Origin: Candidatus Hodarchaeota archaeon
Lineage (GTDB): Archaea > Asgardarchaeota > Heimdallarchaeia > Hodarchaeales > Hodarchaeaceae
Direction of reading: 5' to 3'
DNA length: 32,866 nucleotides
Assembly (NCBI GenBank): GCA_016839815.1
Contig: JAEOTM010000150.1
Coordinates: 1-32,866 of the forward strand
A program made the position numbers and the translations under genes. Below are positions 1-32,866 of the stretch, one piece after another; positions within the stretch are counted from its first letter, which is position 1, and every line of letters starts with the position of its first letter. The notes under the pieces are model-generated. The model saw only the letters and a list, made by a program, of their open reading frames with translations, searched no databases and was not told the DNA's origin.

Positions 1-160
1 GAACATACCCGTCCATCGTATGACAGATGATGGTATAAATAATCCTTTTTATACTAAAAACTCTCAATCCACTTTCTTTCTTCTTTTTTTTCTTACAACA
101 AGATTGAATTTATAAAAAATTTAATCAGAGCGTATCTCGAGGATAGTTATCCTCGTTTGA

Positions 161-922
161 TTGAAAATTAACAGGAAATTGATTCGAGTGCCACGTAAAT
201 TTGTCGATTATATAGTTCTGGATTCCAGTTCCCATTTGCGTGCCACTCTTGAATTTAGCAAGCTTCTTGGTTATTCCCAAATCTGGTTGGGAAGACAGTG
301 GGACGCCAAATCCATAAATGCAAACCACCTTCCAAAATCTCAGAATTTAGAAGTTATTGATAGGTTAGATGTAGATTCGAGTAAGATTCCAAAGGAAAAA
401 ATTATCCAAATTCTTAGGAGAGAAAGAAGAAATTACCCAATTATCTCTGTAAAATGCTTTGATCCCGAGATTGTTGGCTGGGCATCCCAAGATAATAGAA
501 TTGATATACTAGTATTCCCATTCAACCAAATTAGTAAGTTATTCACTCGCTCTATAGCTAAATTAATGATAAAATTCACTAAAAATTTGGAACTCTCGCT
601 AAGTGAGCTATACTTAGCGCCTGAACGACTTCAAATTCCGATGTTCCGACAAGTTAAACAAGCTTTAAAGATTGCTCAGATAAAATCAGTTCCAGTTATA
701 ATCAACTCAGGTGCTACAGCTCCAATAGAATTACGATCGCCCTTAGAATTACATTCATTGTTTCAGGTCCTTTCATCTAAGAAAGAACCAATTTTTGAAT
801 CAATATGCGAAATCCCAAGTAAATTACTTACTAGAAATCAAGTTAAGATTAGTCAAGATTATCTAGCACCTGGAATATATAAAGCACGAAAAAGGATATC
901 CCAACTGGAGGAGGAAGAATAG
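161..922 (+). CDS. rnp3: Ribonuclease P protein subunit Rpp30 (PHP-like barrel)
   Basis: Size and Rpp30-like segments (RIDILVF, LELSLSEL, VPVIINSGA...ELRSP); 1 bp from a Pop5 gene, the usual archaeal pairing; TTG start. Confidence 0.88.
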   Translation: MKINRKLIRVPRKFVDYIVLDSSSHLRATLEFSKLLGYSQIWLGRQWDAKSINANHLPKSQNLEVIDRLDVDSSKIPKEKIIQILRRERRNYPIISVKCFDPEIVGWASQDNRIDILVFPFNQISKLFTRSIAKLMIKFTKNLELSLSELYLAPERLQIPMFRQVKQALKIAQIKSVPVIINSGATAPIELRSPLELHSLFQVLSSKKEPIFESICEIPSKLLTRNQVKISQDYLAPGIYKARKRISQLEEEE

Positions 923-923
923 A

Positions 924-1307
924 ATGAAGAAAGAGCGTGTTCGATATTTAACGGTAAGATTCATTAGTCCAAGAGAAATTTCTGAGAAAGAAGCTTGGTT
1001 TATCTTAGCGGGAGAAGTCAAAAGAATCTTTGGAGTTACTGGAGCCGCTAAAGTAGGTCTCTATCTTTCCTATTTTGATCCTGAGAATCAAGGGGGTATT
1101 TTTCGTATGTCACACCACTCTGTTCAACTAGTCCGGGCAAGTCTTTGTTTTATTCATACCCATCACTCCCATCCACTTCTGATTTACTCAGAATGCTTAA
1201 CAGGATCTATAAAGAAAGCGAAAGAATATTTAGCTAAAGGAACCTATGTAGATCGATATAATACAGTCAAAAAAACCCTATTTAATGATAAAATAGTGTC
1301 TCGATGA
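924..1307 (+). CDS. rnp2: Ribonuclease P protein subunit Pop5/Rpp14
   Basis: RYL N-terminal motif, FGVTGAA, GIFR, VRASL, TGSIKKA; follows Rpp30 with GGAGG upstream. Confidence 0.9.
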   Translation: MKKERVRYLTVRFISPREISEKEAWFILAGEVKRIFGVTGAAKVGLYLSYFDPENQGGIFRMSHHSVQLVRASLCFIHTHHSHPLLIYSECLTGSIKKAKEYLAKGTYVDRYNTVKKTLFNDKIVSR

Positions 1308-1404
1308 TGAGAATATACCAACCGGTATTTAATGACGACACCGTCCCAGTCTGAGAGACTAAAATCTTCAATAAGTATAAACCAGAAACACGGAAATGGA
1401 TATT

Positions 1405-1962
1405 CTAATCAATACTAGAATCAAGTTCTTGGAATCTTCTATGCAAGGCTTGGATGAAATCATCAAGCTCTGAGGTTGCGATGTCCATCCAAGTGATAAG
1501 ATCATCTAGTTTTTGTAAAGTACGTTTCCCTCCAGGAGAATCCTTTGATTCTTGACTCAGAGTTTTTCCCCATCGTTCTCGAATACGCCGTAAACCTCCT
1601 TCCCGCTCCTTGAGCGTATTAAGTTTTTCTTCAAATTCATCCACTAATAATTCAAGATATGCATTTTTTTCTACTTGATATTTCCACTCCCGAGAACCTG
1701 GTTCACGACGTCTATCGATTAATTTCCAGTTTTCTAGTTCCTTCAAATTCCGACTAATGGTGGAAGGATTAACCTCGAACTTATCTACTAATTCTTTCTG
1801 TAATAACGGTTCTTCAGGAGAGGTTAATACACACAGTGCAAATATCCTCCCTAGTAGGGGAGAACCTCCACGATCATACATTAAATCCTCAAAAAAGTTA
1901 GAAATTTCCTCTTCAAGCTTAATGATATCTTTGTACTCATTTTTAGTTGGTTTCTCACTCAT
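1405..1962 (-). CDS. MarR/GbsR-type winged-helix transcriptional regulator
   Basis: GRIFAL, HTH (LQKELVDKFEVNPSTISRNLKELE), wing RRREPGSR, helical C-terminus. Confidence 0.8.
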   Translation of the reverse strand: MSEKPTKNEYKDIIKLEEEISNFFEDLMYDRGGSPLLGRIFALCVLTSPEEPLLQKELVDKFEVNPSTISRNLKELENWKLIDRRREPGSREWKYQVEKNAYLELLVDEFEEKLNTLKEREGGLRRIRERWGKTLSQESKDSPGGKRTLQKLDDLITWMDIATSELDDFIQALHRRFQELDSSID

Positions 1963-2233
1963 CTGTGAACCTGTTCCTTTCCTAGTGAAATCTTTGGGAA
2001 AAACTACACCAATTGGATTATATGGAGTAATTTGATAAAATACGTTTTAAGGAATTCTGAGATTATTTTTATTGATAGTTTTTATAGATTCTAACCAATG
2101 GTAATATTGTATTCTCACCTACAATAAATGACTTCGATCGAAAAAAGTCGTTTGCATACACCATTCTTGAAACGTCTCCAAACTATCTATCATTTTACGA
2201 CATAATCCTGTATTTATAGCAACGGTTTATCCT

Positions 2234-2298
2234 AAAAAAGCAAAAAAAGTTGGTATTGGATAATTTAACGGCATTTCTGATGTTAAATTATCCTATAC
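2234..2298 (-). terminator. Hairpin plus U-tract terminator downstream of catalase
   Basis: Perfect 12-bp inverted repeat GGATAATTTAAC (2258-2269) / GTTAAATTATCC (2282-2293), extendable by GTAT/ATAC, followed on the minus strand by T7 and T6 runs; about 30 nt after the catalase stop. Confidence 0.65.
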
Positions 2299-2325
2299 AT
2301 GATCAAGAGACGTTATTGACTGAAA

Positions 2326-3774
2326 TTACTTGCCAAGGGCTTTCTTAACACCTGCACCATAGGCAGGATCTACTTTATCAAAGTGTTCGAGTTGTTTATT
2401 AATTATGTAGTCAGGGACTCCATCCATGGATGCAGCAATATTGCTGAAAAGTCTTCTCTTCTGTTCATCGTTGAACAAATTGAACAGTGCACGTGGTTGA
2501 ATGTAATCGTCATTCCCCTCACGGTGATCATAACGATCTGCATCTCCAGAGATCTTAAGAGGTGGTTCTGCAAATTCAGAATTCTCTTTTGGACCTCCAA
2601 ATGAACTAGGTTCATAGTATGCATCTGGATTCTCTGTAAAATTGTCGAAGAATCTCATGTGACCATCTTTATGGTAATGGGCAGCTCCTGACTTTGGTCT
2701 ATTCACTGGTAATGATTCATAGTGGGTTCCAAGACGATACCTGTGTGCGTCAGCATAAGAAAAGATTCTTGCCTGTAACATTTTATCTGGAGAAAAACTA
2801 ATTCCAGGTACAATATTTGACGGTGAAAATGCTGCTTGTTCGATATCTGTAAAGTAATTATCTGGGTTTCTGTTTAACTCCATTATACCGACTTCTATCA
2901 AAGGATACTCTCCATGTGGCCAAACTTTTGTCAAATCAAACGGATTATAGGAAGTCTTCAGCGCATCTTCTTCCGACATCACTTGTACATACAATGTCCA
3001 CTTGGGGAACTCACCTCGTTCAATTGCTCCAAATAATTCTTCCTGATATGATTCTCTTGTTCTTCCAATAACCTCTGTAGCTTCCTCATTAGTATAAAAT
3101 TTATGTCCTTGCTGAGTCTTAAAGTGAAACTTAACCCAAAATCGCTCATTATCTGAATTAATGAAACTATATGTGTGCGAGCCATAGCCATTCATAAACA
3201 TAGGAGCTACTGGAATACCTCTATCCGACATGAGAATAGTGACTTGATGCAAGCTTTCAGGAGAAAGACTCCAAAAATCCCAAGCTGCGGTGTTGGATCG
3301 AAGATTAGTTTTTGGATGTCTTTTTTGGGTATGAATAAAATCTGGAAATTTCAGGGGATCACGTATAAAGAATACAGGAGTATTATTACCGACCATATCC
3401 CAATTTCCTTCCTCAGTATAGAATTTTAATGCAAATCCACGAACATCTCTCTCTGCATCGGCAGCACCCATCTCACCAGCAACTGTAGAAAATCGAGCTA
3501 ACATGTCGGTTTTCTTACCAATTGCATTGAAAATGTTGGCTTTCGTGTATTTTGTGATATCATGAGTTACAGTAAAGGTACCAAAGGCGCCCCATCCTTT
3601 GGCATGTACTACACGTTCAGGAATTCTTTCTCTATTTTGATGAGCAAGCTTTTCAATTAATTGATAGTCTTGTAGCAGAACAGGACCACGAGGACCAGCT
3701 GTGAGTGAATTCTGATTATCAGACACAGGATTTCCTGCTGATGTTGTTAAAGTCTTTTCTTTTTTACCATTCAT
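2326..3774 (-). CDS. katA: Monofunctional small-subunit heme catalase
   Basis: [13 protein letters not shown] (distal His), VGNNTPVFF (Asn), [14 protein letters not shown] (proximal Tyr); AGGAGG SD at 3782-3787. Confidence 0.98.
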
Positions 3775-3980
3775 ATGAAATCCTCCTTTTTTCTTCTAAA
3801 AACTGTATTGATACAAAATCTGTGTTTTTTTTCCGAGTTAATTTATCTCTCCTTAAGGTATTAGAAAAATAAGCTTTGAAAACTGATTTTTTCTAATAAA
3901 ATTAACTTTGAGAGTCATTATTATTGAGTAAATCTTACATATATAAGGATAATGAATATTAAATAGTAATAAGTATCATT

Positions 3981-3995
3981 TGATAATGCTTATTT
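3981..3995. promoter_or_regulatory. Candidate Fur/PerR box in the katA-perR intergenic region
   Basis: TGATAAT-G-CTTATTT matches 11/14 positions of the 7-1-7 TGATAATnATTATCA consensus, within an imperfect palindrome at 3968-3994. The AT-rich background weakens the match. Confidence 0.35.
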
Positions 3996-4123
3996 AACGT
4001 ATTGATAAATATGAAAAACGGTAATATACGTACGAGAACGGATTAAAAATTGCGTAGCCTTTAATATTCTTCGTAAATATTACCAACCATGATACTTTCA
4101 ACTTTTTAGGTGATTCTACTGGA

Positions 4124-4504
4124 ATGAAAATTACCAATCAAAGAAATACTATACTAAAATTTCTCAAAGACAATCAGAATCACCCCTCTGTAGAAGAGAT
4201 CTTTGAAAAAGTAAAACGAACTCTACCTCGGACAACTAAAGCTACTGTTTATAAAAATTTGAAGACTCTCATGATTCATGACATAATAAAAGAAGTAAAT
4301 ATTAAAGGAGTTTCAAGGTTTGAAGCAAAAATTGATCCACATCACCATATTATATGCAAGAATTGTGGAAAAATCATTGATTTTGAATCAGAAGAATTAA
4401 GAAATTTTGCGTTACAAATAATTGGGAAACAGAAAGATTTTACTATTGATAGTGCCGAGACTAACTTTTTTGGTAAATGTAATATGTGTGATGACAGTAA
4501 ATAG
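4124..4504 (+). CDS. perR: Fur-family peroxide-sensing regulator (PerR-like)
   Basis: TNQR, HPSVEEI, ATVYKNL, RFE..HHHIICKNCGKIIDF with the PerR-type Asp, C-terminal CxxC; divergent from catalase. Confidence 0.85.
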   Translation: MKITNQRNTILKFLKDNQNHPSVEEIFEKVKRTLPRTTKATVYKNLKTLMIHDIIKEVNIKGVSRFEAKIDPHHHIICKNCGKIIDFESEELRNFALQIIGKQKDFTIDSAETNFFGKCNMCDDSK

Positions 4505-4554
4505 GTTAATGGACAAAATATTAGTAATTCAGGAATTTCAAAGAAAGTAATTTC

Positions 4555-5202
4555 TCAGTCCTGTTTAGTCTCCATTTTCGCCCATCGTGTTGGTAATCCG
4601 ATTTCATTAGTTCCATAACCCGTAATAAGGCCGAATATTACTCCACCAAACAAAATTCCAGCACCTGAGTCAAATAAGCTGACTAGGACATTTATTGTTA
4701 AAGCAATGGTTACTGCAAACCCTACTACTACAATTTGCTCCAGTAAAACCACTTGCGTTCCTTGAACTCTAGCAACCAGTCTTCTTACTATCTTTCCTGT
4801 GATAAACATATACAACACATACACTATTGCAATCGATATGGCAGGTAGAAAGATACTACCTACTACTCCCATTAATTCTTTTCCTAAAAGACCACCAGCG
4901 ATACCTACGGCTAGAACTAAGGCCCCTAATGTTGTTGCATATGCTAAACCTATAGGTACCATCAAAATACTTACCATAATCCATGTTTTTGCCCAGTCAA
5001 ACACATTGCGTATGTTTACCCATTGAATAAGTCCGATGAAGATACTACTTGCTAGAATTCCACCAGCAATAAAAATATATTCTTCCAGATACAGTATAGA
5101 TAGTAAAAGTGTGGTCCATCCAATTAAACTGACTATTAACCACTTTAACCATAATGAAAGGCTAAAAGATGTTTCTCGTTTAACATTTGAAAGATAGCTC
5201 AT
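4555..5202 (-). CDS. Multi-pass membrane protein, unknown function
   Basis: About six Gly-rich hydrophobic segments, with a W-x2-W/W-x-x-x-S pattern occurring twice. Confidence 0.7.
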   Translation of the reverse strand: MSYLSNVKRETSFSLSLWLKWLIVSLIGWTTLLLSILYLEEYIFIAGGILASSIFIGLIQWVNIRNVFDWAKTWIMVSILMVPIGLAYATTLGALVLAVGIAGGLLGKELMGVVGSIFLPAISIAIVYVLYMFITGKIVRRLVARVQGTQVVLLEQIVVVGFAVTIALTINVLVSLFDSGAGILFGGVIFGLITGYGTNEIGLPTRWAKMETKQD

Positions 5203-5297
5203 AGTAAGTTTCTATCCAGATACGAATAGAAGTATCCAATCGAAATAGGACTGGTTTACTATAAATACCTACGCTTATTCAAATGCATAATACCTAA

Positions 5298-5825
5298 TTA
5301 ATCATCCCTGGATGCAAAGATAAGCTGGTATAGATTTGAGAATCGAGGAATCCATCTCGGAGTAAGCTGTGTATATTCACGATATACATCTCCTAAAATG
5401 TTAACCAATTCTTTTTCTTCAAATACGACCATTCTATCAAAAAAGATGAAAATGAAGAGTATGGAGAAAAAAGAAAGGATCGAAACAGAAAGAAGAGAGA
5501 AAGCCATATAGAGGAGGGGGATACTTAGATAGAGGGGATGACGAACGAGGGCATATATACCATCCGAGACGAGTCCTGGTTCAGTCTGGGATTCCGAAAA
5601 AATCTTTTTTTGAGAACTATTCATAAGAATGAATGCCAAGACCAATGTTATAGTAAATATAACGATACGAAAAATTAGTGGGATGCTTTTCCTTAGATCG
5701 ATAAATAGCTGAAGGAAAAAAGTATCAAGTATCCATGTTAAAAAGAAGAAAACTGCACTTCCAATCATAATTTGATGCGAGTAAGGATGTTCAATTCCCA
5801 ATCCTGGTTGGTGGTGTGAAGACAT
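5298..5825 (-). CDS. ICMT/PEMT (Ste14-like) integral membrane methyltransferase
   Basis: LVSDGIYALVRHPLY and EE..L...G..Y..Y....PRWIP motifs; four hydrophobic helices. Confidence 0.88.
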   Translation of the reverse strand: MSSHHQPGLGIEHPYSHQIMIGSAVFFFLTWILDTFFLQLFIDLRKSIPLIFRIVIFTITLVLAFILMNSSQKKIFSESQTEPGLVSDGIYALVRHPLYLSIPLLYMAFSLLSVSILSFFSILFIFIFFDRMVVFEEKELVNILGDVYREYTQLTPRWIPRFSNLYQLIFASRDD

Positions 5826-5942
5826 AGTTTTTCCGTTACATTAATAGGAATATAAAGTCTCTCTTCAAGGAGATTAATAAGAAGAAATATCCCATTATTT
5901 GAACAAAGATTGATTGTAATGCCAGTGATACACTAGGAAGGA

Positions 5943-6365
5943 CTATTCACTAACTACTAGGTAAAGATAGCCAGTAATTAAACTAGCAGCAATAAGAAAG
6001 AATAGGGCAAACCATTGGTCGAAAATTAATACAGTGGTTATTGCTAGAACAATCATAATCCCTGCAATTTCAGTGATACCTGTTCTTCCACCACTGTATT
6101 CTCGAATGACCGTATATACCATTAATGAAGCAAAGAATATGATGCTCCATACTATTAAATGGAATAATATCAATAGTGGAGTTGTGGTTCCGTCGAATAA
6201 TGTGAATTCCCAATATAAGACTCCGAGAAATGATGATTTTATATCATCGAGGAAGAATAGAAATATTAGTTCAAGTAAAAAGCCTAATGAGATCATTAAA
6301 ACGCCTAGAAGAAGAGTACGTAACTCTTTTGGTGCCCAAAGGTTTCGATAGAGGAGCTGTGCCAT
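5943..6365 (-). CDS. Small multi-pass membrane protein, unknown function
   Basis: About four hydrophobic segments; GGAG SD upstream. Confidence 0.7.
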   Translation of the reverse strand: MAQLLYRNLWAPKELRTLLLGVLMISLGFLLELIFLFFLDDIKSSFLGVLYWEFTLFDGTTTPLLILFHLIVWSIIFFASLMVYTVIREYSGGRTGITEIAGIMIVLAITTVLIFDQWFALFFLIAASLITGYLYLVVSE

Positions 6366-6751
6366 TTTTTTTATGACTCCTAATTAGTAACTCAATACAA
6401 AGCCAAATTTTCTTCAGTTTTTATCTATTGGTTTTAGTCTATTGCTTTGACAAATTTCGAGAATATTACTAAATATGTCCGACTACTAAATATTTAGTCT
6501 AAGGGGCAATAAATCGATTACTGGGAATATTCTGGCTTAGATTAGCTAATCTTTTTAAGGCGAAATGGTAGATTTTAGTAGACAACTGAGAATATGCTGA
6601 AAAGCAGTCCTTTGCTTCACTGGTAAGAATTGGGATTTTTATCAAGTTTCATTTCATCAGTATTATAAGGAATTATCATATCATCAACCATATCAGAGTA
6701 AAGATTTATTGAACAAGAATCCCAAACCAACTATTTATGTGGTAGAACGTC

Positions 6752-7453
6752 ATGAAAATTGTGATCCTAGGTCCCTACAATAGTGGAAAGTCTTCGACAG
6801 TGCAAAAAATCTGTTCAGGAAAAGCAATTTCGATTGATTATGGTGGAACAACCATCGCCTTGGATCACTGCAAAACGACAATCTATGGAGTAGAAGTCTT
6901 TCTTTTCGGAACACCAGGATTGCAACGATTCGAAATAATTAGAAAAATTCTGAGTAAGGGAGCAGATGGAATTCTTTTCGTTGTTGATTCGGTCAATGTG
7001 GCTTCTTTTGATGAGGCAAAGAAACTTCTAGAAGAAATTGATGAAATCCTGCCAGGAACACCCATTGTTCTTTGTGCGAATAAACAGGATATTCTCGGAG
7101 CAAAGAGTCCAGAGGAAGTAGCAAATACTGTTCTGGGTAGTAGAGCTTCTTCAATTTCATATATCGGCACATCAGCGAAAACAGGTACAAGTTTGGAACG
7201 AGCTCTTGGATTAATTGTGTTAAATGCAGTGAAAACTTATTATCCAGTATTACAAGCTGTTAAAAACTCAACTGGAGATCTAAACGATATTGTAAATACT
7301 ATGGGACAGTCAGAATCTGAAATCCTTTCTCAATTACAATTTGCTTCATGGAGACGATTAGTAATAGCAGATTGGGACAATAATCGGTATTTTTTAGCGA
7401 AAGGTGTATCTAATATTATTGATATCTTAGAATTTGGGCATAAACAGATCTAA
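6752..7453 (+). CDS. Small GTPase (MglA/CvnD-related) with C-terminal winged-helix-like extension
   Basis: G1 GPYNSGKSS, TTIALD, FGTPGLQRF, G4 NKQD, G5 SAK; about 70 extra C-terminal residues. Confidence 0.88.
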   Translation: MKIVILGPYNSGKSSTVQKICSGKAISIDYGGTTIALDHCKTTIYGVEVFLFGTPGLQRFEIIRKILSKGADGILFVVDSVNVASFDEAKKLLEEIDEILPGTPIVLCANKQDILGAKSPEEVANTVLGSRASSISYIGTSAKTGTSLERALGLIVLNAVKTYYPVLQAVKNSTGDLNDIVNTMGQSESEILSQLQFASWRRLVIADWDNNRYFLAKGVSNIIDILEFGHKQI

Positions 7454-7480
7454 AATAAATTTACGTGGAAATGTGAGACA

Positions 7481-7657
7481 ATGGTAGAAAAACCTGATGT
7501 ATATATTTGCCAGAATAAAGAATGTGAAAACCGTTTTCAAAAAGCAGAATTTATAACTATTGAAGAAGATGGTATTTACATCACTAAACCAAGTTGTCCT
7601 AAATGTGGATCTACTGACCTCATTTCATCCGCTTGGTTACTTAGAAATGAGGAATAG
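7481..7657 (+). CDS. 58-aa zinc-ribbon protein (not in the ORF track)
   Basis: Manual translation MVEKPDVYICQNKECENRF...KPSCPKCGSTDLISSAWLLRNEE*; Cx4C...CPKCG; fills the gap between co-oriented genes. Confidence 0.8.
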   Translation: MVEKPDVYICQNKECENRFQKAEFITIEEDGIYITKPSCPKCGSTDLISSAWLLRNEE

Positions 7658-7676
7658 CATTCTTCTGTGAACTCTG

Positions 7677-8207
7677 ATGAGCTTCTTAATTAGCTCTCAA
7701 CGGACAAATGAACGAGATGCGATCTCAGAAGCATTTTATGTTATTTCTGATACACTAAATTATAAAACAAAACCGTTAAAGTCCAGAGTCCCAGGTTTGT
7801 CAATATTAAAACTTGAAGAGAATGATGTGCACCCTTTCAAGGTTATTTCAGGCATAAAAAAGTATATTGCAGAGAAAGGTCCTTTAATTGCTTGTTTAAA
7901 GATTGTACCATTAGAATACTTGATAAAGACGGATCTTCCCGCAATTATTCAGCAGACATCAATATTAGCTAAAGAGAGAATTTCAACCTCAAATTCTTGG
8001 AGAATAACCCTCAATAAGCGTCAATGTAATCTACGATCTGTACAAATTATTCAAGAGGTAGCAGATGAAATTAACTGGGGAACTGTCCAGTTAAAGGATC
8101 CTGATATCGAAATCAGGATTGAAATCATACGTGATCTGACAGGTATAAGTGTTATGCATCCCAACTCTGATGTCAGTATGGCAAGAATGTTTTCTGAGTA
8201 CAAATGA
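7677..8207 (+). CDS. THUMP domain RNA-binding protein
   Basis: LKIVPLE, SWRITLNKR, VQLKDPDIEIRIEI are typical of stand-alone archaeal THUMP (Tan1-like) proteins. Confidence 0.88.
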   Translation: MSFLISSQRTNERDAISEAFYVISDTLNYKTKPLKSRVPGLSILKLEENDVHPFKVISGIKKYIAEKGPLIACLKIVPLEYLIKTDLPAIIQQTSILAKERISTSNSWRITLNKRQCNLRSVQIIQEVADEINWGTVQLKDPDIEIRIEIIRDLTGISVMHPNSDVSMARMFSEYK

Positions 8208-8210
8208 TTA

Positions 8211-8795
8211 CTAGGAATCTAAGGCTAGGAGAGCGACCTTTTCTAATTGCGCTTTCTCGATATCTGAATTGGAAAAGCTTGCAGCATTATGGTAATTTTC
8301 ATCGAGCAGTTGTTGAATAAACCATTCTCGTTTTAGGTCAAATTCTTCAATAATGTTGATATCGGGTACGAACCTAATTACTTCCTCAAGAAAAGAATAT
8401 GCCTCGGGTAAAATATCGCCTGCTTCAGCAACTAAAATTCCAATTATTTTACTAGAATCGTTCTTAACACCTAGTAAACTTAGAGCCTTTTTTATTTGTC
8501 TACAACCAGCCAGATATAGTAATATCTCCATAGAAAAAGATTTAGAAATCATTTTATCGGTAGATTTTGCTTTTTCGGTGTGCCAAAGTGCGGAAAAAAT
8601 GTGTTTATAGCCCCATATATGACGAAAGTCGATTAATTGCGAACCTACTAGCATAAATCGCTCTTCTAATTCACCTAAGGTTTTTTTGATATCAATTGAC
8701 TCACTTTGGTTTTGAATTACAGCACCAAAGACAAGATAAACATAGGAATCCAGTTCCTGTATGATATACGGTCTAATTTTTTGGACACTCCTCAA
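8211..8795 (-). CDS. cgi121: KEOPS complex subunit Cgi121
   Basis: QLID...IWG.KH, ISKSFSMEILLYLAGCRQIKKAL..LG, C-terminal LEKVALL. Confidence 0.9.
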   Translation of the reverse strand: MRSVQKIRPYIIQELDSYVYLVFGAVIQNQSESIDIKKTLGELEERFMLVGSQLIDFRHIWGYKHIFSALWHTEKAKSTDKMISKSFSMEILLYLAGCRQIKKALSLLGVKNDSSKIIGILVAEAGDILPEAYSFLEEVIRFVPDINIIEEFDLKREWFIQQLLDENYHNAASFSNSDIEKAQLEKVALLALDS

Positions 8796-8892
8796 AATTG
8801 TGACTGAACATCTAACTGTAATAGAGCTTAAAATCTTTCTTTAGATAGTACACAAATTCTTTTTCAAAAGCATTTAGCGATGTGTTTGGATT

Positions 8893-9492
8893 TTGGTTGA
8901 ATTCAGGATTTTTCAGTGGTACGAGATTGATAATTTGGCCCGTTCTCTGTTCAATCTAATTAAAAAAGATGGTTTTAAACCTGATATTATCCTTGGTATT
9001 AGTCGAGGGGGATGGATCCCAGCTCGTTTACTAAGTGATATGTTTGAAGCAAGTTACCTCCTAGAGGGTCATCAAACATCTTCTATTCTAGCAACTATGC
9101 AAATAAAATTTTATACAGCGATTGCTGAAACCCATACCAAACCAGTAATCTCTCAAGATGTCGGTGTAGATATATTTCAAAAGAATATTTTATTAATTGA
9201 TGATTTAGCCGATAGTGGGGAGAGCTTGGAATGTGCACTTGATTATCTTAAGTTGAAGGATCCAAAAATCGTGAAAATCGCTACTTTATTGTATAAACCT
9301 TGGTCTAAAGTAAAACCTGATTATTATGCTGAAGAAGTTTCTGAATGGGTAGTCTTTCCACATGAATACTATGAATTCATGACAGAACAGACACTTACTC
9401 AAAATCTGACAAAAACAACAGCATGGGCAACTTTTATTGAACAGGGCATTCCCGATTCTGCAATTAATTTCTTCGTTGAGACATTTTTTTAG
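8893..9492 (+). CDS. Type I phosphoribosyltransferase (archaeal purine PRTase-like)
   Basis: PDIILGISRGGWIPARLLSD, PRPP motif LLIDDLADSGESL, KPDYY...WVVFP.E. Confidence 0.92.
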   Translation: MVEFRIFQWYEIDNLARSLFNLIKKDGFKPDIILGISRGGWIPARLLSDMFEASYLLEGHQTSSILATMQIKFYTAIAETHTKPVISQDVGVDIFQKNILLIDDLADSGESLECALDYLKLKDPKIVKIATLLYKPWSKVKPDYYAEEVSEWVVFPHEYYEFMTEQTLTQNLTKTTAWATFIEQGIPDSAINFFVETFF

Positions 9493-9601
9493 TTTACAAA
9501 TGTTAATCAACTCTAATTTTAAAGAAATCTTATTGGAAAAGCTCTTTTGAGAACTATAATCTGTCCTCTCACGTCCAGAAAATGCAATATCTGTGATTAT
9601 T

Positions 9602-11497
9602 ATGCAACTTTTACTCGTTCACTCGCATGGTTTTGATTGGAAAGTAACTGATAAGGCAATTAATGAACCTGAATCTTCCAAGACGGCAAAGATGGAATAT
9701 TCAACCACAGATTCGACATTAATTGTTTTTATATCCGTTGAAACAAGCGATATCCCTGATATTTCGAATGTCATAACAAATACTTGCACTGAAATTGTCT
9801 CCGCCCTTAAAGATATTGGTGAGCGCAATTTGATTTTGTACCCTTGGGTTCATTTAGCTAAAACTAAACCAGCAAAACCTGATGCCGCCTTATCAACATT
9901 AAAAGAGATTGAATCTACTTTACGTTCTAATAATACTGACCTAAATATTTTAAGGGCACCCTTCGGCTATTATAAAAGTTTTAATTTAAATTGCAAAGGA
10001 CATGCTCTGGCAGAAAGATCTAAAGAAATATTAGGTCAATCAGAGGAGAAACCTGCAGAAACTTCTGCAGAAGTAACTAAAGCTCTCACCGCGGAGCAGG
10101 CCGTTCGTTCAACATTCTATATCCTTACTTTAGATGGAAAATTATTCCCTTTCAATAAATTCAACTATAAGGGAGAAAAAGAACTCGAATTATTTGTTAA
10201 ATATGAAACGGATAAGGATAGAACTGTTAGCACACCACCTTTGCATGTAACCGTGATGAAGAATCTAGAATTAGTAGATTACGAGGATGGTACTGATCCT
10301 GGCAACTTTCGAATACTTCCAAGAGGCTACATTATAAAAAGACTTATCGAAGATCATGTTAACAATATGGCCGCTCAATACGGAGCTATGATCGTTGAAA
10401 CACCAATTATGTACTCATATGATCACCAATCTCTGAAAAAATATGTTGAAAGATTTCCAGCAAGACAATACGTTGTAAAATCTGGTAATAAAAACTATTT
10501 TCTCCGATTTGCTGCTTGTTTTGGCCAATTTCTCACAATGTCGGATGCTATCATTAGTTATCGCCAGCTTCCATTGAAGATATTCGAAATGGCTAAATCT
10601 TTCAGGCGTGAACAGCGGGGTGAACTTGCAGGATTACGTAGACTTAGAGCCTTTACCATGCCTGACTTACATACTGCTACAATAGATATTAAAATGGCTA
10701 AAACAGAATTTGAAGAACAATTTCGGCTTGCATTAAAGTATATGAGTGATATTGATGTTAGCATTGAAACTGCATTTCGAATGACAACAGGTTTCTTTGA
10801 GGAAAATAAAGAATGGATTATATCTCTTATTAAATTACTAAAAAAACCTATTTTACTTGAATTATTTGAGACAAGGTATGCATACTTTATTTTAAAATTC
10901 GAGTTTAATGTAGTAGATACACAAAAGAAAGCTGCTGCACTTTCTACTGTTCAGATTGATGTTGAAAATTCTGAACGTTTTGATATTCAATATATAGATT
11001 CTGGTGGAAAGGAAGTTTACCCCTTATTGATGCATTGTTCACTTTCAGGATCAACGGAAAGAGTCATCTACGGAATCATCGAGGAGCAATTGAAACGTTC
11101 CCAAAAAGGATCAAAACCCCAATTCCCATTGTGGTTAGCTCCTGCTCAAGTAAGAATCCTACCTGTTTCTGAAGATTTCTTAGATTTCTCTGTAGAAATT
11201 GCTGACACACTCGAACAAAACAATATTAGAGTAGAGATCGATGACAGAGACCTATCGTTAGGGAAAAAAATCAGGGCTGCAGAGAAGTTGTGGACACCTA
11301 TCATCATTGTAGTTGGCGAGAAAGAAGTAAATGAAGGAAAAGTTAGTGTGAGATATCGGTACAATAATTCGCAGGAATTTCAAGAATTAAATGAAGTAAT
11401 AACCCTTATACATTCTCAAATAGAAGATAAACCTACTTACTTCCGAGTTTTCCCGAAGCTGGTTTCTCATCAACCAATATTTACCCGAGTAGTCTAG
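9602..11497 (+). CDS. thrS: Threonyl-tRNA synthetase, archaeal type with N-terminal editing domain
   Basis: MQLLLVHS, YPWVHL, RAPFGYYK.F...CKGH.LAE.S, LRFAAC, FRREQRGEL.GL.RLRAFTMPD.H, AP.QVR anticodon domain. ATG at 9602 preferred over GTG at 9593. Confidence 0.98.
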   Translation: MQLLLVHSHGFDWKVTDKAINEPESSKTAKMEYSTTDSTLIVFISVETSDIPDISNVITNTCTEIVSALKDIGERNLILYPWVHLAKTKPAKPDAALSTLKEIESTLRSNNTDLNILRAPFGYYKSFNLNCKGHALAERSKEILGQSEEKPAETSAEVTKALTAEQAVRSTFYILTLDGKLFPFNKFNYKGEKELELFVKYETDKDRTVSTPPLHVTVMKNLELVDYEDGTDPGNFRILPRGYIIKRLIEDHVNNMAAQYGAMIVETPIMYSYDHQSLKKYVERFPARQYVVKSGNKNYFLRFAACFGQFLTMSDAIISYRQLPLKIFEMAKSFRREQRGELAGLRRLRAFTMPDLHTATIDIKMAKTEFEEQFRLALKYMSDIDVSIETAFRMTTGFFEENKEWIISLIKLLKKPILLELFETRYAYFILKFEFNVVDTQKKAAALSTVQIDVENSERFDIQYIDSGGKEVYPLLMHCSLSGSTERVIYGIIEEQLKRSQKGSKPQFPLWLAPAQVRILPVSEDFLDFSVEIADTLEQNNIRVEIDDRDLSLGKKIRAAEKLWTPIIIVVGEKEVNEGKVSVRYRYNNSQEFQELNEVITLIHSQIEDKPTYFRVFPKLVSHQPIFTRVV

Positions 11498-11692
11498 CAG
11501 GGATACTTTGGAGTTAATTCGAATACACCCGATAAAATAGGTTTATTAATAATGCATAGAATTCTTAAAACAACGGCTATAAGAAAACTGATTATCTGTA
11601 TGAAACCCTCTATGGTGAAGAATTGTAAGATTCCAGTAAATTTTCTTTTTAGCACTCTTAGCATCTGATTCAATTAATGATTGGTTTAGAAG

Positions 11693-12241
11693 ATGCCAAC
11701 AAAATTATTCGGTCGGGAAATAGAAAATCAAATTGCATTTGTCGGTCTTGCTAATGCAGGGAAAACAACATTAGTAAAACGACTGAAGGGACATGAAGAT
11801 TTAGAAACAGTCCCAACTATGGGTATGAATATTGAAACATTAAAAATTGGGGATTTTGAGGTTATGGCTGTTGATCTAGGGGGACAACCCACGTACCCTA
11901 CTAGTCTTTGGGAGCCTTTTGTTTCAGAAGCTTCAGGAGTGGTTTTTGTATTCGATTCAGCTGACAGAGATAAAGTTGAAACAGCTGCCCTATGGCTTAA
12001 AAATGTAATAAAATGGGCACCAGAGGATTCTGCATTCCTATTTTTAGCAAATAAACAAGATCTTGATATCGCAATGTCTTTGGATAATATTGTTAGAACA
12101 CTTGAATTAGAAACTGAAATGGCAGAACGACCGCGAACTTTTGGGGTTTATCCATGCTCAGCTCTCACTGGAGAAGGAGTAGATGAACCTTGGCAATGGA
12201 TGAGCGAGAGATTTCAAATTAAATTAACTAAGAAGGAATAG
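11693..12241 (+). CDS. Arf-family small GTPase (paralog 1)
   Basis: GLANAGKTT, PTMGMNIE, DLGGQ...LW, VFDSAD, NKQD, CSALTGEG. Confidence 0.92.
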   Translation: MPTKLFGREIENQIAFVGLANAGKTTLVKRLKGHEDLETVPTMGMNIETLKIGDFEVMAVDLGGQPTYPTSLWEPFVSEASGVVFVFDSADRDKVETAALWLKNVIKWAPEDSAFLFLANKQDLDIAMSLDNIVRTLELETEMAERPRTFGVYPCSALTGEGVDEPWQWMSERFQIKLTKKE

Positions 12242-12254
12242 AGAGGTATCATCA

Positions 12255-12818
12255 ATGAGTTTCCTAACCAAATTACGTTCAAAGTTCGCTAGAGAACGCT
12301 TGACCGTGAAAATCGCTTGGCTCGGGCTTGATCATGCAGGGAAAACCACGATTGTAAAAAGAATTACTTCTGGGGAATTTGATGATAGTACATTCCGTAC
12401 ACTTGGTATGAATGTGGATGAGTTCAGTTCAGGTAATGTTCGGTTTATATCATGGGATATTGGCGGTCAAGAAGCATTCCGTGAATCCCTATGGGAGAGT
12501 TATATGGCAGGTTCAATGGGAATTGTGTATGTTATCGATTCAAATGATAGACAACGTTTTGATGAAGCCCAAGCAGAATTATGGAAGTATGTTTTGGACA
12601 ATGATAAAGTAGAGAACATTCCAATACTTGTTCTTGCTAATAAACAAGATCTCGAGAACGCTGCATCTGCTGGAGAAGTCGCTCGATCCCTTAATCTTCA
12701 CAAAGTGACAACTCATTCATACGCTATTGTTCCTACCTCTGCAAAAACTGGTTTTAATGTTGAAGAAGGATTAGAATGGCTTCGACAACGAGTCACAGAG
12801 AAAATTGAGACCCTGTAG
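12255..12818 (+). CDS. Arf-family small GTPase (paralog 2) with amphipathic N-terminal helix
   Basis: MSFLTKLRSKF, GLDHAGKTT, TLGMNV, WDIGGQEAFR..LW..Y, VIDSND, PILVLANKQD, SAKTG; GAGGT SD. Confidence 0.95.
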   Translation: MSFLTKLRSKFARERLTVKIAWLGLDHAGKTTIVKRITSGEFDDSTFRTLGMNVDEFSSGNVRFISWDIGGQEAFRESLWESYMAGSMGIVYVIDSNDRQRFDEAQAELWKYVLDNDKVENIPILVLANKQDLENAASAGEVARSLNLHKVTTHSYAIVPTSAKTGFNVEEGLEWLRQRVTEKIETL

Positions 12819-12834
12819 AGACTCTATAGAATTC

Positions 12835-13617
12835 TCATCTCTTCATTACTTTTTTATCTGCTACTTGATTCACTCGCTCAGTTAATGTAAGAAATAACTT
12901 GTGCAACTTCACTAAGTCCAACTCCTTATTGATTCGACAATAAAGGCGAATTGAAGGATCTTCTGAGGAATCAACAGACAATCGAACTAATGATTCCCGA
13001 ATCGAGTATATTTGCTTTAAGAGAGGTTTATCTATTAGGAAAAAACTTCCCATCTTCACCGAAGTAGCTCGAATAAGAAAGAACTGGTCCAGTAATTCAG
13101 AATTGAGTTTTATGTCTTTTAATTGAAAAAGTAAGTCTTGATGTTTTTTAATTTGACCCTCCTCATGATTTGGTATAATCTGAATTTTTGCAGGTAATTT
13201 TCCTTTCTTGGCATTTCCCTCAATTGCAATATAGTCATTTACTCCTGAAAACCATGAAATAATCACAGACAACATCAGATGACGTTCTTCAAGAGCAAAT
13301 ACAACACGAAAATCTTTAAAAGGAATATTAGACGATTTCTTGTATTTTGGAAATAGTAAACCCCCATTAGAACTTAACTGATCAGTTACTAAATCATCAA
13401 ATTCATTTGAGAAAATTTCAAGAAGAGCATCCTTTGAAACATTTATAATTTTATGATTCTTCCTTCTACCAGCCCATAGAAGATAAAAAGTAAAGAATAA
13501 TACTAATCCTGGACCTAAAAAGATTATAACATAGTCCAGAAGGCCAGATGATTCACCTTGTAGGAAGAATTGTATAATGAAGATAAAATAATCCTTAAAT
13601 GGAGGATATATTGTCAT
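12835..13617 (-). CDS. Membrane-anchored protein resembling CCDC47 (DUF1682, PAT complex subunit)
   Basis: TM helix followed by GRRKN...F.NEF, then F.LEERH.ML.VI..W..G..D, KKHQDL and L.R.SV; colinear with CCDC47 as recalled. Confidence 0.6.
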   Translation of the reverse strand: MTIYPPFKDYFIFIIQFFLQGESSGLLDYVIIFLGPGLVLFFTFYLLWAGRRKNHKIINVSKDALLEIFSNEFDDLVTDQLSSNGGLLFPKYKKSSNIPFKDFRVVFALEERHLMLSVIISWFSGVNDYIAIEGNAKKGKLPAKIQIIPNHEEGQIKKHQDLLFQLKDIKLNSELLDQFFLIRATSVKMGSFFLIDKPLLKQIYSIRESLVRLSVDSSEDPSIRLYCRINKELDLVKLHKLFLTLTERVNQVADKKVMKR

Positions 13618-13700
13618 TTTAAACCTCTAAAAGTCCATCTACGTTGCGGTTTAATATTGTTTCCCACTTACCGATTACTAAAGTTCCAAATCCAGAATTA

Positions 13701-14279
13701 TTAATCACTTGCTACAACAAGATAGCTGGCTACTTCGTTATAGCGAAAAAGATTTTTACGAGAGTCCCCAATAACTTGAAAAACCCGATATTTGGCAATT
13801 CCATCCTTTCCTACATCCATTGGATCAACTACTAAAGCTACTGAAAGTGGTTGAACTAGTTGAAAGGAGAAAATATGGGTAGTTATGTCAGTTTGTGATA
13901 AAAAAAGTCCGAATCCAGGATGTGAATGCCACCAACCAACACAGAACTCCGAATTTGTTAATTGATCAAATACCTGAAAATCTTTATCTGAAAAGGATAC
14001 TGAATATTCTTCCCCTTCTGTTACATAAAGCCCTTTATTAATAAGCAATTCTTTTGGTCGGAATTCTTTCCCACTTAACAATCCTATTGCTTCTTTTGGC
14101 ATTGCATCAATAGAAAATTTAGTTATTGCCTTAATAGCTTGATCAGATATCATGACAGACTTTGTCTCTAATTCAAGTATGATGTCTTCATTCTTAACGG
14201 AGGTATCCTTTTCCACTTTTGATGACTTCTTCAGGTTTTCCACGACATCTTTCCTTTTGTGAGGATGATTATCAGTCAT
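13701..14279 (-). CDS. JAMM/MPN+ metallo-isopeptidase (Rpn11/CSN5-like)
   Basis: EAIGLL (catalytic Glu), VGWWHSHPGFGLFLSQTD (HxH-x7-S-x2-D), VALVVDP. Confidence 0.95.
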   Translation of the reverse strand: MTDNHPHKRKDVVENLKKSSKVEKDTSVKNEDIILELETKSVMISDQAIKAITKFSIDAMPKEAIGLLSGKEFRPKELLINKGLYVTEGEEYSVSFSDKDFQVFDQLTNSEFCVGWWHSHPGFGLFLSQTDITTHIFSFQLVQPLSVALVVDPMDVGKDGIAKYRVFQVIGDSRKNLFRYNEVASYLVVASD

Positions 14280-14353
14280 TTAGAATTGATTCCTTACTTA
14301 CTCAAAGTCGCATATCTTCCAAATAGAATCCGTTTTGGTTTTTACGCTAAAGA

Positions 14354-14905
14354 TTACTTTGGACTGAATTTTTGGGTCCATTCTACTGCTTTCTCCCAAA
14401 AACTATCAAAATCTGATTGCATTGACTTTCCAGCCTCTGGATTGAATGGATCACCAGGATCAACTAGATATTCAGGAAAATCGGAATCCCCGGAACTTTG
14501 ATATACATCTAGCATCATTTCGATATGTTCGAAGACACTAGGTAACGTAATCGTTTTTTTCCAACCACCTGGTTCTCCGATATTATTCCAATTGATTAAA
14601 CTGAGGCATACATTGGAACCCCATTTCCAACGGGTTTCACCAACAGCAATATTGGGATGCCAAATAGGTGTAATGAAATTTACAATTGGAGGTTTAAACG
14701 GATATTCCGGTGGTAAATCGATAGTAATTTTCCACTCCCCATTTTCATAAGGAGTTCCTTTTTTCCCTTTTATAGTAGCAGAATAGCGATGAAGATCATT
14801 ATCCACAATCACCCACTTTATGTTTGCACTTTTAGGGGGATATACCTTCAACATTCGTTTAAATTCTTCCCTTAATCGTCTGGAATGTAGATCAGACATA
14901 AGCAT
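14354..14905 (-). CDS. Ubiquitin-conjugating enzyme E2
   Basis: RRLREEF, GTPYENG, PPEYPFKPP.V.F.TPIWHPNI, catalytic VCLS, DPFNPEA. The start may be ATG 14899 given SD spacing. Confidence 0.96.
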   Translation of the reverse strand: MLMSDLHSRRLREEFKRMLKVYPPKSANIKWVIVDNDLHRYSATIKGKKGTPYENGEWKITIDLPPEYPFKPPIVNFITPIWHPNIAVGETRWKWGSNVCLSLINWNNIGEPGGWKKTITLPSVFEHIEMMLDVYQSSGDSDFPEYLVDPGDPFNPEAGKSMQSDFDSFWEKAVEWTQKFSPK

Positions 14906-15219
14906 TCGCTCCTAGTTCATTGATCAGGTGTTATCCATTTACCTTTAAACTTACTCTATCATTTTTATTTAAAGCTGTGGATTGTCTGGTTAGAAAGAAA
15001 GCCATTATGAGCTAGTTTTTTAAGGTCAGTTCTCAGAATGAACCTGCAGTAATTCAATATTCTGGAAGAAAATAACGAAATTTCTGACCACAGAATGCTA
15101 TCCGAAGCTTAGATCAAAACTTTATGTATAAAAATAAACAATCTTAGTGGGTTAATTTAGTATGAAATTCTCGTGAAGTAATTCTTCACAGAAATTGAAG
15201 ATGAAAATGAGGTGGAAAT

Positions 15220-16008
15220 ATGACTACTCTCGAGACAGATGTTGCTCAGTGTAATGGATGTGGCGCTCCTTTATCAGGAAAACCTACCTCTCTTCGTCCA
15301 ATTCATTGTGAATATTGTGACCTAACGAATTATCTCAAAAAATCGCAGAGTATCGCCCCTGATGAAAGTTCAGTTGATGAAGAAGTCGAATCTGAACATT
15401 ACTACCTTTTATATCAAGAAAGTCAAAAAATTCTTGAAAATTTTCCCGGGGAACTGGTAGGGGAAGAAGTAAGTAAAATTCGTATTAAAATGCAAGTCGG
15501 ACAGTATGCGTTTCCATTGTTGATAGTGCTTGATGATTTGCCGGGAAAACCTTTCATAGATGGACCGAATATTCTTCGAGAAGTTATAGAATGTGAAATC
15601 AATGACTTGAATACGATGAAGAATTGGCAACCAGGTGCTAGCTCTGTGCTCGATATATTGGAGGAAATCTATCAGATCACAGAAAGTAAAATTCCTCAAA
15701 AACTTGAATCTGAACCTCCAATGGTAGAGGTAAAAGACACTATTAAAGAAAAAGACCCTCTCATACGTCAGATTTTAGAGAGTTATGATGCAACACCAGC
15801 AAAAAAGGAGATTAAAATTAACTTTTATGCCCAAACAGGTGAAGTTATCCCATTTGTTATTAAAAGAAAGAAAAACTACCCGATCGGTCTTGAAAGCGAA
15901 GTTCTTTCTAGATATCCGTTAATTCGGGGACCTTTAGAGGATTATGCGAAAGGTCGTATTGATCTTATTACTGTATTGGCCGAAATCGAACGGTTATTTT
16001 ATGTGTAG
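15220..16008 (+). CDS. Zn-ribbon protein with putative degenerate UBC/UEV/RWD-like domains
   Basis: CNGCGAPL...CEYC; LNTMKNWQPGASSVLDILEEI resembles the end of a UBC-fold domain; a similar helix recurs at the C-terminus; GAGGTG SD. Confidence 0.55.
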   Translation: MTTLETDVAQCNGCGAPLSGKPTSLRPIHCEYCDLTNYLKKSQSIAPDESSVDEEVESEHYYLLYQESQKILENFPGELVGEEVSKIRIKMQVGQYAFPLLIVLDDLPGKPFIDGPNILREVIECEINDLNTMKNWQPGASSVLDILEEIYQITESKIPQKLESEPPMVEVKDTIKEKDPLIRQILESYDATPAKKEIKINFYAQTGEVIPFVIKRKKNYPIGLESEVLSRYPLIRGPLEDYAKGRIDLITVLAEIERLFYV

Positions 16009-16028
16009 AGACAATCAGAGGTATAGAA

Positions 16029-16358
16029 ATGAGTAATCGAAAAAAAGATGTAGTTTGGGATTCAAATGTGAGTTCCCAAGGATCATCGCCCGATGCTATT
16101 GAACGTATGATAAAAGTCCGTTTTAAGGATCCACAACTTCCTCCTGATCAAAATATTCGTGAAAAGTACATAAATATTAATGGTACTGTTTTTCAAGCAA
16201 TTACAGCTGCACGTGATGCATTTAATATTCCAGAAGTTGTACCAATTGCCCTATTATTTAAGGGTAGAAGGATGAATCCATCAAACAATCTCGTATCTTA
16301 CAATATTGAAGAAAACGCCCTCCTAATGATAGTACCAGATCAGATAAAAGGAGGATAA
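16029..16358 (+). CDS. Ubiquitin-like modifier with free C-terminal Gly-Gly
   Basis: LLFKGRRM...L.SYNI....L.IV beta-grasp pattern, ends IKGG-stop, immediately upstream of E1; GAGGT SD. Confidence 0.92.
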   Translation: MSNRKKDVVWDSNVSSQGSSPDAIERMIKVRFKDPQLPPDQNIREKYININGTVFQAITAARDAFNIPEVVPIALLFKGRRMNPSNNLVSYNIEENALLMIVPDQIKGG

Positions 16359-16392
16359 AATTTCCATTTTCCTTCCCTCAAGGGAAATCTCA

Positions 16393-17631
16393 ATGACCTC
16401 AATTCCTTCAGCTTCAAGATTTGATCGTCAAGAAAGACTTTCAATATGGAATCAGAATATCATTGAAGGTAGCTGTGTATTGATAATCGGAATAGGGGGA
16501 ACTGGAGGAGAAGTTGCTAAAAATTTAGCTTTACTTGGAATTGGTAAACTGATTTTAGTTGATATGGATTCTATCGAATATTCAAACTTGAACCGTCAAC
16601 TATTATTTTCACATAAGGACATTGGAAAAAACAAAGCTAAGACCGCTATGAACGTTATTAAAAAACGATACAATTCTTCTATTGAGATTGAAGCATTTTC
16701 AGAACCCATCCAATTACTACCTTTCAGAATTTTTGAGGAGGCCGATATTATTGCTGGTTGTGTTGATAACTTTTTGGCACGTCAATTCATTAACGAGAAT
16801 GCAATTGAATTGTCACTACCATTTATAGATTCAGCGACCGATGGGTTTTTTGGACAAGTACAAAGCATCGATTCAAATTCTAATGCCTGCTTAGCTTGTG
16901 ATTCTCCTCCCCCTCCAGAAGAAACGCGTCTTCCTACTGCTCCATGTACACTCGTTGGTACTCCAAGAATGCGAGAACATTGTGCATGGAAAGCTCTATA
17001 TGAATTCCATACTCTTAATAATCGCGAACCTGATGAAAATTCATCTGAAGATGCTCTTACACTTACACATTTAGCAAATAAAATAGCTAGGAAATACCAA
17101 TTCCCTCTTTTCGAAAACAAAGAGGTGATTCAAATTGTTTCATACCATGTACCTAGCCTAATAACAGTAAATGCAGTGACAAGTGGAATTCAATCACAAG
17201 AAATAATCAAAACTTTATTTCTTAAGAAAATAAAGCTCTTCGGAAAAAAAGAAGTAAAACGATTTAAATCACTAATCCAAACACACAGATTTAATATCCC
17301 TGACTTAACAATTTATTCAGCTCTAACTGGTAATATCAGTTCATATGACCTACTAAGAGATCCAGAATGTTCTGTGTGTGGTAGTTCTTCGATTTATCGT
17401 AAAGCACTGCATACAGTCAATGTTAATCCAAAATCAAAATGTAAAATTATCTTTACAGTATTAAAACGTAAATATAAGAAAGACTTTGTTGGATTCAAAG
17501 GGAATTCTTTAATTCAAAATGATGCATTAGTAGAAGATATTTTAGAAGATGGGGATAGAATTACTGTCAGCTCTCTCAATGATGATGAGGAGAGAAGAAT
17601 CAGAATCAAATACAAAACAAAACGGGGCTAA
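16393..17631 (+). CDS. Ubiquitin-like activating enzyme E1 (UBA3/UBA2-like catalytic Cys region)
   Basis: RFDRQ, GIGGTG, DMDSIEYSNLNRQLLF...IGK.KA, CVDN..AR, CLAC and CSVC Zn site, PCTLVGTPRMREHC. Confidence 0.95.
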   Translation: MTSIPSASRFDRQERLSIWNQNIIEGSCVLIIGIGGTGGEVAKNLALLGIGKLILVDMDSIEYSNLNRQLLFSHKDIGKNKAKTAMNVIKKRYNSSIEIEAFSEPIQLLPFRIFEEADIIAGCVDNFLARQFINENAIELSLPFIDSATDGFFGQVQSIDSNSNACLACDSPPPPEETRLPTAPCTLVGTPRMREHCAWKALYEFHTLNNREPDENSSEDALTLTHLANKIARKYQFPLFENKEVIQIVSYHVPSLITVNAVTSGIQSQEIIKTLFLKKIKLFGKKEVKRFKSLIQTHRFNIPDLTIYSALTGNISSYDLLRDPECSVCGSSSIYRKALHTVNVNPKSKCKIIFTVLKRKYKKDFVGFKGNSLIQNDALVEDILEDGDRITVSSLNDDEERRIRIKYKTKRG

Positions 17632-17963
17632 TCTCTATTATTTAGAGGAGAGAAGATTCTGAGTTTTTTTCGATTTTTTGGTTTTATTTGTTGAATATTT
17701 GGATTGAGATAGGGATCCTTTAATCCAAAATTGGATTTCTTCTCTTTGGTTAGTTCGCTATAAATTTGGCTAGAAATTTGATCGCGTGACACTTGAGGGG
17801 ATTGGGATTTCTTATAACTAGTTCTTCGTGGCTGAGGAGCAGTTAAACGTAACGTTGTCCTCTTTCCGCATTTAGGGCAATACCAAGCGCCAGTGACTGG
17901 TTGTTCGTGTATTCGAGGGATATATCCGCAAAATTGGCATTTAAAATTAGTTTCATTCACCAA
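17628..17963 (-). CDS. Small Zn-ribbon protein with low-complexity basic tail
   Basis: CQFCG...CPKCG; 4-bp convergent overlap with the E1 stop. Confidence 0.7.
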   Translation of the reverse strand: MVNETNFKCQFCGYIPRIHEQPVTGAWYCPKCGKRTTLRLTAPQPRRTSYKKSQSPQVSRDQISSQIYSELTKEKKSNFGLKDPYLNPNIQQIKPKNRKKLRIFSPLNNRD

Positions 17964-18080
17964 GTAACATCACACAAACTATTTGTTCCGAATATAGCAA
18001 TTTCTTTCTCAATTTACATAACTTTAATATCAAATACAATTTTGTCTAATAATTTCTGGTCAAAAATGATTTAAAAAAGA

Positions 18081-19871
18081 GTGATTCTATATCGAATAAA
18101 TATCTCGCGGTTGAGAGAAATGTTAAGACGGAAGAAATCAAAATGGTTAACTGCAGTCTCAACTGCACAATCACCTATTCAGCTTGGTAAATTTTCTTCC
18201 AACACGGATAAAATGACTGTTATTGCCTTTATTTATGAGAAAATTCAACAAGAAGAATTGAACGGACTTTTAGATTATAATAATGTCTATTTCATTCCAA
18301 AATCATATATTTACCAGAAAATTCAACTGTTTCTTGACACACAGGGGATGGTAGATATATGTGAGTTAATAGATCTATTGAATGTTCAGGGAAAATTGCT
18401 CGAGCCTATCATTTACGAATTCGTACAACAAATAGATGGTTTTTTCGATTTAATTAATCGGAGATTTTTCACAAAAACAGGTGCAATAACATTCATAAAC
18501 AAAATACTTGGAAATTCTCCAACTCACGATCTTGAATATGTATTAAATCAAATTTATTGGACAGATGATCAGTTAGAAGCTGTTTTAGACATAATGGCTG
18601 AAAAAGATTTATTTAGGGGTTATATTGATCCTTTAAAGCAGCGTTTATACAATTTTAAATTCGTAAAATTTTCAAAATTTTCACAGAATGAGCGCTCACT
18701 AAGAATGCTAACTCGATATATAAATACGAGTTTTAAAATATCCTCCGAAGTATCTTTAACTGATATAACAAGACTTACAAAGCTATCCAGAGAAGATGCA
18801 TCAAATTTTCTGGAGATAATTAAAAGCGAAGTGAGTTTTCTTCGGTCCCAGAATAATGCCTATATTTATTCCACAATCGATATTATTTCCCAGATTTTGT
18901 GGGATATTTATGTTTACCAAGATATTCCTTTAGATTTCTGGGTTGCTAGGTTTGATCTCGCATTTGACGAACTATACAGTTTATTGGTGGTCCTAAATAA
19001 TAGTTTTAAGGGGAGTTTATCATATAGTGAGATAAAAAGTGTGAATCTCATTTCGTGGTTTGAACAGGGAATTGATATTGAGGGATTAGCAGGAAATTTG
19101 AATTTAAACACCTTAGAACTATTGAAAATGATTCGGACTATTTCTCACCAATTAAAACTTCGCTTAGTTGCGGGGGATTCAAGAAATCCTTTTCTAGTAA
19201 AAGGAATTCAAGATCTAGAGATTTTTTGCCAAATTGATACCTCCTCATACACTAATCCATCAATCTACTTCGAATGTCAAAACTGTAGAAGAGTGATGTG
19301 CTCTAATTGCAGAAATATTGATAGTACACATGAATGTCCATTCTGTGGGAACATTTCTGCATTTATAATCGATTTACCTAGGAACTGTCCTTCTTGTCAA
19401 CTGACGTATGCTTATTCATATAATCTTGAAACAACAGAAGAATGCTATTTCTGTAGACAAGGTCCTTTAGAATCTGGGTGGTTCTCTTCTGATCAAAAAA
19501 TGTTAAGCCTTAGTTCAACTGAAAATCAATTAGTTAATTATATTCATAATAGTCAATCAACAGTCTTTACTCTTAATCAGATAGTTGAGTTCATTGGTCA
19601 ATCATCAAATTTGGTTATAAAAATATTGGAAAAACTCATTACTCACCAGTTTATTGTAGGACATATTAATATCAAAAAAATGCAGTTTGTTCTTAAGAAG
19701 ACTTACGTATCTTTTGAATGTGTTGTTTGTAATTGGGTCAAAACAGATCAGAAGAAATTCGTGTGCAATTTTTGCAATGCAGAAGTGTGTGAAGCTTGTT
19801 TTCAAGGAATGGAGTCTGTTGGAATGATCGATTGTCCTGAATGTGGTTCTCAACTTGAGCTACATCAGTAA
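18081..19871 (+). CDS. Winged-helix (PCI-like) repeat protein with two RING-like Cys clusters; candidate E3 ligase
   Basis: Repeats ending LNGLLD / IDGFFD / FRGYID / IVGHIN; Cys clusters CxxD-x12-CxxC-x4-CxxC-x8-CxxC and CxxC-x11-CxxC-x4-CxxC-x11-CxxC, plus a CxxC-x15-CxxC ribbon. ATG 18120 is an alternative start. Confidence 0.7.
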   Translation: MILYRINISRLREMLRRKKSKWLTAVSTAQSPIQLGKFSSNTDKMTVIAFIYEKIQQEELNGLLDYNNVYFIPKSYIYQKIQLFLDTQGMVDICELIDLLNVQGKLLEPIIYEFVQQIDGFFDLINRRFFTKTGAITFINKILGNSPTHDLEYVLNQIYWTDDQLEAVLDIMAEKDLFRGYIDPLKQRLYNFKFVKFSKFSQNERSLRMLTRYINTSFKISSEVSLTDITRLTKLSREDASNFLEIIKSEVSFLRSQNNAYIYSTIDIISQILWDIYVYQDIPLDFWVARFDLAFDELYSLLVVLNNSFKGSLSYSEIKSVNLISWFEQGIDIEGLAGNLNLNTLELLKMIRTISHQLKLRLVAGDSRNPFLVKGIQDLEIFCQIDTSSYTNPSIYFECQNCRRVMCSNCRNIDSTHECPFCGNISAFIIDLPRNCPSCQLTYAYSYNLETTEECYFCRQGPLESGWFSSDQKMLSLSSTENQLVNYIHNSQSTVFTLNQIVEFIGQSSNLVIKILEKLITHQFIVGHINIKKMQFVLKKTYVSFECVVCNWVKTDQKKFVCNFCNAEVCEACFQGMESVGMIDCPECGSQLELHQ

Positions 19872-19877
19872 AGTGTG

Positions 19878-20771
19878 CTACACATCTTGCTGAGCTTTTA
19901 ATTTCGCAAGCTTTGAGGAATATTTGTCTGTTAACTCTTTATACTGTTTTTCGGTAATTTTCCCTGCTAAGAACATCTCATCGGCTTGTTCGAGCATTGT
20001 TTCGAATTTTTTTATTTTCTCCGAGGTCTCATCTAATTGTTTCCGTTCTTCTGCTAATTCCTGTTGTGTTTCAATTATTTGCTTTTCAATTTCATATGTC
20101 AGAAGAGTTTCATATTCCTCGGGCACTTTAAATCCACCGATATCTAAACCTACCAACTCCAATCCCCATCGTGAACTTTCAGGGCCTAATTCGGATCTAG
20201 TTTGAATTTCAAGACTTCTTCTTTCTTTCAATAATTCTGGAACGGTATAACGTGTCATGACATGTTTTACTGCTGCAATAATTGTCTGTTTAACCCAGTT
20301 TTTTAATTCGTTTCCGCTGTAATACTGTTTATGAGATACAACGTTCATTATAAAATTCCTAGGATTAACTATTCTCATCCGTGAGATACCCCAACACCCT
20401 ACCATTACATTATCAGAAGTATATATCCCAGGTGTTCCCCACTTTATAATAAATTCACGTTTGGTTACCCAAATAATTTCACTCCCTGGATGTTTTGCCG
20501 ATTTCTCTAACTGATATATTCCGCTCCCTGCAACGCCGATTAACACTCCTGACTGTAATAAGACTGCATTTTCTGGCTCTTTTACAATAAAACCATCGAT
20601 CTTCCTAAAATTATCATTTTCTTCTGCTTTCACTCTGTGAATCAAAGATTCACTTGACGATTCATCAAATTTTGAACTCAAAATAGTTTTACCTTTGAAT
20701 TTCCTGGTTCCAATATGAATAGTGTCTCCAATTTTTCGGAATAAACCCCCAAATTTATCTGTTTCCGCCAT
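19878..20771 (-). CDS. SPFH/Band-7 domain protein (YdjI-like) with coiled coil and SHOCT-like tail
   Basis: IVKE.E.AV..SG......G.Y.L, IKWGT, RI.NPRNF, WGLEL....I....PEE; tail AGKITEKQY..L; no obvious TM helix. Confidence 0.85.
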   Translation of the reverse strand: MAETDKFGGLFRKIGDTIHIGTRKFKGKTILSSKFDESSSESLIHRVKAEENDNFRKIDGFIVKEPENAVLLQSGVLIGVAGSGIYQLEKSAKHPGSEIIWVTKREFIIKWGTPGIYTSDNVMVGCWGISRMRIVNPRNFIMNVVSHKQYYSGNELKNWVKQTIIAAVKHVMTRYTVPELLKERRSLEIQTRSELGPESSRWGLELVGLDIGGFKVPEEYETLLTYEIEKQIIETQQELAEERKQLDETSEKIKKFETMLEQADEMFLAGKITEKQYKELTDKYSSKLAKLKAQQDV

Positions 20772-20780
20772 ACTATATAC

Positions 20781-21800
20781 CTACCAATCGTCGTCTCCAT
20801 ATAATCCTGGAAAGTAGTACTGATCTCCTGAATCGAGCGAGGATACCTTTCGTGCGATTTTTTGACTGACAAGACTCTCTAATACTCTCATAACACGTTG
20901 CTGATCCCATTTAGAATGCATCATGACTTCCTCAATTGTGACGTACCCTTTCTTAATTGCTAGATTAAATATATTCCTTGCATCTTTTCCAAGGGTTACA
21001 GGTGTAAACTCGACAATCTTTATCCCAGATTGAGTTGAAACACCCTCGATCAACGATTGCTTAGTGAGTTGTTTACAAGCCTTTTCTAAATCTTTCAATG
21101 TGAACTCCAAATCTGGAATTTGATTTTTTAAGGAAGTATATAGATTTGCCATTGAAATATAACCACCTGAACTTGCACGTAAGGTTTTTCCTTGTTCAAG
21201 GGTTAAATCAGCTAGATTATCGATAAACTTTCCTTTTCCGAAAATTTTGGGCTTTTTAGTCGCATCTAATGCGGTGATTGTGAGAGTTCGTCCCTCTTTT
21301 CGTAGTAACTCGCTTTCTAGTTGTTTAATTCGGGAATCATATTTCTTTTGTAAGTTCTTAATCCCCTCTGTTGAGACTGGTGAGCCATTTGCCAGTTTGT
21401 TTTGCACTTGTACTACATCTTCTAATCGTAAGATTTGCTCACGAAGATCTAAAAGTTCATTACGGAAATCTAATTCCATATTTCCAAATTCAAGATCTTC
21501 AGTCAATTTTTTGGATCGATCTGAGATTTGATCACAGAGAATTGCTGCGAGTAATTGTGCAACACGGATTTCTCCACTTTCCTTTAGGTTAGAAAATTTT
21601 TTATCTGGGTGTAGAATCATATCTGGTACAGATTCACTAAGATATTGAATCTCTTGAAACTGTGTATAAGATTTAATAACCAGGTCCGATAAATGTTTTA
21701 CTTTAATGGAAGCAGCATTACTCAATTGATTAAGCGCATTACTTGCAAGTTGGTATTTTTCTCTCAAAGTAAGAGTCACCAGTTTAATTCTTTCTGACAT
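20781..21800 (-). CDS. ESCRT-II Vps22/36 (EAP30/SNF8)-like protein with long N-terminal helical/coiled-coil extension
   Basis: GGYISM..L, DLEKACKQL, P..L.KD...I..LA..KGYVT..E......W...R....L..L, QYYFPGL match the tandem winged helices of SNF8/Vps22. Confidence 0.88.
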   Translation of the reverse strand: MSERIKLVTLTLREKYQLASNALNQLSNAASIKVKHLSDLVIKSYTQFQEIQYLSESVPDMILHPDKKFSNLKESGEIRVAQLLAAILCDQISDRSKKLTEDLEFGNMELDFRNELLDLREQILRLEDVVQVQNKLANGSPVSTEGIKNLQKKYDSRIKQLESELLRKEGRTLTITALDATKKPKIFGKGKFIDNLADLTLEQGKTLRASSGGYISMANLYTSLKNQIPDLEFTLKDLEKACKQLTKQSLIEGVSTQSGIKIVEFTPVTLGKDARNIFNLAIKKGYVTIEEVMMHSKWDQQRVMRVLESLVSQKIARKVSSLDSGDQYYFPGLYGDDDW

Positions 21801-22105
21801 TTAAGATTAGAAATGAATACACTTGATTTCAATGACTTAAATGCGTCAATATCCGTTATTCACATTTGTGACGATTTTTAACCTTTTAAAGCTTTATATT
21901 CAGGTGTATTCCGAAAGATCTATCATTATTCTAGCCTTATTGACTTCTTCTTACAAAAAAATCGAGCCTAGATTGTACAGAGGAAGGTTAAGTGTGTAAA
22001 TCATCACTTCAAGCAGATGACTTGGGTAGAATGACAATCTCCATCGCATCAGTATTCCCAAAAGAATTTAATCAGGGACTTTTAATCAAATTTACGATTC
22101 TTAAG

Positions 22106-22600
22106 TTAATCATTTTTCTTAACTTTTTGAGCCATTAAGTATGCCCCTTCCATATCCCGATAATAATGGCGTAGCTCTTTCAAGATTTTATAACCTAAGG
22201 ATTCATACAGCTTCACAGCTGCTGAATTCGAAATTCTAACCTCTAAGAATAGCTCTTCCGCTCCATATTCTTTCATACCCGAAGTTGAAGCATCAATTAG
22301 CTGTGTTGCAATTTTATTTCGTCTATATTCAGGTAACACAGCAATACTTACAGTATGACCCTTCTTAGCCCTGTGAAAAATTGAAAAAAGACTCAATCCA
22401 CTCTCTATTCGGCCCATTGTATATCCAACAATGGTGCCTTCTACTTCTGCTAGAACAAACCCTTTCGGGCATTCGGCAAAAATTGTCCTAAAAAAACCCT
22501 CGGGATAATTTTCTGGTAAACATTTTCGATTTATATCAATTACATTGTCAAGATCTTTAAGATCGAAATAGCGGATAATCACTGAAGTCTGCTCGGTCAT
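22106..22600 (-). CDS. ard1: Ard1/Naa10-like N-terminal acetyltransferase (GNAT)
   Basis: INRKCLPENY, GHTVSIAV.PEYRR, LEVRISN..A..LY..LGY, YYRD.E.AY.M. Confidence 0.92.
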   Translation of the reverse strand: MTEQTSVIIRYFDLKDLDNVIDINRKCLPENYPEGFFRTIFAECPKGFVLAEVEGTIVGYTMGRIESGLSLFSIFHRAKKGHTVSIAVLPEYRRNKIATQLIDASTSGMKEYGAEELFLEVRISNSAAVKLYESLGYKILKELRHYYRDMEGAYLMAQKVKKND

Positions 22601-22773
22601 AAGCTACCCCTGGTTTCGGCTTCCTTCTTCATACGACGACGATAGTGTGCATATTTGTCATGTAAAGAAAATTTTGGCGGATAAACAGTTTTAAAGGGTT
22701 TTTTGCATAAATCACAAATTTCTAGGGATTGATTCATTGTATACCTGCATTCACATTGTTTTAGAAGACGCAT
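22597..22773 (-). CDS. nop10: H/ACA RNP subunit Nop10 (not in the ORF track)
   Basis: Manual translation MRLLKQCECRYTM....ICDLCKKPFKTVYPPKFSLHDKYAHYRRRMKK...; conserved position after aIF2-alpha; ATGA overlap with ard1. Confidence 0.93.
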   Translation of the reverse strand: MRLLKQCECRYTMNQSLEICDLCKKPFKTVYPPKFSLHDKYAHYRRRMKKEAETRGSL

Positions 22774-22802
22774 TCGTATCCCTAAATTATCATAAAGATG
22801 GT

Positions 22803-23588
22803 TTATTTTCTTTCAAACGAAACTTCTACGTCATGTCCTCTCAGACTATCTTGGACTTCTTTTTGGACATTTTTCCAAACAGTTTCAGCTGTTTTCCAAT
22901 CAGCACTCTCAATTGTACACCTATAATCTGGAGGAGAAATTACCTGCATATATAAATCTGAACTTTTATGCTTCTTTTTAAAAGCCTGTTTGTATTTCTT
23001 GAAAAAGTCAGAAAGTACAACAGCTCCATCCGAATCATAACATGTTACAGAAATTTTACCCAGTAATTTTACTGTAGGAGGTTGTAATTCTTTAACAGCT
23101 AGATCATACAGCACTTTCGCGACTTTTTCGGAAATATCTATTTTTGTTAATATTTTTGCCGTTTTTTCCCGAAGTTGAAGGAGAGCTTCGTAAATCGATC
23201 CGTAATGAGAGAGTAGGATTTTCTCAACTTTTTCTGTTTCAATCTCCGTCTTTTCACAAGCAACAGCCACTATACCTCTTGCTCGATTCTCTTGCTTGAG
23301 CTCCGTTAGCTTAGTCCGTCTTTGAGGTTCAGAAACTCTCCGAATAGACATATCTATTTCTCCCCGGGCCGAATCTATACGCAAAATCTTAGCTACTACT
23401 CTCTGCCCTTCTCGAACTTGACTTCTAATATTTCTAACCCAAGTACGACTTAGCTCTGAAATATGCACAAATCCTGCTTCGGTTCCAAGGCCTTCATAAT
23501 CAAAAATCTCAAAATAAGCACCATGGGGAGTTACTTTGGAACAGGATCCAACAACTAATTCTCCGACAGCAGGAAATTTAGATTCCAT
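22803..23588 (-). CDS. eif2a: Translation initiation factor 2 alpha subunit
   Basis: FPAVGELVV, S1 domain HISELSRTWVRNIR..VREGQ.VV.K..RID...G.IDMS.RRV, PP.YR. Confidence 0.97.
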   Translation of the reverse strand: MESKFPAVGELVVGSCSKVTPHGAYFEIFDYEGLGTEAGFVHISELSRTWVRNIRSQVREGQRVVAKILRIDSARGEIDMSIRRVSEPQRRTKLTELKQENRARGIVAVACEKTEIETEKVEKILLSHYGSIYEALLQLREKTAKILTKIDISEKVAKVLYDLAVKELQPPTVKLLGKISVTCYDSDGAVVLSDFFKKYKQAFKKKHKSSDLYMQVISPPDYRCTIESADWKTAETVWKNVQKEVQDSLRGHDVEVSFERK

Positions 23589-23598
23589 TAATTATCAC

Positions 23599-23793
23599 CT
23601 ATTTATTGTCTAGTATTTCAATAACTTCTCCAAACAATCGTGTTATCCCTGAACGGGGTTCTGCCAGTACTTTCCCACATACTCGACAATTTACATGTGT
23701 AGTAGCATGAGAAAAAATTTCCTGGACATTTCCGCATTCACACGAGATTTTTAGGAAATTTGATCGGGGTTGAGGAATATACTTCTTTTTCAT
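23599..23793 (-). CDS. rps27e: 30S ribosomal protein S27e
   Basis: PQPRSNFLKISC.CGN.Q.IFSHA...V.C.VCG..LAEP..G. Confidence 0.97.
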   Translation of the reverse strand: MKKKYIPQPRSNFLKISCECGNVQEIFSHATTHVNCRVCGKVLAEPRSGITRLFGEVIEILDNK

Positions 23794-24416
23794 TTTCTTT
23801 CACCAAGAGTTTTTTCTTCGGGGGTTTCTATTAAACGAGCAACTCCACGTGCTATTAAGGCAGTTGCATTTTCTAAGGGGAGGTTTATGATGTCATATTT
23901 TTGTAAAGGTCCATACGATGAATCATCCAAACCAATGAATGCTTCGACATCATAAAGCATTCTGACAGTTGAATATTCAAGCACAGTAAATTTCTTTTCA
24001 CTATTTTCATGAAAGGGGTCTAAAACTGTATTGGAATTTTCAATTTGGTCTATTTCGGGTGAAACTTCCAATCCATCTAAAATGTTTGGTTTCTCAATGC
24101 CAATCGTTTCCATCGAGAGTCTTAAATTGTCTACTATTCTTTGTTCTCCCCATGTTAATGCGTTATTATCAAAAAAAATATTATTAATCACTAAGTTTAC
24201 GATCTTAACGAGCCTTATACGCACTATATCCTTCCTAATAAATAATATCCTTTCTAAAACTGAATTTGCAATATTAGTATTAGATGATTTCTGAATATCT
24301 GATTTTAATTTGGCAAGTAATCCGTCAAGGGAAACATACAAATCTTTAGGTATGTTACAAAGCGAAGAAGTTGATCTTTCATTTTTCCACAACAGAATCA
24401 GATCATTGTAGTCCAA
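23790..24416 (-). CDS. GINS complex subunit (Gins51/15 type, A-B domain order)
   Basis: W..ER....L..IP.D.Y, RL.KI, LT..E, C-terminal VR.L.DV.AFIG.D...YGP....D...LP..NA..L..RG.A; TTG start with GAGGAG SD. Confidence 0.92.
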   Translation of the reverse strand: MDYNDLILLWKNERSTSSLCNIPKDLYVSLDGLLAKLKSDIQKSSNTNIANSVLERILFIRKDIVRIRLVKIVNLVINNIFFDNNALTWGEQRIVDNLRLSMETIGIEKPNILDGLEVSPEIDQIENSNTVLDPFHENSEKKFTVLEYSTVRMLYDVEAFIGLDDSSYGPLQKYDIINLPLENATALIARGVARLIETPEEKTLGERK

Positions 24417-24644
24417 AAAATCTCCTCAAAAAATTAAGCTTGAATTTGTATACGGATATTTCTTCATATTCCCTGAAAAGCCATATTCAAATAAAGGTAA
24501 AATATCTGATGGATGAGATTCAATCTGCCTTTTATTATAACTCTTGAAGGGATTTATCACTAAGGGAAAATCCGGAGAATTTAACGTTTTTTTATCAATA
24601 AATAAATTTGAATAAATAAAAAGAGGGGAGCGATTTAATGATGA

Positions 24645-24811
24645 AGCCACTGGTGGGAATTTCAAATAGAATTCCGAGAAATACTATTTTTTGAACCCAC
24701 GACATCCTCCTGTCTGGTTCTCAACAGATTTAGCTGTGAGTAGTACCAAGGAGGCGCTATAACCGTGCTTCGCCGAGATGATCTTAAGAAAATCTCATAA
24801 GCCACAGTGGC
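24645..24811 (-). tRNA. tRNA-Thr(GGT) with three introns (D arm, 29 nt; 37/38, 32 nt; 59/60, 31 nt)
   Basis: Acceptor GCCACTG/CAGTGGC with U73; anticodon stem CCTCC/GGAGG with GGT at 24747-24745; T stem GTGGG/CCCAC. Removing 24769-24797, 24712-24743 and 24659-24689 gives a 75-nt cloverleaf. BHB motifs are clear at introns 2 and 3. CCA is not encoded. Confidence 0.92.
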
Positions 24812-25176
24812 AATCAAATCTTCCACTTAATTGGAATTCAGCATGAGTAGAAGTCTATGGAAACTCCGATGTTGAGTATTTTAGAATGTTTTTACGGTTA
24901 CCTAGAGAGATTTACTGAGAGAAGTATGGATTCTTTCCACCAAATTTCCACCAAATTTCATAAACGCTTTAAATTTTTACCTTAAAAGAGTGAAATCTGA
25001 ATACTCAAACTCACCTTCGTAAGTTATCTATCGAAAGCAGCCAATTTTTATTTGAAAACTGCTTTTGAGAATAAAAAGGAATATTTAAGACCTTCAGATC
25101 GTAGATACAAAATGAAAATATGTACAAGTCTTTATGGAACAGTTATTGATATTTCAAGTAATTTTTTGGTGTACAA

Positions 25177-26019
25177 GTGATGGTAGAGTCGTTACTAAAC
25201 CTAATCCTCCTCTTTATTGCAATTTTTCTATTATTTCTTGGAGCTTTACAAGATTGGAAAACTCGAGAGATTGTAGATTGGATCTGGGTGGTAATGATTG
25301 TAAGTGGATTCATAATTCATCTGTTACTGATTATTATACTGTTGATGGATAGCACAGAAGCCTTAGAAGACCTAAAAATGTATCTTATCCCTTGGTTGGG
25401 TGGTATTATTTTTGCGCTATTTCTAGCAGTATTTTACTCATTGACTGGATTAGGAGGAGAGGCTGATAGAATAGCATTTATTGCCATTGCATTCATCTCA
25501 CCTGTTCAATTACCCTTATTCTCACTTCTTGATCCAAAATATGATGCACTTATATCCATTATTCCCAGAATATTCAATGTATTCTGCAATACATATATTT
25601 TAAGTATTTCTGTTCCACTCCTCCTCTTCTTCTATAATCTAGTCCGTAGAAACACTGGTAATCAGACTATATACGCCTTAAACAAACCAATCCTCACAAA
25701 AATTGGTTTGTATTTCATTGGATATCCCCGTTACACTAAAGGGATTTTAGAGGAAATTAAAAAAAAACCTTGGCATTTTGACTTTCTCGAATTATATGAC
25801 GAAATCTATGGCTGGATATTTGATTTCCGAATCGGTTTAGGAACGCCAGAAGAAGATTTTTCTAGATTAGTGGAGATCGCAAAAAAGACTCAAACTCACA
25901 ATAAAGAATCAATCTGGGTTCAACCATCTTTCCCACTAATGGTTTTTTTTCTTCTTGGATTTTTAACTGAAATACTAGTAGGAAATCTCATGCTGATCCT
26001 GTTATCGTCGTTTTTTTAA
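25177..26019 (+). CDS. A24-family prepilin/prearchaellin peptidase (FlaK/PibD-like)
   Basis: Catalytic Asp motifs DWKTREI.D and GLGGEAD, multiple TM helices, C-terminal WVQPSFPLMVF..LG. Confidence 0.88.
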   Translation: MMVESLLNLILLFIAIFLLFLGALQDWKTREIVDWIWVVMIVSGFIIHLLLIIILLMDSTEALEDLKMYLIPWLGGIIFALFLAVFYSLTGLGGEADRIAFIAIAFISPVQLPLFSLLDPKYDALISIIPRIFNVFCNTYILSISVPLLLFFYNLVRRNTGNQTIYALNKPILTKIGLYFIGYPRYTKGILEEIKKKPWHFDFLELYDEIYGWIFDFRIGLGTPEEDFSRLVEIAKKTQTHNKESIWVQPSFPLMVFFLLGFLTEILVGNLMLILLSSFF

Positions 26020-26234
26020 AGAGGGAGAATTTTTCTAAAGATTTCAATTTTTGAAATAGAAATCACCTTTTTCACTGCCCTAGTGTGTTATTTGCACAAG
26101 CTTGAATTTAGAATTGAGTTCCTGTTAGAACGACCAAAAAAATTTCGAACTCGGATTGATTAATAAGCTAAATTTATTAAGAATTAATCTTGCATTGGTA
26201 TACGGAGACAAAATTTATTTAATTTTCTCTGAAC

Positions 26235-26759
26235 TTGGAAAAAGACACCCAGGAGATTACTAGTTTGATAGATCCACGAAGGTTTGACAGTGTACTCAGT
26301 AAAATCATAAAAAGTGAACCCGGTATTCGAAAGATTATTCTAGTCGACCGAACTGGTCTAACAATTGCGCATGTATCCAAGTTTAGTTATGTATCTGTCG
26401 ATGTTGATGGTATCGGGGCAATTGCCTCAGCAGTCTTCATGGCATCTGCAGAACAAGGATCTAATCTGACAATTGGCGGTTTGGATATCGTTACTTCAGA
26501 GTTTGATACAGGGAAGATCTTTGCTAGTGCATGTGGTAGAGGAATTTTAACAATTATTTCGGATGCAGAGGTCAATATAGGTATGATCCGCTTACTCATG
26601 AGAAAAGCGAACGAAGAGCTAAGCTCAATTCTTGATGAGTTTTTAGCAGGACAACCCTCTCGGACATTGCCTGGAACTCCTTCTAAAGCACCTGAAGTTC
26701 GTACTGGGCTTGAGAAAGATGAACTTGAAGCCGCACTACGAGAACTTGAAAAATTCTAA
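26235..26759 (+). CDS. Roadblock/LC7 protein (MglB-like) with linker and C-terminal helix
   Basis: ILVDRTGLTIA, IGAIASA, VNIGMIRL; directly upstream of an MglA-like GTPase. Confidence 0.9.
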   Translation: MEKDTQEITSLIDPRRFDSVLSKIIKSEPGIRKIILVDRTGLTIAHVSKFSYVSVDVDGIGAIASAVFMASAEQGSNLTIGGLDIVTSEFDTGKIFASACGRGILTIISDAEVNIGMIRLLMRKANEELSSILDEFLAGQPSRTLPGTPSKAPEVRTGLEKDELEAALRELEKF

Positions 26760-26801
26760 TCCAAACGTCTATCCTCCTAGTCAACGAAGGAGCCAAATTG
26801 A

Positions 26802-27383
26802 TTGCGAAAAGACGCAGAAGGTCGTCATCGATTCAAAATAGTATTTTACGGCCCCTCTCTTTGTGGAAAAACTACTACTCTAGGTTGGTTATATCATAAA
26901 GTTGAAGGCTTAGAAAAGGGTAAATTCACACAGCTCGCAGATCCACATGGCCGTACATTATTTTTTGATTTCGCACCGATGCAAGCAACAACAGGAGTAG
27001 TATTTGATGTTTATACTACAGCAGGTCAAGATAGACATAAACATCAACGTAAAATAGTTATTCAGGGTGTAGATGGCATATTATTTGTTGTAGATTCCAC
27101 ATCAGATCAACTGAAAGAAAATCTATCATCTTTCGAGGAACTCGCACTGCATTTGGGAGAAGAATTAGGTAGAACTATTCCATTAGTGATTACTTTGAAT
27201 AAACGGGACATGGAAAATGCACTACCTCGGTCAGAGTTAGTAGAAAAATTGAATTTATCTAAATATCCAATATATGAGACTGTAGCTACAACAGGAATAG
27301 GAGTAAAACGTGCTTTCCAATCACTTGCACGGGAAATTTTGATGATTCAATTATACGGAACAAAGACATCTCAGAGTGATTAA
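26802..27383 (+). CDS. mglA: MglA-family small GTPase
   Basis: KIVFYGPSLCGKTT, MglA signature RTLFFDF, TAGQ, RKIV..GVDG..FV.DS, NKRD, ATTG.GV. Confidence 0.9.
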   Translation: MRKDAEGRHRFKIVFYGPSLCGKTTTLGWLYHKVEGLEKGKFTQLADPHGRTLFFDFAPMQATTGVVFDVYTTAGQDRHKHQRKIVIQGVDGILFVVDSTSDQLKENLSSFEELALHLGEELGRTIPLVITLNKRDMENALPRSELVEKLNLSKYPIYETVATTGIGVKRAFQSLAREILMIQLYGTKTSQSD

Positions 27384-27646
27384 TCTTTTTTCTTAAGTAT
27401 TACCGTCCAGCCTCTTTTCTCAACTACTTCAGTGTTTCTGTTCAACACAGTTTTCAGAATTGTAATAGCTTCCTGACGTGTGTTGTATGGTGCATTTTTT
27501 AAAAATTTGATCTTAACAATTTTTTCCTTCTTTAATCGATTACTAAGTTCGATAAGGAAGGATTCAGATAAGCCATTTTTGCCTACTTGCAGGTTCGAAG
27601 ACTCGGATCTAATATTACGCAGGTTTGGTTGATGTACCTTGGGCAT
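27380..27646 (-). CDS. YhbY/CRM domain RNA-binding protein
   Basis: QVGKNGL....L.E....LK....VKIK, VEKRGWT.IL. Confidence 0.9.
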   Translation of the reverse strand: MPKVHQPNLRNIRSESSNLQVGKNGLSESFLIELSNRLKKEKIVKIKFLKNAPYNTRQEAITILKTVLNRNTEVVEKRGWTVILKKKD

Positions 27647-27899
27647 GATTTTCGCTACCTTCCAATCAGGAGCGATTTGTTATGATAATATTATACTTTT
27701 GCTTTCTTACCCCTAAATTCATTCTAGTTTGATAGATTGTAATGGAAGGAGATTTTCTTCGTAATATCTACATATTAGGATCTTATATTACTTTGAGTAG
27801 AAAGAATGACTTAAGTAGGATTATTCTCCTTGTACACCTTCTCATTCGGAAATATCTCGGAATTAGAAATATATTTATAGGAGAGTAACTAAAATTCAC

Positions 27900-28352
27900 A
27901 TGTCTACGCAAAGATATGTGCAGAATTTTGTTTACAAGGGTGTAATAATGTACATTCCCGATAGTGATGCAGATCTACAAATGCATAAGGAAATCGTTGG
28001 AGTCTTGGAAGCATTTGTTAGTAAATTGCCAGCCATAGACTTTGCAAGCGTTGTTAGTCTCGAAGGGCTTCCAATTTCATCTTGGCCTCCGAAATTACCT
28101 GGTGACTTAGATGATGTTCGAATTGCAGCCATGACCGCAGCAATTCTCAGTCTAGGTGAAAGAGCAGTCATGGAAACAGGAAAGGGGGAAATGACCCGAA
28201 TTCTTGTGGAAGGAAATGAAGGTTATCTCATTTCAGTTCAATCAGGCTCTAAAGCTGTATTAACTGCTTCAGCAAATCGATCTGTAAAACTAGGCTTAAT
28301 TTTTCTTGATATGAAACAGGCCGCTAAGAAGATTGGGGAGATACTGGGTTAA
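27900..28352 (+). CDS. Roadblock/LC7 domain protein
   Basis: VVSLEGLPI, RIAAMTAAILSLGER, G.M..I.VEG..G, LGLIFLDMK.AA. The true start may be a downstream ATG. Confidence 0.92.
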   Translation: MSTQRYVQNFVYKGVIMYIPDSDADLQMHKEIVGVLEAFVSKLPAIDFASVVSLEGLPISSWPPKLPGDLDDVRIAAMTAAILSLGERAVMETGKGEMTRILVEGNEGYLISVQSGSKAVLTASANRSVKLGLIFLDMKQAAKKIGEILG

Positions 28353-28447
28353 TCCAAAATTAATTTTTATCTAATTTTCTCATTGATAATGCAATTTCTG
28401 CGGTTTGGCTCTATTGAATATTCTAAGCATTGGTGTTTAGTAAGCAC

Positions 28448-29695
28448 TTAATATAACTTACTTCTCATTGCTTGAACTCTTTGAAAATAAAAATCGTGAA
28501 GAACAGTGTCATTTAGTGCTTGCGCAGTTTCCGCAGCTCTCTCATAATAGATCATCGCTGAATCATACGTTTGTTTAATGTCCTCCAGATTACCAAATAT
28601 CCCATATGCAATCATAAGATTTTTGGAATCACCAGATTTTTCAAACGATTCAATTGCTTCTGTCAGATAATGGGTTGCCTGGACATCACTAGAAACATCA
28701 CCCATCTTTAGATTTTGACAAAGCACTTTAGCGATATTAACTTGGGAAATTGCTAAGTTTATTTTATCATTACGCTCTTCTGCATGACCACGTGCAATAT
28801 CAAAGTTTTTAAGGGCACTATCATAGTTGGCTAAACGAAAATAGCATTCTCCAATATTTATGTATGCATTCACAACAGCGTTGTGCATATTGGCTTTTTT
28901 AGCTTTTTCTAAGGCGTTTTCAAAAACTGAGACAGCCTCTTGAAATTCATTCTGTTCATAGAGTAATATTCCCTCGGTAGAAAAGACATTCTCTTCTAAC
29001 ATGGGATCACCTAATTCCAAAGAATACTTTCTAACAATTTCTAGACGTTCTTTCGCAAGAGGATAGTTTTTTGCTTCTAAGGCTACCTCTAATTGTGCAA
29101 ACATGGCATGGAATTGACCATTTAAATCGGCTAATATTGAAAAGATTTGATATGCTTTTTGAAAGCCAGAAATAGATTTCTTTGGATCTGTAGTCAGTAG
29201 TCTACGACCAGAATCAAGTAATCTCCATGGTTCTTCACCTATAATATCAGCGATTTGTCTCCATTCTTGCTTTGAAATACCGCAGATCACACTTTTACTT
29301 CGCCATTTTTGTGGAAAGTCAAATAATTCATTAACAAGATCTAGAAGAAGGTTATTATCTCCTCCAGCTTGGGCTGCGACACTTTGAGGGCCAACTGCTC
29401 TAAGCTTAAGATCTCCCTCGGAAAATTCAAATAAAACACCAAGAGGAACCGTTTTCTTCTTGTCTTCTCCCCATTTTCTACCAACAATGAGCAGAAAATT
29501 CTTTGATGGAAATTCAATATCTTCACGAATAACTGTTTTCAGTGCAAGTAACCAATGGTAATCTGTATCGAAAAAACTCGATATTAATCTACCCTGAAAT
29601 TCGGGATCCCAATCAACTAAATCTTCAACGTCCGCTAGCTCAATTTCCTCCTCCTGACCAGCCCCTAAAGCAAAATGAACTTTCCAAATGACCAT
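28448..29695 (-). CDS. Tetratricopeptide repeat protein with an unassigned N-terminal domain
   Basis: Repeats such as G..Y...EF.EA...FE.AL, AY.NIG.CY...ANYDSAL.NF..A and G.L......YDSA..YYERA. Confidence 0.85.
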   Translation of the reverse strand: MVIWKVHFALGAGQEEEIELADVEDLVDWDPEFQGRLISSFFDTDYHWLLALKTVIREDIEFPSKNFLLIVGRKWGEDKKKTVPLGVLFEFSEGDLKLRAVGPQSVAAQAGGDNNLLLDLVNELFDFPQKWRSKSVICGISKQEWRQIADIIGEEPWRLLDSGRRLLTTDPKKSISGFQKAYQIFSILADLNGQFHAMFAQLEVALEAKNYPLAKERLEIVRKYSLELGDPMLEENVFSTEGILLYEQNEFQEAVSVFENALEKAKKANMHNAVVNAYINIGECYFRLANYDSALKNFDIARGHAEERNDKINLAISQVNIAKVLCQNLKMGDVSSDVQATHYLTEAIESFEKSGDSKNLMIAYGIFGNLEDIKQTYDSAMIYYERAAETAQALNDTVLHDFYFQRVQAMRSKLY

Positions 29696-29923
29696 TCGTT
29701 CTTCACCCTACTTTCTTAGTCGCGAGATACAGCTTCATTATAATTCTTACATTGGTTAACTTAAATATAATTCTCAATAACATAGTGACGCTTTAGTGAA
29801 TTACATTATAACTACTCGAATATTCCATTCTGCCAAAGTAACTCTCTAGATTTGATTTCGTTTTTAGAATTCTCATCCAGTTCAATTGCTTCAGCGAACT
29901 ATTCTTGAAGAGACCTATTTAGC

Positions 29924-31354
29924 TTATGGTTCAGGATCATCAATTGATAATTGACTGGTTCGATATTTTGGATGATATTTTTCTAACAACTTTGGAGGAA
30001 TTCGTTTTAATTCCTCTTCTGGAAGATCTGAAAGTAGATTCCATGCCAGTTCCAGTGTATCAAAAATCTCTCTCGATTCGTAGTACCCTTGGCGTAAAAA
30101 CTCACTTTCGAACCTGTCAGCAAATCTTAAGTACTTTTTATCGGTTGCACTTAAGCTTTCTTCTCCAACCACGGCAACTAAATCCCTTAAGTTTCGTCCA
30201 AGGGAATAACCTGCAAACATTTGATCTGCAACTGATTTATGACATACATGGGTTCGTCCTCTTCCTATCCCTTCACGCATAAGTCGACTCAAACTTGGCA
30301 TAGGATCAATTGGGGGATAGATCCCTCTTCGATTTAAATCGCGATCTACGATCAGTTGTCCTTCTGTTATATAACCAGATAAATCAGGGATTGGATGAGT
30401 AATATCATCTGAAGGCATGGATAAGATTGGAAGCTGAGTGATTGTACCAGTATGTCCTTTTATTCTTCCTGCTCGCTCATAAATTGTAGCTAGATCAGTA
30501 TAGAGATAACCAGGATAGCCACGACGCCCAGGTACCTCCTCACGCGCTGCCGAGATTTCACGAAGCGCTTCTGCATAGTTTGTCATATCGGTTAGAATAA
30601 CTAGGCAATGATAATCATACTCAAATGCTAAATATTCTGCAACCGATAATGCAATTCGTGGTGTAATTAGTCGTTCTGCCGCAGGAGAATCTGCTAGATT
30701 TAAGAAGAGAATAACTCTTTCAAGAGCACCAGTTTTTTCAAAATCCTCTCTAAAGAATCGTGCTTCTTCAGTAGTGATTCCCATTGCTGTAAAAATCACA
30801 GCAAACTCCTCTTCTTTTCCTAGCACCTTTGATTGGCGAGCAATCTGTGCTGCAATATTATTATGAGGTAACCCACTTCCTGAGAAGATTGGAAGTTTCT
30901 GACCTCTAATTAACGTATTTAACCCATCAATTGATGAAATACCCGTTTGAATAAACTCTCTAGGATATTCTCGAGAATAAGGATTTATGGGGGCCCCAGT
31001 AATATCTAAACGCTCTTCTGCAAATATTTGAGGTCCTGCATCGATAGCTTTTCCACTCCCAGAGAAGATACGTCCAAGCATATCTTGAGAAACTGCAATT
31101 TTAATTGTTTCTCCAAGAAATCTTACAGAGGTCTTTCGAGTATCAAGTCCTTGTGTCCCTTCAAAAACTTGCACAACTGCAATATCTTTTGCAACCTCCA
31201 AGACTTGTCCAGTCCTCTTTTCCCCTTCTGGAGTGATTACGTGCACAATTTCACCGTAAGCTACTCCTTTGATATTCTTAACAAATAATAATGGTCCAGC
31301 TATCGATGATACTGTGGAATAGGTGATCACTGATGAGGGAGATTCGTTAATCAT
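29924..31354 (-). CDS. atpB: A/V-type ATP synthase subunit B
   Basis: [73 protein letters not shown]. Confidence 0.98.
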
Positions 31355-31401
31355 AATTTATTCACTTCTTTATTCTTCTTAACAAATTAGTATATCGTTG
31401 A

Positions 31402-32866
31402 TTAAATTCTTTTTGCTGCTGAATAATTAGTACGCAAATTCTTTAGTTCTTCACAAAGCCCCTCAATTGGTATTCTTGTCTGCTCCATACTATCTCTATG
31501 TCTAATTGTGATGTTTTCATCTTCAAGCGTATCAAAATCGACGGTAACACAAAATGGGGTTCCTATTTCATCATGTCTCCGATATCTTTTACCAATTGAC
31601 CCACTCTCATCAAAATAAACTGTAAATCCTTGGTTTCTCAAGAATTTAAATATCTCTTTAGCTTTATCGAGAATTTGGGGTTTTTTCTGGAGAGGAAAAA
31701 CAGCTACATCATAAGGAGCTAAACTAGGGTGAATTTTCAAAACTACTCGTTTTCTGTTTTTTACAGTCTCCTCTTGATATCCATCGGCTATTATTGTTAA
31801 CAAGATACGTCCAAGACCTACAGATGGCTCTGCAACAACATATGGCACGTACCGATTCATACCTTTCTCATCAGTCTCACTAAATTGAAGTTTTGCTTTA
31901 GAGAATTTTTGGTGCTGTTCTAAATCATATTGAGTTCTATTTGCACACCCCATTAACTCCTTCCATCCAAATTTATAATGGTATTCAATATCCCAAGTAT
32001 CTAAAGCATAATGACTTAATTCTGATTCCAAATGCTGTCTAAAGCGTAGTTTTTTACCATTTATACCCATTTTTTCAGTAAACCAGTTATTAAAGACAGC
32101 TAACCAATATGCCTGCCATTTATTTTTGAAGATTTCTTCATCCCAAGCTTCTTGGAGCTTCATTGGGATATAGTCCTTTGATATAGATTCGGTTTGTTCT
32201 TTTCTTGAATAAATATTCACAGAATATTGAGAGACCTCTTCAAAAACAGGACAATCATTAGTCTTTTGGGGGTCAGTAAAATATTCAAACTCCATTAATT
32301 CATATTCACGAACTCGGAATAAAAAATTACGAGGAGAAATTTCATTTCTAAAAACAATCCCTGATTGAGCAATTCCAAATGGCATTTTTACACGAGTAGA
32401 GTCGATTACATTTCTAAATCCAGAAAAAATTAACTGAGCATTCTCTGGTCGAAGATAAGCTACTGAAGCTGAATCTTGAACTGGTCCTACTTGTGTATTA
32501 AACATTAAATTGAAGGTAATTGGTGTACCCAACTTACCTCCACAATCTGGACAATTTAATTTTTCTTTATGGACAAGTTTCCCCATCTCATCAAGATTTA
32601 AATGCTCTGTTTGGATTTTTAATTGATCTTCAAGCAGATGGTCAAGTCTAAGTTTCTTTTTGCATTTTCCTTCACAAAAAATTAATGGATCAGTGAAACT
32701 TGAAAGGTGTCCTGAAGCCTCCCATACTTTGGGGTGAGTAATGATTGCTCCTTCATACCCAACAATATCATCACGGTTTCTAACAAACTCTGTCCACCAT
32801 GCATCTTTGATATGATTTTTAATTTCTACACCAATTGGTCCATAATCCCAAAATCCAGCTAAACCC
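31402..32866 (-). CDS. glyS: Glycyl-tRNA synthetase (alpha2 type), 5' end runs off the window
   Basis: Frame is open to the window edge (GLAGFWDYGPIG.E.K...WEASGH...F.DP); FNLMF, YLRPENAQ, FRNEISPR..LFR.RE, IGKRYRRHDEIGTP. Confidence 0.97.
   Translation of the reverse strand, partial: GLAGFWDYGPIGVEIKNHIKDAWWTEFVRNRDDIVGYEGAIITHPKVWEASGHLSSFTDPLIFCEGKCKKKLRLDHLLEDQLKIQTEHLNLDEMGKLVHKEKLNCPDCGGKLGTPITFNLMFNTQVGPVQDSASVAYLRPENAQLIFSGFRNVIDSTRVKMPFGIAQSGIVFRNEISPRNFLFRVREYELMEFEYFTDPQKTNDCPVFEEVSQYSVNIYSRKEQTESISKDYIPMKLQEAWDEEIFKNKWQAYWLAVFNNWFTEKMGINGKKLRFRQHLESELSHYALDTWDIEYHYKFGWKELMGCANRTQYDLEQHQKFSKAKLQFSETDEKGMNRYVPYVVAEPSVGLGRILLTIIADGYQEETVKNRKRVVLKIHPSLAPYDVAVFPLQKKPQILDKAKEIFKFLRNQGFTVYFDESGSIGKRYRRHDEIGTPFCVTVDFDTLEDENITIRHRDSMEQTRIPIEGLCEELKNLRTNYSAAKRI

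Follow-up and report, generated by a model that had tools for sequence, protein, structure and literature searches.

Gene content and organization of the block

The window, i.e., the whole stretch of DNA that was analysed (32,866 nt), carries twelve consecutive ORFs between positions 11693 and 21800 (Table 1). Pfam models matched the two Arf proteins, the JAMM (JAB) protein, the E2, the Ubl ending in GG, the E1, the SPFH protein and the EAP30 protein. Housekeeping genes were found in the flanks only, with ThrRS upstream and GNAT, Nop10, eIF2alpha, S27e and GINS downstream. The run of adjacent genes from Arf to a Vps22-like protein, which had been described from the sequence alone, was recovered in full.

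Table 1. Features of the block, with positions in the window and the evidence for each assignment.
Feature	Position	Strand	Evidence
Arf-family GTPase 1, 182 aa, first of tandem pair	11693..12241	+	Pfam Arf 1.1e-36
Arf-family GTPase 2, 187 aa	12255..12818	+	Pfam Arf 4.5e-48
CCDC47 homolog, 260 aa	12835..13617	-	AF2 fold and profile; no Pfam match
JAMM/MPN+ metalloprotease, 192 aa	13701..14279	-	Pfam JAB 8.8e-9
E2, 183 aa, canonical UBC type with loop insertions	14354..14905	-	UQ_con 2.1e-24
Divergent spacer, 314 bp, E2 arm versus Zn262-Ubl-E1 arm	14906..15219	.	ORF coordinates
Zn262, 262 aa, leads Ubl-E1 operon	15220..16008	+	N-terminal Zn ribbon; no Pfam match
Ubl, 109 aa, beta-grasp, IKGG at stop codon	16029..16358	+	Rad60-SLD 6.8e-5, ubiquitin 1.5e-3
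E1, 412 aa, canonical type with catalytic-Cys region	16393..17631	+	ThiF 7.3e-49
Zn-ribbon protein, 111 aa	17628..17963	-	CxxC-x16-CxxC
Candidate E3, 596 aa from GTG	18081..19871	+	UFL1-type profile/fold; no Pfam match (window copy)
SPFH/Band 7 protein, 297 aa	19878..20771	-	Band_7 1.1e-16, Band_7_1 6.2e-13
EAP30 (ESCRT-II Vps22/36-type) paralog, 339 aa	20781..21800	-	EAP30 2.1e-9

The genes for E2, JAMM and the CCDC47 homolog run in one direction, separated by 74 and 83 bp, and the divergent region that this arm had been claimed to share with the Zn262-Ubl-E1 arm is indeed present as the spacer in Table 1. In genus g1, the one to which the window belongs, the CCDC47 homolog could therefore be co-transcribed with the Ubl cascade. 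The Arf 2 and CCDC47-like genes are convergent with 16 bp between them, the gene of the 111-aa Zn-ribbon protein is convergent with the E1 gene and overlaps its 3' end by 4 bp, and the EAP30 paralog gene precedes the SPFH gene with 9 bp between them.

Tag, E1, E2, JAMM protease and Zn262

Judged by their sequences, the tag, the E1 and the E2 are of the ubiquitin kind and not of the UFM1 kind. Within the Ubl cascade, conservation is highest for the Ubl itself (80-95% identity in genus g1). It has an N-terminal extension, the window copy reads KGG directly before the stop codon, and among the matches listed for its family profile against the PDB ubiquitin appeared in 60 of 60. The closest relatives of the E1 are Uba1, SAE2 and UBA3 (1e-33 to 1e-24), with UBA5 reaching just 2.5e-15, and its GxGGxG motif, Cys185 and two CxxC pairs are intact. 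For the E2, E2-K and UbcH5 were the best PDB relatives (about 1e-16); its HPN motif (83-85) and Cys100 are invariant. The JAMM enzyme, in which the catalytic motif is intact (E63, H118-S-H-x7-S-x2-D131), is a probable Ubl isopeptidase or processing enzyme. Across the genome no match was obtained with the Pfam models for UFM1 and DDRGK.

ThiF-type E1s with a beta-grasp partner ending in GG have sulfur transfer among their roles. That Ubl and E1 act as a sulfur carrier only, like the SAMP/Urm1/MoaD systems, with E2 and JAMM unrelated to them, is nevertheless barely conceivable, as the E1 is closest to the enzymes named above rather than to MoeB or Uba4, Pfam reported no rhodanese domain, the Ubl profile matches ubiquitin, and the divergent spacer is shared with an intact E2 and JAMM. 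The HPN-Cys E2, the JAMM enzyme, the candidate E3 and a tail of six residues C-terminal to the GG in the sister-family copy point to a conjugated tag, beyond a sulfur carrier, and the outcome that the sequence-only reading had set against itself, a Ubl for sulfur transfer alone, thus does not fit the gene set.

In Zn262 an N-terminal CxxC-x15-CxxC ribbon is followed by an acidic linker and then by a C-terminal region that is conserved; the protein gave no match in Pfam, in the PDB (sequence search) or in the atlas. The ribbon agrees with its earlier description as a zinc and UBC-like protein; for a UBC-like portion, hhalign gave no support (0.6%). The 111-aa Zn-ribbon protein, which has a basic, Ser-rich tail, is retained in genus g1 at 42-72% identity and was not found at the sister-family loci.

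A candidate E3 built like UFL1

The 596-aa protein is composed of a UFL1-type winged-helix (WH) array (residues 1-325), Zn clusters (399-458), a PCI/DDRGK1-like WH (475-542) and a C4C4 RING-like finger (547-588), in which the RING assignment reflects Cys spacing and weak profile matches. Its start is probably Met14, since the orthologs are about 585 aa long, and all its Cys ligands are invariant among them. In a search of its profile against the PDB, UFL1 was the sole significant family (1.8e-6 to 7.3e-6), followed weakly by RING domains (0.0055 for MAT1 to 0.15). Using the AF2 model (pLDDT 81.8), Foldseek returned UFL1 for all seven top matches (best 3.9e-10; next family 2.5e-3), and superposition on UFL1 (VIA) gave Z 10.5 for 8b9x_A and Z 9.4 over 304 residues for 8ohd_A. 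The Pfam UFL1 model PF09743 matches seven of the twelve orthologs. The UFL1 likeness hence held up, as did the proposed combination of winged helices with a RING in the form of a RING-like finger, and the protein is likely a ligase with the architecture of UFL1, the UFM1 ligase of eukaryotes.

Alternatively, the winged helices and Zn ribbons could belong to a nucleic-acid-binding regulator, which would leave the cascade without a dedicated ligase. SelB, TFIIIC and MarR-type winged helices are among the lower-ranked fold matches, NCBI names some orthologs 'DC1 domain-containing protein', Pfam favours C1/DC1, B-box or ZZ in some of them, and the RING matches are weak. We consider such a regulator highly unlikely, because in Foldseek other WH proteins trail UFL1 by about 5 to 7 orders of magnitude, no other family was significant in the profile search, PF09743 recognizes seven of the twelve orthologs, and the distribution of the protein equals that of Zn262.

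To our knowledge, UFL1 itself has no RING domain, and its partners are UFM1, UBA5, UFC1 and cysteine proteases. The window protein shares with it the tandem winged-helix array of about 300 residues, and its further PCI-type WH resembles that of DDRGK1 (Z 8.8, 22% identity). In contrast to eukaryotic UFL1 (PDB 8ohd, 8qfc, 8b9x, 8c0d) it bears conserved Zn fingers, and its gene neighbours encode a ubiquitin-like tag ending in GG, an E1 resembling Uba1/2/3, an E2 of the HPN type and a protease of the JAMM type. An Asgard origin of UFL1 and DDRGK1 has been proposed (Picchianti et al., 2023; PMC10183829).

The candidate E3 gene is tied to SPFH and EAP30 genes

All units of the block adjoin one another only in genus g1. 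There the whole 25-kb region is collinear, and since this includes the housekeeping flanks, conservation within the genus says little. Beyond it, both the Zn262-Ubl-E1 operon and the EAP30-SPFH-E3 trio extend to the sister family, in which the genes of the Ubl set come from one fragmented genome (G022, 760 contigs, 85% complete). Orientation of the trio differs between the two families, and in G022 it lies on a single strand with 4-bp gaps as an apparent operon. The pair EAP30-SPFH reaches a third family (families f1, f2 and f5). Zn262 and the full-length E3 have an identical range, g1 and g2 only, and the g2 genome of the sister family also holds a 62% E2 ortholog and a 46% SPFH ortholog. The sister-family contigs that carry the Ubl-E1 operon, the E2 and the CCDC47-like gene have other genes as the sequenced neighbours of these.

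Gene order shows that the E3 is genetically tied to the coiled-coil EAP30 paralog and the SPFH protein. The SPFH protein has a C-terminal coiled coil and the EAP30 paralog an N-terminal one of about 170 aa, and neither has a TM segment (maximum KD19 hydrophobicity of the SPFH protein 1.4). The EAP30 domain of the protein that had been called Vps22-like is real, but it is a divergent paralog (38.9 bits); the best EAP30 of the genome (72.6 bits) is encoded on another contig, C135, beside canonical ubiquitin genes. Among the window ORFs scanned, EAP30 was the one ESCRT family reported, with no Vps25, ESCRT-III or Vps4.

A self-contained Ubl cascade acting on soluble targets, with SPFH, EAP30, CCDC47-like and Arf genes gathered around it by local rearrangement in a gene-dense region, would account for the separately conserved units into which the block splits, for the collinearity of the region, housekeeping genes included, and for the Arfs, as small GTPase genes are frequent in this genome (at least 37 loci in 4.2 Mb). 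It is rather improbable, given that EAP30, SPFH and E3 stay together in two families despite the changed orientation and are tightly packed in G022, and that in g1 the E3 has come next to the E1, E2 and Ubl with which it presumably works, as expected from selection for the co-location of partners.

The CCDC47 homolog and the Arf GTPases

The 260-aa membrane protein was confirmed by fold and profile as a true CCDC47 relative, in line with its initial label. It contains an N-terminal TM helix (peak at residues 30-48), a WxGxRxN motif and an alpha/beta cytosolic domain. Its AF2 model (pLDDT 81.5) matched CCDC47 chains in Foldseek (9i78_4, 1.6e-8; 7tm3_4, 1.7e-8) and superposed on the CCDC47 chain 7tut_4 with Z 18.6 and an rmsd of 3.1 A over 223 residues (VIA). 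The family profile recovers PF07946 proteins at 1.3e-7, and hhalign gave 98.2% (E 4.2e-14). The window copy is below the Pfam threshold, which relatives from family f3 exceed (32.6 bits). Eukaryotic CCDC47, of the PAT complex and multipass translocon (PDB 6w6l_7, 7tut_4, 9i78_4), has the same order of TM helix, WxGxRxN motif and alpha/beta cytosolic domain; the archaeal homolog is about half as long and has neither the luminal acidic domain nor the coiled coil at the C-terminus. Mycobacterial TtfA (PDB 6t84), the second-best fold match to the cytosolic domain (Z 11.3, 159 residues, 3% identity), is clearly below the CCDC47 match.

The recurrent neighbours of CCDC47-like genes are small GTPases. 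Arf 1 carries the P-loop, DxxGQ and NKQD motifs, and the tandem pair is retained in the sister family and in a distant relative, L080, where Arf 1 is 57% identical. Arf 2 shows 89-100% identity across genus g1, and identity to its orthologs is 76% and 73% for the sister family and 53% for L080. L080 has the CCDC47-like gene with Arf1-Arf2 in the same housekeeping frame, which holds no Ubl, SPFH or EAP30 gene. The CCDC47-like family is also far wider spread (56 of 268 Asgard genomes) than the Ubl-specific genes (22-23 of 83 class genomes). On these grounds the CCDC47-like gene and the tandem Arfs are an older, separate unit.

The sequence-only reading had joined all twelve genes in a single quality-control system for membrane or ribosome-translocon substrates. 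Membrane-bound ribosomes or translocons would then be marked or organised by the CCDC47 homolog and the Arfs and tagged with the Ubl by the UFL1-like E3, and SPFH and EAP30 would sort or remodel the tagged membrane. In its favour, the CCDC47 and UFL1 homologies are both real, E2, JAMM and CCDC47-like genes are co-directional with short gaps, and the eukaryotic counterparts both act at ER-bound ribosomes: abstracts and PDB titles describe CCDC47 as a component of the ribosome-bound multipass translocon, PDB titles report UFL1 on the 60S subunit, and UFM1 is described as a mark of ER-bound ribosomes (PMC10120006). Furthermore, in one sister-family genome the CCDC47-like gene has a zf-AN1 gene on one side and two genes for intramembrane proteases on the other. 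We nevertheless regard one common system as unlikely, because the CCDC47-like gene adjoins Ubl genes only in the one genus with collinear flanks and has a far wider distribution than the Ubl set. This linkage is absent from G022 and from G023, the second sister-family genome searched, where its contig carries no gene of the cluster; in families f3, f4 and others a search of about 8 kb around it gave no Ubl-cascade gene, and in L080 the same frame has it and the Arfs but no Ubl genes. In addition, the coiled coil with which eukaryotic CCDC47 reaches the ribosome tunnel is missing from the archaeal homolog, and the genome has no family match for the CCDC47 partner Asterix, nor for UFM1 or DDRGK. 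Of the linkage expected in relatives, that of EAP30-SPFH with the E3 thus recurs in the sister family, while that of the CCDC47-like gene with Ubl genes does not.

A proposed third ubiquitin-type conjugation system

Two further ubiquitin-type sets are present in the genome, on contigs C135 and C7, which makes the window set the third. The canonical set on C135 comprises an 80-aa ubiquitin, E1 and E2, and about 7 kb separate its E1 from the best EAP30 gene. We favour, with a probability of about 0.57, that the locus of this Hodarchaeales (Asgard) archaeon encodes a third, lineage-restricted conjugation system of the ubiquitin type, whose candidate E3 is tied to SPFH/EAP30, and beside which the CCDC47/Arf unit is older and separate. 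The tie to SPFH/EAP30 is supported because the EAP30-SPFH-E3 unit outlasts the genus, whereas the full block is confined to g1.

Following the chemistry of these families, the E1 would adenylate the C-terminal GG of the 109-aa Ubl, load it on its catalytic Cys and hand it over to Cys100 of the canonical HPN-type E2. In the 596-aa protein, the winged-helix array would be the target or scaffold arm of the E3, and its conserved Zn fingers, one of them RING-like, would recruit the E2. The JAMM enzyme would remove or process the tag, and Zn262 may be a core accessory protein. The SPFH and EAP30 proteins are probably a membrane-proximal platform for the E3 or readers of the tag, 'membrane platform' being suggested by family membership. 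The Ubl genes would have come to adjoin the older CCDC47/Arf unit in genus g1, and a participation of the CCDC47 homolog in tagging is possible. Thus, of the membrane or translocon quality-control proposal, the conjugation system with SPFH/EAP30 is supported; membership of CCDC47 and the Arfs, linked to Ubl genes in genus g1 only, is no more than possible. A proto-ER ribosome/translocon function is an inference.

Arf-family proteins of Asgard archaea (AArfs), which are reported as common in Hodarchaeales (PMC11914678), have intact G motifs like the window Arfs. By term search, that text is silent on gene neighbourhoods, operons and synteny; the window Arfs differ in being a conserved tandem pair at most one gene away from a CCDC47 homolog in genus g1, L080 and the P0011 contig. 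Asgard ubiquitin(-ESCRT) gene clusters have been described (Hatano et al., 2022, Nat Commun; PMC9192718), and the window resembles them in combining a ubiquitin-like tag, E1, E2 and deubiquitinase with a nearby ESCRT-II-type EAP30. In difference to these clusters, the window set is paralogous, is confined to g1 and g2, and includes an N-terminally extended Ubl, Zn262, the UFL1-like E3 and an SPFH partner.

Gene content of the block

Twelve ORFs lie in a row in the AT-rich window (GC ~35%), between ThrRS on one side and GNAT-Nop10-eIF2alpha-S27e-GINS on the other, which confirms the run of consecutive genes described in the sequence-only reading. By the names of its close relatives the organism belongs to Hodarchaeales, within Heimdallarchaeia. 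Two arms diverge from a common 314-bp spacer. Nine of the ORFs could be assigned by Pfam (Arf, Arf, JAMM, UBC-type E2, Ubl, ThiF-type E1, a weak Zn ribbon, SPFH and EAP30), and the 260-, 262- and 596-aa ORFs gave no significant match in the Pfam scan. EAP30 is the only ESCRT family that Pfam reported for the window ORFs scanned.

We read the locus as an extra ubiquitin-type conjugation system with a UFL1-type candidate E3 that is tied genetically to SPFH and a coiled-coil ESCRT-II paralog, assembled in the genus of the window beside an older CCDC47-like/Arf unit. The probability of this reading is put at a little under 60%.

Positions of the genes and loci discussed
Feature	Genome or contig	Position	Content or orientation
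Twelve-ORF block	window	11693-21800	
CCDC47 homolog	window	12835-13617	260 aa
Catalase and Fur-family regulator genes	window	2326-4504	
Type IV prepilin peptidase-like gene	window	25177-26019	
Roadblock-GTPase-roadblock genes	window	26235-28352	
CCDC47-like/Arf locus of a distant relative	L080 (ENA metagenome contig)	7001-9676	GNAT, CCDC47-like, 127-aa protein, Arf1, Arf2; one strand
Ras-CCDC47 locus, family f3	G028, L063	7341-8930	same strand; Pfam Ras 2e-31
CCDC47-family gene of this locus	L063	8004-8930	308 aa
Further Ras-CCDC47 loci, family f3	L058, L061, L062, L064		same strand
CCDC47-like locus, sister family	G023, L031	2235-6280	
Further locus of this kind	L076		
Second CCDC47-like paralog, genus of the window	L035-L037, L041, L043, L078		
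Second EAP30-SPFH-E3 copy	own genome, C181 (L048)	1-2477	
Genes preceding the Zn262-Ubl-E1 operon	G022, L045	2978-4470	two coiled-coil proteins
Gene following the Zn262-Ubl-E1 operon	G022, L045	8389-9990	533-aa protein

The 260-aa membrane protein is a homolog of CCDC47

Fold and profile evidence identify the 260-aa protein as a CCDC47 homolog, and the CCDC47-like label given to it before passed fold comparison, hhalign and profile search alike. The AlphaFold model, built from 26 relatives (pLDDT 81.5), has a transmembrane helix near the N-terminus and a last helix at residues 235-259. In Foldseek the top three matches of this model are CCDC47 chains (1.6e-8, 1.7e-8 and 9.5e-6), and the next family follows at 7.9e-4; the identity of the matched PDB chains as CCDC47 was checked. 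The independent all-against-all aligner VIA gave Z 18.6 for 7tut_4 (rmsd 3.1 A over 223 residues including the transmembrane helix) and Z 17.0 for 9i78_4, and apart from TtfA all others reached at most 6.6. The structural alignment covers residues 135-401 of the 483 residues of CCDC47. The cytosolic domain of the model is also similar to mycobacterial TtfA (6t84, Z 11.3) and, less strongly, to type III secretion chaperones (Z about 6).

When the family profile was run against 1.84 billion proteins it reached seven proteins to which Pfam assigns CCDC47 (1e-44 to 1e-77), the E-values of the profile itself being 1.3e-7 to 7e-4. The hhalign comparison of the archaeal family with the CCDC47 family gave 98.2% (E 4.2e-14, 203 columns) and pairs the WxGxRxN motif after the transmembrane helix, plus an RH motif. 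In the window protein the WxGxRxN motif (W48-A-G-R-R-K-N54) comes after a hydrophobic peak at residues 30-48; its G50 and N54 are invariant across the archaeal alignment and are paired by hhalign with the invariant G83 and N87 of the PF07946 proteins.

The link to CCDC47 is visible only by these three routes, the large profile search, hhalign and fold comparison. The window copy stays under the gathering threshold of PF07946 (no match at 0.01; 11.1 bits in the genome scan), and the family profile found no CCDC47 among the PDB sequences even to E 10. For a relative from family f3 the Pfam CCDC47 score of 32.6 bits is above the threshold of 27.7 bits. In contrast to eukaryotic CCDC47, the window protein carries neither the luminal N-terminal domain nor the C-terminal coiled coil. 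The Pfam model for Asterix had no significant match in the whole genome, with one chance-level match of 13 bits elsewhere than in the window.

Among 268 Asgard genomes of at least 85% completeness the family is present in 56. It occurs in every family of the class of the window (in f5 in one genome of five) plus five families elsewhere, and is absent from two large Asgard families (106 and 58 genomes). A second CCDC47-like paralog with 24-31% identity is found in the genus of the window. Its neighbourhood is different but conserved and comprises two proteins of ~170-207 aa, one of them apparently membrane-spanning, and an amino-acid permease.

A UFL1-like scaffold and zinc fingers in the candidate E3

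The 596-aa protein combines a scaffold like that of UFL1 with zinc fingers; its proposed likeness to UFL1 was borne out by profile search, Foldseek and the second aligner. Using a profile of 12 orthologs against the PDB sequences, UFL1 was the sole significant family (1.8e-6 to 7.3e-6), and the RING matches of the C-terminus were weak (MAT1 0.0055, UHRF1 0.038, NOT4 0.15). The Pfam UFL1 model PF09743 matches seven of the 12 orthologs (best 3.7e-5) and does not match the window copy; a precomputed PF09743 annotation exists for one ortholog. The model of the protein (pLDDT 81.8) is a series of winged helices. Its seven best Foldseek matches are all UFL1 (3.9e-10 to 1.3e-3), followed by SelB at 2.5e-3. 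VIA aligned residues 1-325 with residues 29-370 of UFL1, covering 304 residues for 8ohd_A, and the winged helix at 475-542 with PCI-type winged helices including that of DDRGK1.

Nine CxxC pairs are invariant, and the last four form a C4C4 pattern near RING spacing, C547-x2-C-x11-C-x2-C-x4-C-x2-C-x11-C-x2-C588, in which all ligands are invariant. The gap between ligands 4 and 5 is four residues vs the usual two or three in RING, and in some orthologs the Pfam match is to C1_2, B-box or ZZ. For these two reasons the finger is called RING-like and not RING. The complex prediction for the E2 and the full-length, four-Zn E3 (score 0.02, mark 0.32) speaks neither for nor against binding. The atlas look-alike search with the E3 gave no usable match, and the word-indexed search with its profile found orthologs at the genus level only, so that no distant neighbourhoods came from that search. 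The C-terminal module of winged helix and C4C4 finger (profile ~470-585) recurs in several other proteins of 137-920 aa per genome within the genus of the window, which points to an expansion of this finger family in Hodarchaeales.

The cascade is of the ubiquitin type

As judged from its sequences, the cascade is ubiquitin-type and not UFM1-type. It has the features of a conjugation cascade, namely a GG-ended beta-grasp tag, an E1 with catalytic Cys, an E2 with HPN and Cys, and an isopeptidase. The motifs are intact in the E1 (nucleotide loop, Cys185, two CxxC pairs), in the E2, a canonical HPN UBC (HPN and Cys100), and in the JAMM protein (E63 and HxHx7Sx2D). The Ubl has 109 aa with a C-terminal KGG, and all 60 matches listed for its profile against the PDB sequences are ubiquitin. 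The E1 is nearest to Uba1, SAE2 and UBA3 (1e-33 to 1e-24), with UBA5 far behind. UFMylation, in contrast, employs the tag UFM1, a UBA5-type E1, a UFC1-type E2 and DDRGK1, none of which is matched by the window cascade at this level. The models for UFM1 (PF03671), DDRGK (PF09756) and UFL1 had no significant match when run against the whole genome.

The Ubl shows the highest conservation among the proteins of the cascade. In the sister family it carries six residues beyond the GG, as would be expected for a tag that is processed and conjugated. The genome contains two further sets. The one on contig C135 is a canonical ubiquitin-E1-E2 set adjoined by the highest-scoring EAP30 gene of the genome, and the one on contig C7 is a compact Ubl-E1-E2-JAMM operon; the set in the window is thus a third, paralogous system.

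The 262-aa Zn-ribbon protein (Zn262) had been labelled UBC-like. With 0.6% in hhalign against a local E2 alignment this label has no sequence support. The profile of Zn262 gave only chance-level Zn-ribbon matches among the PDB sequences, and its atlas look-alike search returned no usable match.

The block splits into separate units outside the genus

Within the genus of the window the entire region is collinear in every species examined. Since this collinearity extends to the housekeeping flanks it carries little information on selection for linkage. Beyond the genus the block splits into separate units. G022, a genome of the sister family, keeps the Zn262-Ubl-E1 operon with different neighbours, and its EAP30-SPFH-E3 genes lie on one strand with 4-bp gaps beside the same GNAT-Nop10-eIF2alpha block; a third contig, a very short one, carries the E2 ortholog (62% identity). 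Zn262 was found in no genus other than that of the window (g1) and g2 of the sister family, and the full-length E3 has the identical distribution. EAP30-SPFH pairs are present in f5 also. The EAP30 domain of the window protein scores 37.9 and 38.9 bits in two scans vs a cut-off of 26.8, and the protein is a divergent, SPFH-paired paralog with a coiled-coil extension.

In G022 one of the coiled-coil proteins before the Zn262-Ubl-E1 operon has a weak synaptobrevin match (E 0.0012), and the protein after the operon shows repeated HTH/WH domains and an N-terminal Zn motif. The genome of the window contains a second EAP30-SPFH-E3 copy with 74%, 77% and 43% identity to the window genes. These values equal the between-species distance in the genus, and the contig is therefore probably a contaminant from a sister species (contamination of the MAG 7.8%). 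Genome G006, in which the block appears twice, 690 kb apart, was left out, since it is probably a concatenated MAG (a single 1.4-Mb 'contig', completeness 71%).

The CCDC47-like gene recurs beside small GTPases

Both sister-family genomes G022 and G023 have a CCDC47-like gene without Zn262-Ubl-E1, EAP30-SPFH-E3 or E2 genes beside it, and neither in f3 and f4 nor in five other families was a Ubl-cascade gene found within ~8 kb of CCDC47-like genes. In G023 and at locus L076 the CCDC47-like gene stands in a row of genes on one strand; on one side are a zf-AN1 protein and a 177-213-aa protein, and the other side has a Zn ribbon of the TFIIS/RPB9 type, an RHH protein and two proteases, one of M50 type and one a YhfC intramembrane protease.

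These neighbourhoods bear on the sequence-only reading, in which the whole block formed one integrated translocon quality-control system. That idea is attractive because the eukaryotic CCDC47 and UFL1 are both at work on ribosomes bound to the ER (for the UFM1 marking, PMC10120006), but the linkage that would speak for it is seen in one genus only, and we consider it rather unlikely. The part that holds is the link of the E3 with SPFH and EAP30, which extends beyond the genus; the link between the CCDC47-like gene and the Ubl genes is confined to it.

A small GTPase is the recurrent neighbour of CCDC47-like genes. In the genus of the window this is the Arf pair, and in P0011 an Arf gene is on the same contig. 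On L080, from a distant relative, orthologs of Arf1 and Arf2 (57% and 53% identity) are one gene away from the CCDC47-like gene, in the same housekeeping frame as in the window (PRTase...Nop10-eIF2alpha-S27e-GINS), and this frame contains no Ubl, SPFH or EAP30 gene; a ribophorin I gene stands at the end of the locus. In G022 the contigs with the Arf pair (C228) and the CCDC47-like gene (C478) have no end overlap. In f3 a Ras-type GTPase is directly upstream of the CCDC47-family gene in five genomes from four genera, which looks like a two-gene operon. With ~40-60 small GTPase genes per genome, chance alone would place one at about a gene's distance or less from ~4% of genes. The adjacency is found in two independent lineages among ~12. 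As GTPase genes are frequent (at least 37 loci in the genome of the window), the recurrence is suggestive and short of proof.

Relation to published work

According to Picchianti et al. 2023 (PMC10183829), UFL1 and DDRGK1 go back to Asgard archaea, and the role proposed for them there is independent of UFM1. Koestlbacher et al. 2026 report homologues of Ufm1 from Asgard clades, and Asgard Arf-like proteins were described in 2025 (PMC11914678). What our analysis adds to these reports is the gene context together with a RING-like finger and a CCDC47 homolog. The UFL1-like protein occurs with a ubiquitin-type E1, E2 and GG tag, has a RING-like finger and is linked to SPFH and to a paralog of ESCRT-II. 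This context offers a concrete answer to the question of a pre-UFM1 role of UFL1, which Picchianti et al. 2023 had raised. Within the literature that could be searched no paper names CCDC47 together with Asgard, so both the CCDC47 homolog and its repeated occurrence beside small GTPases may be unreported.

The archaeal lineage of the window has been proposed as nearest to eukaryotes (Eme et al. 2023, PMC10307638). CCDC47 and the UFL1 scaffold, both assigned to the ER ribosome-translocon machinery of eukaryotes, each have a clear relative at this locus. The placement of the lineage closest to eukaryotes has reportedly been disputed since.

It is conceivable, though unlikely in our estimate, that the ubiquitin-type cascade with its UFL1-like, RING-bearing ligase tags membrane-bound ribosomes or translocon-associated proteins, the CCDC47 homolog and the Arfs defining the site and SPFH/EAP30 handling the tagged membrane. 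If so, ER ribosome quality control would have had a precursor in such tagging, and UFL1 would have begun as a RING E3 in a ubiquitin-like pathway predating UFM1. A 2025 preprint (10.1101/2025.02.26.640444) reports the isolation of two strains of the order proposed as closest to eukaryotes and names Hodarchaeales 32 times; if the isolates belong to Hodarchaeales, the predictions could be tested at the bench.

Other genes of the window

Outside the block the window carries a catalase gene (Pfam 3.9e-189) and nearby a gene for a Fur-family regulator, oxygen-defence genes that are notable in an Asgard archaeon. Downstream of the prepilin peptidase-like gene a Roadblock/LC7 protein, a small GTPase with Arf/Ras matches and a second roadblock protein follow each other in an MglB-MglA-like order.

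Follow-up and report, generated by a model that had tools for sequence, protein, structure and literature searches.

The minus strand of contig JAEOTM010000150.1 from a Candidatus Hodarchaeota archaeon (GenBank assembly GCA_016839815.1) carries a 167 nt element at positions 24811–24645 of the window, by which we mean the whole stretch of 32 866 nucleotides that was analysed. Deletion of three segments of 29, 32 and 31 nt (24797–24769, or the sequence-equivalent 24799–24771; 24743–24712; 24689–24659) leaves a 75 nt cloverleaf tRNA-Thr(GGU). The introns total 92 of the 167 nt, the sum given in a preliminary description of the locus, and separate four exons of 14, 25, 22 and 14 nt with a G+C content of 56%, against 35% for the window. 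The spliced 75-mer is called as tRNA-Thr(ggt) by ARAGORN with all stems paired, and displays a 7 bp acceptor stem, a 5 bp anticodon stem, a 5 bp T stem, a UUCAAAU T-loop and a 7 nt anticodon loop with U33 and the anticodon GGU. Direct reading of the product gives U8, A14, G15 with C48, G18 G19, A21, G26, U33, A37 and U73; CCA is not encoded at the 3′ end of the gene. The features of the locus are as follows.

24849..24867, minus strand: upstream block with TATA-like TTTCCATAGA / TTTTAATAGA, kept in the five closest species (60 nt upstream comparison); possible promoter
24798..24811, minus strand: exon 1, tRNA positions 1–14; acceptor GCCACUG, U8, G9, D-stem GCUU, A14
24769..24797, minus strand: intron 1, 29 nt, D-loop 14/15; relaxed bulge–helix–bulge (BHB) motif, placed by junction scan, nulls and intron-free orthologues
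24744..24768, minus strand: exon 2, positions 15–37; D-loop G18 G19, UAGC (3′ strand of the D stem), G26, CCUCC (anticodon stem), U33, GGU (anticodon), A37
24712..24743, minus strand: intron 2, 32 nt, canonical position 37/38; hBHBh′, H UUGG/CCAG 4/4, h = 5 bp anticodon stem
24690..24711, minus strand: exon 3, positions 38–59; GGAGG (3′ strand of the anticodon stem), variable loop AUGUC, T-stem GUGGG, T-loop UUCAAA
24659..24689, minus strand: intron 3, 31 nt, T-loop 59/60; canonical hBHBh′, H UUCA/UGAA, h′ AAUAG/CUAUU, h = 5 bp T stem
24645..24658, minus strand: exon 4, positions 60–73; U60, T-stem CCCAC, acceptor CAGUGGC, discriminator U73
24611..24622, minus strand: T-rich run TTTTTATTTATT, 23 nt past the tRNA 3′ end; possible transcription stop

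T-rich trailers are also found in the orthologues. A 79-residue open reading frame with a TTG start (24426–24665, minus strand) covers the final 21 nt of the tRNA and is probably spurious. The neighbouring genes encode an ESCRT-II EAP30/Vps36-like protein (20781–21800), Gins51, aIF2-alpha and, at 25177–26019 and 26235–28352, an A24 prepilin peptidase followed by a Roadblock/small GTPase/Roadblock module (two Roadblock/LC7 proteins and an Arf/Ras-type GTPase); a convergent gene for a TPR protein lies at 28448–29695. ESCRT-II, Roadblock and small GTPase genes are typical Asgard eukaryote-signature genes, and the Heimdallarchaeia, with the Hodarchaeales, are the Asgard group placed nearest to the eukaryotes.

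Bulge–helix–bulge motifs and the position of intron 1

Introns 2 and 3 have the coordinates and motifs given in the preliminary description, and both possess the canonical BHB elements, namely a 4 bp central helix (H), two 3 nt bulges, one per strand, and one or more outer helices. Intron 2 combines a complete H (UUGG/CCAG) with the bulges UA|C and AC|A and h = 5; its h′ has one contiguous pair, with a longer helix beyond an A–A mismatch. In intron 3, H (UUCA/UGAA, 4/4) is flanked by the bulges AA|A and AU|U, and both h′ (AAUAG/CUAUU) and h comprise 5 bp. Intron 1, which does have the length of 29 nt, the inner helix GAGAU/AUCUC and the relaxed motif ascribed to it earlier, falls outside the canonical class and is HBh′-like. 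When it is cut at 14/15, H is GCU/GGC (3/4 pairs), with G10, C11 and U12 paired to G, G and C and with G9 mismatched, the bulges are UA|U and AA|G, the 5 bp h′ directly adjoins the bulge and h = 0.

The motifs were compared with those of shuffled introns (n = 20000 each), counting the shuffles that reached the observed H plus h′. These numbered 419 of 20000 for intron 2 and one of 20000 for intron 3. For intron 1 an H of at least three pairs was reached by itself in 21% of shuffles, in keeping with the finding that the relaxed class taken alone is frequent by chance (see also bioRxiv 10.64898/2026.10.13.758758), and the observed H plus h′ was reached in 34 of 20000 (0.17%). The minimum free-energy (MFE) fold of the 167 nt precursor (−53.7 kcal/mol, z = −3.4) contains the acceptor, anticodon and T stems, the BHB of intron 2 and the hairpin of intron 3. 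Near intron 1 the fold instead favours another local pairing, GCUU/AAGC, in agreement with a relaxed motif whose selection would depend on the enzyme.

Three points would favour a reading in which EndA removes only the 37/38 and 59/60 introns, and the 29 nt D-loop segment stays in the mature RNA as an expansion or is lost by another route: the relaxed motif (with its incomplete H and lacking h), the lack of a BHB at the D-loop in the MFE fold, and a published caution that D-arm insertions may in some cases be something other than introns (bioRxiv 10.64898/2026.10.13.758758). We regard this reading as improbable. Besides the rarity of the combined motif among shuffles, the 14/15 site is the only 29 nt window in the whole gene with an H of at least three pairs and an h′ of at least five. 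The helix GAGAU/AUCUC is constant in all five species that carry this intron, while its loop varies. This site is uninterrupted in three congeners, and in 14 others a different intron, whose H has 4/4 or 3/4 pairs, occupies a position one nucleotide off. Finally, a retained segment would create a 39 nt D-loop with A14 parted from G18 G19.

The preliminary description had called intron 1 a D-arm 5′-side intron and had left its junction at either 12/13 or 14/15. Sequence comparison places it in the D-loop at 14/15, with U13-A14-G15 in the mature tRNA, so that the second of the two junctions stands and the first, within the D stem (5′ strand), does not. A scan of junctions in this genome (G000) and its four nearest relatives gave a BHB-like motif at 14/15 only. 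The other junctions tried in this genome (11/12, 12/13, 13/14, 15/16 and 16/17) gave worse motifs or a mature U15, the latter being the outcome of the 15/16 cut. The intron-1-free orthologues (loci L009, L012 and L054) read GGCUUAGC, and the D arm obtained with the 14/15 cut, GGCUUAG (U13, A14, G15), is that of the intron-free orthologues and of the genome's own tRNA-Thr(UGU) and tRNA-Thr(CGU). A cut at 12/13 would likewise leave 3/4 pairs in H (GUGG/UCGG) and a 4 bp D stem, and would give A13 and a Watson–Crick 13:22 pair. Such a cut is nevertheless very improbable: h′ would be absent (0 bp), H would take G7 from the acceptor stem, and A13 would disagree with the U13 of the intron-free orthologues and of both threonine paralogues. 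Applied to the congeners, it would also leave U, C or A at position 13, depending on the genome; when the same genes are cut at 15/16, the mature sequence is constant.

In these other congeners the D-loop intron lies at 15/16, with H GCUU/GAGU or GCUU/GAGC and mostly 4/4 pairs. Three of the genomes have U or A rather than G before the 3′ site, so only the 15/16 cut yields G15 in them. No alignable similarity between the 14/15 and 15/16 introns was seen by eye, and the genus appears to contain two different D-loop introns, one nucleotide apart.

Orthologues, copy number and visibility of the gene

The comparison covered 21 congeners (22 genomes of the genus including this one) and an outgroup from another family (G041). 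One matching orthologue was found in each of the 21 congeners. The flanking PepA24, GINS and aIF2alpha genes were all recovered at 16 of the 21 loci and in part at the remaining five, all of them short or cut loci; none of the three was found at the outgroup locus. The introns are distributed as follows.

This genome and its four nearest relatives: D-loop intron of 29 nt at 14/15; 37/38 present; 59/60 present
Three congeners: D-loop intron of 45–47 nt at 15/16; 37/38 present; 59/60 present
Eight congeners: D-loop intron at 15/16; 37/38 present; 59/60 absent
Two congeners: D-loop intron absent; 37/38 present; 59/60 present
Two congeners: D-loop intron of 28 nt at 15/16; 37/38 absent; 59/60 present
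G005: D-loop intron absent; 37/38 present; 59/60 absent
G010: D-loop intron at 15/16; 37/38 absent; 59/60 absent

Six of the eight possible combinations of the three introns thus occur among the 22 species, and the outgroup has only the 37/38 intron. The D-loop intron is missing from three congeners, the 37/38 intron from three and the 59/60 intron from ten. For each intron, the orthologues without it align colinearly with the ligation product that is predicted; intron 2, for example, is missing exactly at its predicted junction in loci L014, L017 and L056. Since the absences fall exactly at the predicted junctions in every case, these genes act as natural 'spliced' controls. The gene of G010 (L056, G010:C13:46301–49321), which keeps only the D-loop intron, lies near 1437–1557 on the plus strand of the locus and is inverted with respect to GINS and PepA24.

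Among the five closest species the exons are 100% identical, compared with 47–94% identity for the introns and 47–63% for the flanks. Across 20 orthologues, eight of 74 exon columns vary; exon 1 is the same in all 20 that were extracted, and the 21-mer GGTTATAGCGCCTCCTTGGTA of exon 2 has an exact match in all 22 genomes of the genus. The T-stem pairs 50:64 (U–A, C–G, A–U) and 52:62 (G–C, C–G) change on both sides, across intron 3, and the helices of the introns, including h′ of intron 3, are likewise maintained through changed pairs. The pattern is that of exons under purifying selection and stems with compensatory change.

A second tRNA-Thr(GGU), for which the preliminary description had advised a search, was not found in the whole genome by ARAGORN with introns allowed, by BLAST or with the 21-mer pattern; ARAGORN did find tRNA-Thr(CGU) and tRNA-Thr(UGU). 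The assembly is a metagenome-assembled genome of 206 contigs totalling 4.24 Mb; its completeness is 89.5% and its contamination 7.8%, and a second copy may have escaped assembly. Such a copy could be the working tRNA-Thr(GGU) and the present locus a decaying pseudogene, and dead copies do occur in the genus, as the one described below for G012 illustrates. We consider this highly unlikely, given the invariant exons beside drifting introns and flanks, the compensatory changes in the stems and the presence of one copy in 22 of 22 genomes of the genus, with the flanking genes wholly or partly recovered. True decay, moreover, looks different: in G012 the 3′ half of the extra copy is lost and its anticodon stem is broken. 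This truncated second tRNA-Thr(GGU) (L008 451–590, G012:C25) is situated some 1 kb upstream of the intact copy, has the D-loop and 37/38 introns and a mismatched anticodon stem, and is by its sequence a pseudo-copy or an integration scar.

Unspliced, the gene escapes ARAGORN and Rfam, as the preliminary description had anticipated of standard scans. ARAGORN calls no tRNA in the window; Rfam has no match to the gene at the gathering threshold, a whole-genome search with RF00005 places no match on the contig, and region 24550–24900 has no tRNA match even at E ≤ 10. Two plus-strand Rfam matches to C/D-box snoRNAs (E = 4 and 7.6) lie far under the gathering threshold and were dismissed as noise. 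Taken as a proxy for the spliced product, the orthologue of G005, which has only the 37/38 intron, scores 52.5 bits over the full RF00005 model (gathering score 29); its exons differ from the spliced product at eight of 75 positions by manual count, six of them in stems, where they make up three compensated pairs. The best RF00005 match of the genome is its intron-free tRNA-Thr(UGU) (76.3 bits), with which the spliced product shares 53 of 73 positions. A global alignment of the 167 nt gene with this tRNA, made without reference to any motif, recovered the T-loop insertion exactly, but differences between the anticodon stems caused the other two insertions to be scattered. In the whole 4.2 Mb genome there are 21 RF00005 matches and 34 ARAGORN calls, several of the latter being doubtful, among them calls with 787 and 953 nt introns, a 'Pyl' at C135:18617–18724 and a 'SeC' at C32:37975–38111.

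In the long open reading frames of the window, ACU and ACC account for 159 of 302 threonine codons. With this gene left out, the genome would seem unable to decode these two codons, about half of its threonine codons.

Predicted maturation and the splicing machinery

The genome encodes two paralogues of the splicing endonuclease EndA (G000:C6:19449–19997, 182 residues, and C6:50802–51437, 211 residues), each of which matches PF01974 and PF02778, and an RtcB ligase (E = 3.7e-166). The 182-residue protein aligns with the catalytic α subunit of Aeropyrum pernix EndA (E = 2.4e-43) and is gap-free through the Crenarchaea-specific loop; its Tyr120, His128, Lys159, Arg152, Trp179 and Lys39 correspond to Tyr125, His133 and Lys164 (catalytic), Arg157 and Trp183 (recognition) and Lys44 of the A. 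pernix protein, in which Lys44 of this loop is needed for cleavage of a D-loop intron (residue roles from PMC3241643). The 211-residue protein matches the A. pernix β subunit weakly (7e-4) and, by manual reading of a single alignment with Methanopyrus kandleri EndA, apparently has Val at the position of the catalytic His. From these sequences the enzyme is assigned to the two-subunit (αβ)2 type with the Crenarchaea-specific loop (L1 insert), a type that has been reported for Asgard archaea (Kaneta et al., 2018). The broad-specificity endonuclease expected in the preliminary description therefore has a plausible counterpart in this two-subunit EndA with its Crenarchaea-type loop lysine, and the same lysine, being the one that A. 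pernix EndA requires for a D-loop intron, is a further argument against retention of the 29 nt segment as part of the D-loop.

We conclude that the locus is very probably a functional gene for tRNA-Thr(GGU), present once in this Hodarchaeales (Asgard) genome and interrupted by three protein-spliced introns. The three-intron tRNA-Thr(GGT) proposed earlier for 24645–24811 is upheld by the cloverleaf obtained on splicing, the BHB motifs, the junctions seen in orthologues, the conservation of the exons and the lack of a second copy in the searches described above. In the predicted pathway, transcription would yield a precursor of about 167 nt with introns at 14/15 (29 nt), 37/38 (32 nt) and 59/60 (31 nt). 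Each intron would fold with the adjoining exon into a BHB, canonical for introns 2 and 3 and relaxed for intron 1, and the (αβ)2-type EndA would cleave each 3 nt bulge between its second and third nucleotides. Ligation of the exons (14, 25, 22 and 14 nt) by RtcB would then yield a 75 nt tRNA that decodes ACU and ACC. We infer transcription, cleavage at the predicted sites, ligation and the order of intron removal from the sequence.

Proposed intron turnover and relation to other interrupted tRNA genes

When mapped on a tree built from the three flanking proteins (649 columns), the distribution of the introns calls for at least five state changes for the D-loop intron, two for the 37/38 intron and six for the 59/60 intron, or at least 13 in total. 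Some of these changes are probably exchange rather than gain or loss. The cassettes compared were those of L009 (G003), L012 (G017) and L008 (G012) against L010, L013, L015 and L016. The G003 and G017 cassettes have intron 2, intron 3 and the 60 nt upstream in common, and a T stem reading GCGCG is found in both of them and in that of G012. The cassette tree unites G003 with G017 (SH-aLRT 94). According to the flanking GINS, aIF2alpha and PepA24, each belongs firmly with a different sister species, and the flanking proteins reject a G003 + G017 clade (ΔlnL 165, p-AU 1e-25, for a group that was named after the tree had been seen). The downstream 40 nt of G003 follow the flanks. Whole tRNA cassettes, with promoter, exons and introns, thus appear to have been exchanged between species. 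From these short sequences and the three-gene tree we tentatively suggest that introns turn over unusually fast, with cassette exchange, at the single-copy tRNA-Thr(GGU) locus of this Hodarchaeales genus, a reading that we consider quite possible but by no means secure.

Near-identical copies of the three introns were not found elsewhere in the genome by BLAST, the one match being to itself. The tRNA-Thr(CGU) and tRNA-Thr(UGU) genes of congeners (G009, G014, G015 and G011; loci L048–L052) contain a 59/60 intron that is ∼68% identical to intron 3 (21 of 31 positions, counted by hand). The corresponding genes of the present genome, tRNA-Thr(UGU) at C64:6555–6627 and tRNA-Thr(CGU) at C6:59366–59473, are without a 59/60 intron. 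It is suggested that the T-loop intron may have spread or been converted among threonine isoacceptors, whose T arms are nearly identical.

As many as three introns per tRNA are known from the Thermoproteales (Sugahara et al., 2008; see the review PMC4033280), which resemble the present case in having up to three BHB introns in the D-, anticodon- and T-regions and an (αβ)2 EndA with the Crenarchaea-specific loop; they are hyperthermophiles, whereas the gene described here comes from a mesophilic, AT-rich Asgard genome (35% G+C). The view in the preliminary description that triple introns are known mainly from that order has been overtaken by reports of multi-intron tRNAs in Asgard archaea in 2024 (PMC11291895) and 2026 (bioRxiv 10.64898/2026.10.13.758758). 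In Atabeyarchaeia and Freyarchaeia, 92–95% of tRNA genes contain introns, over half of these genes having several (Valentin-Alvarado et al., 2024; PMC11291895). Asgard tRNA genes may have up to five intervening sequences each, D-arm insertions are systematically missed by tRNAscan-SE, and BHB enrichment, repeated gains and, in most genomes, two EndA paralogues have been described (Goswami et al., 2026; bioRxiv 10.64898/2026.10.13.758758). The same work gives fewer than one insertion per gene for several Heimdallarchaeia lineages and does not mention the Hodarchaeales.

The gene described here is like those of Atabeyarchaeia and Freyarchaeia/Jordiarchaeia in belonging to the Asgard superphylum, in its several BHB introns at positions that include non-canonical ones, in the missed D-arm insertion, the clean T-arm motif and variable presence among relatives, and in the two-paralogue (αβ)2 EndA. 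It differs in coming from another class (Heimdallarchaeia/Hodarchaeales) and in that the whole gene, rather than one intron, is unseen by ARAGORN and Rfam. The nearest experimental parallel is the pre-tRNA-Thr of A. pernix, whose anticodon-loop or D-loop introns are cut by an (αβ)2 EndA that needs Lys44 (Hirata et al., 2011; PMC3241643; PDB entries 3P1Z and 3AJV). Both cases concern introns of threonine tRNAs, and the EndA α subunit of this genome keeps the loop lysine and the Tyr/His/Lys triad; each A. pernix tRNA-Thr described in that work has a single intron, whereas three lie in one gene here and are known from sequence. Multiple short introns at non-canonical tRNA positions are also found on the eukaryotic side, in the red alga Cyanidioschyzon merolae (PMC3728597), where the genome is nuclear and the enzyme is TSEN, and no direct relationship is implied.

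The kind of element, the enzyme and the evolutionary volatility have already been described in other Asgard classes, and the tRNA-Thr(GGU) gene is a clean new example that refines known biology rather than a new kind of element. It extends heavy tRNA interruption with D-loop introns to the Heimdallarchaeia/Hodarchaeales. Numerous other tRNA genes of this genome are probably masked by multiple introns as well. As ARAGORN and Rfam overlook the gene entirely, the tRNA complements and completeness estimates of Hodarchaeales metagenome-assembled genomes will be understated, and a census built on called genes could overlook tRNA-Thr(GGU). The genus-wide series of orthologues, in which each intron is present or absent, supplies clean controls for the splice junctions and material for studies of gain, loss and exchange. 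If the proposed rapid turnover is true, it would make the locus a natural system in which to follow how archaeal tRNA introns come and go, and would suggest that the tRNA genes of Hodarchaeales are more interrupted than censuses of called genes report.
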